64,000 nucleotides of DNA from an uncultured virus (IMG/VR IMGVR_UViG_3300035698_023946) (taxonomy: Duplodnaviria; Heunggongvirae; Uroviricota; Caudoviricetes), in the IMG/VR virus record IMGVR_UViG_3300035698_023946. One strand, given 5' to 3'. This document shows positions 1 to 64,000 of the stretch, piece by piece. The translations under genes were made by a program, and so were the position numbers. The first letter of the stretch is position 1. Every line of letters starts with the position of its first letter. The notes beneath the pieces were generated by a model that was given only the letters and a program-made list of their open reading frames with translations, was not told the origin of the DNA and searched no databases.

Positions 1-20
1 ATCGCCATAAAATCAAACAT

Positions 21-105
21 TGGTAGTGAGCCGAGCATGACGGCATCCGGGGAGGCGGGAGAAAGACCCAATTCCTTGGAGTATCGTGTTAAGATACCAC
101 TACCA
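21..105 (+). ncRNA. tRNA-like four-way-junction RNA (non-canonical)
   Basis: TGGTAGTG(21-28)/CACTACCA(98-105) closing stem; GCCG/CGGC arm; TCCGGGGA/TCCTTGGA arm; GTATC/GATAC arm with 7-nt loop. G-U pairs favour the + strand. Confidence 0.45.
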
Positions 106-134
106 TCCGTTTGAGAAAGAAGAAAGGATCAATC

Positions 135-476
135 ATGAATGGAACGACAGTCGCATTTGGAATCATCACAGCAATCGTCATACTCGTCATAGCCGGTGTC
201 GCAATCAAAGTCGTCTCTGATGTCAAAGAAACGGCAGAGACCGTCACAAATGCCGCAGAGACCGTCACAGAGGGTGGTGAGAAACTCATCTCAACTCTCG
301 AAGACACGGAGAAGTTGGACGGTGTGGTGGCGAATGTTGAAGACGGAATGACTCGCACCAAAGAACAAATGAGCAAGGATTATTCATCCGCGAAGGAGAA
401 GGTTTCATCCTTCTTCACAAAATCTGTCACGGAGGAAGAGCGGAATGAAACTCAAAGCTCCAATCAACATAAATGA
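135..476 (+). CDS. hypothetical membrane-anchored protein
   Basis: N-terminal hydrophobic helix then charged helical tail; ATG at 135 preceded by AAGGA. Confidence 0.6.
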   Translation: MNGTTVAFGIITAIVILVIAGVAIKVVSDVKETAETVTNAAETVTEGGEKLISTLEDTEKLDGVVANVEDGMTRTKEQMSKDYSSAKEKVSSFFTKSVTEEERNETQSSNQHK

Positions 477-786
477 TGAAACCTTGGTTCAATGCTTTCG
501 GGCTTTGAAAAAGCAGTGGAGAGAAGAGAATTGGTTCTCTTCCGCCCCACCTGACAACGATCCCTCCTACAAGGCGATCATTGGTTTGGGATGGCCCGTA
601 GTCCCCTTCATCTTGTGGGACTTGGAGAACGATCCAGAATGGTGGTTCGGTGCCTTAAAGAGTATCACGGGAGCAGACCCTTACTCAAAATATGAATACC
701 AACCAGGCAATCTGCCCAGTCTAACTAAGTTGTGGTTGAAATGGGCCGAAGAAGAAGGTGTGAAATCCAAACCTTATGAAAATTAA
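445..786 (+). CDS. hypothetical protein
   Basis: 113-aa ORF in the co-oriented overlapping gene run. Confidence 0.65.
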   Translation: MKLKAPININDETLVQCFRALKKQWREENWFSSAPPDNDPSYKAIIGLGWPVVPFILWDLENDPEWWFGALKSITGADPYSKYEYQPGNLPSLTKLWLKWAEEEGVKSKPYEN

Positions 787-1060
787 AGTTCACAACTCAA
801 TACCGATTCAAGTTGAAGAAGGTGAATATATAGATTTCGATTGTTCAGCTTATCTGATAGATAGGAAGAAATTCATCTTGGGCAATAATATTTCATCATT
901 TTACCCGACAATGCGGGATAGATTTTTCAAAGTCTTAAACATCCGTGAATTTGAAAATGATAGTAATGAAATCGAGTTTATCTACGAATCAGAAAAAATC
1001 ACAATCATCAATCTAAAAGCTGGAGAATACGTGGTGACAAATACCACCAACAAAGATTAA
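776..1060 (+). CDS. small hypothetical protein, MxIxxHN family
   Basis: Starts MKIKVHNS, a start shared with several other small ORFs in the window. Confidence 0.6.
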   Translation: MKIKVHNSIPIQVEEGEYIDFDCSAYLIDRKKFILGNNISSFYPTMRDRFFKVLNIREFENDSNEIEFIYESEKITIINLKAGEYVVTNTTNKD

Positions 1061-1318
1061 GATAGTCGAACAGGAGGAATTTTTTCAATGCGGAGATCAC
1101 GAAACCATGAAATACTTCGATAAACTATTCAAAAGATTCTTCCCTGATAACGATCATTATCAGAAAAGCGAAAGGATCAAGAGTCTTAAAGAAAAACTGG
1201 AACGAGATTTTGATGCCAAGTTAACAAGGGAAGAACAAGATTTGCTGGTCGAATGTATCAACATCCAGATGGGACACATCGTTCAAAATCTGAAAAAAAT
1301 TGAGGACAACATCTAAAT

Positions 1319-2011
1319 ATGAAAACATTAGTCATCGCAGACATTCATTCAAACATCGTTGCTTTAGAACAAATATGGAAAATAGAAAAAAATGCGGACT
1401 CGGTCGTTTGCGCTGGCGATGTCGTTGATTATGGGCCGTATCCAAGAGAATGTATCGATTGGATGATCGACAAACAAGCTATGGTGGTGATAGGGAATCA
1501 CGATCAATCAGTCATTAAGGCTCATGGCAAATTACATATGAGCGAATCTAGAATGACATGGGCAAAACATAATGCACAAAAATTAGATAAACATCACATA
1601 GATTACTTAGTGAACTTGCCTAAAAGTTTATTTTTCGACACAGGTGTTCCTGGAGGTGAATGTGGATTGATTCATTCTTATTCCGATTATGAGACAATCA
1701 AAACTCTTGATGAATTTGGGAGTTTTTCAAAAAAACAATTTCCAGGAAAAGAAGTAAATAGAATCATACTTGGACATACGCATGTGATGGGATTACATCA
1801 CTTGTCGAACCTGCGGAGCTGGATTAACCCAGGAAGCATTTCATATCATCATAAACAACTTTTTCGAGGATCTACTTATGCCGTGATCGAAGATCGTGAA
1901 ACAACTCTTCACTTTTGCACTTACGACACAAGGGGTCTACGTGATGAGGTGATGGCCTCAGACGTATGTAAAAATGAAAAAAGCGTAACTTTAAATTGGT
2001 GGAATGATTAA
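1319..2011 (+). CDS. calcineurin-like metallophosphoesterase
   Basis: DIHSN, GDVVDYG, GNHD and GHTH motifs. Confidence 0.9.
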   Translation: MKTLVIADIHSNIVALEQIWKIEKNADSVVCAGDVVDYGPYPRECIDWMIDKQAMVVIGNHDQSVIKAHGKLHMSESRMTWAKHNAQKLDKHHIDYLVNLPKSLFFDTGVPGGECGLIHSYSDYETIKTLDEFGSFSKKQFPGKEVNRIILGHTHVMGLHHLSNLRSWINPGSISYHHKQLFRGSTYAVIEDRETTLHFCTYDTRGLRDEVMASDVCKNEKSVTLNWWND

Positions 2012-2016
2012 AAGAT

Positions 2017-2112
2017 AGCGGAATACCCAAGCGGCTTAAGGGGATGGTTTCGAAAACCGTTAGGAGGTGTTAATAGCATCTTGCGTGAGTTCGAATCTCA
2101 CTTCCGCTGCCA
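2017..2112 (+). tRNA. tRNA-Ser(CGA)
   Basis: AGCGGAA/TTCCGCT acceptor, loop TT-CGA-AA, long variable arm, GTTCGAAT T-loop, G73, encoded CCA. Confidence 0.9.
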
Positions 2113-2118
2113 AATTAT

Positions 2119-2178
2119 GGGCCTGAAACTCATGGGAGAGTCCTAGGAGAGGGGGTTCGATTCCCCCCAGGTCCACCA
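2119..2178 (+). ncRNA. 60-nt anticodon-less tRNA-Ala-like RNA
   Basis: GGGCCTG/CAGGTCC acceptor with G3-U70, A73, CCA; D arm ACTC/GAGT; T arm GGGGG-TTCGATT-CCCCC; only CCTAGGAGA between D and T arms. Confidence 0.75.
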
Positions 2179-2957
2179 AATATGGAGCAAAGAAAAAATG
2201 TTAGAATATTTAGATTTTGTTTTAACAAATCATATTATTATGATTCTTGTTATAATTGTCATTTGCATTCTTTTGTTTGGAATGGCAATTGATTATGCTA
2301 TTAGGAAATAACTATAGAAAATGATAGAAGCAATATTGATTAAATTGTTAGCGAATATAATTTCTATTCCAATTATTTTATTAATCTTTTTAACACCACC
2401 GTATAGAAAGATGATAAAATACATTCTAGAAGAAATGGGGTAAATTAGAAAAGATGGCTAAAGAAAAATTTGATGAATGTAAAGAAAAATGTGATGAATA
2501 TGAAAAAGATTTTGGAACGATAGAGTTGATGGCAATCGCATTGTCAGTCACCAACAAAATCATTGTTGAAGCAGGAATAACAACCAGAAAAGAAATTCAA
2601 GATCGGATGATTGAAGAAATTGAAGGACGAAGAAAAAAATCTGACTGAAAGGCGTTAAGACATGTTCATCTTCGCAAGACAGTTCTTTAGAAGGTTAAAA
2701 TGCATCTTTCTAGGTGATGGGGAAAATAAATCATGACCGTGAATGAATTGATAAAGTACTTGACAACGCAACCAAAAGGTGCTACAGTGGTATTGTGCTC
2801 TCCTTCCGGCTCTCCGGATGGCCCAGAGCCTTTGAGAGAATGTGACTTCTTGTTTCGAAGAGACACAAGTCGGAAGAAGGTCAAAGTTGATTCATTGGAA
2901 ATTCAATGTCCTTATTTCGAGCAGTATCCTGACACTGAAGATTTGTGAAGATTAAAT

Positions 2958-3044
2958 GCTGGTGTGCCCGAGAGATCGAAGGGAACGGATTTGTAATCCG
3001 TCAGCGAAAGCTCGTCGTCAGTTCAAATCTGACCACCAGCTCCA
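2958..3044 (+). tRNA. tRNA-Thr(TGT) with long variable arm
   Basis: GCTGGTG/CACCAGC acceptor, ACGGA-TT-TGT-AA-TCCGT, variable hairpin AGC-GAAA-GCT, T arm GTCAG-TTCAAAT-CTGAC, TCCA end. Confidence 0.85.
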
Positions 3045-3067
3045 TTGATTTTAATAAAGACTTCAAT

Positions 3068-3146
3068 GCCTCTGTAGCTCAGCCTGGATCAGAGCATCGC
3101 TCTTCTAAAGCGAGGGTCATTCGTTCAAATCGAATCAGAGGTACCA
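3068..3146 (+). tRNA. tRNA-Arg(TCT)
   Basis: Full cloverleaf, TCGCT-CT-TCT-AA-AGCGA, ACCA end. Confidence 0.92.
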
Positions 3147-3154
3147 AATTTAAA

Positions 3155-3346
3155 ATGACTTGCAAAAAACGCAAATATGATTTAATAGATGCAATGATGG
3201 CCTTGGCCGACTGTCAAGCCAATCATAGGAAAAACAACAGAGAAGAAAATAGATATTACTTTTGTAAAAGATGTCAAGGATATCACTTGACAAGTCAAAA
3301 AAGAAAGGAAACGAAGAACTATGTCAGAAGCAGAGCAGGAAATTGA
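3155..3346 (+). CDS. small Zn-ribbon-like hypothetical phage protein
   Basis: YFCKRCQGYHLTS motif; start moved to ATG 3155 because the upstream part of the tracked ORF overlaps two tRNAs. Confidence 0.6.
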   Translation: MTCKKRKYDLIDAMMALADCQANHRKNNREENRYYFCKRCQGYHLTSQKRKETKNYVRSRAGN

Positions 3347-3887
3347 GACGTTGACGAGGATCGCAAATGGTCTCGAAGAACAGGTGAGTGATCTCCAGGC
3401 GGAGAACATTCAACTCAAGACAGACAATGAAGCCCTGGACAAGAGGATTGAATACGTTCACGAAAGAGTAAATCGACTCTTTAGCGAAGTATCAAATCAG
3501 TATGTTGAAACCAGAAAGCGACTACGACATAATAACCGAACTCATGCACGTCTGGAAGTCAAGATTTCCGGACTGTCTCGTAGGCACCAAAGAACTCGGG
3601 AAATTGCGGCTTCTCTACGTGATGAGTTACATCCGATCTCACTCACGGAAAAGAAACGAATCCGAAGAGAGATCAACAGGAAGTACCTAGAGAGGGGTAG
3701 AGCGACGAAGGAAAGGCTGAAGAGGTCTCGGGTCAGGATTCGTGAACAGAAGGCTGAGAGAGCAAGCAAACGGGCTTCTCGGGCCAGACAGCACAAACGA
3801 TTGTCTCTCCAGGAACAAGTGGAGAGAGGAATCAAGAATGTCTCTGACCTGAGTCCGAATCAAAAACTGAAATTGGGACTGTGTTAA
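3321..3887 (+). CDS. coiled-coil, Arg-rich hypothetical protein
   Basis: Heptad-like N-half, basic C-half; AAGGA RBS. Confidence 0.65.
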   Translation: MSEAEQEIETLTRIANGLEEQVSDLQAENIQLKTDNEALDKRIEYVHERVNRLFSEVSNQYVETRKRLRHNNRTHARLEVKISGLSRRHQRTREIAASLRDELHPISLTEKKRIRREINRKYLERGRATKERLKRSRVRIREQKAERASKRASRARQHKRLSLQEQVERGIKNVSDLSPNQKLKLGLC

Positions 3888-3920
3888 ACGAGTTGATCGA
3901 TGAAAAATTAGGAGAAAAAG

Positions 3921-4253
3921 ATGTCTTATTGTAGATTCATCGAGGGTGACGTTTACATGTTCGAAACCTGCGATTCGACCATTCACTGCTGCTGTTGTTC
4001 TTTGGCAGAATTGGTCACCACAATCTTCACCAAAGGGGCTGATGAAGATTCTCCGATCTTCAAGGACATAAAGCCTTGTGAAGATTGTGAAGGTGAGGGC
4101 TGTGAAATCTGCATGATGAATGGAGATTCAGTTTTCCATGATAGAGAATCTGCCTTGAAGCATCTTCAAGAACACATAGAGAAGGGAGATAATGTCCCTC
4201 CCCGTGCGATGGAACGTTTGAAAGAAGAAATTGAGGAGGAACTTCCTCTTTAA
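3921..4253 (+). CDS. Cys-rich hypothetical protein
   Basis: AGGAG RBS; CCCC and CEDC..CEIC motifs. Confidence 0.65.
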   Translation: MSYCRFIEGDVYMFETCDSTIHCCCCSLAELVTTIFTKGADEDSPIFKDIKPCEDCEGEGCEICMMNGDSVFHDRESALKHLQEHIEKGDNVPPRAMERLKEEIEEELPL

Positions 4254-4273
4254 GAGAAAAGCAAGGAGGTAAA

Positions 4274-4360
4274 ATCTGAATGGAGAAATTGGAAAACTCA
4301 CTATGGTCGTCAACATAGTAATCTTAATGATTTGTCGGTTCGAGTCCGGCTTCAATTTCA
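4274..4360 (+). pseudogene. degenerate class-II tRNA with 8-nt anticodon loop
   Basis: D arm GAG/CTC, stem CTATG/CATAG with loop GTCGTCAA, variable hairpin AATC/GATT, intact T arm GTCGG-TTCGAGT-CCGGC, mismatched acceptor, no CCA. Confidence 0.6.
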
Positions 4361-4557
4361 CCTTCTTGCTTATTTAAATGATGAAAAACCATGAATGGAT
4401 GCATTTCACATGTCTGGAAGACATGGAACAAGAGATTCAAATCATTGAAGTTCTTTTACTCAATAAGAGAAACGATGAAGCTATTGAAAAACTCGAAATG
4501 TTTATCGAAGAATCAAAATCTTTTATAGAACGTTGTAAAAAGAGACAAAAACCGAAT

Positions 4558-4635
4558 GGCAGAGTACGCTAATCTGGAAAAGCGGTTTGTTTCAAAAACA
4601 AATGACTGAGGGTTCAACTCCCTCCTCTGCTACCA
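4558..4635 (+). tRNA. tRNA with CAA (Leu) anticodon on a short-variable-loop body
   Basis: GGCAGAG/CTCTGCT acceptor, TTTGT-TT-CAA-AA-ACAAA, 5-nt variable loop TGACT, ACCA. Confidence 0.85.
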
Positions 4636-4652
4636 AATTATCAAATGTAAGT

Positions 4653-4727
4653 GCCAGGGAAGCTCAATGGAAGGGCGTATGCTTGTGGCGCATATATGAC
4701 AGGGTTCAATTCCCTGCCCTGGTGCCA
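4653..4727 (+). tRNA. tRNA-His(GTG), atypical acceptor end
   Basis: TATGC-TT-GTG-GC-GCATA; acceptor GCCAGGG/CCCTGGT; T at -1, G73, CCA. Confidence 0.85.
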
Positions 4728-4981
4728 TTTTGAAAGGAAAATCAATGGCATACGAAAATAGAATGTTTTTCCTCAAGTGGACCACTTACGGTCCAAAGAC
4801 GAAGACGGCAGAAACTCATGCCGTCTTCGGAACTGAAGGTACTTTACTTAGAATCCATGAAGGATTGAGCCTTCTCCCTCATAACAAACATTTTGAAGTC
4901 AGGGACTTGAAATCTCTTGATGAAGAGTTTAAGATAACGGCAGAAGGGATCATACGTAAGTTTTAAAAGGACACATACACA

Positions 4982-5218
4982 TTGACAACTACCTTAGATC
5001 AGATCGAGGAAGGACAGCAAGCTAAAATAATCAAAGTAGGAAATTTCAGAAGCTCTTCTAGATTGGCGGAGATGGGCCTTGTGGCGGGAGAAATAGTGAG
5101 AGTGTCCAACAAGGCATTGTTCGGTTGCCCTACGGCAGTGATCGTCAAGGGCAGTTCACTTGCGATACGAGTGAAGGATTTGAAAAGAATTTCGGTGTGG
5201 ATAGAAGATGATGAATAA
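4982..5218 (+). CDS. feoA: FeoA-family SH3-like protein
   Basis: RLAEMGLVAGEIVRV...ALFGCP..V.VKGSSLAIR pattern typical of FeoA. Confidence 0.8.
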   Translation: MTTTLDQIEEGQQAKIIKVGNFRSSSRLAEMGLVAGEIVRVSNKALFGCPTAVIVKGSSLAIRVKDLKRISVWIEDDE

Positions 5219-5450
5219 CTCAGAAAAATTGGCAAAACTAGTGAGATGGCAAACTTCAGACATGGTTCATCCATTGACCTGTTGTGATAATGTCATCATG
5301 AAGCCGGACATCAAAGAAGATGAGGTCGTTCTCATTTGCCCACAATGCGAACGTGTTCAAAAGAACATTCCTTCTCCGGCCCTAAATATAGACGTGGTCG
5401 AAAAAGACAACCAAAGGCTATTTGACAGGTTAAATCGACACGAGCAAAAG

Positions 5451-5516
5451 AGACATGTGTAGGTGACGCATGTTTGAGACCCGTGTAGGTGACACGGATT
5501 TCCGTGTGAGCGACAC
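5451..5516 (+). repeat. three tandem hairpins with GTGT-(AGGTG/GAGCG)-ACRC cores
   Basis: AGACATGTGT-AGGTG-ACGCATGTTT; CCGTGT-AGGTG-ACACGG; GTGT-GAGCG-ACAC. Confidence 0.7.
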
Positions 5517-5718
5517 ATCTTCGTATAATGGATGTTTGAAAGGACTTTTTAGATGAGATATCATTTGAATGTGAAAGTTGTTTATCTTGACACTCAGTAT
5601 ACATTGGGCCTTTACAACTTTAATGAAGTCTACATGGTCCTCATAGATGAAAGCAAAGAGAATGAAGAAAATAGAGAAGTAACAGAAGATAACTGTTTCG
5701 AACACTGTACGACCTAAA

Positions 5719-6009
5719 ATGTTCACTTATCAAAGAGGCGTTGAAATTGATTATTTTGATGACGTTTTTAATTTAGACGATCATCTCGCAGACTATATCC
5801 TACCCAGATTGAAATATTTCAAGAAACAATGTCACGGATACCCTGGTGAGCTAACCGACGAAGAGTATGATGAAATCTTAGACAAGATCATCCATGCTTT
5901 TGAACTCATGAGTGATGACGATATCGGTCTTGAGACAGATGAACAAAAGAAAGAAATCGATGAAGGTTTAGCCCTCTTCGGTAAATGGTTTAGATCCTTA
6001 TGGTTGTAA
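5719..6009 (+). CDS. hypothetical phage protein, paralogue of 17171..17533
   Basis: Shared LD..I.PRL..FK...G.P..LT.EE.D.IL..I..FE and terminal W...LW motifs. Confidence 0.75.
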   Translation: MFTYQRGVEIDYFDDVFNLDDHLADYILPRLKYFKKQCHGYPGELTDEEYDEILDKIIHAFELMSDDDIGLETDEQKKEIDEGLALFGKWFRSLWL

Positions 6010-6557
6010 GAAAGGAAATCGAAATGACTCAAAACGAACACATCAAAGTGATGAACGCCGAGATGGAGGCGGAAGTCCTACAATTGTTAAGAGATAGTAG
6101 AGATAAGATCGATCTCTTATTAGGAGAAAAACTTCCCCTTCTCGAAGATGACTTAGATGATTTTTGGGGATGGTTTTTAGAAGTTGAAAGTAATGTAGAC
6201 AACATTTCAAACGATCTTTCTAAAATTGAGGCATTCAAGAGTGTCCTTGAAACTGAAGAAAATAAGTAGGTAAAAAATGAATTGGAAAATGCTTGACAAA
6301 GAGTTCGATGACAACTATATTGAAAGTGAGATCGAACAGTGGAGAATCGATCAGGAAATCGCAAAGGGAGAATGGATGGCCAAAGAATGCCCCTTCTGCG
6401 AAAAGAAAAATTGGATTGAGATTTCCACGAGATTCCCCGATCTATGCATCTGTTTCAATTGTAGCAAAACTTTTTGGTCAGATGACGATGAAGGAGACTT
6501 GAAAGATTTCGATCAAAAATCGGCAGTAGGTAAAGTCCGTGGAAAGGATTTGAACTA

Positions 6558-6986
6558 ATGTACGACGCAGGAAACATCTTCATCGATAATCGTAAAAATT
6601 ATGATAATATCATCGAAAAATCAAGTTATACGCCTTTCATTTACAAAACAACAACCGCGATGAGAAAAACAAGTATTCCCATGGAGCCCGGACCAATGAG
6701 AGAAGACCTTGCCGCATGGAAAACATATAATGTCATCAGGCATCATGAAGAAGGAAGATTCCTCGTCATTCATGTTGATTTTCAATCAGCAGTTTACGGA
6801 GAGAAGGTCTTAGTCTTCAAAAATGCCTCCTTGGTGGACTTGATGAACCAGAAGGAAATCAATCCACGCATCGGTGAATCAGACGATTCTTTCATTCGTC
6901 CAATCGCTGATTTCTTCGCAAACGAAGAAGGCTGGTTATTGGCAGTAGGTTTAGTTTCAAACCTATCAGGAGAAGAAGATGTTTAA
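6558..6986 (+). CDS. hypothetical protein
   Basis: 142-aa ORF coupled to neighbours by overlapping stop/start. Confidence 0.6.
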   Translation: MYDAGNIFIDNRKNYDNIIEKSSYTPFIYKTTTAMRKTSIPMEPGPMREDLAAWKTYNVIRHHEEGRFLVIHVDFQSAVYGEKVLVFKNASLVDLMNQKEINPRIGESDDSFIRPIADFFANEEGWLLAVGLVSNLSGEEDV

Positions 6987-7368
6987 AGCCTTGGTGTTAG
7001 ACGACATGCCGGAAAGACACATACATTTTCAACAAAGATTTGCTGAGGTCAACTGCGAATCTGAGCATGTCTTCAATGTCGAAGATTGCATTGAGAGATT
7101 GGAGGAAAGGGCTTATGACATCATCTTCCTAGATCATGACTTAGGAGGAGAAACGATGGTCAGTTCTTCTCGTCTAGACACCGGTTCCGAAGTGGCCAGA
7201 TGGTTTGTTGAAAACGAGCACCTGAACAAAGAAACGCCAATCATCGTTCATTCATTCAACCCGGATGGTGCGAGATACATGTGCGAGACATTCGGGAAAC
7301 AGAGCGTTCACATTCCCGGCTGTTGGATCAAAGAGTTTTTTCATAAGAATGTCAAAGTGCCGACGTAG
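6979..7368 (+). CDS. stand-alone receiver-like domain (cyclic-phosphate-processing REC type)
   Basis: VLDD...IIFLDHDLG...GSEVARW...IIVHSFNP pattern. Confidence 0.75.
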   Translation: MFKALVLDDMPERHIHFQQRFAEVNCESEHVFNVEDCIERLEERAYDIIFLDHDLGGETMVSSSRLDTGSEVARWFVENEHLNKETPIIVHSFNPDGARYMCETFGKQSVHIPGCWIKEFFHKNVKVPT

Positions 7369-7434
7369 CTCAACTGGAAGAGTTTTCCCCCGGTACGGGA
7401 AGGGTTGATGGTTCAAGTCCATCCGTTGGCTCCA
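7359..7434 (+). tRNA. tRNA-Thr(GGT)
   Basis: GCCGACG/CGTTGGC acceptor, TTCCC-CC-GGT-AC-GGGAA (C33), TCCA. Confidence 0.88.
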
Positions 7435-7452
7435 TTTTTACAACAAACAATC

Positions 7453-8415
7453 ATGTTAATGACAAGAGACAATTTCCGGCGAACGGTTCTTTCTATGACA
7501 AATGGACAATGCTCTTTTTGTGACGCTAGAGCCGTAGACACACATCACATCATGGAAAGAAAACTTTGGGACGATGAGGGTTATTATCTTGAAAATGGTT
7601 GCCCCTTATGTGAAACGCATCATAAATTAGCAGAAAGAAACATCATCACTCCAAACCAATGTAGAGAATCGATGGCATATGATAAATCAATTCTCCCAAA
7701 TCAATTTTCATCTATCAAAGATTATGACAAATGGGGAAAAGAACTAGAAATAAAAGAACATTTCAATGGTTGGATTAAATATCCTTCCACCATTTATTTC
7801 GACTTTTCACCGTCAAATGATACGAGCGAGATTTTTCCAACCGAAGAACTGGTGGATTGTCAATTAGCAATCACAATCAAAATGGATGGTTCTAATCTGA
7901 CAATGACTTCAGACCACATTGGAGCAAGGAACGGTTGGTCTGCAAAGCATCCATCATTTGACATGGCTAAAGCAGAACATGCTAAAATAAAAAAATTAAT
8001 CCCAGAAAATCTTCAATTATTCGGAGAGTGGTTGTACGCCAAACACTCCATTCATTACAAAGGAAAAATGTCTTTGAAAAATGGTTTGTTTCAAGTTTTC
8101 AATATTTATGACAAAGAATCTCATGAATTCTTGAACTGGGAAAAAGTGAAAAAAATTGCAAAACAAATAGGGTTTCAGACAACTCCTATAGTAAAGGAAA
8201 ATGTAAATTATGACAAAGACTGGAAATTGAGAAATGAATTAGAAAAAATTGGTAAAAAGGTCGTAGATAGTGGACATGAAGGAATCGTCGTCAGAAGTGT
8301 TTACTCATTCCATTATTCTCAATTTGAAAAAAGACTGGCAAAATATGTGAGAAAAAATCACGTTCAAACAAATAAACATTGGAGTAAAGGAAAAATTGAG
8401 CGAAATATACACTGA
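7453..8415 (+). CDS. HNH nuclease fused to ATP-dependent RNA ligase (Rnl2-like)
   Basis: N-term CSFC...DTHHI...NGCPLCETHH; C-term KYP, KMDGSN (motif I), FGEW, EGIVVR, AKYVR..HVQ. Confidence 0.85.
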   Translation: MLMTRDNFRRTVLSMTNGQCSFCDARAVDTHHIMERKLWDDEGYYLENGCPLCETHHKLAERNIITPNQCRESMAYDKSILPNQFSSIKDYDKWGKELEIKEHFNGWIKYPSTIYFDFSPSNDTSEIFPTEELVDCQLAITIKMDGSNLTMTSDHIGARNGWSAKHPSFDMAKAEHAKIKKLIPENLQLFGEWLYAKHSIHYKGKMSLKNGLFQVFNIYDKESHEFLNWEKVKKIAKQIGFQTTPIVKENVNYDKDWKLRNELEKIGKKVVDSGHEGIVVRSVYSFHYSQFEKRLAKYVRKNHVQTNKHWSKGKIERNIH

Positions 8416-8665
8416 TTTAGATACAATTCACAAAACATCATCCAACAATAGAACTTCGCTTGAAGATTCTTTTCTCAGTGGTTGTTTTTATTGTGGCAGA
8501 ATTTTCAAACCAAAAAGAATCAAAGAATGGATTGACGAAGATCGAACAGCCTTATGCCCACATTGTCAAATCGATGCCGTCATTTCTTTAGACGGTTATC
8601 CGTGGAGCATCTTGAAGGAAATGAAAGAAAAATTCTTCGACACACAGGAAGAAGGGAAAGACTAA
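8396..8665 (+). CDS. small Zn-binding hypothetical protein
   Basis: GCFYC...TALCPHCQIDAVI. Confidence 0.7.
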   Translation: MSEIYTDLDTIHKTSSNNRTSLEDSFLSGCFYCGRIFKPKRIKEWIDEDRTALCPHCQIDAVISLDGYPWSILKEMKEKFFDTQEEGKD

Positions 8666-8960
8666 AATGGAAGAAACCGAATTTATCAGAGAATCAAGAG
8701 TTTTCACCACCAGAAAACAACGACCATGGAAATTGGTTGTTCGACCAACTGGGAAAGAGTATGAAGTTTCAAAATGTTTCACTGATGACGCTGGAGGTTT
8801 TGAATACATTCAAGCACACAGTCTCTCTGGAACGATCAAATCCTTTGACCTGAGAGAAGAAGCCCTTGAAAAAGCATATGGATTCACTCCCGCCAAAGAA
8901 GATGATGAAGGGATCGAAGACGAAGAAACAAATTTGACAGAAAGTAACTGAGAATAAAAA

Positions 8961-9395
8961 ATGGATAAATTCACTGAAAAAGAATATTTAACCGAAATCG
9001 TCAAATTACATTCTTTTCAAACTCAAGAAGAACGAGATAAAAGACTCAAGGAACGATTGAAAGGGAAAGAGATCGTTTCAATCATTCCTTCAAAATATGA
9101 ACACCTGGTACACGAAAGAGTTCTCACAGAAGTAATAATCGTTCATAGAGACCCTGTGATGAGTGATGACCTTTTAAAACAATGTCTTGATGGAAAACAC
9201 GATTTAGAAGATATTCACGAATCTTCATCAGATCCTTATGGGAGGAGCATAGTAAGATGGTGTAAAATTTGTGGAAGTGTTGTTATTGATATGGAGGTTG
9301 ATGTAAGAACTTATCCTGGAAGAATAATGAAAATGAAAAGTCCTGAAATTAGTAAATTAAGGAAGAAAACCCATGATGCCAGAAACACATGCTGA
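8961..9395 (+). CDS. hypothetical protein
   Basis: 144-aa ORF with RWCKICG. Confidence 0.6.
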   Translation: MDKFTEKEYLTEIVKLHSFQTQEERDKRLKERLKGKEIVSIIPSKYEHLVHERVLTEVIIVHRDPVMSDDLLKQCLDGKHDLEDIHESSSDPYGRSIVRWCKICGSVVIDMEVDVRTYPGRIMKMKSPEISKLRKKTHDARNTC

Positions 9396-9789
9396 AAGTC
9401 TTAAAAAAGCGATAGATGAATTTGACGAACTGGCAGAATACACTTTAAAAGGGCTTATGGAAAACAAGGCTTTATGTCCTTTTGAGGAAATGAAAATTTC
9501 ACGAATCATGAGAATCAGGATGTCTATCTCTTATTATTTAACGAAAGTTAAAGTTCTAGGAATAAGAAAAATCTTTGCAAAGATAAAATGAAACCATGAT
9601 GCCAGAAACTTTTCAAAAAATAAGAGATCAACAAAAGAAACAGCGACGTAAATTTTTGTTGATTATCATAATAGTGTCCTCCCTCTTCGTGGTAGGAATG
9701 TTCTTATCGAATCCATGGCATCAAAAATTGATGTCAGGAGACTATGGAATGACAGAAGATATCGAACGACCTGTCACGGAAACCTTGAA

Positions 9790-9981
9790 ATGATTATACA
9801 AATTCACAATTCATTAGTTAACGAACGTAAAGAATTAAACAGAAAAAATGGTTTAAAGAATCGGTTTAACAAACCGCTTGAAGAATTTCTTATTCATGAT
9901 TGGGTTGAGTTTTCGCAAATAAGACCCCCTATTCGTTTGCTGGAGCCTGGGGATATACCGAAAAGGAAGATGATGCGGTGA
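9790..9981 (+). CDS. small hypothetical protein, MxIxxHN family
   Basis: ATG 9790 gives MIIQIHNS; overlaps upstream stop (ATGA). Confidence 0.55.
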   Translation: MIIQIHNSLVNERKELNRKNGLKNRFNKPLEEFLIHDWVEFSQIRPPIRLLEPGDIPKRKMMR

Positions 9982-10048
9982 TGGTCTAACGGTACGACAC
10001 AACATTGCCAGTGTTGAAACGAGAGTTCGATTCTCTCTCACCGCACCA
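9975..10048 (+). tRNA. tRNA-Gly(GCC)
   Basis: GCGGTGA/TCACCGC, CAACA-TT-GCC-AG-TGTTG, A73, CCA. Confidence 0.9.
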
Positions 10049-10627
10049 CAGATAGATTATGTCTGATTTAGGAAAACGATTATTGAAAGGTCTCAAGGAA
10101 TGTGCCGAATGGGAAAAGAATGAAATTCCATTGGTGACAACTAATGTAGAAATAGATGAAGATGGAAAAGCCATTCTCGGAGAAAGAAAAAAGAGATTCA
10201 AAGATGAAACAAACAAACGGTCCTCTAGAAAAAAAAGCGGATGAACTAAGAAGTAAATTCGTAGGAAAACTTGGAATTGTGAAAGTTTCCATGAGACCTA
10301 GTTCAAATGCGGTGATGGTTCATTTCAAATCTACAGATTTTGATGAACAAATGAAATCGGAAGTCAGGGAATCATCCGAACCATTTCCGGTTTGGTTCGT
10401 TCAAGACTTAAAGGAAGACAAATGATGGATGAAATTAGAAAAAAGAAAAAGTTTATGCTTGACAGGTATTCGAAAGTGACAGCAAGCGTTGGGATTGTTA
10501 ACGAAAAAACTTTGAAAGTTAATTTGCACAAAGAAATACATTCCACCACGATGACAAATATTGAAAACTTTGCTAAACCTTTCAAGGTCAAGTTTGAAGT
10601 TGTAGGAAAAGTTAAAAAACAATAAAT

Positions 10628-10702
10628 GGCTCCATCGTTTAACTGGAAGGACGCTTCGCTACGGACGAAGTAATGTGGGTTCAAATCCTACTGGAGCTGC
10701 CA
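10628..10702 (+). tRNA. tRNA-Arg(ACG)
   Basis: CTTCG-CT-ACG-GA-CGAAG, full cloverleaf, GCCA. Confidence 0.9.
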
Positions 10703-10738
10703 TTTTAAAAGAAACTTTAGAAAGCATGGGAATAGAAT

Positions 10739-10812
10739 GGCCCGACAATTCAGTGGCTGAATAATCTCCTTATAAGGGATTTACTCCTGTTCGATCCAGG
10801 ATCGGGCTACCA
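10739..10812 (+). tRNA. tRNA-Ile(TAT)
   Basis: GGCCCGA/TCGGGCT, ATCTC-CT-TAT-AA-GGGAT, ACCA. Confidence 0.85.
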
Positions 10813-11086
10813 CCTCAATCACAAAATGAAAGGAGATCTCACAAATGCATAAATTTGAAGTCGAATTGGAAACTCTCGATATCGTGGAAAAGACTTTTCA
10901 AAACCTAAAAGAAATTGTAGAATATGAAGACCCTGAAAAACTATTTGATATTTGTGAAATTGCCGCTGACCAAGCTCGTAAAAAGAATCCTAATCTGGAC
11001 ATAAATGCTTATGATGTAAAGATCGTAAAATAACAAAAAACTCCAAACGAGCATAGCCCATGAAATTTTCCTGTTGGGCATGAGTC

Positions 11087-11115
11087 TTGACAGGAAGTAT
11101 TTTTTGGGATATGAT
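11087..11115 (+). promoter_or_regulatory. sigma70-type promoter
   Basis: TTGACA-17 nt-TATGAT. Confidence 0.7.
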
Positions 11116-11760
11116 GAAGGAATGAGGTGCATGACAAAAATGATTAATTTCGTACTTTTATTTTTTTTGTCAGCCGTATTGATTTGTGGGTTTTTTGGGA
11201 TGTTGTTTTTGATTTTTTTAACTGTTTCATTGTTAATTTACAATATCATAATGATTTCTTTTGGAATATATAGAATTTTCGCAGAAGGTCCTGGAAAAGT
11301 TTTTTGTGACGCTAATGATATCGACAGACATTGAAATGAAAAGACTAAGATGATTGATCGAGGTGTTTGAAGAAATGATTGAAGAAAAATGGAAAAAGGA
11401 ACGCAAAGAGTTTGATGAAATGATGAACGAGGTTGAAAAAAGATTGGACAAGGAACACGAGGAGGATGACGAATTGAAGGAACGTGAAGAATACGAACGA
11501 TTGAAAGAAAAATTCGGAGGTTAATACGGTGTTTGATTGGACAACTAAACCTTCTCCAAAAGTTGGAGACACAAGAGTCATAACGAAATTCGCCTGGTTT
11601 CCATGTAGGATTTTCAATGAGGAAACAAATCTGAATGATTGCAAATGGTTCCAGGTTATTACCGTCAAACAGGAGTATTGTACTTATTTAGAGCTTACTG
11701 AAAACGTTCCTGCTCCTGAAGAATATTGGGCAAATGTGGAGTTCGTAGAAAAAGAATAAT

Positions 11761-11835
11761 GGCAACGAGGGCGTCGGAAGCCCCTTCAGGACTCATATCC
11801 CTTTAGTGATAGTTCAAATCTATCCGTTGCTACCA
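11761..11835 (+). tRNA. tRNA-Met/Ile2(CAT), atypical D and anticodon stems
   Basis: GGCAACG/CGTTGCT acceptor, CT-CAT-AT loop with weak stem, GATAG-TTCAAAT-CTATC, ACCA. Confidence 0.7.
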
Positions 11836-11896
11836 AATGATGAATAGTAAATAAAATTGCCACTAAATATAAAAATATAGAAGGGATTTCAGATTT

Positions 11897-12667
11897 ATGA
11901 AAAACACAGTATATAAAGAGGGGAAATGGAAGATTCATCAAGGGAATTACAAAGAAACAATAAAAAGTAAATTCGACATGATCCTAACATCTCCTCCATA
12001 CAATATCGGATCAAAAGCCAAAAAGAATACTGGAGGTAGAAAACTCGGAGGATTTGATCAAAAAAACTTTTCTTCTATTATTGGATACAAAGACAATTTA
12101 CCCGAAGACGTTTATCAAGAAAGTCAAATCGATTTTTTAAACTGGGCGAATGACGCTCTTAACCCTAATGGCGTTTTAATCTATAATCACAAGGATAGAC
12201 AGAAAGATGGCCGGCTGATCTCTCCATACGAATGGCTAAACAAAGGTAATCTCGTTGTTCGTGACCACGCTACTTGGGACCGAGGTTCAACTCACAATCA
12301 TGAAAAGAGGCATGTGTATAATCAAACCGAGCATATATTTGTTCTGTCTAAACCAGGCGCAAAATTTTATTTTCAGAACAAAAATTTTCCTTGGGCCGAT
12401 GACGGCAACAAAGGAGTAGGGAATATTTTTCGGGTTTCAAGGGCTAAAAACATTGGGCATTGTGCCCCTATGCCTTTGAAATTAGCAATGTTTATAATCG
12501 ATCTTTGGTGTCCAAAGGGCGGATCTGTATGTGACCCATATAATGGATCAGGAACGTCGCTCATTGCCGCAATAATGATAGGAAGAACTTATGTAGGTGC
12601 AGAACGAGAAAAAAAATTCGTGGACATGACTCTTAAAAGGATTAAGGAGGAGCTGACTAATGGTTAA
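11897..12667 (+). CDS. DNA N4-cytosine/N6-adenine methyltransferase (beta class)
   Basis: TSPPY catalytic motif then DPYNGSGT SAM-binding motif. Confidence 0.9.
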   Translation: MKNTVYKEGKWKIHQGNYKETIKSKFDMILTSPPYNIGSKAKKNTGGRKLGGFDQKNFSSIIGYKDNLPEDVYQESQIDFLNWANDALNPNGVLIYNHKDRQKDGRLISPYEWLNKGNLVVRDHATWDRGSTHNHEKRHVYNQTEHIFVLSKPGAKFYFQNKNFPWADDGNKGVGNIFRVSRAKNIGHCAPMPLKLAMFIIDLWCPKGGSVCDPYNGSGTSLIAAIMIGRTYVGAEREKKFVDMTLKRIKEELTNG

Positions 12668-13502
12668 GCAATCAAAAATTCCGAAAGACGAACGCCAACA
12701 ACGATGTTCAAAAAGTCATCAATCTTTTACCGCCGCCAACAAAAAGACTTTTGAAGAAATTGCAAAAGATATAAAAGAGTTCTGTTTAGGCGATGATCAT
12801 ATATCTGAAATGTCCATTCTAAACTTGTCAGATCTAAACGGAAATATTCTTATAAATCAATTTATGCCAAATAAGAATATGGAATTACCAAAACCTGAAG
12901 GATCACCTGGGGTGTTTTTGGTAAGACTTGAAATATTTAAAATAATACGCTCCATCAATGACGATCAAACAGAACGTGAAGAGAAAGAAAAAACGGGTAG
13001 ATTCTTGCAAATATTTATAAAAAGTAATTCTTCTATAGCAGAAAGATTCCCAGTACAAACATCGTATGCAGATAATATGAATCGAAGAGTTAAAAAACTA
13101 CATTCGGACAACATTGAAGGATATGATGAACTAAAAACCAAAGAGATTCAAGACCACATGTTAAAAAGAGATCTTCCTACGGATAAAGATATACTTGATG
13201 CTTATCTAAATTCTTATGAAGACAATGAATTATCTAAGATGTTTAGAACTTACGCAAATAAATATATTAGATTTTGCCTGGTTCTAGGATCAGGCAAAAA
13301 AACGAACGATAAAGTTGTTAACGCTATCAATGGACTTCAAAAAAAGTTTGATTATAATAGGTATCTTTGTTTTGATCGAAGCTTCGGATCAGGTTTAAGT
13401 CCTTTTAAACGCAAAAACATAATTAAATATTTAGAAGAATGTAGTAATGAGTTATATGAAAGATATAAATATGAGAGAAAAAACCTTGTCGGTAAATTCT
13501 AA
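12660..13502 (+). CDS. hypothetical protein within the MTase-HNH cassette
   Basis: 280-aa ORF, AGGAGG RBS, overlaps MTase stop. Confidence 0.7.
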   Translation: MVKQSKIPKDERQQRCSKSHQSFTAANKKTFEEIAKDIKEFCLGDDHISEMSILNLSDLNGNILINQFMPNKNMELPKPEGSPGVFLVRLEIFKIIRSINDDQTEREEKEKTGRFLQIFIKSNSSIAERFPVQTSYADNMNRRVKKLHSDNIEGYDELKTKEIQDHMLKRDLPTDKDILDAYLNSYEDNELSKMFRTYANKYIRFCLVLGSGKKTNDKVVNAINGLQKKFDYNRYLCFDRSFGSGLSPFKRKNIIKYLEECSNELYERYKYERKNLVGKF

Positions 13503-14103
13503 CCCAGATGACCTCCTAATCGATACAATTTCAAAATGGAAGAAACTCCCAGCGATATCTTCTATGAAAGACAAAAAATATCTGATTTCAATTTGTCACC
13601 AAAAATGCTGTCTTACAAAAACCGAAAAACCAGATATTTTTTGTAGACACAACTGTGGAGAATCTTCATCTTGGTCTGATTTTCAGATGCTTTCTAAAAA
13701 TATTTCTCCAATAATAAGCCGTTGCCCAGAAGCCGTAGACTCTATATGTGACGAGTTTTTCTTATCAAAAATTACAAAATATATTGAGATAAATAGATCC
13801 ATCACTATAGAACGAGAAGAAAAACTTCTCGATCTTGCCAAAAAAAGCCATACTGAAAAAAGAGGGAGATATGAAGCGACATCAGAATGGAAATCCCGGA
13901 AGAAATGTGTCGCAGAAGCATACGGAAACAGATGTTGTTTGTGTAATAAACAACATCTTCATCTCGACATTCATCACGTATCATACGATAGATATGGAAT
14001 GGAAAATTTTTCCGATCTTATTCCACTTTGTACTGAATGTCATAAAATTGCTCCAAAATCTCATAACAGACATGCCACTAAAAGATTCATTATAAGGTAC
14101 TAG
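13447..14103 (+). CDS. HNH endonuclease
   Basis: CCLC...LDIHHVSY...DLIPLCTECH. Confidence 0.8.
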   Translation: MSYMKDINMREKTLSVNSNPDDLLIDTISKWKKLPAISSMKDKKYLISICHQKCCLTKTEKPDIFCRHNCGESSSWSDFQMLSKNISPIISRCPEAVDSICDEFFLSKITKYIEINRSITIEREEKLLDLAKKSHTEKRGRYEATSEWKSRKKCVAEAYGNRCCLCNKQHLHLDIHHVSYDRYGMENFSDLIPLCTECHKIAPKSHNRHATKRFIIRY

Positions 14104-14104
14104 A

Positions 14105-14707
14105 ATGAATAGCGGAATATACACATCTTATAAATCAAACAATGATTTTCTTGTTTCTAAAGTAGCAAAATTATATTTATCTTCAGAAAATCGTATCGCA
14201 GACATCACCTTCGGAAAAGGTGTGTTTTGGAAGCAAATAAATCTTTCAGATTACAAAATTGTTTCTTCCGATCTTCTGACCAAAGCCGATGTCAAATGTG
14301 ATTTTAAGCAAACTCCATATAGGGATAAGTTCTTTGATGTCGTAGTGTTCGATCCACCATACGCACACAACCCTGGAAAAATGATTGTTAATCCAGCATT
14401 CAAAAATTCTGAGACCACGAAAGGCTTCTATCATAAAGACATCATTAATCTATATGAACAAGGAATGATTGAAGCACATCGAATATTGGTTAAGGGAGGA
14501 TTTCTGTGGATAAAATGTCAAGATGAAATCGAAACATCTAAACAAAGATACAGTCATATTGAAATTTTTAACATTGCTAATGACATGGGTTTTTATGCAA
14601 AAGACTTATTTGTAGTAACTAGATTGAGCGATCCTGTCATTCAGCATAAAAAACAAAAACATGCAAGAAAGAATCATAGCTATCTATGGATTTTTCAAAA
14701 AAAATGA
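14105..14707 (+). CDS. DNA adenine/N4-cytosine methyltransferase
   Basis: ADITFGKG SAM motif and FDPPY catalytic motif. Confidence 0.85.
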   Translation: MNSGIYTSYKSNNDFLVSKVAKLYLSSENRIADITFGKGVFWKQINLSDYKIVSSDLLTKADVKCDFKQTPYRDKFFDVVVFDPPYAHNPGKMIVNPAFKNSETTKGFYHKDIINLYEQGMIEAHRILVKGGFLWIKCQDEIETSKQRYSHIEIFNIANDMGFYAKDLFVVTRLSDPVIQHKKQKHARKNHSYLWIFQKK

Positions 14708-14833
14708 ATTTAAACATCTCAAGATGTATTTACATACCTTTTTTCAAGAAAAAGAGGAAAAAGATCGAAAAAAATAGAAAATTGTTAGACGTGAGTTATT
14801 TGAAAAGAAAAACTGACGTTCTTCAAAAAAGGG

Positions 14834-14862
14834 TTGACAAGATCGGAAAATACTGGTATCAT
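14834..14862 (+). promoter_or_regulatory. sigma70-type promoter upstream of tRNA-Val and tmRNA
   Basis: TTGACA-17 nt-TATCAT. Confidence 0.65.
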
Positions 14863-15059
14863 AATCAGTGTGATGGAAAAAGGGTAGAAGACACTCTCGA
14901 AAAAATCAATATACGATGTGAAGACTTTCACAGGCACTTTAATCAAAGACATATCGACGATGGAGGAGTGCCAGGTAAATCGAAATGGGAATTAGATTTA
15001 GCATTATCTTGTTTGAGTATTTTATCAAAAATTGAAGCAAGTCGTTGGGATCATGGTCT

Positions 15060-15135
15060 GGGGGATTAGCTCAATTGGAAGAGCGTCGTCGTTACATGGC
15101 GGATGTCACTGGTTCGAACCCAGTATCCCTCACCA
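15060..15135 (+). tRNA. tRNA-Val(TAC)
   Basis: GGGGGAT/ATCCCTC, TCGTC-GT-TAC-AT-GGCGG, GGTTCGAAC, ACCA. Confidence 0.9.
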
Positions 15136-15318
15136 TCATTTAAGAGGAGTTGGAAATGGATTTTGATAGAGAAAAAGTTTTACACGAATTGAGAACCAAA
15201 GATTGGACTAAATATTGGAAAAAGTTTTCCGACAATGTCAGTCCACGAGTTGAAGAAAACAGAAGGAAGAGAATAAAGTCCCTTGCAAAAGCGAAGGGCC
15301 GTACTTTAAAATAATTAT

Positions 15319-15669
15319 GGGGGTGAATGTTTCGACGTGAGATAGTGGTTCTTGTGTTACAAGTCGGAGATTCTCGTAGGCTCCGTAAAAAAACGGGAAC
15401 ATCAATAATTGACGAATATTTACCAATTGCTGCTTAAATAAAGCGGCGGATGCTTCGGATTGGATCTCTTGGTTCTGAAAGTCATCCTCATAAACGAGAG
15501 AATAAGGAAGAGGGGACGTCTGGTCCCTCTTCTCGAAAATCAAACAGACTCGATTCTTCGTTGGTTTTTCTGGAGCCTGCTTAGGATTCAAATTAAGTCC
15601 AGAATAAACTTGTAGACGCACCAGACGAACTTTTCGCGGACGGGGGCTCGATACCCCCCACCTCCACCA
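15319..15669 (+). ncRNA. ssrA: tmRNA; tag peptide (A)DEYLPIAA
   Basis: 5' GGGGGTG...TTCGAC; 3' GGAC-GGGGG-CTCGATA-CCCCC-CACCTCC-ACCA with G3-U70; ATAATT-GAC resume at 15411, reading DEYLPIAA-TAA. Confidence 0.92.
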
Positions 15670-16787
15670 AAAAATAAAATGAGAATAAGAATAGCAAACA
15701 CATTATTGAAAGCGATTCAAAAAGACAGTAAACTGGGTCAAGCCTTGAGAGATCACAAACGAGGCCAGAAGACAGTCGTGGAAGTTGATGGCAAAAAATA
15801 CGAAGTTAAGAATCGAACTTAAATTGTGAAACAATGCTATTTCGACGAGCTTCCCATCAAACAATATCTTGAACTCACTGACAGAGTGTGCGATAGTGTA
15901 GAAAGATATCTTGAGAAATCGGGTGGCGGAACTTTTCCCACATTCAAGCAGATACAAAGTAATTTCAATCTAACTTTTAACCAAGTAGAATACATCGTCA
16001 TCGATCATGAAAACCTTTTCATAGAAAATTCTAATTCGGACAAGAGAAGTGAATGGACCATCAATTACAAGGAGGATGAAATGAGAATAGAACCAATTTC
16101 AAGAATTTACCCAAACATGGACTCCTTGAGAAAGCATGACGAAGTTCAAGAAAAAGAGATCGAAAGAGTGAGGGAGAATTTAGATGATTCTTCGGATACC
16201 AGATATGATACTAAAATCGATAAACCCTCCTTGGGAATCATTAGATGAGGATCATATCTTAACAGATGATGAAAAGAAAGAATTTAAAAAGAAATTAAAA
16301 GACTTGAAAGCAAAAGGCGGAAGTGATTTTGAAGACCTTTTGAAAGAGATGTATGGCAAAAGCAATGATTTAAAGAAAATCAAAAAGAAAAGGAAGAAGC
16401 ATCGAGAGATAGTAAATTCTCTCAAAGAAGCCGGACGTAAGATAGCACATGCTTCGGAAAAAGTTAAAGAGAAATCCGAAGAAAATGAAAAGAGAAGGAA
16501 AAAGATCATCAACAACTTACTGAAAAAATGAGAACCAATTTTGAGAAGAAATATGATGTGAGATGGTTTGAGAATTTTGACACACATCATTGGTGTCTCA
16601 AGTTTCATGGTTATTCCATTCATGTGAGTCGCATCGAAACGGAGGATTCGACATTTTTAATCAAAATCAGAGATGATGAAACTGAAAGAATGAAATTTCG
16701 TGTCACCGGGGAACTGATGGAAGCAAAAATAAAAGCCGAGAAACGTTTAGGAAACATCTTCGCGGCAGATCACGGAGTCTACACATA

Positions 16788-17174
16788 ATGCCAATGCCCT
16801 CATCTGAAGAAGAACGACAGAAGTGTCAAGATCTAGCAGAACGCAGAGAAACAGAATTCATAGATGTGAGAGGAATTCAAGTCGAGAGTGACTTACTGAA
16901 TCTTTTACCGGATAAATTGATCAAAAATTTTCAAGTGATTCCGGTCGAAAAGACCGAAGATAAAATCAAGATCGTTTTCGCCGATCTCGACAACATGGAA
17001 GCCGTCTCAGATGTCGAGCTTTGCATAGAACAAGAATTAGGAATCCAACCAATGATGTGTGTCGGATGTCCTCCAGATGTAGAAGAATTGATCGAAAGCA
17101 CTTTCAATCGAAAATCACAGAAGATTGGGAAACTGATCGACAAGTCAATTGAAGAATTGAAAGGGAAGAAATGA
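16788..17174 (+). CDS. stand-alone GspE/PilB N-terminal-like domain protein
   Basis: LLNLLP..LIKNFQVIPV......KIVFAD..N.EAV..VE pattern. Confidence 0.65.
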   Translation: MPMPSSEEERQKCQDLAERRETEFIDVRGIQVESDLLNLLPDKLIKNFQVIPVEKTEDKIKIVFADLDNMEAVSDVELCIEQELGIQPMMCVGCPPDVEELIESTFNRKSQKIGKLIDKSIEELKGKK

Positions 17175-17533
17175 TTAGATTATGGTATAAGTTGAAAGAT
17201 TTCAGCCCCAAGAGAAGTTTGATATTTTACATCCAAAGAAAGATGAGAGGATGGGACGATTCTGACACTTGGAGCCTAGACTTCGCTTTCGGAAAATTCA
17301 TTCATCCACGCCTAATCAGATTCAAGGAAGTGAATTGCGGTCGTCCGGAGGGGTTGACAGAAGAAGAGTGGGATGATATACTACAAGAAATGATTGATGG
17401 TTTCGAGGTCATGGCCAATGAAGAAAGATATTGGGGAATTAACGGGAAGAATGGACTTTGGGTTAATGATTTAAATAAGGCTCAAAGATCGATGGACCTT
17501 TTTCATGAATGGTATAGAGACTTATGGTGGTGA
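17171..17533 (+). CDS. hypothetical phage protein, paralogue of 5719..6009
   Basis: DTWSLD...IHPRL.RFK...GLTEEEWDDIL...WYRDLWW. Confidence 0.75.
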   Translation: MIRLWYKLKDFSPKRSLIFYIQRKMRGWDDSDTWSLDFAFGKFIHPRLIRFKEVNCGRPEGLTEEEWDDILQEMIDGFEVMANEERYWGINGKNGLWVNDLNKAQRSMDLFHEWYRDLWW

Positions 17534-18094
17534 AAGGATTAACAGAACATGATAAAGAAGATAGGAATTATTCGTTGCCAACAAACAGAAGACATGTGTC
17601 CTAGCACCACCTGTATTAAAAATGCAACCTCTGGGAATTTAGAATTTTCTCCGCCAATTGATGATATTGGCGCAACAGAATTTAGACTAATTGGTTTAGT
17701 TAGTTGTGGTGGTTGTCCTGGAAAACGTGCGGTGATGAGGGCGGAAGAAATGGTTCGTCGTGGAGCAAGCGTAATTGTTTTTGGAGCTTGTATAGGTCGA
17801 GGAAACCCAGTTGGAATTCCCTGTCCACATTTCAAAAAAATGAAACAGGCGATCAAATCAAGAGTTGGTAAAGAAGTCGAAATAATTGACAGGACACATT
17901 AAAATGAATAAAAGCCATCGACCTATGGAAAAAAGCAATATTGTCGGGTTCAACGGTACGGCAAGAACTGGATGTGGTAGATCCATGGTTATCGCTCAAC
18001 ACGATCTAGATGGACTTTGGATTAATGATTTGAATAAGGCTCAAAGATCGATGGACCTTTTTCATGAATGGTATAGAAACTTATGGTGGTGAAA
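17451..18094 (+). repeat. 85-bp direct repeat (17451-17535 and 18010-18094) flanking the CGGC gene
   Basis: The two copies differ at 3 positions. Confidence 0.9.
17549..17902 (+). CDS. CGGC-domain protein
   Basis: KIGIIRCQQTEDMCP...C...VSCGGCPG...C...PCPH...THstop. Confidence 0.88.
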   Translation: MIKKIGIIRCQQTEDMCPSTTCIKNATSGNLEFSPPIDDIGATEFRLIGLVSCGGCPGKRAVMRAEEMVRRGASVIVFGACIGRGNPVGIPCPHFKKMKQAIKSRVGKEVEIIDRTH

Positions 18095-18639
18095 AATGAT
18101 ATTTAGAGACAAGTTAGGTTGGCCAGTTGAAAGAATCAAAGGAAGATATGTCTTCAATTTTCTTCGACTGTTAATTCATACCAACTGGAAAACAACAATA
18201 GCATATTGCTGTTGTGATAAAAGTCACAAAATGACGAAATCTTCAAACGCAGATAACCCAAACACTTGTGATGGGTCTTTGAAAACTGAAAAAGATGTAG
18301 AATCTACACAAACCACAATTACGGATATACATGGAAAATTCCCAGCAAGTAACATCGACTTATATGAAAAAGATGTAGAAACTGTGGCCAGAATTTTAAG
18401 AGAGAAAAAATGACTGATATTCAATTGATGGAATGGTTGGAAAACAATCTTGATGGTGGTGCATTGGTGAGTGACGATGCAGGTAGATTCGCAGTCGTCT
18501 TCGACGGCTGCCAGAATGTACCGGAAGAAAAACCGACAGACATTTCCACATCATTCTGGATTGATGCCGATCAATGGTGCAATTCTGTCAGAGAAGCCAT
18601 TGAGAAAGCGGTTGAAAAAGATGAAAGAGAAACATAAGT

Positions 18640-18714
18640 GGCTCCATAGTTTAACTGGTAAAACGGACGACCGATAATCGTCTGCTGAAAGTTCAATCCT
18701 TTCTGGAGCCACCA
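18640..18714 (+). tRNA. tRNA-Ile(GAT)
   Basis: GGCTCCA/TGGAGCC, GACGA-CC-GAT-AA-TCGTC (C33), ACCA. Confidence 0.88.
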
Positions 18715-19136
18715 AATTTTAAAATGACAGATATAACTAATTTAAGGAATATGCTAGATTGTGTTTTCGAATGTCTAGAAAATGGGAAATATGATCTTGG
18801 AGTCAACCACTTCGACTATTTCAAAAAAAGAATCTTAGAACGTATCGATGAATTAAAAGATGAGTCCAAATCCAAATACACAGGAATATTCAACAAACTT
18901 TCAAAAACTATCGATCTTGCGAGAAAGGTACAGGGACAATGAATGTAAAAGAATTGATTGAAGAATTAGAAAAATTTGATCCTGAACTGGAAGTTTGGGT
19001 TCGTGACGAAGTGGAGGGAAATGACGGAAAGCTTGCCTTTGTCGAAAAGTCTGAACAACATTATCGAATTAACAGAAAAAAAGAATTTGAGAAATGTGAC
19101 CCGTATCCAATTGCAATGATTAGGTGGTAAAAATAT

Positions 19137-19208
19137 GCACCATAAACATAGACGGCGATGTGCAAGTTTTCCAAACTTGATAGGAAAGTTCAAGTCTTTC
19201 ATGGTGCT
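19137..19208 (+). tRNA. tRNA-Gly(TCC), CCA not encoded
   Basis: GCACCAT/ATGGTGC, CAAGT-TT-TCC-AA-ACTTG, U73 followed by GTTTTT. Confidence 0.82.
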
Positions 19209-19296
19209 GTTTTTTATTTTCGAATACATATTTAATGAAAAAGTATTTACCTATTAAAACGTAGAATATGATAGTATACTTCTAGGAGATACTATC

Positions 19297-20181
19297 ATGG
19301 AAACAAAAAAATGTTCAAAATGTAATAAGGAAAAATCATTAGACAAATTCATAATTATAAAAAACAGAAAAAGCTCTTTATGTAAAGATTGTCATAATGA
19401 TTTTTGTAGAAAAAAATGGAAAGATAGGAGAAGAGAAGCAATAAAACTACTTGGAAAAAAATGTTCAATTTGTGGTTATGACAAAAATATGTCCGCTTTA
19501 GATTTTCATCATGTCGAACCTTCTGAAAAAGAAGCAAATTGGGCTATTTATAAAAAATGGAAATGGGAAAAGATTGTCAAAGAATTGAAAAAGTGCATTT
19601 TATTATGTGCTAACTGTCATAGAGAAATTCATTATCCAAAAGATTCAAATTTGCCATATGATGGGTTTGCCAATCAAAATTTAAACAAACAAGAAATAAC
19701 CCCTAGTGGAAAATGCCCAATATGTGACGGCTCAGTTTATGGTACTATTTTTTGTGGAACACTATGTCGAGATATTTCTCAAAGAAAAGTTAAAAGACCA
19801 AGCTTAGAATGCCTTGCAAAAGAATTAGAAGAAAATTCTTGGTCTGCACTTGGAAGAAAATATGAAGTTTCAGATAATGCTGTTAGAAATTGGGCTAAAA
19901 AGTATGGATTAAAAATAGAAGAAAAAAGATTTCCATTACCAGAAAAAATATGTCCAACTTGTGGAGAAAAATTTGAAATACCCAGAATCGGACAAACTTA
20001 CTGTTCTAAACAATGTAAAAATATAGCAAATTCTCCTGGTAGAGAAATTTTAATAAAAACAATAAAAGAAATGGGTATTGGAAAATCCTCTAAAAAATTC
20101 AATGTTAACAAGTCATCAATACGAAGATGGCTAATTCACTATGATCTTCCAACAACTGTTAAACAAATAAGAGAGTTATGA
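19297..20181 (+). CDS. HNH homing-endonuclease-like protein with Zn ribbons and HTH repeats
   Basis: CSICGY...LDFHH...KCILLCANCHREIH; two HTH-like segments (LGRKYEVSDNAVRNW, SKKFNVNKSSIRRW). Confidence 0.85.
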   Translation: METKKCSKCNKEKSLDKFIIIKNRKSSLCKDCHNDFCRKKWKDRRREAIKLLGKKCSICGYDKNMSALDFHHVEPSEKEANWAIYKKWKWEKIVKELKKCILLCANCHREIHYPKDSNLPYDGFANQNLNKQEITPSGKCPICDGSVYGTIFCGTLCRDISQRKVKRPSLECLAKELEENSWSALGRKYEVSDNAVRNWAKKYGLKIEEKRFPLPEKICPTCGEKFEIPRIGQTYCSKQCKNIANSPGREILIKTIKEMGIGKSSKKFNVNKSSIRRWLIHYDLPTTVKQIREL

Positions 20182-20217
20182 TAATAAATTTTACAACATA
20201 TTCGCACCAAAAAACTA

Positions 20218-20246
20218 TTGACTTCTGAAAAAGGAAGCTTTAGAAT
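20218..20246 (+). promoter_or_regulatory. sigma70-type promoter
   Basis: TTGACT-17 nt-TAGAAT. Confidence 0.65.
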
Positions 20247-20286
20247 ACAGCATGTAAGCAAAATTTAATTAAGGAGTTTGAAACTG

Positions 20287-20682
20287 ATGAAAAAGTTAGC
20301 ACTTGTTTTTGTAGCACTTGTATGTATCTCAACAATGGCCGTAGCATCCGCACCGGGAGTCGTCCAGGTGCCCGTTCCAGTGACCGTTCAAGTTACTCCT
20401 GTGACCGTCCAGGTACCCGCAGAAGTGATCGTAGAAGTACCGGAGATGGAATATTCATATTGTTCCTGTATGCCATGCATGATCGAATGTCAACCATGTG
20501 GCGTCGTTTGTCAATCGTCTTGTTGGACAACCGCTTGTCCGCCCGTTTGCCGACCTGTATGTTGCCCGAATTTGATCGGACGTGTGACGGGAGCGGCAGG
20601 AGATATCGTCGGTGGGGTCTTCAGAGGTGTCAATCGCCTGTTTTGTGGACCTCCAGCACGTTGTTTCACAGTTTGTCGATAA
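20287..20682 (+). CDS. secreted Val/Pro- and Cys-rich small protein
   Basis: Signal peptide MKKLALVFVALVCISTMAVA, VxVP repeats, many Cys. Confidence 0.7.
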   Translation: MKKLALVFVALVCISTMAVASAPGVVQVPVPVTVQVTPVTVQVPAEVIVEVPEMEYSYCSCMPCMIECQPCGVVCQSSCWTTACPPVCRPVCCPNLIGRVTGAAGDIVGGVFRGVNRLFCGPPARCFTVCR

Positions 20683-20690
20683 AGTTCTGT

Positions 20691-20768
20691 TGCGGGATAC
20701 AATCAGTGGCCGATGGGCTGTTTCATAAGCAGTCGGAGGAAAAGTTCAAATCTTTTCTCCCGCATCCA
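20691..20768 (+). tRNA. tRNA-Met(CAT), atypical (6-bp T stem)
   Basis: TGCGGGA/TCCCGCA, GCTGT-TT-CAT-AA-GCAGT, GAAAAG-TTCAAAT-CTTTTC, TCCA. Confidence 0.75.
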
Positions 20769-21302
20769 AATTTCAGGTGGGAGTCGAAAGGCTCCCACCA
20801 TCTACTAAACGAAGGAGAATCATCGACGTGTCAATAATGGAAAAAGAAGTCATAAAAAGACTGGAAGATAATCTGAGGCAAGCTAAAAAAGAGATCGAGA
20901 AAACACAAAATGTTCAGGAAGAAGACGATGAAATCAACACCGATGAAATCCGATCCTATCTTGAATTAGCACTAGAAGAAGTCGATCAATTAGAAATCAT
21001 TTATCACAATCCCGACGAATCTAATCTAGAAGAATTTTTGGTGTGAAATGATGAAAAAACTCACTCGTTATTGGCCCCACCTGTCCGGCTGGACAATCGG
21101 AGCCATCATTAGTCTCATTTTTATAGACTTTTCAATACCTTTCGTAATTTACAACATACTTTGTTTTCTCATTTTCATTCATTTCATTATCAATCCATTT
21201 CTAAAGAAAAAGAATATACCAGAATATTCTCCTCCAGAATCTTTAAAAAAGGAGACCTTGAGAGACAAGTTGAAAAAGATCAAAGTCTCTTACTAGAAAC
21301 AA

Positions 21303-21671
21303 ATGTGGTCATACGTAATAGCTCATCACGACAAAGATCCCGATCCAGAAAAACAATTCTTCGCCATTCATGAAGTTTTCATGAATGATGATGGTGGTCC
21401 TTGGGGAATCACGAAAGAACCAATAAGCCCTTTCGGAGAAACCAAAGAAGAATTAATCAAGTGTCTCAACATGATGTTGAAAGATGCTGAAAATATGGAT
21501 ATCATTCCCTTATCCAAATGGGATGAGATCGAACAACCTATGGATGGGGAAGAAGAATTCTATGCAGACATGGATGAAATTGAAAAAAGAATTGCAAATG
21601 GTGAAGATTTACCGGATGGATGGGAAGATTTAGGAGACCTTCTTGATGAAACAGATGGGGAATCCTCTTGA
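21303..21671 (+). CDS. hypothetical acidic protein
   Basis: W.Y.I...FAIHEV...P.GET.EEL...L.MM..D pattern. Confidence 0.65.
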   Translation: MWSYVIAHHDKDPDPEKQFFAIHEVFMNDDGGPWGITKEPISPFGETKEELIKCLNMMLKDAENMDIIPLSKWDEIEQPMDGEEEFYADMDEIEKRIANGEDLPDGWEDLGDLLDETDGESS

Positions 21672-21947
21672 CATTCCCTCCAAACTATGCTAAGATAGGA
21701 TATAGAACGATAATGAAAGAACAAGAAGAATATAAGAGTTGCACTGCATTTGTGACTAGGTGCATAGATTTTGAAGAAGAACATCTTAAAAAGAACCCTG
21801 AAATAAAAACTGTTAGAATTTCAGAGGGAATCGTTTTGATAGATGGAACTGACGCTCAAAAATCCAAAGTCGAAGACTACAACTCTGTCATCAAATTAAG
21901 ATTTAACAAAATGGGGTTCAGATCCTACATCCCGGAATGAGATAAAA

Positions 21948-23162
21948 ATGTCCTACGAAATCAAAGATGGAATCAAAGTGTGGGGAACCACAGACGACGA
22001 CACCGTTCAACAAATGAAGACTTGTCAGGAAACTGGGGATGTCTTTGACGTCGCCTTGATGGGAGACAATCACAAGGGTTATTCTCAACCCATCGGTGGA
22101 GTTGTCGCTTATCTGGGCATGATTTCTCCTTCCGGAGTTGGGTTCGATGTGGGATGCGGGAATCAGGCAACTTTGACGGATCTTTCATTAGAAGATGTCA
22201 AAGAAGACCTCCCAAAGATCATGGATGCGATTCAATCAACCATTTCTTTCGGAGTCGGGAAGAAGAACGTCGTTCCGGTTGAGGATGAATTATTCGACGA
22301 TCCTACTTGGGATGATGTTTTTGTTCTACGATCTTTGAAAGAATTAGCCAGAGAGCAATTGGGAACTGTTGGTTCTGGAAACCATTATGTGGACATCTTG
22401 CATGAAGAAGAAAATGACAATATTTGGATTGCAAATCATTTTGGTTCTAGGGGTTTCGGACATAAGATGGCCTCTGGCTTCTTGAACTTGATCAATGGAA
22501 GGAAGTTTAAAGATCGACTCCCCGGCGAGAAAATGGAATCTCCTCCCACACTCGTCGATGCGGGAAGTCAACTCGGTCAGGACTACATCGCTGCGATGCA
22601 ATTGGCAGGACGCTATGCCTATGCCGGTCGTGCCCATGCAATCGAACAAGTTCTAAAGATTCTTGGAGCAGGATCTCTGAAAGATGTCAAATGTCATCAC
22701 AATTTCGCTTGGCTAGAAGAACACGATGGCGAAAAAGTTTGGGTAGTTCGAAAAGGTTCTACTCCAAACTTTCCTGGACAGGAAAGTTTCATTGGTGGTT
22801 CGATGTGCGACATCTCGGCCATCATAGAAGGCAAAGATTCTGATGAATCCAGAGAATCCCTTTACTCCACCGTTCATGGAGCCGGAAGAATCATGTCAAG
22901 GACAAAAGCTGCCGGGAAGATGAATTGGAAAAAGAAAGTCAGAAAGACTGCGGGATTGATTTCTCCAGAGATGATGAAAGAATCAATTCAAGACTGGGGG
23001 TTGACCTTACGCGGAGCGGGGCTTGATGAAAGTTCATTCGTTTACCGTAAACTAGAAGGTGTATTAAAAGCGCATGAAGCAACTTTTGAAGTCAAACACA
23101 CTTTGAGACCTATCGGAGTTTGCATGGCCGGAGACGGTGAATTCGACCCCTACAAAGACTAA
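21948..23162 (+). CDS. rtcB: RtcB RNA 3'-phosphate/5'-OH ligase
   Basis: DNH.GY..PIGG, GVGFDVGCG, LGTVGSGNHY, HFGSRG.G, HHNFA, RKGSTP, STVHGAGR. Confidence 0.95.
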   Translation: MSYEIKDGIKVWGTTDDDTVQQMKTCQETGDVFDVALMGDNHKGYSQPIGGVVAYLGMISPSGVGFDVGCGNQATLTDLSLEDVKEDLPKIMDAIQSTISFGVGKKNVVPVEDELFDDPTWDDVFVLRSLKELAREQLGTVGSGNHYVDILHEEENDNIWIANHFGSRGFGHKMASGFLNLINGRKFKDRLPGEKMESPPTLVDAGSQLGQDYIAAMQLAGRYAYAGRAHAIEQVLKILGAGSLKDVKCHHNFAWLEEHDGEKVWVVRKGSTPNFPGQESFIGGSMCDISAIIEGKDSDESRESLYSTVHGAGRIMSRTKAAGKMNWKKKVRKTAGLISPEMMKESIQDWGLTLRGAGLDESSFVYRKLEGVLKAHEATFEVKHTLRPIGVCMAGDGEFDPYKD

Positions 23163-23164
23163 AC

Positions 23165-23365
23165 ATGAAGATCAAGACTCACAACTGTTTGATTGAGAAC
23201 CGAGAAGCTTGGTGTACTTCTAAATATCCATACTATAGATGTTCTTTTAAATCTCGATTTAACGATATCTTTATCAACAATTTCAAAATTACTATCAGCA
23301 TTAACGTGAAATATGATTTACAGATGAACTATTATGTGAGTGAAAGAATTTTAATAGTTTTTTAA
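23165..23365 (+). CDS. small hypothetical protein, MxIxxHN family
   Basis: Starts MKIKTHNC. Confidence 0.55.
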   Translation: MKIKTHNCLIENREAWCTSKYPYYRCSFKSRFNDIFINNFKITISINVKYDLQMNYYVSERILIVF

Positions 23366-23380
23366 AGGAGAAGATAAATC

Positions 23381-23923
23381 ATGAGTAAAAATGTAACTTT
23401 GGCAAATCTGTTGCGTAAACGAAAAAGCATGTCTGGAGTTCTGTCAACGGCCAGTAACCGTGCCATGCAGGGAGCCGTCGTAGAGAAGATCGATGGAAAT
23501 GTCGAGGTTCCGGATTTCAACACCTCCGAAAACATCGAAGCCTTTTCAAAAGGACAACACGATCTACGGAAGATCAAAGCAGCTGTGGCAAAAACCACAT
23601 CTTCATCTTTGGTAAAAATCCCAGATGAAATCGAAGTTCCTGAAGCAGGAACGGAAGTGTCCTTAACTCAAGCCATTCTCATCAGAGATGACTTGAAGGG
23701 GTACAAGAGTCTTCTTGAAAAAGTCACTGCTCTTTCCTCTGGGAGAGAGAAGCTTCGCGGATGGGGGCATACCGATGACACAATCGTTGAAAAGATTCGT
23801 GTCGGGTGGGATTTTAATGAATTAGTTGCAAAGATCGATAGAACACAAGAACAAATCGACAGTGTTGACGCACTGATTCAATTCACAGACAACACGATCA
23901 AGGTTGACGTTGACCTTGGTTGA
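23381..23923 (+). CDS. DIP1984-like helical (coiled-coil) protein
   Basis: TLANLL.KR N-terminus, SLTQAILIRDDLK, C-terminal IDRTQEQIDSVDALIQ..DNT resemble the DIP1984 family pattern; AAGGAG RBS. Confidence 0.6.
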   Translation: MSKNVTLANLLRKRKSMSGVLSTASNRAMQGAVVEKIDGNVEVPDFNTSENIEAFSKGQHDLRKIKAAVAKTTSSSLVKIPDEIEVPEAGTEVSLTQAILIRDDLKGYKSLLEKVTALSSGREKLRGWGHTDDTIVEKIRVGWDFNELVAKIDRTQEQIDSVDALIQFTDNTIKVDVDLG

Positions 23924-23952
23924 AGAATGACTGATGATCGTTCATCAGTCTA

Positions 23953-24160
23953 GATGTGGTTTGATTTTGTTGAGATATACCTCCTTTTGCCTTGAAAGCA
24001 AATGGACACGAAGGCTTGAAACCCTTCTCCTAATTTCTAAATGGAGCGATCAAGATTAATCCAAACAAGCACAGAGGAATTAGATCAGTCGCTCACACGG
24101 TAGCATTGGGCATTGCGTACAAAGCACAGGGTCATTTATCTCTCAGAATTAAATCTCATC
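23953..24160 (+). ncRNA. putative structured ncRNA downstream of the DIP1984-like gene
   Basis: Long closing helix 23953-23977 / 24137-24160 with several G-U pairs, enclosing multiple hairpins; no ORF of 60 aa or more. Confidence 0.7.
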
Positions 24161-24161
24161 G

Positions 24162-24194
24162 GCGGGTGGTCGGTTTTCCGGCCACCCGCTTTTT
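24162..24194 (+). terminator. rho-independent terminator
   Basis: GCGGGTGGTCGG-TTTT-CCGGCCACCCGC then TTTTT. Confidence 0.9.
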
Positions 24195-24258
24195 ATTAAA
24201 GTAATCGGCTGCATAATCATCGTATCATTAAAATAAACAGACGACATGGAGAAAAACG

Positions 24259-25170
24259 ATGAAAACAACATTTTGTTGTATACTAATCGCCATCTTAACT
24301 ATGGCGACATCCTTTGCAAATGATGTCCCCTTCATCTCTTGGCATTATGGTGATTTTCCCGAAGCTTTTGATGCCATAGGAGAAATTGAAGTAGGAGGAG
24401 AGATAGGGGATGCGTCATTCAGTATAGTTTTTGGAACTACCAGATCGTTTCTTTACTTAAACTTTGATTCTTTACAAAATATGAAATCGATCATTGGAGA
24501 CGCCTTCATTTCAGGAGCAACTGAAAACTCTACTATTTCCGTAGACATAATCGGATTAGTTTCTAGAGGAGTCATCTTAGATGAACGAGAAACTGAACGA
24601 AATGTAGAAGTTCAAAGTGAATTTCCAGGCAGAGTTTATGATCTTTACTACAACGGTTCCATAATTAGCAGTGGGACTCTTTCTGCAAACAGCTTTGGAG
24701 ATTTCATTTTTTCAATCCCTTACGAAATCGAAAGTGTGAAGTTGGAACATATTCCGTTCACACCCACTCCAACGTTCACATTGACATCAACTCCGACATT
24801 CACCCTCACAAACACTCCTACAAATACTCCAACGTTCACTCCAACATTCACTCGGACTTTTACTACGACAAACACCCCTACAGAAACGTTCACTCCGACG
24901 TTCACTTCGACAAACACTCCTACAAATACTCCAACATTCACTCAGACATTCACTCGGACTTTTACTACGACAAATACTCCCACAGAAACGTTCACTCCGA
25001 CGTTCACTCCGACACCTACGGCAACTGTGACAAGCACATTCACTCCAACTGCGACACCTACAGAAACCTTAATTCCAACACCGACGAAACGAAGGGGTTG
25101 GCCAAAGTGGTTGTATAGACTTTACCTCAGATGGTGGAAACATCATAATTGGCCGGAGACAGCGAGATGA
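24259..25170 (+). CDS. secreted Thr/Pro-rich (mucin-like) protein
   Basis: Signal peptide, ~110-aa TPT(F/N)T repeat stalk, basic/aromatic C-terminus. Confidence 0.8.
24808..25008 (+). repeat. 102-bp tandem duplication in the Thr/Pro repeat coding region
   Basis: ACAAACACTCCTACAAATACTCCAAC... recurs at 24808 and 24910. Confidence 0.8.
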
Positions 25171-25583
25171 AACGAATCTTAATGATCTTTTCTATGTTCA
25201 TGTCCGCAGCAGCATCTGATGCTGCGGAATTTGGATCGCTCATTCCAAATCAAGAATATATCGTTTACCTTGACGAAGTATTTAGCAAATATGAAACTTC
25301 TACTCCAGAAGGAACCTTACAAGTCACTTTACCAGAAGGTATGCACAAGATCCAAATAGCACCCGCAAGAAGCCGATTCGGTTCTCTCATTCCAAACCAT
25401 GAATATGAAATTTATGTAGACGAGGTATTCCAAACAATAAAGATGTCTGACGGTGAAGGGTCCCTTTCAGTTCATCTCCCTCATGGGATGCATACAATTA
25501 GGTTAAACCTTCATAAACCAAAAGACGAATGGCATGAAGCCATTTTTAAAATCTATGTAGAATGGATTGAACAAGTATTTTAA
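25167..25583 (+). CDS. secreted protein with two internal ~50-aa repeats
   Basis: Signal peptide; FGSLIPN.EY..Y.DEVF...EG.L.V.LP.GMH.I twice. Confidence 0.75.
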
Positions 25584-25584
25584 T

Positions 25585-26220
25585 ATGATTTTATGGACCA
25601 TACAACGTGAAGAAGACTGGAAGTGGTTTAAAAAAACAGGAAGATTCTACACAAAAAAACCACTTCACATGTATGATCGTGATTGGAACACATTTGAATG
25701 GAGGATGTGCTACGCCTGGATGATCGTACAAATGAGGAAAAAAATTGGGCCATCTCCAAAAGGGGTCAAGTGGCCAGTTTGGAGTTGGTATCAATATTTG
25801 GATCACAAGAGAAAAAAACCCGATCTTCGTTTTTCAGAGTTCAAGAGGTATAAGGAACCGATGGCAAGAATTGAACTGGAGATCCCAGATGAACGAGTTC
25901 TACTTTCAGATTTTCAACTTTGGCATATCCCCTTGAACAGAGGACTCATCGTCAAGAACAAGAAAGAAGATGATGATTTTGATAAACGTTTAAAAAAACA
26001 CATAAGTATGGAGGTTCATAAATACTCGAATGATAAACCTTATCCAGAGCCATTTCATTCGGAGATGATAAAGAGTTGGGAATTGATTTTCGAAATGAAG
26101 AAGTTCACCAATTCGAAATATGTAGGAGCTGATTCGTTTAAAGAAAAGGTGATTCAGGCCACCTTCTGGGAAGCCGAGATCGACCAAGTTAAAGATGTGA
26201 CTTTATTTTCAATGAAATGA
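25585..26220 (+). CDS. DUF3841-like protein
   Basis: LWTIQ...YAWM..QM...P.W.WY...PDLR...VLLSDF.LWH..LN...IQATFW. Confidence 0.75.
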   Translation: MILWTIQREEDWKWFKKTGRFYTKKPLHMYDRDWNTFEWRMCYAWMIVQMRKKIGPSPKGVKWPVWSWYQYLDHKRKKPDLRFSEFKRYKEPMARIELEIPDERVLLSDFQLWHIPLNRGLIVKNKKEDDDFDKRLKKHISMEVHKYSNDKPYPEPFHSEMIKSWELIFEMKKFTNSKYVGADSFKEKVIQATFWEAEIDQVKDVTLFSMK

Positions 26221-26233
26221 TTTAAACAAGATT

Positions 26234-26422
26234 CTATCTTGACTTTAGATAATTCAAATAATCCTCATCAGAAAGTTCAGAAGGATCGATCTCCCCCACC
26301 TCTAAGTCCTCAAATTCTGCATTCTTGAATTCTTTCCTTTTATTAGGAAATATCTGATTCACAGGGATATCATGTTGCCGTCTTTTTTGAACTTTGATGA
26401 CGGTAGGTATTTTTTCATTCAT
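26234..26422 (-). CDS. small hypothetical protein
   Basis: ATG at 26422 with GGAG RBS. Confidence 0.5.
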   Translation of the reverse strand: MNEKIPTVIKVQKRRQHDIPVNQIFPNKRKEFKNAEFEDLEVGEIDPSELSDEDYLNYLKSR

Positions 26423-26489
26423 GATCGTGTATCTCTCCAGGCCCTTTTTCAAACCATCGTTAGAATATCGAGTTCACTGGCCGAGTTCC

Positions 26490-26559
26490 TTCCTACAGTG
26501 AGTTTCACTGTCACCATCTCCCCTTCGTCAAGAGGCGCTTTACTTTAAGCTAATAGGAA
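26490..26559 (-). ncRNA. degenerate tRNA-like element
   Basis: Minus strand: TTCCTAT/GTAGGAA acceptor, TA-GCTT..AAGC D arm, CCTCT-TGACGA-AGGGG, non-canonical T arm CAGTG/CACTG. Confidence 0.45.
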
Positions 26560-26562
26560 AAA

Positions 26563-26629
26563 TCGATCAGTAGGATTCGACCTACGACTCCGCTGTTAAG
26601 CGGCGAGTTTCCAGCTACTCCATGACCGA
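26563..26629 (-). ncRNA. tRNA-like element with shrunken anticodon and T loops
   Basis: Minus strand: TCGGTCA/TGATCGA, GAGT-AGCTGGAA-ACTC, CCGCT-TAAC-AGCGG, GTAGG-TCGAAT-CCTAC, no CCA. Confidence 0.65.
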
Positions 26630-26702
26630 CAGAACACGTATCGTTCCGACCACCGCACAGCGGTGGTCTTCACATCCTCCCTCAACAACCTAAGATAGTT
26701 TG

Positions 26703-26730
26703 AAAAAGGGTCCGGCATGATGCCGGACCC
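26703..26730 (-). terminator. rho-independent terminator
   Basis: GGGTCCGGCA/TGCCGGACCC stem followed by TTTTT on the minus strand. Confidence 0.8.
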
Positions 26731-26832
26731 CAATTTAGAGTAGAGGGGAAAAGGAATAAACCTCTCTACTCGGAACCTATGACCCCTTTTGGAGGGACCG
26801 TTAGGCAGAAGTGCCTTTTATCTTTCACTTAA

Positions 26833-26861
26833 AGTGTATCACAAAACTAATCCCTTGTCAA
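26833..26861 (-). promoter_or_regulatory. sigma70-type promoter (leftward)
   Basis: TTGACA-17 nt-TACACT with a TG extension. Confidence 0.7.
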
Positions 26862-26887
26862 CCCCTATCTTACGCCCTCTTTCATTC

Positions 26888-26916
26888 TTGACTTATTTCA
26901 TCCTTTAGCGTATAAT
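26888..26916 (+). promoter_or_regulatory. sigma70-type promoter (rightward; near-leaderless mRNA)
   Basis: TTGACT-17 nt-TATAAT, 10 nt before ATG 26927. Confidence 0.75.
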
Positions 26917-26926
26917 AACTAGTACC

Positions 26927-28033
26927 ATGATCCCTAAAATAGAAAAACAAAAACCTCCCGAAAAACTGTTCCAGTTAGATGAAGAAACCATATCACAATT
27001 CGTGGATAAAGTCAACCTTTATCCGATAAATTATTTTGACTGTGCCACATTCCATCTTCCGGACATCACTAATTGGTTCAGAGAACACAAATACAATACC
27101 TCTATTCAACATTATCTAGAAACATACATACCTATGCTAAACTCTGTCAAATCTAGATTGACTAAATTGGGGACGCTATGGATTAGGGTAGATGATAAAC
27201 CTTTTGAAATCAAGGCAGTAAGAAATGAAAATATGAACAAAAGGAATCTTGTAAACAGAAAGAACGGCGTCAAAGACATGTCGTATGATCGAAAAGTATT
27301 AACTGAAGAACAAAAAATAGAAAGGGACATAATAGCTGAAACAGCCGAGCGATTTGTGTTAAATCATCTCGGCGGCATCGGTGATCAATCTTTTGGGGAA
27401 AAAGACTTTTCAATAGATGGATGGGTCTTCGACGTCAAGAATAATCCCCATTCAGTTCAGGTCAAATGGACCGCGAGGGGAAGGAAATGTGTCATCACTC
27501 CAAATGTCGCAAAGAGAGTTCTTAGAGGAGAAGAAGGTGCCGACATTTACGTACTCGTCAGCGGTGAGACTGTAGACCGATTCAAGATTGAAGGATGGGT
27601 CACTGGCGAAAAAATGAAAAAATCAAAAACATCTTTTCCTGGATATTCGGGAGAACGAACCGGTGTTGATAAAAAAGATATGGAATCATTTGATAAATTA
27701 GTTATAGCTACGGGCCAAGTCCATCCTGGAGAGATGATCGGGCTTCACAAAAAAGTGATACAAGAATTAAGCAATTTAGAGTGGTTCCCTCAAAGATGCA
27801 TCAAGATAAATGAATACGACAATTCGAATCAATATGTTTTAGCATTCAGCCCTGTCGAAAAAGGTTATACGTATTTAAGGAAGAGTGGATCTTGGATGGA
27901 TGATGAATGGAAAAAATTAAGTATAACTTCTGCAAGTAGAGATAATTCCTATATCTTAGACATGATGCCTGAAGATGACAGATTTGAAGAAGTCACAAAA
28001 ACCCACAATAGGATTTATCATTCTATAACATAA
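26927..28033 (+). CDS. putative PD-(D/E)XK-fold nuclease
   Basis: AETAERFV...KDFSIDG...VQVKWT...ADIYVLV...IEGW. Confidence 0.5.
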   Translation: MIPKIEKQKPPEKLFQLDEETISQFVDKVNLYPINYFDCATFHLPDITNWFREHKYNTSIQHYLETYIPMLNSVKSRLTKLGTLWIRVDDKPFEIKAVRNENMNKRNLVNRKNGVKDMSYDRKVLTEEQKIERDIIAETAERFVLNHLGGIGDQSFGEKDFSIDGWVFDVKNNPHSVQVKWTARGRKCVITPNVAKRVLRGEEGADIYVLVSGETVDRFKIEGWVTGEKMKKSKTSFPGYSGERTGVDKKDMESFDKLVIATGQVHPGEMIGLHKKVIQELSNLEWFPQRCIKINEYDNSNQYVLAFSPVEKGYTYLRKSGSWMDDEWKKLSITSASRDNSYILDMMPEDDRFEEVTKTHNRIYHSIT

Positions 28034-28295
28034 GGATCACGAAATGACTATAAAAGAATTTGAAGACAAATACGAAACTGATAAAACAATCACCGTTAAG
28101 GCTAGTATTAGAAAGTTTTCTGGAGATTTAGTGAAAGCAGATGTGGAAGTTTATCAATGCGAAGGACCTCTTGGAGATATGGTGAAAGATTATTGTGAAC
28201 ATTTACAAAAAGGGTTTTGGTTTACAAGAAAAACAAGTTTAGAATGGAACATCGTAAACAATAGATTCAAAGATGCTTTAAACCAAGTGGTCATT

Positions 28296-28943
28296 TTATG
28301 GAATGGACGCATGGCTTAACAAATCCACCTCAACTTCAGGTATGTCGATCTTTTGACAGATGTCCACACAAATGAACTTACAGCCATTATGGCGAAAGAT
28401 CTTATGTTCATGATGATGCCCATAAATCCATAGTTCAGGACAGAATTCTTCAAAAATCATTTGCAAGCTTTTCGAATGCCCACCTAGATCTTGAATGCGG
28501 TAGATGTCCTTGTAGACGAAAGAAGGACAATCATGTGCCACGACGACATTGATTGGGACAAGGATATTGGAAATCAAATTCATTTGAGAATAAGTCAACT
28601 GTTCTCGTGAAGCAAACCAATCCCGACCATCTATACGTAAACGATTGTCAATACTATATGCTCCACCAACAAATAATACATTATTATCAACAAATCCTCT
28701 GGGTATATGATAAAGGTTTGTTTTAACTCCATATCTTGTGACTTCATATGGTTGGTTTTTATTTTCTTGGAGTTGAGGGTAAAAATCATGATTTCCCTCT
28801 AGGAAAAAACGTGGAGCGGCATACCTCGCCCACTTATGGTATGGTTTAAGACATAGGTCTCCCAACTGAATTGCTCCTGCTTCGAAGAAATCAGGATCAA
28901 GACCTCGTCTTTCACAATGTATGTCACCGATGAAAATCGCCAT
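28296..28943 (-). CDS. metallophosphoesterase
   Basis: GDIH, QLGD, GNHD, GGA.SID, AHDCP, YGHHH. Confidence 0.88.
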   Translation of the reverse strand: MAIFIGDIHCERRGLDPDFFEAGAIQLGDLCLKPYHKWARYAAPRFFLEGNHDFYPQLQENKNQPYEVTRYGVKTNLYHIPRGFVDNNVLFVGGAYSIDNRLRIDGRDWFASREQLTYSQMNLISNILVPINVVVAHDCPSFVYKDIYRIQDLGGHSKSLQMIFEEFCPELWIYGHHHEHKIFRHNGCKFICVDICQKIDIPEVEVDLLSHASIP

Positions 28944-28944
28944 T

Positions 28945-29373
28945 TCACTCTTCCTCTTCCGTATCTTCGATGATATTGAATCTCATACCACATTTATCAC
29001 AAGTGACTCCATGAGCCGACCAAGACGGTCCATAATCCTTGTAAATGTTCCCATACCTCTGTTTATTCGACTTTTTACAATGCGGACAAATCCATTCAAA
29101 ATGGTAAACTATTTTAACTAAAGTGAAATCCCCTTCTTTGTAAACCGATTTATCCTTAGTTTCCTTCCTATGTTTCTTCACCTTCTTTTTAGCTTCTTGA
29201 TGAGTCGTCACTTCAACTTTATCAACATTGTCAGGAATGTATGTTTTATCCTTCTTGACTGTTCGCTTCGGTTTTTCCTCTTCAACCTTCGGCGGTTCAA
29301 CTGGAGGAGGCTCTGGCTGAGTGTCAGCATCTTTTTGAGGTTTAACCAAGGGGACGATCTTTTTCACAGCCAT
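28945..29373 (-). CDS. hypothetical protein with Pro/Lys-rich N-terminus and Zn ribbon
   Basis: CPHC...CDKC. Confidence 0.65.
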   Translation of the reverse strand: MAVKKIVPLVKPQKDADTQPEPPPVEPPKVEEEKPKRTVKKDKTYIPDNVDKVEVTTHQEAKKKVKKHRKETKDKSVYKEGDFTLVKIVYHFEWICPHCKKSNKQRYGNIYKDYGPSWSAHGVTCDKCGMRFNIIEDTEEEE

Positions 29374-29447
29374 GCCATTGAATCTCCGTTCAAATTGATC
29401 TATAATGAAATTGTGTCCGGAAAACTTAAACCGGCTTCAGTTCTTGT

Positions 29448-29476
29448 ATAGTACCATATCTTTAAGCCGATGTCAA
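29448..29476 (-). promoter_or_regulatory. sigma70-type promoter (leftward)
   Basis: TTGACA-17 nt-TACTAT. Confidence 0.65.
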
Positions 29477-29489
29477 TAGGAGAGATTGA

Positions 29490-30296
29490 ATGAGTTCCGC
29501 CTACACGGAAAAAGACTTAAAATTCCTGAAAGCAGCAAAAAGCTTCGCAGATCAATTTGTCACATGCTTGCCACCAAGCCGAAAAATTGGATCTCTAATT
29601 GTCAAAGATGGGCAAGTCATCGGACAAGGTGTCAATGGGCCTCCTCGTTCAATTCTACATGTCGAAGACAGTTACGTCAAAGTCAGCGATGAAGTTGCCG
29701 TCTTTGGTAGAGGGTGGTTCTTTTCAACACATTTTAACAAATGGATCAGACTTTTAGAAAATGACAAAAAAATCAAAGACAAGTACATAGATATCGAAGG
29801 AACAATCAAAAATGTTCCATATATGATGAATTCTACTTCCTACCCTTATGATAATTATCTAGACGACTTTTGTTTAGATGACTACTTTTTGCATTGTGAG
29901 GAAAAAGAAAGTGCAAGTGTCAACGTTCAAAAATTAGTCGAATTCAAAGATGAGAAAGACATCAAAGGATCGATGGAAAAAATTGTCGATCAGCCAACCT
30001 GCCCAAGATACATCGTGAAAGGAATCAAATCTGGGGAGAAACTCTCCTTATGCTCGTGTCGTCACGCTGAAATTAACAGTATCGCAGCCGCTGCCGGTAG
30101 AACAGAAGGATGCACTATGTACTGTTATTGCGGACTTCCATGTTCCAACTGTACCGGAGACATCATTCACGCGGGAATCAAGAGGGTTTTTTATTTGGAT
30201 GACAAACCGGACTACTCTTATCAAAGTCGCTCTTGGTTCAATCAAGCAGAAATTGAAATCATTGAAGTTCCTAGGAAGTTAATTGATGAAGATTGA
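29490..30296 (+). CDS. dCMP deaminase with a large internal insertion
   Basis: RKIGSLIVKD...GVNGPP, HAEINSI, PCSNC...IIHAGIKRV. Confidence 0.85.
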   Translation: MSSAYTEKDLKFLKAAKSFADQFVTCLPPSRKIGSLIVKDGQVIGQGVNGPPRSILHVEDSYVKVSDEVAVFGRGWFFSTHFNKWIRLLENDKKIKDKYIDIEGTIKNVPYMMNSTSYPYDNYLDDFCLDDYFLHCEEKESASVNVQKLVEFKDEKDIKGSMEKIVDQPTCPRYIVKGIKSGEKLSLCSCRHAEINSIAAAAGRTEGCTMYCYCGLPCSNCTGDIIHAGIKRVFYLDDKPDYSYQSRSWFNQAEIEIIEVPRKLIDED

Positions 30297-30504
30297 AATT
30301 CATAACATATTTTTACAGGATGAACAAACATTCACACTAACACATGATAATTTCTTCGATTTCAATAAATTGACTATAAGAGTCGGACGTCCTGGAACTT
30401 TTCATTTTGTAAGAAAGGATAGAAAGTACAGCCTTATATTTTCAACACATTTTTTACTTTTTTTCATTAATGAAGATGATGAAATAACAAATATCTATCT
30501 ATGA
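30286..30504 (+). CDS. small hypothetical protein, MxIxxHN family
   Basis: MKIEIHN; tandem paralogue of the next ORF (FNKL.IR). Confidence 0.6.
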   Translation: MKIEIHNIFLQDEQTFTLTHDNFFDFNKLTIRVGRPGTFHFVRKDRKYSLIFSTHFLLFFINEDDEITNIYL

Positions 30505-30737
30505 AGATTAAAATACATAATGAGTTGTCCATAAAACATCAAAAATTTAAAAATACTGTAATTATGAATTTTAACAAATTACGAATACGAATCAGCAATA
30601 TTGACAGTATTAGAAATGGTTGGTTTTTTCAAAAAAATGATGAAAATCTTAAAGTTGCTCTATCTGAAATGTTTAATTATTTTTACATAGATGAGAACGA
30701 TTTGATGACAACCGTTAATCTTCGGGAGGCCGATTGA
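30501..30737 (+). CDS. small hypothetical protein, MxIxxHN family
   Basis: MKIKIHN; FNKLRIR. Confidence 0.6.
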   Translation: MKIKIHNELSIKHQKFKNTVIMNFNKLRIRISNIDSIRNGWFFQKNDENLKVALSEMFNYFYIDENDLMTTVNLREAD

Positions 30738-31698
30738 GGAGGATGAAATCTTTCATCCAATCTAAAGTTTCTTTGAAGGCTTCTTCAGGATTGGTGAAGA
30801 GGTCACCAAAAGAATCTTTCAACTTGTTATTATTTCCAGTCAAATGAAAGACATACGGCCTCAACATTTTATCATACACGATCTTGTCCTCTAGGGATTC
30901 TTTACCAAAATGCCTCATGAAAATAGAAACTAACTCATTGACTTTAATTCCTTTACCAGAACATAGGTTGTAAACATCATAAAGATTTTCAGATTGTTCA
31001 TTGGCTATCTGAAGTAAGTACTTACAAACATCTTCGACAAAAATGTAATCTAAACTATGTTCGCCATCAGAAGGGATCATAGGAGCATAATTATTGACAA
31101 TCGACATCACCATAGATGAGAAAGAATGATGAGGAGAAAACACGTTCATATATTTTCCGTGAACTTCTCCCAATCTAATCATCGCAACTGGACGTTGATA
31201 AGCTTCGCAAAACATTTTTCCGACAGTTTCTACACATTTTCCAGTCGCACCATATGGATTGATGGGATTTAAATTATCCGTTTCAACTAATGTGTTTCTG
31301 TACTTGCTAGGATGTCCATACGCATGAAGATTAGAAAATAAGATTATTTTTTGCACGGAAGGATGTTGAGTTGCTGCCTGAACGGCTATCTGAGAAGAAA
31401 GTAAAGAAGCCTGCATCAATGGTTCAGCACTATTGAATCCATCATCTACGACCGAACAGCCGACTAAATTGTAAACGATATTTTGTCCTTTGAAGGACTC
31501 TAAGACCGAGGGTACATCGAACACATCTTCATTGATGATTTCGATATCCTCAGATTGAAGAAGAGAGATGTTAAGAGAAGGAGAATTTGAAAAATCGTCT
31601 AAGATTCTAACTTTGGCTCCTTTTTCTTTTAGGAAAAGAGCCAAATTAGTACCGATGAAACCACAACCGCCTAAAATCAGATGATTTTCATATTTCAT
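30715..31698 (-). CDS. NAD-dependent nucleotide-sugar epimerase/dehydratase-like protein
   Basis: LILGGCGFIG Rossmann motif, NPYG, DYIFVEDV, YNLCSG; start moved to ATG 31698. Confidence 0.85.
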   Translation of the reverse strand: MKYENHLILGGCGFIGTNLALFLKEKGAKVRILDDFSNSPSLNISLLQSEDIEIINEDVFDVPSVLESFKGQNIVYNLVGCSVVDDGFNSAEPLMQASLLSSQIAVQAATQHPSVQKIILFSNLHAYGHPSKYRNTLVETDNLNPINPYGATGKCVETVGKMFCEAYQRPVAMIRLGEVHGKYMNVFSPHHSFSSMVMSIVNNYAPMIPSDGEHSLDYIFVEDVCKYLLQIANEQSENLYDVYNLCSGKGIKVNELVSIFMRHFGKESLEDKIVYDKMLRPYVFHLTGNNNKLKDSFGDLFTNPEEAFKETLDWMKDFILLNRPPED

Positions 31699-32428
31699 AT
31701 TATCGAACCTTGAAATTAACCGTATAATTAATTTTGAATAAATTCTATTATACGCAGGAAAAATAAATGCCAAACGCACCTGTACCCATCGTCAGAGAAC
31801 ATATTTACGATTGCCCCTTATGTGGAAATGTAAATCCGCCATTGTCTTGTTGCGGCGGATTTAAGAATTATCCACCCTCAGAAATAGAAGAAGATTTTGA
31901 ATCAATTGAACTAAAAATATATAAATGCAACAATTGTTTTTCTCTTTTCATTTCTATTAATGGGGATTTTCTTAAAGGAAAATTCGAAGATATCATCGGA
32001 TATTAAAAGTATAGGAGGACTCCTACATGCCTAAATCAAATCACATTTCAGAAAATTCTACAATTGGAAAGAAATACAAGAAGACCATCAAAAAAATGCA
32101 AGATGATGCTCCTAAAAGAGACAAATATGACATAGGGAGACAACAGGTAGAGGTAGTAGACAAGAAAGGAAAAGTAAAGAAAATAGAAGCTTTGAGAATA
32201 GATATTGAAGATTGAATGATAAACCTAAAAAGACAACTTATGGATTTCCTTTACGAGCATAAGCGAAAGCATAAGAGAATACTAAGATTAAAAACACCAG
32301 CAGGTTATTATCAATTGTTTTCCCCAGAACAATTGTTAAAAGAAATTGAAAACGAAACTGTTTTAGGTAAAAGAGTTCTAACTGAAGTTAAATCCAAACA
32401 AGACTTATTAGACCTACTTCCTTAAGCC

Positions 32429-33085
32429 ATGAAATTTAGAAAAATCACACACATCAATTTTTCCGATCCCGGACAACATCCTGTTAAATTTAGCCCTGGA
32501 GAATACGCGATTTACGACGGGAATGATATCTTGCATGTCAAAGAAGAAGATATGTCCGTTCGAGTCATTAAAACCGGTTCTGAGTTTGATGCCGTCTTTT
32601 CTTCAGAATGGGTTTCCCATCCGATACGAGAAGAATTTGATTTTTCCGGATTTGAAGAAGAGGGTTCGACAGACGCCTTCTTTGAAATTGATGGAAAATT
32701 TGATCTCAATGATGAAATCGATGTAGAACAGGAAATCTTCAGTTTTTTCACTGAAGAAGACTCGAATGTCAAGAATCGCAATTTCAGTAGTCGAATAGAG
32801 ATGTTTTCGATGGGAAACAATTTATACGATTTGATTTTCGTCATCAAAGAAACCCCTGACGGCCTGCTTCCATACCTCCAGGTTTCGACTAAAGTGAAAG
32901 GAGATAAAGATCAATCAGATGTTGAAGATGTTGGTTTCAAATTAATGCTCACCAACACTTCCATGAATTCCATGATTAAATCGATTCGGTCAATCAAGAA
33001 ACGCCTTGAAGATGGCAGATTCCATAAACTCAAAGATGCAGTAAACACTTCCAGCGAAGATGCACTTGACGAAGGCGTAAGATAA
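32429..33085 (+). CDS. hypothetical acidic protein
   Basis: 218-aa ORF. Confidence 0.65.
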   Translation: MKFRKITHINFSDPGQHPVKFSPGEYAIYDGNDILHVKEEDMSVRVIKTGSEFDAVFSSEWVSHPIREEFDFSGFEEEGSTDAFFEIDGKFDLNDEIDVEQEIFSFFTEEDSNVKNRNFSSRIEMFSMGNNLYDLIFVIKETPDGLLPYLQVSTKVKGDKDQSDVEDVGFKLMLTNTSMNSMIKSIRSIKKRLEDGRFHKLKDAVNTSSEDALDEGVR

Positions 33086-33134
33086 GGTTTATAATGAAAG
33101 AAACGAACAGAAAATACCATAGGAGGTAGATTAA

Positions 33135-33743
33135 ATGAAAAAGTTAGTTATTAGTTTGATGTTGCTTGGTTTGATGTGTTTTCCAACTTTTGCTGCCGAT
33201 TTAACGACCACAGGGGCGTTTTCCTACGTCATGGACGATCCTAATTTCAATAGCGATGGATCTCTAAATGAAGCAGTTGTCGCAGGTAGACGTACTGGAG
33301 CTTTTGTCTACGACATGCAATTGAATCCCGTGGGAGATGGTGACACCGTCGTCTATCGATTTGGTCGCCCAGCTCCGGATGTCCTTAAATCTTCAACAGT
33401 CGTCCTCACAGTCACTGATGAAAACGTATTGACTGAAGAAGGGGAATGGAATTTGATGATCAGAATTGTCAATATCGTCACGGAAAATGGTGGACCTGTA
33501 GAATATACTGCTCCGGCACAAGTTCTAAAGGTCAGGAGATTGGTCTTCGAGGCACCCGTGCCTACGCCGACACCAACTCCCATTCCACCTACACCGACGC
33601 CCACGCCTGCCGCTTTCGAGCCACTACCATTTGACAACGGCGATTTCCTGGAATTCATCGATGAAACTGGTTTTAACGAGACCGATTTCAGCAGATTCAG
33701 AATTTTGCCCGGAATCATGATGAGAGCACTCGGAAACAACTAA
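33135..33743 (+). CDS. secreted protein with PTPTP linker
   Basis: AGGAGG RBS, signal peptide ending TFA, Pro/Thr linker. Confidence 0.8.
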   Translation: MKKLVISLMLLGLMCFPTFAADLTTTGAFSYVMDDPNFNSDGSLNEAVVAGRRTGAFVYDMQLNPVGDGDTVVYRFGRPAPDVLKSSTVVLTVTDENVLTEEGEWNLMIRIVNIVTENGGPVEYTAPAQVLKVRRLVFEAPVPTPTPTPIPPTPTPTPAAFEPLPFDNGDFLEFIDETGFNETDFSRFRILPGIMMRALGNN

Positions 33744-34535
33744 TCTCTGCAATTGAAGGGGGAGGATTCCTCCCCCTTCTCCAAATTCATAGAAAGGTCA
33801 AAAAAAACGATGATGCAACAAATCAAACTCTATAAAAAGTTGCTATTATTTTTGACGTTGACGCTTTTAATCGCCTTTTGTTCAACTGGTTTCACTTATC
33901 CATGGTGGAAGTCGAAATCTAAATCATCCTTTTGTGTTCTCACCTGTCATAAAATGGCTTTTAAGCCCAGGTACAAACACGCTTTTCATCCGCATCAGTT
34001 TAAGGAAAAAGATTTTGTTTCTTTCCAGGAAGAACCCGTTGAACGACCATGAAGCTTCAGTCACACCCCACTACCAAATCAACAAAAGATTGCAAAGAAC
34101 ATATAACCTCATTATGTGAAAAATACAAAATTCTGGCGAGTACGATAAAGTTCCCAAAAGGTTATTGGGGTAAACATTATTACAGAAACCGTCAAACAAA
34201 CAGTTACGTCAGGATAGGCCCAATTACAGGTCCTTGCAGCTACTTTAAAGCGATGTATCACATCGGATACATCGTTAATCCAAAATGCCACAGAGGTAAT
34301 CTTTTACATAAGAAAGCTCAATCTTGGAAATGGGTAATTAAAAACTCAATCATAGGACATAATGAAGCAACCCAAAATATCGTCATTAAGCATCTTATTA
34401 AGAGCTTGAATTGGGTTAATGAAACAAATAAACAAAGAATGAACTATAATAAAAGAGGACCTAAAAAAGAAAGATTTTTCAAATTGCCAGAATCAAATGA
34501 TTTATTTTGGACATTATTAAAAAGTGGAGATTTAG

Positions 34536-35048
34536 ATGAAAAAGAAACTTAAAAAACTAGGAAATCCAGTTCTCAGATCAAGATCTAGGATTGTTTTAAA
34601 AATCACTTCAAAAGTAAAAGAAACCGTCAACCACATGTGGGACATTTTAAACAAGTGTCCTACTGGAGTAGGTCTGGCAGCACCTCAAATCGGGACAGAC
34701 AAACGTATCATCATCGTCAAGGATGGAGACGAAAACATCTGTTTAATAAACCCCGTAATCGTTGAGGCGGATTTGGAAAAAGAAATCGAATTGGAAAGCT
34801 GTATGTCATTACCCAGAGTTCACTTAAAAGTTCCGAGAAGCAAAAAAATAAAAGTTATCGGCAAAAATCTAGGTAACAATGATGTTGAAATTGAAGCAGA
34901 AGGGCTGTTGTCTAGGACATTGCAGCATGAGATCGATCATTTAGATGGGATTCTAATAATCGATTACGCCGAACCTGAAAAAAGAAATGAAATTCTAGAC
35001 AACTTCGATTTTCCAAAAAACAATATTGAACGAAAACGAGTGAAATGA
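34536..35048 (+). CDS. def: peptide deformylase
   Basis: GVGLAAPQIG, ESCMS (EGCLS variant), QHEIDHLDG. Confidence 0.93.
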   Translation: MKKKLKKLGNPVLRSRSRIVLKITSKVKETVNHMWDILNKCPTGVGLAAPQIGTDKRIIIVKDGDENICLINPVIVEADLEKEIELESCMSLPRVHLKVPRSKKIKVIGKNLGNNDVEIEAEGLLSRTLQHEIDHLDGILIIDYAEPEKRNEILDNFDFPKNNIERKRVK

Positions 35049-35058
35049 GGACAATAAA

Positions 35059-35697
35059 ATGGGTACAAATAGCAAAGTCATGGTCGTATCTGCAGATGCT
35101 CTTTTTGGTGAAGGAGAATATTTTTACGGATTCTGTTCAAAGGATGAAGTTTCTTTTGACGATATCATCTTAGACACCTATGAATTTCGAGCCAGGAAGG
35201 CCGTAGAGGACGATCCCTCCTGGATTCAGCCCGTTCCATACGTAACCCTCGTAAACACCTCTAGAGAGGAAGTCTGGGCTTTTGAGACCCTTTCTGAGAA
35301 GGAAGGTCGTCGTTCTCCTCCAATTTGGTCTTGGGGGTTCGGCGGTCCTGTCGAAATCAGAGATCAAGGGAATTCTGATGCCGTATTCATCAATAACATC
35401 AAGAGAAAAATAAAAGAAGCCGTAATCCTTGAAATTCATGAAAATGATTTAACATTTCAAGGTTGCATCAATGATGATTCTTCAGAGGTAGATGAAACTC
35501 ATTTCGGACTATCATATACCTTGGAAGTGGAACAACAAGAAATCTATCCTCACGCGAATGAAATTCAACAAGGCGGATGGATATCAATAGATGAAGCTGA
35601 GAACATCTCAAATAGCGGAAGTTACATGGTGGAGAAGTGGTCTCAGCATCTTATCGATCATCTAAAATCAGTTTTAAAACAAACTGTTGTAGTTTAA
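35059..35697 (+). CDS. Nudix-fold phosphoesterase-like protein (degenerate Nudix box)
   Basis: EDDPSWIQPVPY, SWGFGG, INDDS..V...HFGL, EKWS. Confidence 0.65.
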   Translation: MGTNSKVMVVSADALFGEGEYFYGFCSKDEVSFDDIILDTYEFRARKAVEDDPSWIQPVPYVTLVNTSREEVWAFETLSEKEGRRSPPIWSWGFGGPVEIRDQGNSDAVFINNIKRKIKEAVILEIHENDLTFQGCINDDSSEVDETHFGLSYTLEVEQQEIYPHANEIQQGGWISIDEAENISNSGSYMVEKWSQHLIDHLKSVLKQTVVV

Positions 35698-35922
35698 GCA
35701 TGAAATAACATGTTTAAAGCTAGCTAGTTAGAGTTATGATCTTAAAGGGTAATCTTCCAAAATGGCTGGAATCAATTCTTCCAACAGGCAACCCGAAGGA
35801 ACTCCGTTTGGGTTGGATCATCTACGAAGAAATTGGCAAAGTTGTCATCAATGATTATGCAACTGGTAAAATAAAAATAGGACCGCCGGACAAATACGTA
35901 GATCCGATGAGAAAAGTTTAAG

Positions 35923-36489
35923 ATGGAAATAGACAAAAAGACGTTTAAAACCTTGTGGTATGAAAATGAAAAAGGTGATAAATGGTACCCTGATTTAGGG
36001 AAGTTTAATCCTGGTGATGAACCAAGAGGATTCGTCTATCAAGTAAGTCGTTTCCCATGCCAAATTGTAGAAACTTATTTGAAAAATGTTGATGAAGAAA
36101 AAGTTAAGAATTGTCCTCATCCAATCATTGATCGAGAACCAGATTTAGATTTGATAAGTGGTTACAAAGGTAGAAAATGCAAGATGTGCCACGGATTTCA
36201 AACGGTGGATGAAGATGAATCTTGGCCTGATGGATGGGAAGCTCATGGAAGTTACGAAGTAGCATCCGGAACAAGTTCATGGCCAGAAGACCTGGTTTTA
36301 GCAATTGCTAATTCTGGAGACTATTCTTTGTCAGAAGCAATTTTAATTGCCTCAATCAGTTGTGTAAGATGTTTGAATTCCCTGTATCATAGGTACGGGC
36401 TTTCTGGTGGTTTCGAAGAATTTTCTGCAGAATGGGAAGAAACAAATACATCTTGTGCGTTTTGTGAAAATGAAAGTATTCATACATAA
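35923..36489 (+). CDS. Cys-containing hypothetical protein
   Basis: 188-aa ORF with several CxxC. Confidence 0.65.
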   Translation: MEIDKKTFKTLWYENEKGDKWYPDLGKFNPGDEPRGFVYQVSRFPCQIVETYLKNVDEEKVKNCPHPIIDREPDLDLISGYKGRKCKMCHGFQTVDEDESWPDGWEAHGSYEVASGTSSWPEDLVLAIANSGDYSLSEAILIASISCVRCLNSLYHRYGLSGGFEEFSAEWEETNTSCAFCENESIHT

Positions 36490-36727
36490 TTCACTTTTAG
36501 TAGTTTGGGAAGAAACCACCTTCCTTTTAAACGGAAGATGCAACTATCTTACCATAAGAGACATCGAAGCTATTTCTGAAACGCTGAGTTTAGTCCAAAA
36601 AGAAGTTGTTAACCTAATAAAAAAAGAAGATGATTACTGGTCGTTATCAAAAAAGGCTAGAAAATTTAAAAGAGAACATCATGGCGATACTAAACATAAA
36701 TACATCCAGTCAAGATTTTTTGAATAG
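36470..36727 (+). CDS. small hypothetical protein, MxIxxHN family
   Basis: ATG 36470 gives MKVFIHNS. Confidence 0.5.
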   Translation: MKVFIHNSLLVVWEETTFLLNGRCNYLTIRDIEAISETLSLVQKEVVNLIKKEDDYWSLSKKARKFKREHHGDTKHKYIQSRFFE

Positions 36728-38303
36728 TCTAGCTGCTGGAAAAAATAAAGGCTCTTTCTCAAACGATTATGCCAACGGCACAAGTTTGATCACCCTTAAC
36801 GAGAGGCAACACATCAAAACTGCTGCCTTGATGATCAAATTCCCGATTGACACAGAAAACGATCCGGTAGAAAATGGGTTTCCAGATTTCGATCATGGTC
36901 TCGGATTCGTAGATATCCTAGATTCTGAGACAGATGAAATCACTACAGACCCAAACTTGAACCCAAACGCCTACCTGTTCTTCTTCAACAAAACAGACCT
37001 AATCAACAACAAGGTGTTAACGATCAATTTTGACATCGACAAGGGTTTTCAAATACCGTTCATGAAGCATGAAGCACTTAATCTGGAAAGGCTTCAACCC
37101 TTCTTCTCCTCACAAACGATAGATCCCGTCATAGAGAATCCAGATGTGTTAGTTCCCGTGTTCCCAAATCAAACATCGACTAAGAGTAATTCTGGAAAAA
37201 GCTTCCTACCGTTAGTCCCTTTGAGTCTTTCAAATTTCACTGAAACTTTTTCCTCCCATGACGATGCCGACATCTATCTCCTTCAAAGAGGATCGGATAG
37301 TTATCCGATATGGCTCGGAAAATCTCAAACTATAATAGACGATTCTACTAGTTTTGATTTTCTGGCAGACAATGTCATGTCTAACTTTCAGATAGAACCA
37401 AACGGACTGTTAGGAATCGCAAATTCAAGCGATCCAACATTTCCGACAGTGTTGATTCCTCACAATGTCCCCTCTTCTTCAGTGGGCGTTCAATCTACGA
37501 TACAAGATGAACTTTCATCCATTTACGACAATGACATACGAAGCGATCTCTCAAGATCTACTTTAGCGATGAAATATTATTCGACAGGCAATGATGTCTT
37601 GACTTTTCTCAAAGCCAAGACAAAAAAACGTCTACATGCCGGAGGAATGTTTGGGACTCATGTGAAGGTGACATTCGTTCTTTTTGATGAATCCAAACCT
37701 CCAATAGTAAAATCGATCACTGGAAATATAGGAGAACCATCAGATCAGATCAACGGTCTCGTTTACGATGTAGAAGCCGACAGCTCCCCTCCAGGCAGTT
37801 ATTCAAGAGATTCATACCTTGAGGTGGGTGTCTCAGACGGACTCAATAGACCCCTCCTGCTGAACCTCTATATGAAAGATACCGCCTGCTCTACCTCAGA
37901 AACTGACGGAAGCGGATTGGTGAATGCGACTGAGATAACTTCTGGAAAAACTACGGAAGAAGCATTGTCGTATGATGTCAGATTAGTTGCTAAAGAAAAC
38001 ATCGATCTCGAAGCCAATAATATAACAAAAAATGTAGACACGGGTTCCTATGTCGGATCGATTGTTCAATATTATCTCAACAACATCTTGAAATCTTCTT
38101 CAACACCTACATATATAAAACTGCATGACTATAAACACTTAGGTCATTGCTCAGAGAATTTAGAATTAACATCGGCATACTATGTCATTAAAAAAGATGA
38201 TAGCAATATTTCCTACGATGCAAACAAGAATCCAGGAGACCCTAGTTCCTATTCTTTGTCTGGACGATGGGGAAAATTCATGATAAGACTACATTGGGTG
38301 TGA
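36681..38303 (+). CDS. large hypothetical protein, possibly virion-associated
   Basis: Ser/Asn/Asp/Thr-rich 540-aa ORF; the virion role is inferred from composition only. Confidence 0.6.
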   Translation: MAILNINTSSQDFLNSLAAGKNKGSFSNDYANGTSLITLNERQHIKTAALMIKFPIDTENDPVENGFPDFDHGLGFVDILDSETDEITTDPNLNPNAYLFFFNKTDLINNKVLTINFDIDKGFQIPFMKHEALNLERLQPFFSSQTIDPVIENPDVLVPVFPNQTSTKSNSGKSFLPLVPLSLSNFTETFSSHDDADIYLLQRGSDSYPIWLGKSQTIIDDSTSFDFLADNVMSNFQIEPNGLLGIANSSDPTFPTVLIPHNVPSSSVGVQSTIQDELSSIYDNDIRSDLSRSTLAMKYYSTGNDVLTFLKAKTKKRLHAGGMFGTHVKVTFVLFDESKPPIVKSITGNIGEPSDQINGLVYDVEADSSPPGSYSRDSYLEVGVSDGLNRPLLLNLYMKDTACSTSETDGSGLVNATEITSGKTTEEALSYDVRLVAKENIDLEANNITKNVDTGSYVGSIVQYYLNNILKSSSTPTYIKLHDYKHLGHCSENLELTSAYYVIKKDDSNISYDANKNPGDPSSYSLSGRWGKFMIRLHWV

Positions 38304-38307
38304 TTTC

Positions 38308-38847
38308 ATGTTCGTTAAAATTCCAATCAGACAAGCTATCAAGTTCTTTCCCAAAGGAACGATCAATAAGATATTCAAACAAAAGATAAGAACTCCGAAT
38401 GGAATCCCATTAAGCATACTTAGGAATCATTCAAAAAAGATTCTTTGTTACCGAGATTGGGATTATGTGTCGAGGCACTACTCTCTCGACACGCACTTCA
38501 TGCTCACATACGCAGATAACCTAAATTGGAAAAACATTTCACGATGTCAAAAGTTAAGTGAAAAAGACATGGAATTTTTTCATGAAAAATTATTATGGAA
38601 AGATGTGATAAAAAATCAAACTTTAACGAGGAAGATAATTGAAAAAGAATATGAAAATCGATGGTGGTTCACCGTTTCTAAATACAGTAATCTGAAAGCG
38701 GATGATGTCATCTACTTTAAAGATAAACTTCTATGGGGTGTTTACTTGAGTAGAAGAGACGTTTACATAGGGAAAAAAATACTCAAAAATTGCAAAGATG
38801 TCATTCCCGATCTTTTCTTCACGATGCACTCAAAAAAGCTTCAATGA
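38308..38847 (+). CDS. tryptophan-repeat protein
   Basis: Repeated L.W..(I/V)S..Q.L(S/T) units. Confidence 0.7.
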   Translation: MFVKIPIRQAIKFFPKGTINKIFKQKIRTPNGIPLSILRNHSKKILCYRDWDYVSRHYSLDTHFMLTYADNLNWKNISRCQKLSEKDMEFFHEKLLWKDVIKNQTLTRKIIEKEYENRWWFTVSKYSNLKADDVIYFKDKLLWGVYLSRRDVYIGKKILKNCKDVIPDLFFTMHSKKLQ

Positions 38848-49978: not shown

Positions 49979-50443
49979 TCACCAAGCAAAGGAAGCACTT
50001 TGTGTGGAAACACCGTCTCCAAGACCATCAGACGCCGCCTGAAGGATCTTCAGCACGTCGTTGATGTCGAAGTCGTTAAATCGGACATAGTTCTCTATGA
50101 CGCCCATAACGCCGATAAAGAAGAGTTTAAAAGAGGCTTCTAGCTTTCCGGCTTCGATTGCCTCATCGACTGTAGCGAGAATCAACGCACTCACACTACC
50201 TTCCGCACCACCGACGACGCCAATGACCTGATCTAAAACGACTTTCACCGATGCCGCATTTTCTCCTAGATAGGTAACTCTAGCGACTGCCGCCAGGGCT
50301 TCCGCTGTTTGAGCGAACTGATCGACATTCGGGACAACCACTTCAACCGTTCCGTCCGGAGCGGTTCCGGGGCAACCCGACAACATCAACCCACCTGAGA
50401 CTAATGCTAGAACTGTAAGAACTGTAATGATTTGTTTTTTCAT
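49979..50443 (-). CDS. putative lipoprotein
   Basis: Signal peptide with LSGC lipobox; AAGGAG RBS. Confidence 0.75.
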   Translation of the reverse strand: MKKQIITVLTVLALVSGGLMLSGCPGTAPDGTVEVVVPNVDQFAQTAEALAAVARVTYLGENAASVKVVLDQVIGVVGGAEGSVSALILATVDEAIEAGKLEASFKLFFIGVMGVIENYVRFNDFDINDVLKILQAASDGLGDGVSTQSASFAW

Positions 50444-50498
50444 CTTTTTCTCCTTCTCTATTTTCTTTCATTATACGCGTTTGACATTTTGAAAAATG

Positions 50499-51098
50499 TC
50501 AAACGTGATCGATGAATACACTCTTGCTATCTTTTGATTTACTATTATTCCTTTTACTATCTATCGCCTGCGTCAGAGTTTGCACCTGGCTTTCAAACTC
50601 TTTGTTGAAAGCCATCCAAATACCTAATTTGTTTTTCTTGGCAAAATCTTCAGCACGATCACTAAGTTCAAAAGGACTGTTCACCAAAACTCTATCAATG
50701 GTGATGTCCACATTATCGTTATAAAAATCTTCCGCTTGATCGGGACTGACGAAAGCCAAATTTGCCCGAGGATTGACTTGCAACAATTCGTTTTTGAAAT
50801 CCTCTAAAAGTTCATCAGCTATTTGCTGACTCAAATCCGACCTGAACCTAGTATCTGTCAAAATATCTTCAATATACTCCTTGTCAACCGAAGGCATTCC
50901 CAACTCCTCTTCTACATTTTGAATGAGAGGATCATAGGCTTGAGACTGAATAAGAAATCCATCTTTATAAACAAAAGCCAGCTTATCTTTAGGCTTGTAA
51001 ATCAACAGATAGTCATCTACTTTTTTGCATTTGACATCTGAAACTGAAGAAGAACCCAGTAAGGCCACTTTTTTGATTGCTTCTGCGATAGTATACAT
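50499..51098 (-). CDS. hypothetical protein
   Basis: 199-aa ORF with GGAG RBS. Confidence 0.65.
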   Translation of the reverse strand: MYTIAEAIKKVALLGSSSVSDVKCKKVDDYLLIYKPKDKLAFVYKDGFLIQSQAYDPLIQNVEEELGMPSVDKEYIEDILTDTRFRSDLSQQIADELLEDFKNELLQVNPRANLAFVSPDQAEDFYNDNVDITIDRVLVNSPFELSDRAEDFAKKNKLGIWMAFNKEFESQVQTLTQAIDSKRNNSKSKDSKSVFIDHV

Positions 51099-51227
51099 TT
51101 CGTTTCTCCATAATAGAATAATTTCACTATTTATATTACGAGAATAAATAAAAAATTCCTATATTTTTAAAATATTTTCTATCGGATTTGACTTTAATTT
51201 TTCACTTTTTCAACGTATAATATCAAT

Positions 51228-52526
51228 ATGATACGATCAACTAAACATACTCTCACTTTCGCCAATCAATCAAAACAACAGGATCTTTCTGTTTTGATTC
51301 AAAACTATCGTTTAATCCTTCAGCGAACTGTTGATCATCTTTGGAATAACAATATTAGAATTTTCAACAAAAAACACAAATTAATTTATCATTTCAACAT
51401 TCAGAATAATCAATTGAATCTTCCTTCCATATTGGATAATGATTTTCTCAAACAATTTCAATCTCATGATTTCACCATGAGATTGATTCAATGCATTGGA
51501 AAACAAGCATGCTCAATGATCAAAACAACTTTTGCAAAGAGAAGGAAACAATTGTTCAAATTGAAACAGTTGCAAAGAGAAGGAAAAAACACCAAGTATT
51601 TGCAAAGAAAAATCGATTTATTTCCACTTGTCAAACCAAATTGTGAAAATGTCAATCTGGAATTTGATTCTAGATTTTTCGACATTGAAGAAACCGAAGG
51701 TCTTTTTGACTGTTTCGTTCAAATTAAACACATCGGTCAAAAGAAAAAGATCAGAATTCCAACAAAACATACGAAAGTTTCTCGCCATTGGGCTTCCATG
51801 GGAAGACCGATGGGCTCCATTCGCCTGGGAGAAAAATTTGTTTCGTTCAACTTTGAAGTTCAACCCAAAATATGTCATGGCACACGCACCGTAGGTGCGG
51901 ATCAAGGCATTGTGACATGCCTCACATTGTCTGATGGTCAAATCACCAAACCCTGTCCTGACGGACATGATTTGAATTCTATTTTGGAAGAATTCACACA
52001 TCAAAAGAAAAAGAACAGAAAAACCTTTCGTTCAAGACAGTCTGGATCAAGTGGCTTCAGAAAAAAACAAGAACATCGAAAGAATTACATCAACTGGTCT
52101 ATCAATCAATTGGATCTGTCAAATGTCAAAGAACTTCGATTGGAAAAGTTAAAACAAATTAGAAAAAGAAAAAAGAATTTCAAGAATAACAATCGTTGGA
52201 CTTATCGTGAAATAAAACAAAAAATAGAAAACAAATGTGAAGAATTAGGAATCAAATTCTTGGAGGTTCCAAATGAATTTCGTTCTCAAAGATGTTCTTC
52301 ATGTGGTTTCGTTCGTAAATCAAATAGAAAAGGAAAGACGTTCACTTGCTCAGGCTGCGGTTTCACCGCAGACGCGGATTTGAATGCAGCTTCCAATCTA
52401 GAGATTGATCTTTTCGAGATCCCTTTCAAGGTACGATCATCAAAGATGAATCTAGAAGGTTTCTATTGGAAACCAGAGGGTTTGTTTTTGAAGACTGGAA
52501 AGCGTATAGTCTTCCAGACAAGTTAA
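51228..52526 (+). mobile_element. tnpB: TnpB/Cas12f-like RNA-guided RuvC nuclease (IS200/IS605 family), no tnpA
   Basis: RuvC-I VGADQG, RuvC-II LRLEKL, Zn finger SQRCSSCG...FTCSGCG, RuvC-III DADLNAASN. Confidence 0.88.
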
Positions 52527-52603
52527 AACATATTTTTCTGTAACTATAATTGAACTACACTTTATCTATTCGAATTTAAATCAACAGTTTACTTCTAATC
52601 AAA

Positions 52604-53968
52604 ATGCAAATTTCTGCTCTTTACTATCCGAAATACGATAAAAACTGGTACTCAACAAGTATACGGGGAAAGCTGTTAAATAAACAGTTTCCTATGTGCG
52701 GAGTATATGACTTTAATGATGAGTTGATCTTGATTCAGCATCTTACCCTGTGCAACGCCATAGGTGTTAAAAATCTATTTTTTGAAGTAAATCAAGAATT
52801 TGTAGAAAACGGTATACTTGTCAAATTGAACGATATCATCAATTCGAATGAGATAAACATGAAAATCTCATTCATGATAGATTCAAAAGATATGATAAAG
52901 TTATTAAACGATATCGACGAATCTGATAACCTTTTCAAAATGAAAGGCAAAAAGGTGATTTTAACGAGAGGGTTATCGGAAGTGAAAGAATTACAAGACT
53001 TCTACACGATAGGGGATTTAATGAATTTCTCATACGAAAATCCTGACATTGAAGTTTTGAAACAATTTGACGGGATAACGGGTGTAAATGTTTTTCCAGA
53101 GACATCGAATATAACAGAATGTGTTAAGTCTTTCGACCTGATGCACCAAAAGTATTCAAACTATTTAGATGATACAAAAGTAGACATTTGGCCATGCCTA
53201 TTCCCGAGAATAAATAATTACATCAATCATGAGAGCAATATCCCGAACGGAATTCATGATGATTCTGGGCAATTATTGACGAGACAATTGAAGATGTTTT
53301 CCAATCATCCACATTGCATAATTTCATCTTTCAACAATTGGACAAATGACACTCAAATAGAACCCTGTGGAAATGAGGAATCATATCAAGTTTCAGAACA
53401 GTTAGATGAAAACATAAGTACGAACATGACCGATGAAAAACTTTACAGAAACTATTGTTTTGATTTCGTGAAAATAATAGAACGATTCACAAATCAGCAA
53501 GGGTTCATCAGAAACACAGAAAGCCCTATCATTTCCACCAAACTGGAATTAGATATTTCAAGAAAAAAGACAATCAATATCTCTTTCTTCTATGACGATT
53601 TTTCTGGATATCTATTCAAGCTATGGAACGAGCACATCATCTCGTATCTGAAGATAGAAGATGATGAATTAATATATTTCAAGCAGGGATTCATTAAGGG
53701 GGCAATTGAGAAAAGAATTTGCAAACTAGACAAAGGAAAAGAATACAACATTGAGATCTGCGATCAACCACAAAATTACTATATCAATATAAATGGTGAA
53801 GAGATGCTTCCTGATGAATTGAAGTTTTTAACACAAGACACAAAAAACCTCATATTATTTGATGGAAATCTTTCAAACGAGAACATCGTCGGAAGTGTTA
53901 TCGTCAAAAACACAGACGACAATAAAACCATTTTAACATACCCCTCTGAGGAAATGAAATATGAATAA
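52604..53968 (+). CDS. GH99-like protein, probably catalytically inactive
   Basis: Paralogous to the GH99-like domain of the 1396-aa ORF; SFNNWTNDTQIEP versus SFNEWYEDTQIEP. Confidence 0.65.
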   Translation: MQISALYYPKYDKNWYSTSIRGKLLNKQFPMCGVYDFNDELILIQHLTLCNAIGVKNLFFEVNQEFVENGILVKLNDIINSNEINMKISFMIDSKDMIKLLNDIDESDNLFKMKGKKVILTRGLSEVKELQDFYTIGDLMNFSYENPDIEVLKQFDGITGVNVFPETSNITECVKSFDLMHQKYSNYLDDTKVDIWPCLFPRINNYINHESNIPNGIHDDSGQLLTRQLKMFSNHPHCIISSFNNWTNDTQIEPCGNEESYQVSEQLDENISTNMTDEKLYRNYCFDFVKIIERFTNQQGFIRNTESPIISTKLELDISRKKTINISFFYDDFSGYLFKLWNEHIISYLKIEDDELIYFKQGFIKGAIEKRICKLDKGKEYNIEICDQPQNYYININGEEMLPDELKFLTQDTKNLILFDGNLSNENIVGSVIVKNTDDNKTILTYPSEEMKYE

Positions 53969-55793
53969 ATTCACGATATTGATGCCTGTCTTAAATTTGA
54001 AATATTGGACCAAACATGCGATAGAACACATCAACAAAAATACGCATACAGATTTCGATCTAATCGTAATCAATAATGGGTGCAACAAATCCACAAAAAG
54101 AATGTTAAAATCCTTGAAAGAAGATGAACTCATTCATTCAATCATTGACAATTACGAGAATCTGGGAAGTGCTTATGCTTGGAATCAAGGGATCGAACAA
54201 TGTGAAACAGAAAACATCTGTCTACTTCATTCCGATTCATTAGTTTCTGAAAATTGGGAAAAGCCATTATTGAAGACTTTAGAAAACGACACAGATTTCG
54301 CCTGTTCTATTCCAACCACAAATTACGCAGATGAAACTTTTGTCAGATACAATGACCTCTTTTTAGACCAATACACAAAACTGAAACCAAGCAATAAGTC
54401 TATAACGACCTATGAACAGATTTCAGAACTATTAGAAACATTTTATGAAGGAAATATGAATGATTTTTCTAGTTCATTATCAAAAAAATTCTCCGACTGC
54501 ACGAGGTACCTTTCTGAGATATCTACCTTTTGCATCATGTTCAGAAAAAAGATATTCGACGATCATGGATTATTCGATACAGATTTCTTCCCACATTTCG
54601 GATTTGAAAAGCTGTTCTTCTATAATCTTCAATCAAAAGGTTACGAAGCCGTTTGTTGTCTAGACTCATATGTCCATCATAATGGGAACTCTACTTCCGA
54701 TGGTCCTGGGATGAACATACACGCCACAGTAGAAAAGAATATTCAATTGTTGGAAGAAAAGATTCAACAAATAGACTACGGCAAATCTCAAGTAATAACT
54801 AAAAAGGAAAAAGAAGAGATACTCTCAAATGATAGGCAATTAACAAACAATATATTAATGAATCCTAATGTTAAAAAAATACTATGTATTAGGAATGGCG
54901 ATATTGGAGACATTTCTCAATGCCTACTTTTATTAAACAACTTGAAACAAATAAAACGGGGTCTTTCTATAGATTTCATGACCGATGAAACTCATTTCGA
55001 TTTGATAAGAACTTTCAACGTAGTAGACGAATTGATTACTTTTCCTGTTAAGTCTTTTGAAGACTCCATGTACGAGAACGTTGTGACTCATATCTATTCT
55101 AAGTATCAAAACAAGTATGACGCTATCGTGAACTGGACTCTCTATCCCGAAAAGTTTCCAAACGATGGAGCAAATCGTTTAAGTGTTTTTCAAAACTACT
55201 TAAACGTTGATCGTCTATCAGTCGATTTAAACAAAGATATTTCAAAGCTAAACATTCAATTCGAATCCACAGAGATAAAGAAATGCAAGTCATATTTAAA
55301 CAGTAAGAAAACAAACATTCTAATTCTTCCTGATGGATCTTCGAAAGAGAGATCGATCCCGATAAAAAGTATTGCAAAATTCTATTCAAATCTAGACTTA
55401 AACAAATTTGAATTGTTATACTATAGTGCCCTGAACCCCTTCCCGGAATTAGGTCCGGCACCAATTCATAATCCACTGAATGAATTAGAAAAATGTTGCT
55501 TGATGAATCTGTGTAATTTTGTGATTACGACAGACAGCGAACTTCTTCACTTATGCTACCTCCTCAACAAGCCTTTCATTGGAATCTGTTTAGAAGACCA
55601 CCCGAAGCAATCAATTCTCCATCTCACAGAATCTAAACAAAAATTCAAGATTCTTTACGAGCCGGAATTAATCAGCCTTTCTCAAATAACTGAAGATGAT
55701 TTAACTGGGAATAAAATGACAATCCTATTTGAAGAACTGTTATCGGGAAACACTTCTCAAGAACGAGAAGACAAAGTTGAAGACTTCTTTTAA
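53961..55793 (+). CDS. GT2 + GT9 fusion glycosyltransferase
   Basis: N-half paralogous to 47220..48110 (PTTNYADE, SYVHHNGNSTSDGP); C-half RNGDIGDI...ITTDSELLHL. Confidence 0.8.
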   Translation: MNKFTILMPVLNLKYWTKHAIEHINKNTHTDFDLIVINNGCNKSTKRMLKSLKEDELIHSIIDNYENLGSAYAWNQGIEQCETENICLLHSDSLVSENWEKPLLKTLENDTDFACSIPTTNYADETFVRYNDLFLDQYTKLKPSNKSITTYEQISELLETFYEGNMNDFSSSLSKKFSDCTRYLSEISTFCIMFRKKIFDDHGLFDTDFFPHFGFEKLFFYNLQSKGYEAVCCLDSYVHHNGNSTSDGPGMNIHATVEKNIQLLEEKIQQIDYGKSQVITKKEKEEILSNDRQLTNNILMNPNVKKILCIRNGDIGDISQCLLLLNNLKQIKRGLSIDFMTDETHFDLIRTFNVVDELITFPVKSFEDSMYENVVTHIYSKYQNKYDAIVNWTLYPEKFPNDGANRLSVFQNYLNVDRLSVDLNKDISKLNIQFESTEIKKCKSYLNSKKTNILILPDGSSKERSIPIKSIAKFYSNLDLNKFELLYYSALNPFPELGPAPIHNPLNELEKCCLMNLCNFVITTDSELLHLCYLLNKPFIGICLEDHPKQSILHLTESKQKFKILYEPELISLSQITEDDLTGNKMTILFEELLSGNTSQEREDKVEDFF

Positions 55794-56452
55794 GAAAAAA
55801 CGCTGATGAGATTTGCTAAAGACTTGGAAAAGAAGAAGTCAGAAGTACTAGCACATTTAACAAAACTCCTAGTAGAAGCAGAACGGGTTGGCACCCCCAC
55901 GATATCTGCTATCGTGGGGGCAACGCCTTGAGAATGTGCCGGAAAATGAGAAGGCATAGAATGTCCAACCCAGCCAGGAGGTTCCGGAGTGTCTAACCCA
56001 TCGAGTTGATTGTTGTTAAATCTCTTAGAAATTGAAGAATCAATCACATCATCATAATTGATATCAGCTTCTATGTCAGAAAACTTAACCCAAATTTTAG
56101 GAATGATATAACTGGAGTGTTTCAATTTCACCTCAGCTTCATCTTTCATTTCGTTGAAAACTGAAACAGCATAAGTCATCAAATCTTTGGCCTTACCCTC
56201 ATCCTTGAAGGCGAAATACTTCTCAAACAACCTTTGTCCTATCATCGGATTGGTCACTGCCAAAGACACTCTATGATAGCCATTTCCCCAAGGAGAAACC
56301 ATCACATCACAATCCAAGGGACTAGAATAACGATCAACAGCGGCGATGCTGATAGACTCTTTTGAGACTTTAGCTTTGTCGTCATTGACAATGAAATTTA
56401 TCGTTCCACTATCATTGTTAATCGTATCTACTCGGATTGATTCAGGCATCAC
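55790..56452 (-). CDS. hypothetical protein
   Basis: 220-aa ORF. Confidence 0.6.
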   Translation of the reverse strand: MMPESIRVDTINNDSGTINFIVNDDKAKVSKESISIAAVDRYSSPLDCDVMVSPWGNGYHRVSLAVTNPMIGQRLFEKYFAFKDEGKAKDLMTYAVSVFNEMKDEAEVKLKHSSYIIPKIWVKFSDIEADINYDDVIDSSISKRFNNNQLDGLDTPEPPGWVGHSMPSHFPAHSQGVAPTIADIVGVPTRSASTRSFVKCASTSDFFFSKSLANLISVFS

Positions 56453-56826
56453 GCATCTCCCCCATCTACTTCTGGTTCATCTTCATCGTCCCCACCGATA
56501 GTTACTCCGAACTTTTCAGCTAAAAGCAGGTTGCGATTGTCTAAATTCCACTTCTTTCTATCTTCAATCATGGATCTAATGAGTTTCATTTCTTTATTAG
56601 AAAACTCCATGGGGACATCTTTCGCCCCTTCGCCCCAAGTGACTGTACCATTGTCCCTCGATTCAATTCCAAAATCCTCTACTTCTTCATCAGAAAAATC
56701 AATTTTTCCCAAAATGTCTAAAACAGATTTCAATTTATCTAGGCTCTCGACATTATCCTTACAACCAACGACCATATCCTTGACCATGATTCTGTCATAC
56801 AAACTTACTAATACTTGTTCGCCCAT
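56449..56826 (-). CDS. hypothetical acidic protein
   Basis: AAGGAG RBS. Confidence 0.65.
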   Translation of the reverse strand: MGEQVLVSLYDRIMVKDMVVGCKDNVESLDKLKSVLDILGKIDFSDEEVEDFGIESRDNGTVTWGEGAKDVPMEFSNKEMKLIRSMIEDRKKWNLDNRNLLLAEKFGVTIGGDDEDEPEVDGGDA

Positions 56827-56859
56827 TTTGTTACTCCTTTTATATATTCTAGTTTTTTA

Positions 56860-57369
56860 TTAAGAATTCCTATCTGGTTTCTTAATTTCATATGCAACGA
56901 TATTTTGAACGATTTTCATCCAAGTTTTTACTGATAAAGGTCCATCAGGCAAATCTCTTCCTCTATCCCCATGTTTTTCTGTCACAGTACATCCGAGATA
57001 ACTCGGATTAAGGACCTTCATCTCACTTGAGAAATCTTTTACATTTGATTCATTTGCCTTTATTTGATAAGTATGGCCATCGGTGTCAAAATAAAACCTA
57101 ATTGATTCACTCGACTCCATCTCGACACGGACATGAGTCTCAAAACTTGCAAAATCCCCAAAAGATTCATCAAACCATTCCCTGATCACATCTTTGCTAA
57201 AGCAAGTCGGAAATCCTTCTCCTTCAAACTCTTCAAGAGTTGATGGAACTGATTCCCCTTCTAAATATGCCCAATTTTCCACAGAGGCATCGGCCTTCAT
57301 TCCTCGAAATCCAGCGACCCAAACTGCCGGTGCTGCACAAAGTGCTTTTAAAAAGCTCCTCTTATCCAT
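56860..57369 (-). CDS. hypothetical protein with Tat-like signal
   Basis: MDKRSFLKAL...ADA N-terminus. Confidence 0.6.
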   Translation of the reverse strand: MDKRSFLKALCAAPAVWVAGFRGMKADASVENWAYLEGESVPSTLEEFEGEGFPTCFSKDVIREWFDESFGDFASFETHVRVEMESSESIRFYFDTDGHTYQIKANESNVKDFSSEMKVLNPSYLGCTVTEKHGDRGRDLPDGPLSVKTWMKIVQNIVAYEIKKPDRNS

Positions 57370-57385
57370 TTCCTTCTCCTTCTCC

Positions 57386-59752
57386 TCAAACAATCTTTAG
57401 ACCATTCATCTTCATGACATGATCGTATTTTTCTTTCACCTCAGAAATACCTGATGAATGAATGTCCAAATTGTTATTAAGAGCAAACTTGACACCAGAT
57501 TTCATGTAATTCGTATTATACGAACTTTCATCTAACGCCAAACGAACTCTTGGACAAAGATGCATGTTGACATATTTACGAAGTTTCAAACTACCTATCA
57601 ATGCCGACACGGAACCAAAATCCCATCCAGACGAATATACGATGTTCAATGAATGAATCTCTTCTTTATAGCATTTGTCGAAGATATAATCAATTGAATC
57701 TATGCAGTTTTTGATAAAAATGTTTGTTATACACGAATTCCTTGTTGTTGACCAATCTAAAGTATTTTTAACCTCTTGCGACCAATCTTCTATCGTTATA
57801 TCGAACTCACTTATAGAAATGTTTAAATGTGTTTCTATAAGATCTTGTAGACTGTAATACTTAGACCTAAACATGGAGTCTTCATTTGATATGGAAATAA
57901 CACCTTGATGATCGATATCGACCTGTCCATCTAATTTAAAAACGACATTTACGATATCGCTATTTTTAAACGATGTTTCAATTCTTGAAAAAGATTCAAA
58001 ATATTTAGATTTAAAAGGGATCTCACTTTTCCATAACGGCTGTTTTTCATAGAAGTTGAACCGTATGTCGCAATCATCCTTAAATACGGGGATGAACTCA
58101 AACAAGTCATGAACAAAAGTAGAAGACCTACGACAAAATACAAGTGAATTTTGAATAGAATCATTCTTGCCAATAATTTTACAGATAATACCATCGTCAT
58201 CTAGTTTAACATCATTATTCAAAAAAGATATAAATTCAAGCATCGCATTTGAATCTATGTAAAATTTAGAATTCATTATTCCAACAAAATGACCTGACCC
58301 ATTGCTCGAAATCAATCTATTAATCTTCCAACAATCTAGGTTTTCAAACTCTATCACTTTAAATCTAGATTCCAAGATGGCCTTACTAGAATGAGGAATG
58401 TTTTCATCAATGACAAAAACGATGTTATTACTAACGTTTCTAAATTCAGATGCAATTTCGAATAGTTTTTTAACATCGTTTTTTAATTCAATGATGACAA
58501 ATAAATCAATATCTTTTTTTGAATTGATATCTGGCACATCTTCCTTCACGTTAAGATAAGATATTATGTCAAAACTTTGTTCTTGAAAAATATCGAAAGT
58601 GGAAACTAAATCATTTTCTATTTCATTCACACTTGAAGAAAGAGACATATTGTCAACAAAGTTCCTAACTTTAGTTCTATTTTTTTTGCCGTAAAGACCC
58701 TTATACATTTCCAATTTCAAATCCACCATAGACTCAGGAATCGAATCAACAACTCCATCAAATTCTGTGGCAACATTATTTGCAAAAATCGGACAACCAC
58801 AATACATCAATTGAGACACCAAGTCCTTGTCCATGCTTTCTTCTAAGAGTATGGCGAAATTTACATTCTTCAATATAGATACTTTATCATTTGATTTAAA
58901 ATAGCAAGTATCAAAGCCGTCTTTCAAATCCTCAGTCAACACTTTCATGTCTTTCTTGTAAAAGGATAAGATGTCGATACATTTATCGGCGATTTCCTTA
59001 TACTTCTCATCATACCTCAAAAACACATCATACTTTCTTTCATCTGTTTTAAAATCACATTTAGAGACTGATTTTTTATCAAAAATTCTATCGAGACCGA
59101 TTATATCACAAAAATAAGAAGAGCTAATGCCCACACGCTTCACCGAAGAGATATACTTAAGAAACACGTTCAGTACATGTTCATTGTCATCATCGATAAA
59201 TATGGAATTTTCATCTGATTGATCCGGAATCTTATTGTATATCAAATCAGACAAAAATAACTCAAATGACTTATAAACATAAACCTTATTTCCTATATCC
59301 GACGGTTCGTAATCATTCTTAATTAATGAATTTTTACAATATTTGATAGAAGCTTTCACAACTACATCTAAATACTTTCCGTGATTGTCATTGAAGATCA
59401 CCGCCAACATCCCTTCCGGAGTATCTACGAAGTCGAATTTTCTTTCTCCAAAATCTGGATCACAAAGCAAGTCCAAGCTATCATAAGCCTTCGGAGAGAC
59501 AAGAACGATGATGGGTTTCTCTATATCACCACAATACTCAATGACACTTCTAATGGAATCGATATCGTACTTATAATCGGAATCGACCAAGACTGCAAAA
59601 TCAGATGTCTGAATGTCATCTACGAGGGAAGAATCAACTCCGATTGAATGCTTGATCATTTCCTCGGCGAAAAGACCAGATTTCCAAATAGTCAACTGAT
59701 TGTTCAAAGTACTAAAATAATGAGAAAGAGAACTAATTAAGAATGATAGCAT
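57386..59752 (-). CDS. large hypothetical protein next to the glycosylation cluster
   Basis: 788-aa ORF; no motif confidently recognised. Confidence 0.65.
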   Translation of the reverse strand: MLSFLISSLSHYFSTLNNQLTIWKSGLFAEEMIKHSIGVDSSLVDDIQTSDFAVLVDSDYKYDIDSIRSVIEYCGDIEKPIIVLVSPKAYDSLDLLCDPDFGERKFDFVDTPEGMLAVIFNDNHGKYLDVVVKASIKYCKNSLIKNDYEPSDIGNKVYVYKSFELFLSDLIYNKIPDQSDENSIFIDDDNEHVLNVFLKYISSVKRVGISSSYFCDIIGLDRIFDKKSVSKCDFKTDERKYDVFLRYDEKYKEIADKCIDILSFYKKDMKVLTEDLKDGFDTCYFKSNDKVSILKNVNFAILLEESMDKDLVSQLMYCGCPIFANNVATEFDGVVDSIPESMVDLKLEMYKGLYGKKNRTKVRNFVDNMSLSSSVNEIENDLVSTFDIFQEQSFDIISYLNVKEDVPDINSKKDIDLFVIIELKNDVKKLFEIASEFRNVSNNIVFVIDENIPHSSKAILESRFKVIEFENLDCWKINRLISSNGSGHFVGIMNSKFYIDSNAMLEFISFLNNDVKLDDDGIICKIIGKNDSIQNSLVFCRRSSTFVHDLFEFIPVFKDDCDIRFNFYEKQPLWKSEIPFKSKYFESFSRIETSFKNSDIVNVVFKLDGQVDIDHQGVISISNEDSMFRSKYYSLQDLIETHLNISISEFDITIEDWSQEVKNTLDWSTTRNSCITNIFIKNCIDSIDYIFDKCYKEEIHSLNIVYSSGWDFGSVSALIGSLKLRKYVNMHLCPRVRLALDESSYNTNYMKSGVKFALNNNLDIHSSGISEVKEKYDHVMKMNGLKIV

Positions 59753-59815
59753 GGGGAGTAAAAAGCCTTAATTTTAGTGAATTAATTATAGTATACGAAT
59801 ACCAGGAGTTTTGCA

Positions 59816-60439
59816 ATGAAACCGAAAATCATCATCATAGGTGAACCCGAAAGAAAAAGAGAAGAACTTTCTGACAAATTGTCTAAGTTTTATGGGATAT
59901 CTCCATTTTCGATGGAGACTCTTGTCGATCCTCATAAAACAAGCAATTTTGAAAAGTTAAATAATGAATTGCGATTCAAGTTATCGTGTCTGAGTTGCAA
60001 CAAAGATAAAGATGGATTCATCCTTAACGGAATGCCCCTAGACCTAGCAGACTGCATCTGCATTGGAGACATAGACCTATGTGCCTTTTACAATGTCGAT
60101 TCAGAAGAAATCATCAATTATAACCAACATAGGAATTGGTGTCCAACATGTTTCAGAGTATACCATAACGTTGACAAGCCTTCTTTGAGAGAGGGAAGAT
60201 GTGATAGATGCGACTCTTCATTGACTAAATTAAGCGACGATGAACCTCGTACAATTAGAAAGAGAATAAACAAATGGTACAAATTACATGAAAATATTTT
60301 ATCGTTTTATAAAGATAGAAATAAATTGTTAAAAATAAACACAAATGCGGATACAGATAAAGTTGCATCGGAAGTATTTAAGATACTCCATGGCAAGATA
60401 AAACCTAAAAGTAAAAATAATTATGAGTTCGTGATCTAA
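59816..60439 (+). CDS. adenylate-kinase-like protein with degenerate P-loop
   Basis: KIIIIGEP, GFILNGMP (GFxLDGFP variant), LID CPTC.RVYH...CDRC...DD.P.TIRKR...Y. Confidence 0.75.
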   Translation: MKPKIIIIGEPERKREELSDKLSKFYGISPFSMETLVDPHKTSNFEKLNNELRFKLSCLSCNKDKDGFILNGMPLDLADCICIGDIDLCAFYNVDSEEIINYNQHRNWCPTCFRVYHNVDKPSLREGRCDRCDSSLTKLSDDEPRTIRKRINKWYKLHENILSFYKDRNKLLKINTNADTDKVASEVFKILHGKIKPKSKNNYEFVI

Positions 60440-60441
60440 TC

Positions 60442-60888
60442 ATGCCAGCAAAAAAAGTCATTATAAGTAAAGATGAAATTAAGATATTGAATTCAATAGA
60501 ATATATAAATCAGAATTGTTCTGATATAGATTCTTCTAAAACAATAGGATATAAGATATTACTAATTGTAGAAAGAGATTTACAAAAAATATGCAATGAC
60601 TCTTTATTTATCCTGTCTGATGCAATCAAAAACGATGTAGATTACTACGATCTATTAAAATCACAAACACCAAAAGAATTGTTAATAAATTTATCATTCA
60701 TTTCCTCGGAGAATCACTTAAAAGAAAACGGCCTTAATCTTGGAGAGAATTTATCAAAAGATGAGCTTTTTTATATACATAAGATTGTTTATATGATTCT
60801 TTTAAAATCATTCTTTTTAAATGATTCAATAATAGAAAATATGGTGAACAAATACGAGGATGAAGAAACATGGCGATTAAAGAATTAA
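60442..60888 (+). CDS. hypothetical protein
   Basis: 148-aa ORF. Confidence 0.55.
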   Translation: MPAKKVIISKDEIKILNSIEYINQNCSDIDSSKTIGYKILLIVERDLQKICNDSLFILSDAIKNDVDYYDLLKSQTPKELLINLSFISSENHLKENGLNLGENLSKDELFYIHKIVYMILLKSFFLNDSIIENMVNKYEDEETWRLKN

Positions 60889-61265
60889 ATGATTCCACAA
60901 TTTCAGATTTTAACGATTATCTAGTTAGAAGACTGACAAAACGGAATTCTTATCAAAGAAAGATTGCTGGAATCGACAAAGACATAATTAAACAATTGGG
61001 AGATATTCTTCTTTTCATTCTAGCAAAAGAAGGCATAAAATTAAAACCTAACGAATTGGGGGTCTATGCCGGTGAAGAAGGATTTGAGATAGGAAGTAAA
61101 ATTAATCCTAGATCAAGAAAGCTAAGACATGTCATGACTGTGAAATGGAATGGGGATGTTCAAATTGTAGACAGAGATCATGACTATCTAGGAGTTATCG
61201 ATACGATAACTCCTTACTTGCATAAGCTTTTTACACATGAATATTTAAAGATAAAATTTAACTAG
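60870..61265 (+). CDS. hypothetical protein
   Basis: 131-aa ORF, GAGG RBS. Confidence 0.6.
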   Translation: MAIKELNDSTISDFNDYLVRRLTKRNSYQRKIAGIDKDIIKQLGDILLFILAKEGIKLKPNELGVYAGEEGFEIGSKINPRSRKLRHVMTVKWNGDVQIVDRDHDYLGVIDTITPYLHKLFTHEYLKIKFN

Positions 61266-61653
61266 ACAATCTTTCTATATCTTTTTCAGTATATGTGAAA
61301 TCCCAATAAGAATCTTTCAACAACGATTTAGAATAAATCGTTTTAGACCGACTTCCGCTTGAACGCTTATAGTAAAGCGGATCTTCTACCAACTCTCTCT
61401 TAAGCCTCAATTGTTCCTCAGCTGGCAACAACTTCGCTTTAGACTTCCTCCAAGCTTCTGAATCGGTACACCCCTGCCCTTTTAGCATATTGTAAATATG
61501 CCTAACCTTCATTATGTCAAAAACAAACCCACTATCAGAATCTGTTAAGAACTTATCGTTGGTAGTCTCCAGCTTAGAAGGGCCATTGACCATATAGTCT
61601 TCAACATTTTGTTGAATTAGAACATTAGTTTGATTCTGTTTTCTTAACGTCAT
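61258..61653 (-). CDS. hypothetical protein
   Basis: 131-aa ORF, AGGAG RBS. Confidence 0.6.
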   Translation of the reverse strand: MTLRKQNQTNVLIQQNVEDYMVNGPSKLETTNDKFLTDSDSGFVFDIMKVRHIYNMLKGQGCTDSEAWRKSKAKLLPAEEQLRLKRELVEDPLYYKRSSGSRSKTIYSKSLLKDSYWDFTYTEKDIERLSS

Positions 61654-62272
61654 TTGAATCTCCTGTATGAGAAGTATTTCTTAACATCGAGTTCAACCCT
61701 CTATCTATGAAATCTAACTTATGATCTATCCCTAACAATCCCTTTTCAATAAAATCAATTTTGACAGATAATGAGTTATGATCCCCTAAAACGGACTGCC
61801 GCATACTCTCTATATAATGCTTCACGTCATCTGGGGTCGTCACAGAAAGCATCAACTTTAAATCTTCACTTTCCCTAAGAATATCATCCAAAGAATTATT
61901 GCATTCTAATGCATATTGCTTTCTTTCTATCTTAGCATCATCAAAAGAATTAAGTATATCGCTTTTGAAACTAAATGCGAACCACACAATTGCGACTATG
62001 ACTGGAACGCTTCCAGCCAGTAAACCGGCAATCGATTTATAATAAGAAAACCGATCTACTAACTTTACAGAAGATAATTGACTACGACTTTCTAGTCGAT
62101 CACTATCTTGAATAAGGTGAGAAAGTAGCTCTAACTGTTCTTCGTCTTCAGGAATATCTAACTTAGATATGTCAACCTTCCGTTCTTCTGCGACGTTTTG
62201 TTCCAGAAGACTTCGGTTTTGGATTGCGTTTCCTCTTTGCTTTTGGAAGCTCGATTTTTTCCACTTCATCAT
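61625..62272 (-). CDS. single-pass membrane coiled-coil protein
   Basis: Central hydrophobic IAGLLAGSVPVIVAIVWFAF. Confidence 0.6.
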   Translation of the reverse strand: MMKWKKSSFQKQRGNAIQNRSLLEQNVAEERKVDISKLDIPEDEEQLELLSHLIQDSDRLESRSQLSSVKLVDRFSYYKSIAGLLAGSVPVIVAIVWFAFSFKSDILNSFDDAKIERKQYALECNNSLDDILRESEDLKLMLSVTTPDDVKHYIESMRQSVLGDHNSLSVKIDFIEKGLLGIDHKLDFIDRGLNSMLRNTSHTGDSNDVKKTESN

Positions 62273-62927
62273 AATTTGATAAATCCATATTTATTTCAAT
62301 ATTAGAGCTTTTATTTTCCCCATTTTCAAATGAAGGAAATCTCTTTATATCGATTACCATTTCTTTCATTTTGATTTTACTAAGACCATGCTCCATATCC
62401 AAATCAACATCTGGATAATAAATATGTGTCAAATCCTTCGGTACTGCCACAATATTGTAATTCTTGAAAATATCTGATAACTTCTTTATATTAAACAACT
62501 TCAAATGACGATAAACTCTTCTACCGAGCTTTCTTTTAATCTCCTGCCTCAAAAACTCTATGTCATCAGATACCGCAACAAATGATCTAATATTATACTC
62601 TATGTCATCGTGAATATCTACCAGATATGCTTCAAAAAACCTTGATTCAGCATTCTTTGCGACCTTATTTTCAAAAACACTTTCATCATCTTTGTTTTTT
62701 AATTCTCCAAACTTATACGGGTATAATTCCGGTATTCTTTCGCATGGAAAGTCGTTCAAATCTACCGAACAAGAAAAATCTTGATAATCATTTTCTTCTA
62801 AGTTTTCTTTCTTTTTACAACCGTTATACTTGCACCCCACACAAGAACTCCACCGATCATGCAGATATTCCACCGTTTTCTCTGCTTCAATAACTTCATA
62901 TTCATCACTACACCCTTCTTTCATCAC
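62172..62927 (-). CDS. hypothetical protein
   Basis: 251-aa ORF. Confidence 0.6.
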   Translation of the reverse strand: MMKEGCSDEYEVIEAEKTVEYLHDRWSSCVGCKYNGCKKKENLEENDYQDFSCSVDLNDFPCERIPELYPYKFGELKNKDDESVFENKVAKNAESRFFEAYLVDIHDDIEYNIRSFVAVSDDIEFLRQEIKRKLGRRVYRHLKLFNIKKLSDIFKNYNIVAVPKDLTHIYYPDVDLDMEHGLSKIKMKEMVIDIKRFPSFENGENKSSNIEINMDLSNYDEVEKIELPKAKRKRNPKPKSSGTKRRRRTEG

Positions 62928-64000
62928 AACGCTCCTCTCTTTTTTGACTTATATTTATCTACAACTTTTTGCAATTTGTCCCAAATCTTAAAACGTTCAA
63001 TAGTATCTCTTTTATTTTCTTTTCTTTTTCTATCTCTATATTCGTGCCTATTTTTCATAGAATCATAAAGATGTTGATCGATCTCCATGTTTTGAGATAT
63101 TTTACGAATTTTACCATTCATTAATGCTGCTACCGTGCATATCGAACTACCGTTACCTAAAAACCTAACAGTTGATTCAGAACTTATTTTCTTCTTATCA
63201 ATCAGATCGTTTAAAACACATCTATGTTCTTGATCGAATTCATTCATGAAACAATTGACCAAGATAGAATCATTATCTGCTAATTTAACCTTAATAGGAT
63301 AATTGACTTCGCTATGTCTCATGACGGTTATACCCATCCTTCTTTTATTAACTTCGTCTTCAAGCTCTTCGCCTAAAGGTATCACATCTAAAAAGTTCAA
63401 GCTCTCATAATAATGATAAGCAGATTCGAAATTCAAATCAAAAGCCTGACTAAGAACTGACTTCATGTAATTCCTATTATCTCTCATGTTAATTCTATCA
63501 ACAAACTCTTGCTTATAGTTAATAGCTGCATCAAGAAAGTCTTGAGAAGCAGTTAATTCAAATTCTATCAAAAGTCTTGGTGCTCTAGCAATTATGAGAG
63601 GATTGTTTCTTATTGCAACATTCGCATCGATAGGGCATCTAAGAATCTTATCTTCTGTCAAATCTTTAAGACCCAATCCGGTGGCATCAATCATTTGCTC
63701 TTGAAAAATGTCGTAACAAAGAGTATTAACGGTGAAGTCCCTTTCGTAGATATTCCTATTCAACCATGTCAATTCCACTCCCATCCGATTCAATTCACCG
63801 TCGATATCGAAATGTACCAAAGGATTCTGAGCTGATTGAATTTCAATCTCACAACCATCCGAGATCATATGAATAGTTCCGGTGTTATCGAATTTACCCG
63901 GCTCACCAGCACCATGTTGGACCGCCAAGGTGTCTGCGAATTCGAAGTTCTTACCATTTTTTAAAATCAGGTCGATGTCTCCCTCACTAACACCATAGAC
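62924..64000 (-). CDS. CCA-adding / poly(A) polymerase family nucleotidyltransferase (5' end outside window)
   Basis: Frame stays open to the window edge, giving GDIDL (motif A); ERDFTVN (motif B); DATG.GLKDL...LR. Confidence 0.85.
   Translation of the reverse strand, partial: VYGVSEGDIDLILKNGKNFEFADTLAVQHGAGEPGKFDNTGTIHMISDGCEIEIQSAQNPLVHFDIDGELNRMGVELTWLNRNIYERDFTVNTLCYDIFQEQMIDATGLGLKDLTEDKILRCPIDANVAIRNNPLIIARAPRLLIEFELTASQDFLDAAINYKQEFVDRINMRDNRNYMKSVLSQAFDLNFESAYHYYESLNFLDVIPLGEELEDEVNKRRMGITVMRHSEVNYPIKVKLADNDSILVNCFMNEFDQEHRCVLNDLIDKKKISSESTVRFLGNGSSICTVAALMNGKIRKISQNMEIDQHLYDSMKNRHEYRDRKRKENKRDTIERFKIWDKLQKVVDKYKSKKRGAL

What the first reader, a model, noticed from the sequence alone, without database searches (positions are those of the whole stretch)
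2119..2178. 60-nt tRNA-Ala mimic with the anticodon arm cleanly deleted
It has a perfect acceptor stem with G3-U70 and A73-CCA, the established AlaRS identity set (AlaRS does not read the anticodon). The D and T arms are intact, but only CCTAGG remains where the anticodon arm should be. No mismatch elsewhere argues against random decay. Inference: an alanylatable RNA with no anticodon to cleave, resembling a free tmRNA tRNA-like domain. It could bind SmpB/EF-Tu, add Ala at stalled ribosomes, donate Ala outside translation, or act as a decoy. A full tmRNA lies 13 kb away.
Basis: partly seen in the sequence, partly recalled or inferred. Interest (0 to 1): 0.78.

Follow-up and report, generated by a model that had tools for sequence, protein, structure and literature searches.

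The report
Alanine tRNA gene without anticodon arm
A probable large phage from a salt lake carries, in its row of tRNA genes, a 60-base alanine-type tRNA gene whose codon-reading arm is missing; it is real, but the data cannot show whether it is a working decoy-like RNA or a freshly broken gene.

Summary
Window 2119-2178 (+) is a tRNA-derived unit. It has a 7-bp acceptor stem with G3.U70, A73-CCA, a 4-bp D arm and a 5-bp T arm. Nine bases stand where about 23 (position 26, anticodon arm, variable loop) should be. It starts 6 nt after tRNA-Ser.

ARAGORN and the Rfam tRNA model do not call it. A model built only from 26 similar units of other phage contigs matches it end to end (44.2 bits).

Most alanine determinants are present, but it does not resemble a tmRNA tRNA-like domain. 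No SmpB or aminoacyl-transferase gene was found nearby.

In an IMG/VR control scan without an alanine constraint, arm-less units carried many acceptor types; G3.U70 made up 5 of 28 unique units. They are rare: 9 alanine-type loci among 2.9 million contigs. Some families are young. Others are old and covary, and one is linked to a small cysteine-rich protein that this window lacks.

No close relative, read coverage or RNA data exist for this window. My odds are about 45% a young loss-of-function deletion, about 45% a maintained non-decoding RNA, and about 5% an artefact.

This scan has noted such units before on other DNA (51 notes, at least 49 genomes).

The parts
2119..2178 (+). the whole 60-nt anticodon-arm-less tRNA-Ala-like unit
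2119..2125 (+). acceptor stem, 5' strand (G3 at 2121)
   Evidence: 7 of 7 pairs with 2168-2174
2128..2141 (+). D-like arm: 4-bp stem, 6-nt loop with GGG
   Evidence: cloverleaf-like fold -24.2 kcal/mol against MFE -28.5
2142..2150 (+). 9-nt linker in place of position 26, anticodon arm and variable loop
   Evidence: linkers of 7-11 nt in the 25 arm-less units of other contigs
2151..2167 (+). T arm: 5-bp G/C stem, loop TTCGATT
2168..2174 (+). acceptor stem, 3' strand (U70 at 2172)
2175..2178 (+). discriminator A73 and encoded CCA
   Evidence: 12 of the 13 full-size tRNAs my scanner listed in the window also encode CCA
2017..2112 (+). tRNA-Ser(CGA), ends 6 nt before the unit; probable co-transcript (context)
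2198..2311 (+). 37-codon ORF (hydrophobic) starting 19 nt after the CCA, with GGAG at 2184-2187 (context)
   Evidence: read; below the 40-aa limit

Best explanation
This is a tRNA-Ala gene that lost about 14 bases, essentially the whole anticodon stem-loop, through one small internal deletion. Such a loss could come from slippage across the hairpin.

The remainder still has everything the tRNA-processing machinery reads. It would be transcribed with tRNA-Ser, cut at G1 by RNase P and trimmed to its encoded CCA, and alanyl-tRNA synthetase would probably load it. That enzyme reads the acceptor stem, not the anticodon. The product cannot read a codon.

I think the single most likely status is a young, nearly neutral loss-of-function allele, i.e. 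a fresh pseudogene whose RNA is a harmless by-product. The derivation from a tRNA and the loss of decoding are shown. Transcription, processing and charging are inferred. The 'young and unselected' part is a judgement on odds.
For: The unit is tRNA-derived, sits in a tRNA row, and all arms except one are intact.

An IMG/VR control scan without an alanine constraint gave 28 unique arm-less units with mixed acceptor types. One family aligns end to end with a 76-nt tRNA-Thr of 12 Klebsiella phage records. Mixed origins are what sporadic deletions in any tRNA would give.

The units are rare. There are 9 alanine-type loci (7 unique) in 2.9 million viral contigs. Among one genome each of 185,579 species there were 4 raw matches, of which 1 pairs fully.

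Some families are young and already eroding. In the tRNA-Thr-derived family the flanks are 91-100% identical, the unit 94-100%, and two variants have only 4 of 5 T-stem pairs. Two other units occur only with 100% identical flanks.

None of the 38 model matches in 4 distantly related large-phage records is an arm-less unit; one of these records (G003, L376) has three normal tRNA-Ala genes.

Nothing nearby suggests a partner. No SmpB or aminoacyl-transferase domain appeared in 89 ORFs, and the window has no copy of the small Cys-rich protein linked to one arm-less family (best tblastn E 0.24).
Against: All 16 stem pairs, the D-loop GG and the T loop are intact. A relic must therefore be very young.

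At least two or three arm-less families elsewhere are old and constrained:
- Six units next to homologous small proteins (36-51% identical to the first sequence) keep 97.9% of cells paired. Eight of 16 pairs changed on both sides, and 0 of 500 shuffles reach that.
- In another family the unit is 89-98% identical while its flanks are 76-96% identical, higher than both flanks in all pairs but two, whose upstream flank is 96% against 89% for the unit. It has a compensated 1:72 change.

So a maintained role is possible for such units.

Phage genomes tend to purge dead DNA (general knowledge, not tested here). No relative with a full-length allele was found, but no close relative was found at all.
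Confidence: 0.45

Rival explanations
1. It is a maintained, alanine-charged, non-decoding mini-tRNA. The phage makes it to occupy or distract factors that read only the acceptor/T half of a tRNA: AlaRS, EF-Tu, or host defence toxins that modify or cut tRNA 3' ends.
For: The acceptor keeps A73, G2-C71 and G3.U70 and the CCA is encoded. All stems are intact. Minihelices with G3.U70 are charged by AlaRS (Francklyn and Schimmel 1989, seen only as a reference listed in PMC9976931).

The window is rich in tRNA-maintenance genes: a metallophosphatase, cREC_REC plus an RNA ligase, RtcB, and a PolyA_pol-head nucleotidyltransferase. This points to a conflict over tRNAs.

Acceptor-end toxins linked to phage defence exist, for example toxSAS FaRel2 (abstract in the listing). 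Alanine-type arm-less units with compensatory changes exist elsewhere.
Against: G3.U70 is only 5 of 28 unique units in the unconstrained control. In the covarying family two of six members have G3:C70, so charging with alanine is not what that family conserves.

There is no relative, expression or charging data for this unit. Pair 4:69 departs from the listed determinant.
Confidence: 0.22
2. It is a t-element-like processing or structural mark. The tRNA-shaped fold is kept only so that RNase P and the 3' trimming enzymes cut the polycistronic transcript here, or so that a protein binds it. Charging is irrelevant.
For: Plant mitochondrial t-elements are degenerate tRNAs with acceptor/T-arm mimics. 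Some lack the anticodon arm, and they direct RNase P/Z cuts at mRNA ends (passage of PMC5499578).

The unit lies 19 nt before an ORF with its own GGAG. In the covarying family the small ORF starts a few nt (about 5) after ACCA or ends about 7-10 nt before G1. Arm-less units carry many acceptor types.
Against: tRNA-Ser, 6 nt upstream, already provides the same cuts, so a second mark seems redundant. Bacterial 3' maturation of CCA-encoding tRNAs is exonucleolytic (general knowledge), so it defines mRNA 5' ends poorly. There is no conservation data for this unit.
Confidence: 0.2
3. It is a free tmRNA tRNA-like domain. It binds SmpB and either enters stalled ribosomes or titrates SmpB, like the TLD-only RNA of phage DS6A.
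For: It has G3.U70, ACCA and a G/C T stem, as in tmRNA 3' ends. Its last 25 nt are identical to the 3' ends of two tmRNAs (L001, L002).

The phage has its own tmRNA. A TLD-like molecule inhibits tmRNA, perhaps by titrating SmpB (Mao et al. 2009, as told in a passage of PMC4131195).
Against: The same 25 nt also end a normal tRNA-Ala (L003). The unit has a tRNA-type D stem-loop and no TLD D-loop motif or P2 remnant. Rfam tmRNA models match only the T arm, at 14.8 and 15.6 bits. No SmpB domain appeared in 89 ORFs.
Confidence: 0.05
4. It is an assembly or sequencing artefact that dropped about 14 bases from a normal tRNA-Ala gene.
For: There is only one assembly and no independent cover. Logan contigs of 4 runs do not cover 2016-2340.
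Against: Short-read assemblers do not normally delete one hairpin cleanly (general knowledge). Units of the same architecture occur in many independent contigs.
Confidence: 0.05

Closest known systems
Ordinary phage tRNA-Ala(UGC) genes (e.g. L003:314-390)
   Same: Acceptor stem with G3.U70 and C4:G69, A73, encoded CCA, identical last 25 nt, and a place in a tRNA row.
   Different: The window unit has 9 nt where position 26, the 17-nt anticodon arm and the variable loop should be. tRNA detectors do not call it.
t-elements of plant mitochondrial mRNAs
   Same: Degenerate tRNAs that keep acceptor and T-arm mimics. Some lack the anticodon arm (passage of PMC5499578).
   Different: They are organellar, sit at mRNA ends, and are known as RNase P/Z signals. 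They are not reported to keep an aminoacylation identity set or an encoded CCA. Cleavage was not tested here.
TLD-only (CDS-less) tmRNA of mycobacteriophage DS6A
   Same: A phage-encoded, anticodon-less, alanine-type acceptor/T-arm RNA (PMC4131195 passages; sequence).
   Different: DS6A has the stemless TLD D loop, a short P2-like helix, about 82 nt and no encoded CCA. The window unit has a tRNA D arm and no helix.
mascRNA / menRNA (Rfam RF01684)
   Same: About 60-nt tRNA-like RNAs with an acceptor and T arm and a reduced middle. This is the best Rfam match.
   Different: The score of 23.8 bits is below the 42.5 cut-off. They are vertebrate lncRNA 3'-end products and are not aminoacylated (recalled).
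Synthetic minihelix-Ala
   Same: An acceptor/T-arm substrate that AlaRS charges through G3.U70 (reference listed in PMC9976931; details recalled).
   Different: It is man-made and lacks a D arm. The window unit is a natural gene that keeps the D arm.
Arm-less tRNA-like units of other phage contigs
   Same: The same plan: 7-bp acceptor, 2 nt, D arm, 7-11-nt linker, T arm, ACCA. The independent model R2 matches end to end at 44.2 bits.
   Different: There is no sequence relative of the window unit among them. One conserved sub-family has a small Cys-rich protein partner that the window lacks.

Membership tests
decoding tRNA-Ala | 7-bp acceptor stem with G3.U70, A73, CCA end | tested here: met
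decoding tRNA-Ala | anticodon arm with an NGC anticodon | tested here: not met
   only 9 nt lie between the D and T stems
decoding tRNA-Ala | recognised by tRNA detectors | tested here: not met
   ARAGORN does not call it; no RF00005 match is reported, and the best match of the tRNA clan is tRNA-Sec at 18.4 bits
AlaRS substrates (bacterial identity set: A73, G2-C71, G3.U70, G4-C69, G20; PMC9976931 table) | A73, G2-C71, G3.U70 | tested here: met
AlaRS substrates (bacterial identity set) | G4-C69 | tested here: not met
   the pair is C4-G69; a normal phage tRNA-Ala in L003 has the same pair
AlaRS substrates (bacterial identity set) | G20 in the D loop | tested here: inconclusive
   the 6-nt D loop holds GGG, and the numbering is ambiguous
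AlaRS substrates (bacterial identity set) | actual alanylation | not testable with these tools
   needs an enzyme assay
tmRNA tRNA-like domain / TLD-only tmRNA | stemless D loop with the TLD motif, contacting SmpB | tested here: not met
   the unit has a 4-bp D stem and no such motif; compare the window's own tmRNA and DS6A
tmRNA tRNA-like domain / TLD-only tmRNA | match to tmRNA covariance models beyond the T arm | tested here: not met
   14.8 and 15.6 bits, T-arm region only
tmRNA tRNA-like domain / TLD-only tmRNA | SmpB binding | not testable with these tools
   no SmpB domain in 89 window ORFs
mascRNA-menRNA (RF01684) | score at or above the gathering cut-off | tested here: not met
   23.8 against 42.5 bits
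t-element-like processing marks | acceptor/T-arm mimic without anticodon arm | tested here: met
t-element-like processing marks | defines an mRNA end through RNase P/Z cleavage | not testable with these tools
   an ORF starts 19 nt downstream; no RNA data
   44.2 bits, E 1.2e-9, above every full-size tRNA of the window (best 38.5)
   no relative of the window was found; 0 arm-less units among 38 matches in 4 distant records
arm-less unit plus small Cys-rich protein module | adjacent gene for the 58-70-aa Arg-rich, Cys-rich protein | tested here: not met
   best tblastn E 0.24 in the window

The most novel reading that the evidence does not exclude
The phage keeps this gene on purpose. It makes a natural minihelix-like RNA that the host loads with alanine and that cannot decode. 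This RNA would serve as bait or a sponge in the fight over tRNAs, for example against host defence enzymes that inspect or modify tRNA acceptor ends, or for AlaRS, EF-Tu or SmpB. It would be one member of a barely described set of anticodon-less tRNA look-alikes in phages.
Probability: 0.2. Interest if true: 0.8.

Novelty: new member of a known kind. Interest (0 to 1): 0.4.

Why it matters
If it is maintained, it would be a natural counterpart of the synthetic alanine minihelix: a chargeable RNA that takes no part in decoding. It would add a new kind of player to phage-host conflicts over tRNAs.

If it is a fresh pseudogene, it is ordinary. It then mainly warns that alanine-type arm-less units flagged by eye are a subset of sporadic anticodon-arm deletions that hit tRNAs of many identities.

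Such units are rare and heterogeneous, and at least one family is an old, covarying RNA gene tied to an unknown small cysteine-rich protein.

Tried and rejected
Read support. Logan contigs of 4 salt-lake runs (X1-X4) were laid on 1800-2600. None covers 2016-2340, and one contig ends at 1995. This gives no verdict on an assembly deletion. No RNA holder was listed.

Close relatives:
- The exact 60-mer has 0 matches in IMG/VR.
- A degenerate pattern specific to the unit has 0 matches in metagenome contigs.
- The upstream phosphatase protein has 0 relatives in IMG/VR and 0 among 90 candidate stretches in metagenome contigs.
- blastn of 1500-3500 against 50,697 phage records matched only single tRNA genes.
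- blastn of the 60-mer matched only T-arm/acceptor ends of tmRNAs and tRNAs, and no record covered 80% of it. I inspected three of these hits. Pseudomonas phage SM1 is a tmRNA piece, Xoo-sp13 is unresolved, and RobinSparkles is an annotated tmRNA domain.

Distant relatives. The RNA ligase has relatives at 31-39% identity in four contigs of 72-485 kb. Model R1 found 38 matches in them. Of the four short ones, three lie inside tRNA-Leu genes and one is the 3' end of a roughly 285-nt RNA.

Alanine enrichment baseline. Only 9 full-size tRNAs with the same motifs lay in the 144 unbiased loci, and 1 of them has G:T at 3:70. That is too few to judge whether 5 of 28 is an excess.

The first alanine-type pattern was mostly hit by normal tRNA-Ala genes through their anticodon stems. 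Only 8 of 120 loci were true units.

CCTAGG as a dimerisation or restriction signal: 2 sites in the window against 4.35 expected, and other units have no palindromic linker. Rejected.

Promoter and terminator scan of 1-5000: counts near those of shuffles, nothing next to the unit.

The small-protein alignment could not be used for a genome scan.

Literature searches found no paper that describes natural anticodon-arm-less tRNA-like genes in phages. Two candidate hits were unrelated. Subscription journals are not covered by these searches.

Full report
WHAT IS THERE

Window 2119-2178 (+) reads as a tRNA with one arm missing.
- Seven standard pairs join 2119-2125 to 2168-2174. The third pair is G.U.
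- A73 and CCA follow at 2175-2178.
- 2151-2167 is a T arm with five G:C pairs and the loop TTCGATT.
- 2128-2141 can form a D arm with a 4-bp stem and a 6-nt loop holding GGG.
- Between the D and T stems lie 9 nt. A class I tRNA has about 23 there (position 26, the 17-nt anticodon arm, and a 5-nt variable loop).

All 16 stem pairs are standard. Some departures from a textbook tRNA-Ala remain:
- Position 8 is A.
- Pair 4:69 is C:G.
- The computed optimum fold (-28.5 kcal/mol) pairs part of the D loop with the CCTAGG of the linker. The cloverleaf-like fold scores -24.2.
- The energy is not unusual against shuffles (z = -1.73; 9 of 200 shuffles fold as well).

DETECTION AND CHANCE

ARAGORN finds 15 tRNAs and a tmRNA in the window. 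None is for alanine, and it does not call this unit. Rfam at gathering scores finds 11 tRNAs and the tmRNA. In a permissive scan of 1950-2350 the unit's best family is mascRNA-menRNA at 23.8 bits, below its cut-off of 42.5. tmRNA models touch only the T arm, at 14.8 and 15.6 bits.

The bare stem criteria occur 0.135 times per shuffled window, so they prove little alone. What excludes chance is the sum of several things:
- the identity pair and the ACCA;
- the D arm;
- the position 6 nt after the CCA of tRNA-Ser(CGA);
- an end-to-end 44.2-bit match (E 1.2e-9) to a covariance model built only from 26 arm-less units of other contigs. That score is higher than for any full-size tRNA of the window, the best of which is 38.5.

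SETTING

All genes around the unit are on the + strand.
- Upstream: a metallophosphatase gene (1319-2011) and tRNA-Ser (2017-2112).
- Downstream, 19 nt after the CCA: a 37-codon hydrophobic ORF with its own GGAG.

The first 21 kb of the window intersperse tRNAs with small ORFs. The window also holds these genes:
- a cREC_REC domain protein next to an RNA ligase (6979-8415);
- RtcB (21948-23162);
- a peptide deformylase;
- a PolyA_pol-head nucleotidyltransferase (62924-63928);
- a tmRNA (15319-15669).

No SmpB and no aminoacyl-tRNA transferase domain was seen among 89 ORFs at E 1e-4 or better.

The only relatives of the RNA ligase in IMG/VR lie in contigs of 72-485 kb, at 31-39% identity. Parts of the region occur in salt-lake metagenome runs. 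That this is a large phage is an inference from these points. No structural phage gene was identified among the 16 proteins scanned against PHROGs.

NO CLOSE RELATIVES, NO READS

- The exact unit is absent from IMG/VR.
- A degenerate unit-specific pattern is absent from the metagenome contigs.
- The upstream protein has no relative in either collection.
- The contigs of four runs that hold parts of the region stop short of 2016-2340.

The last 25 nt of the unit are identical to the 3' ends of two tmRNAs (L001, L002) and of one normal tRNA-Ala(UGC) in a phage tRNA row (L003). That tRNA-Ala also has C4:G69.

IS IT A KIND?

I searched IMG/VR (2.9 million contigs) with structural patterns. Each scan stops at 120 loci.

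Control scan without an alanine constraint. The pattern asked for A73-CCA, a TTCRANT loop, a short linker and a TRGCTC D arm.
- It gave 38 loci (28 unique units) with at least 6 of 7 acceptor pairs and at least 4 of 5 T-stem pairs, 57-64 nt long.
- Their 3:70 pairs are G:C 9, A:T 7, C:G 6, G:T 5 and C:C 1.

Anticodon-arm-less units therefore arise from tRNAs of many identities. One family aligns over its whole length with a 76-nt tRNA-Thr of 12 Klebsiella phage records. Another has the C1:G72 and A73 typical of tRNA-Pro; that typing is recalled, not tested.

Full census of the alanine type with a canonical D arm.
- It gave only 9 loci and 7 unique units.
- Seven of these 9 loci were already in the 120-locus control sample. 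The whole control class is therefore probably near 150 raw matches and 50 good loci. This is my estimate.
- The same pattern found 4 raw matches in one genome each of 185,579 prokaryote species. I could parse two of them. One pairs fully, and it is identical, with 30-nt flanks on each side, to an IMG/VR locus.
- Eight of the 9 alanine-type loci have no tRNA within 1.5 kb.
- Of the 25 unique strict units, 6 have a tRNA within about 400 nt.

THE KIND IS HETEROGENEOUS

Some units look young:
- Two occur only with 100% identical flanks.
- In the tRNA-Thr-derived family the flanks are 91-100% identical, the unit 94-100%, and two variants have a T-stem mismatch.

Others look old:
- In one family the unit is 89-98% identical while its flanks are 76-96% identical; in two pairs the upstream flank (96%) is more alike than the unit (89%). 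The changes sit in loops and in the linker, or are compensated. Pair 1:72 switches between C:G and G:C, and 3:70 between A:U and G:U.
- Six units (L391, L395, L396, L397, L289, L312) each lie beside a homologous 58-70-residue protein with an Arg/Lys-rich N-terminus and seven invariant cysteines. These proteins are 36-51% identical to the first sequence of the alignment.
- In four of these loci the ORF starts a few nt (about 5) after ACCA. In the other two it ends about 7-10 nt before G1.
- These six units keep 97.9% of cells paired. Eight of 16 pairs changed on both sides, and none of 500 shuffles reaches that. The two unpaired cells come from a misaligned D arm.
- Four of the six have G3.U70 and two have G3:C70.

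The protein has no Pfam or PHROG family. It has a weak likeness to ribosomal protein bL32 (best E 0.012), and the atlas gave no usable lead. The window encodes no such protein.

READING FOR THIS UNIT

Shown:
- It derives from a tRNA.
- It has most of the alanine determinants.
- It cannot decode.
- It fits a recurrent architecture.

Inferred from established knowledge of RNase P (which accepts acceptor/T-arm substrates; passage of PMC5499578) and of AlaRS (identity set in PMC9976931):
- It would be excised and probably alanylated.

Open:
- Whether it is kept by selection.

Against a special alanine role:
- Arm-less units carry mixed identities.
- G3.U70 is not conserved in the best covarying family.
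- No partner gene lies nearby.

Against a tmRNA-like role:
- The D region is tRNA-like.
- It differs from the window's own tmRNA and from the TLD-only RNA of DS6A.

For maintenance:
- Every stem is intact.
- Some families elsewhere are clearly constrained.
- The window's gene content suggests a struggle over tRNAs.

My odds:
- young loss-of-function deletion, 0.45;
- maintained alanine-accepting decoy, 0.22;
- charging-independent processing or binding mark, as in t-elements, 0.20;
- free TLD, 0.05;
- artefact, 0.05.

WHAT IS KNOWN

Five literature searches found no paper on natural anticodon-arm-less tRNA-like genes in phages. The nearest published things are:
- plant mitochondrial t-elements;
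- the TLD-only tmRNA of DS6A, together with the report that a TLD-like molecule inhibits tmRNA;
- mascRNA;
- synthetic minihelix-Ala.

T4 species 1 and 2 RNAs are a further recalled comparison that I did not check.

This scan has itself noted 51 findings of this sort in at least 49 genomes. I used those notes as leads only.

VERDICT

The feature is real and modestly interesting, and its status is undecided. The tmRNA-like interpretation is not supported. The alanine-decoy idea remains possible but unproven.

Noticed in passing
L391:1310-1561, L395:1501-1765, L396:1314-1562, L397:1501-1782, L289:394-655, L312:394-669: A conserved module in six phage contig lineages: an arm-less tRNA-like unit directly next to a 58-70-aa protein with an Arg/Lys-rich N-terminus and seven invariant Cys. 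The RNA covaries (8 of 16 pairs changed on both sides). The protein has no Pfam or PHROG family and only a weak likeness to ribosomal protein bL32 (E 0.012).
   Followed up: partly
window 4274-4359: ARAGORN calls a tRNA of unknown type with a 4-base anticodon. The fold shows a long acceptor-like stem, no D arm, an 8-nt anticodon-like loop, a small extra hairpin, a good T arm and no CCA. Rfam has no tRNA match. It may be a second non-canonical tRNA-like unit in the same row.
   Followed up: partly
window 1319-2011, 6979-8415, 21948-23162, 62924-63928, 34536-35048: An RNA-repair and translation-support set: a metallophosphatase, a cREC_REC domain protein beside an RNA ligase, RtcB, a PolyA_pol-head (CCA-adding-like) nucleotidyltransferase, and a peptide deformylase.
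   Followed up: no
window 15319-15669: A full phage-borne tmRNA with tag DEYLPIAA (Rfam 129.4 bits). No SmpB domain appeared among the 89 ORFs scanned.
   Followed up: partly
window 51228-52526: A TnpB/Cas12f1-like protein: transposase PHROGs and the Cas12f1-like TNB domain.
   Followed up: no
L382:2329-2613 (record G003, 424-kb phage contig): A roughly 285-nt stretch whose ends form an alanine-type acceptor stem (G3.U70) with a T arm and ACCA. ARAGORN does not call it. It may be a divergent tmRNA or a tRNA-Ala with a large insert.
   Followed up: no
L045, L017, L127: Other short alanine-type units seen in a 120-locus sample: a 58-nt one whose D region looks like a tmRNA TLD loop, a 44-nt bare minihelix, and a 53-nt unit with a small hairpin. 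Some may be chance pairings.
   Followed up: no
L282, L283, L337 against L361/L242/L398 and L400: One arm-less family switches between a C1:G72/A3:U70 acceptor and a G1:C72/G3.U70 (alanine-type) acceptor on the same core. The alanine-type form also sits in a Microbacterium hydrothermale genome contig.
   Followed up: partly
L367 (Pseudomonas phage SM1, NC_041877.1 around 53880-54133): ARAGORN calls tmRNA-like genes, one of them permuted, where the record has no annotation.
   Followed up: no

Follow-up and report, generated by a model that had tools for sequence, protein, structure and literature searches.

Large phages carry arrays of tRNA genes together with RNA-repair enzymes, which allow them to survive host attacks on translation. 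Within this RNA-repair toolkit, we know of no RNA-protein pair besides Ro60 and its Y RNA. Y RNAs lie next to RtcB in Salmonella, as described by Chen et al. (2014; PMC4201824), and phage tRNAs that act against anticodon nucleases are likewise documented (PMC10264068).

The window analyzed here, i.e. the whole stretch of 64,000 nucleotides from an uncultured virus, looks like part of a large phage genome. Its first 21 kb contain 15 tRNA genes and one tmRNA according to ARAGORN, and Rfam agrees on 11 of these tRNAs and on the tmRNA; no tRNA or tmRNA cloverleaf is called between 20769 and 64000 by ARAGORN or by the Rfam models RF00005/RF00023. The sole serine tRNA found by ARAGORN is Ser(CGA), and an earlier note on this DNA was right that no tRNA-Ser(UGA) is visible in the window. 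The RNA-repair genes comprise a metallophosphatase (1319-2011), a cREC domain (6979-7368), an RNA ligase (7405-8415), an RtcB RNA ligase of 404 aa (21948-23162, + strand; Pfam PF01139, E 2.1e-63), and a CCA/poly(A)-type nucleotidyltransferase (62924-63928). Parts of the stretch occur in five DNA sequencing runs labeled as salt lake metagenome (shares 0.45 to 0.12), whereas no RNA run is listed with it, and the contigs of four runs over 23381-24700 are identical to the window and, as such, offer no variation for testing RNA pairs.

Other contents of the window include a tRNA at 4274-4359 (+) to which ARAGORN assigns no type and a four-letter anticodon, cgtc; this implies an 8-nt anticodon loop, and the Rfam tRNA model has no entry for this tRNA. 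Directly after tRNA-Ser(CGA) lies a short tRNA-like piece (2119-2178, +) with an acceptor-like stem, a T arm, and CCA, and its tmRNA model score is 35.4 bits, below the gathering score of 47. The window also encodes a TnpB/Cas12f-like ORF (51228-52526, +; PF07282, E 3.2e-18), a peptide deformylase (34536-35048, +; PF01327, E 8.2e-43), and a DUF3841 protein (25567-26220, +; E 4.8e-28), the latter being the second gene downstream of the RNA described below. A large glycosyltransferase/glycosidase cluster, which is unusual phage cargo, spans 38830-48110 (-) and 53961-55793 (+) and includes a GH99 domain in a protein of 1396 aa.

A spacer of 335 nt separates a 180-aa ORF (23381-23923, +) from the ORF at 24259-25170, and small ORFs of 20-41 aa are present within 23930-24250. 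In this spacer, at 23986-24046, the earlier note saw three tandem hairpins inside an ncRNA and proposed them as mimics of tRNA anticodon arms. The ncRNA itself is borne out: a strand-specific fold, a conserved core, and a covarying helix (P3) identify a real structured RNA on the + strand. We find that 23986-24046 is best explained as the variable 5' arm of this RNA, which is about 210 nt long as predicted (23953-24160, +) and belongs to an undescribed family.

Upstream, the RNA has one constant partner, the gene for the uncharacterized 180-aa protein. The protein matches NF038048 (E 7.7e-6) and PF20935 (E 0.0029), both below curated cut-offs, and on these matches is a distant putative member of DIP1984/DUF6847. 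The sole match of its AF2 model (pLDDT 88.7) is an uncharacterized structure, 3KDQ (TM 0.68-0.81). A word-indexed search yields 5 relatives, while a full profile search of 1.84 billion representatives returns 21 clusters at E <= 1e-30, followed by a gap before the general DIP1984 family. A protein alignment retrieved seven metagenome loci (L001-L007), and a later search of IMG/VR with a 30-sequence alignment (A6) added one locus, L015, on a 147-kb contig. Protein identity across the loci is 36-57%. No match was obtained among cultured phages (50,697 records) by blastn of 23900-24260 or by tblastn of the 180-aa protein, in IMG/VR with the 180-aa protein alone, RtcB alone, or alignment A1, or in GTDB contigs with alignment A1.

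The RNA follows the DIP1984-like gene in all eight loci with downstream sequence (the window, L001-L005, L007, and L015), always in the order gene, RNA, intrinsic terminator; L006 ends within the gene. These loci were found via the protein, so the gene linkage is partly due to the search route; pattern-only scans of IMG/VR and GTDB contigs gave no free-standing copies of the RNA, but also no true copies of any kind. Beyond the pair, little is shared: when ORFs of >= 60 aa from L001-L007 are compared with the window by tblastn, only the DIP1984-like protein and one CCA-enzyme match are found, and the downstream genes differ in every locus. In the window the neighbor is RtcB, with the cREC domain, the RNA ligase, the CCA-type nucleotidyltransferase, the 15 tRNAs, and the tmRNA on the same stretch. 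Elsewhere, the neighbors are a metallophosphatase and an RNA-ligase OB domain (L002), HNH, two tRNAs, a methyltransferase, and a SPASM protein (L004), a CCA/poly(A) polymerase with an HD domain (L007), and a HAD phosphatase with HNH (L015). In L005, a YrlA-like RNA (127-246; 39.9 bits, below the gathering score of 69) and a tRNA (263-334) are accompanied by Ro60 (1008-2732; TROVE plus vWA, E 3.6e-60), which lies directly upstream of the DIP1984-like gene. The RtcB that the earlier note highlighted is indeed adjacent in the window, but the window is alone in this among the five loci with upstream sequence: none is found in the upstream sequence of L002, L004, or L005, and in the 147-kb record of L015 RtcB is about 38 kb from the RNA. 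The pair recurs on large, tRNA-rich phage contigs, moves as one unit through different RNA-repair and tRNA neighborhoods, and is best explained as a functional pair. A riboswitch or attenuator of the downstream gene was considered and set aside, as the downstream genes vary and inspection by eye shows no alternative pairing that involves the terminator.

In the minimum-energy fold, 23950-24162 forms a single long imperfect rod with one side hairpin. The rod is closed by a long helix, P1, in which 23953-23977 (+) forms 22 pairs with 24137-24160 (+), and a long closing helix is present in every relative, with unrelated sequences. Upstream, directly after the stop codon of the 180-aa ORF, lies a hairpin, H0 (23929-23950, +), formed by an inverted repeat (I2, 100% complementary) with 9-bp arms, a 4-nt loop, and no U tract; similar post-stop hairpins are found in L001, L002, L004, and L015. 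A hammerhead reading of H0 was rejected, as the CUGAUGA in this hairpin is not conserved among relatives and Rfam lends it no support. Downstream, the RNA is directly followed by an intrinsic terminator (24161-24195, +) with a 13-bp G+C-rich stem and then TTTTT, and a terminator-like hairpin with a U/A-rich tail also lies 3' of the core in L001, L002, L004, L005, L007, and L015 (by eye). The fold is specific to the + strand. Specifically, the window RNA has a folding energy of -60.9 kcal/mol (z -3.3) on the + strand vs -47.5 (z -0.4) on the - strand; across six lineages the + strand reaches z -3.8 to -5.4, lower than the - strand in each, and the L015 RNA has a z of -5.5.

The conserved core spans 24039-24131 (+) and consists of AAAUGG (24039-24044), helix P3 (24042-24050 with 24088-24097), an apical domain, CACACG (24094-24099), a 26-nt segment, and ACAGGG (24126-24131). 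The motifs AAATGG, CACACG, and ACAGGG are common to the window, L001, L002, L004, and L007, with a CACACG-ACAGGG spacing of 26-27 nt in 5 of 5; the L003 copy is cut by the contig end, and L002 and L003, the nearest two contigs, differ by substitutions only. A covariance model of the core (R1) was built from six training sequences, the window included, and its effective number of 3.2 makes the E-values rough. R1 recovers all six training sequences, among them the window itself (24027-24143; 99.9 bits, E 2.1e-26), and outside the training set it matches L005 (32.3 bits, E 2.7e-6) and L015 (25.2 bits, E 1.7e-5), while none of 87 unrelated pattern-hit loci match.

P3 shows covariation. All 63 cells of the 7-row model alignment are paired, with compensatory change in 6 of 9 pairs. 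For each of five measures, the observed value is attained by none of 500 shuffles, and in slid controls 21-46% are paired. Seven lineages are available, and the alignment was fitted to R1, which favors P3, yet the pairs are legible in the raw sequences (AGCGAU/GUCGCU, ACUGCC/GGCAGU, AUUGCU/AGCAAU, GUUGCC/GGCAAC, and AUCUG/CAGAU). Three further helices, i.e. the local hairpin of the 26-nt segment, a pairing between linker and segment, and a pairing between the flanks of AAAUGG and ACAGGG, each fit some lineages, with no common register across alignment A5 (by eye). For example, the partner of the 26-nt segment is the 5' linker in the window, L001, and L004, but in L007 and L015 the segment forms a local hairpin of its own. 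The linker before the core (J; 24028-24038, +) pairs with 24101-24110 in the minimum-energy fold of the window, and no single register of this pairing is held across relatives.

An internal direct repeat, AAGCACAG(A/G)G..ATT, at 24067-24081 and 24122-24136 (+), connects the P3 apical loop with the ACAGGG motif. A similar paired likeness is visible by eye in L001, L005, and L015, and suggests that the core may have arisen by module duplication.

No Rfam match at gathering score is found in the interval, no credible match at E <= 10 in 23800-24350, and no match for the RNA at E <= 0.01 in a scan of the whole window (Rfam 15, 4227 models). No published description of the motif was found in open-access main texts on Ro60, Y RNA, and phage structured RNA. 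Pattern searches were also carried out. A 20-letter core pattern gave six matches in IMG/VR, all coding-like or unstructured and none scoring with R1, and its reverse complement gave 0 in IMG/VR and one G+C-rich chance match in GTDB contigs. A P2-loop pattern was unspecific (at least 119 matches), and 0 of 80 loci compared match R1. Judged by the comparison of sequences, the RNA is a new conserved family that is linked to the DIP1984-like gene.

The letters on which the anticodon-arm proposal was built are all present, i.e. TTTGC-CTTGAAA-GCAAA at 23986-24002, GAAGG-CTTGAAAC-CCTTC at 24010-24027, and TTTCTAA at 24034-24040. They fall in the 5' arm between P1 and the core, which varies in length and sequence among relatives, with two arm hairpins in L001, L002/L003, and L007 and one or none in L004 and L015. 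Hairpin 1 (23982-24006, +; core 23986-24002, loop CUUGAAA) has the 5-bp/7-nt pattern ascribed to it, but its five pairs have a probability of about 1% (0.011-0.013) in the full-RNA equilibrium ensemble, since 24111-24131 takes up both of its arms in the minimum-energy rod. In isolation it reaches -1.8 kcal/mol, and it also forms when the 5' part is folded alone; enforcing it in the full RNA costs 2.9 kcal/mol (-58.0 vs -60.9). Its position is that of the first arm hairpin in L001, L002, and L007, and it could be a first arm hairpin (P2a) of the window RNA, an assignment that the folding models leave uncertain. It aligns to a window-specific insertion, the first arm hairpin loops elsewhere read CAAGC, CAUAA, and UCCG, and a first arm hairpin is missing altogether from L004 and L015; across the sequences compared, hairpin 1 is not conserved.

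Hairpin 2 (P2, the last arm hairpin; 24010-24027, +) is predicted to form with pair probabilities of 0.992-0.998 and recurs in L015, although the loop on its 5-bp stem, CUUGAAAC at 24015-24022, has 8 nt and not the 7 of an anticodon loop. A 12-nt block, GGCUUGAAACCC, made of the P2 loop and its closing pairs, is unchanged in this distant relative (GGCTTGAAACCC is identical at L015 3060-3071), and no other identical run shared by the two RNAs is as long. By contrast, 2 of the 5 stem pairs are changed on both sides (G-C to U-G and A-U to G-C), and the two proteins are 36% identical, which together indicate that the P2 loop is under selection. No consistent partner sequence for this loop is seen within the RNAs (by eye).

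The earlier note expected 7-nt loops with varying triplets in homologues, and this is found in one relative lineage only. L002/L003 have a predicted canonical hairpin, AAUCC-UUUCUAC-GGAUU (5 bp and a 7-nt loop U-U-UCU-A-C), and L004 keeps CCUUUCUAUGGAUU, with the loop letters UUUCUAU, on a weak stem of two flanking pairs. In most relatives, the loop as folded is not of the 7-nt U33 type, which is the outcome that the note had set against its own proposal. The P2-equivalent loops in relatives have 8, 7, 7, 4, 3, and 4 nt, the shortest as folded being UAAU in L001 (4 nt), UAC in L007 (3 nt), and CCAG in L005 (4 nt, by eye); the window and L015 have CUUGAAAC. The corresponding stems range from 2 to 9 bp. 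A looser 7-letter window, Y-U-U-N-N-A-N, fits 6 of 7 lineages only with closing pairs opened, and L005 only by taking an earlier hairpin; it was not counted as support. The supposed third, Arg-like hairpin does not hold up: folded alone, 24027-24046 closes a 12-nt loop with a stem of only 4 bp, and the 3' letters of the hairpin (24043-24046) are instead part of the covarying P3. Its UUUCUAA lies inside linker J and 24039-24040.

Counts in the window place these hairpins in context. Anticodon-arm-like hairpins (5 bp with <=1 G-U pair and a 7-nt loop Y-U-NNN-R-N) occur 45 times on the + strand, i.e. 20 in tRNA/tmRNA genes and 25 elsewhere, vs 17.9 +/- 4.1 in shuffles. About 0.06-0.08 are expected per 208 nt, and hairpin 1 alone thus lies within chance. 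The two strands together have 37 copies of CTTGAAA vs 28 +/- 6 expected, with 24 on the + strand; a second copy within 30 nt, as for the two CUUGAAA copies 24 nt apart in the RNA, has a chance of about 0.02. CUUGAAA is, we assume, the loop of bacterial tRNA-Ser(UGA), and P2 is unlike the arm of the window's own tRNA-Ser. The arm hairpins are best explained as elements of the ncRNA and not as a tandem set of anticodon arms: of the three drawn by eye, one is a real conserved hairpin, its geometry is not that of an anticodon arm, and the tandem arrangement is not conserved.

A short motif, ATAAGTTT, occurs once before the RNA in L001 (783-790), L002 (3489-3496), L003 (1227-1234), L005 (3706-3713), and L007 (92-99), which hints at a separate promoter there. 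All sites are on the gene strand, and each of these loci and L006 (675-682, about 130 nt upstream of the gene) has exactly one. The motif may be a promoter-like element of that phage group. It is absent before the RNA in the window and L004, where the RNA may thus be simply a 3' UTR, and it is not enriched in the window.

We propose, at even odds, that the RNA is an ncRNA that binds protein, with the DIP1984-like protein as its probable partner, and that it has a role in RNA repair or tRNA upkeep during infection. The RNA would bind a protein, most likely the DIP1984-like one, which has no known RNA-binding feature, and would act within the phage's RNA-repair and tRNA-maintenance set. The recognition surfaces would be the conserved single-stranded letters, i.e. 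the AAAUG/ACACG internal loop, the GYACA apical loop, GGAACA, ACAGGG, and the P2 loop. A helix of 20-24 bp fits the general picture of RNase III substrates, and the closing helix of this RNA, which has that length, could be a processing site that frees the RNA from the mRNA. We found no literature on DUF6847, and nothing related by title on DIP1984, in a search of open-access main texts. A DIP1984/DUF6847-like gene that is accompanied by a conserved structured RNA across phage neighborhoods with no other relation would provide a first functional lead for this protein family and add a candidate RNA family to phage RNA biology.

The same arrangement might reflect a cis-acting 3' UTR element of the DIP1984-like mRNA, i.e. 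a processing or stability structure (an RNase III substrate or a 3' protective fold) or an autoregulatory operator, that would not function as a free RNA. We regard this as possible but not likely: it would account for an RNA that, in every case, comes after the stop codon of the gene and before the terminator, for a closing helix of 20-24 bp, and for the lack of a separate promoter motif in the window and L004, but invariant single-stranded motifs with a fixed 26-nt spacing are rare for stability elements when the proteins are 36-57% identical, and in L005 the core lies about 385 nt after the stop codon with its own ATAAGTTT motif upstream. That the structures are functionless chance hairpins in an A+T-rich spacer is very improbable, as this suits hairpin 1 alone, which is within chance, and leaves aside the P3 covariation, the conserved motifs, the strand-specific stability, and the recurrence in 8 of 8 loci.

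It is rather doubtful that hairpin 2, together with the window-specific copy in hairpin 1, displays anticodon-loop look-alikes, of the UGA type in the window and L015 and of the UCU type in L002, L003, and L004. These would bind or block tRNA-targeting nucleases or anticodon-modifying enzymes, or report on them. Several findings agree with such a display, i.e. the 12-nt P2 identity between the window and L015, their longest shared run despite differing stems, the 5-bp/7-nt U-U-UCU-A-C hairpin at the same place in L002/L003 with the loop letters kept in L004, the two CUUGAAA copies 24 nt apart, the tRNA and RNA-repair genes around the loci, and the documented action of phage tRNAs against anticodon nucleases (PMC10264068). 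However, the conserved loop has 8 nt in the window and L015, last-arm loops of 3-4 nt are found in L001, L005, and L007 on stems of 2 to 9 bp overall, and strong conservation is confined to the core, which does not resemble a tRNA (neither tRNA nor YrlA models match); RtcB adjacency is not conserved either, and P2 differs from the window's tRNA-Ser arm. An extended version appears comparably doubtful: a two-part phage module, made of the DIP1984-like protein and a scaffold RNA of about 210-260 nt that shows an anticodon-loop look-alike (UGA type in the window and L015, UCU type in L002-L004), directed against host tRNA-targeting defense nucleases. Such a particle would detect, soak up, or block these nucleases alongside the phage tRNAs and RNA ligases. 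Still less probable is a strict Y RNA, whose closing helix would bind the Ro60 ring and tether Ro60 to a partner. The closing helix is made of the 5' and 3' ends, Ro60 lies directly upstream of the DIP1984-like gene in L005, and Y RNAs adjoin RtcB in Salmonella (PMC4201824). Against this, YrlA (RF02553) has no match on the RNA, L005 already has a separate YrlA-like RNA, and no TROVE is found among the 91 ORFs scanned in the 64-kb window or in the 147-kb record of L015 (estimated 77% complete); the missing YrlA match and the missing Ro60 weaken this explanation.

The preferred reading, a protein-binding ncRNA paired with the DIP1984-like protein, can be placed among known systems as follows. 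With the tRNA anticodon arm (5-bp stem, 7-nt loop Y32-U33-NNN-R37-N38), hairpin 1 agrees by sequence and P2 of L002/L003 agrees fully, whereas hairpin 2, the sole conserved hairpin, has an 8-nt loop in place of the 5-bp/7-nt geometry, and the RNA has no other tRNA element. The setting in a large phage, where a tRNA array occurs together with repair enzymes, is like that of phage tRNAs that counter anticodon nucleases (Iyer et al. 2021, PMC7824862; PMC10264068); those, however, are complete, chargeable tRNAs, and this RNA is no tRNA. Motifs of unknown function found by comparative genomics, of the type collected in Rfam, are likewise defined by a helix that covaries, by loop letters that do not vary, and by constant association with a gene, although this RNA matches none of the 4227 models of Rfam 15. 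YrlA/Ro60 differs in that our RNA has no YrlA model match (E <= 10, 23800-24350) and no T-arm/D-arm module, and in that the linked gene is DIP1984/DUF6847-like and not TROVE, which stands beside the RNA in L005 only; specifically, membership is matched neither by the covariance model nor by an adjacent Ro60 in the window or L015. The likeness lies in a phage-borne structured ncRNA with a long 5'/3' closing helix, placed beside RNA-repair genes (RtcB in the window, Ro60 and a YrlA-like RNA in L005) and co-inherited with one protein gene. By analogy, the RNA would work most like a Y RNA in a loose sense, with a terminal helix, one linked protein, and surroundings of repair genes.
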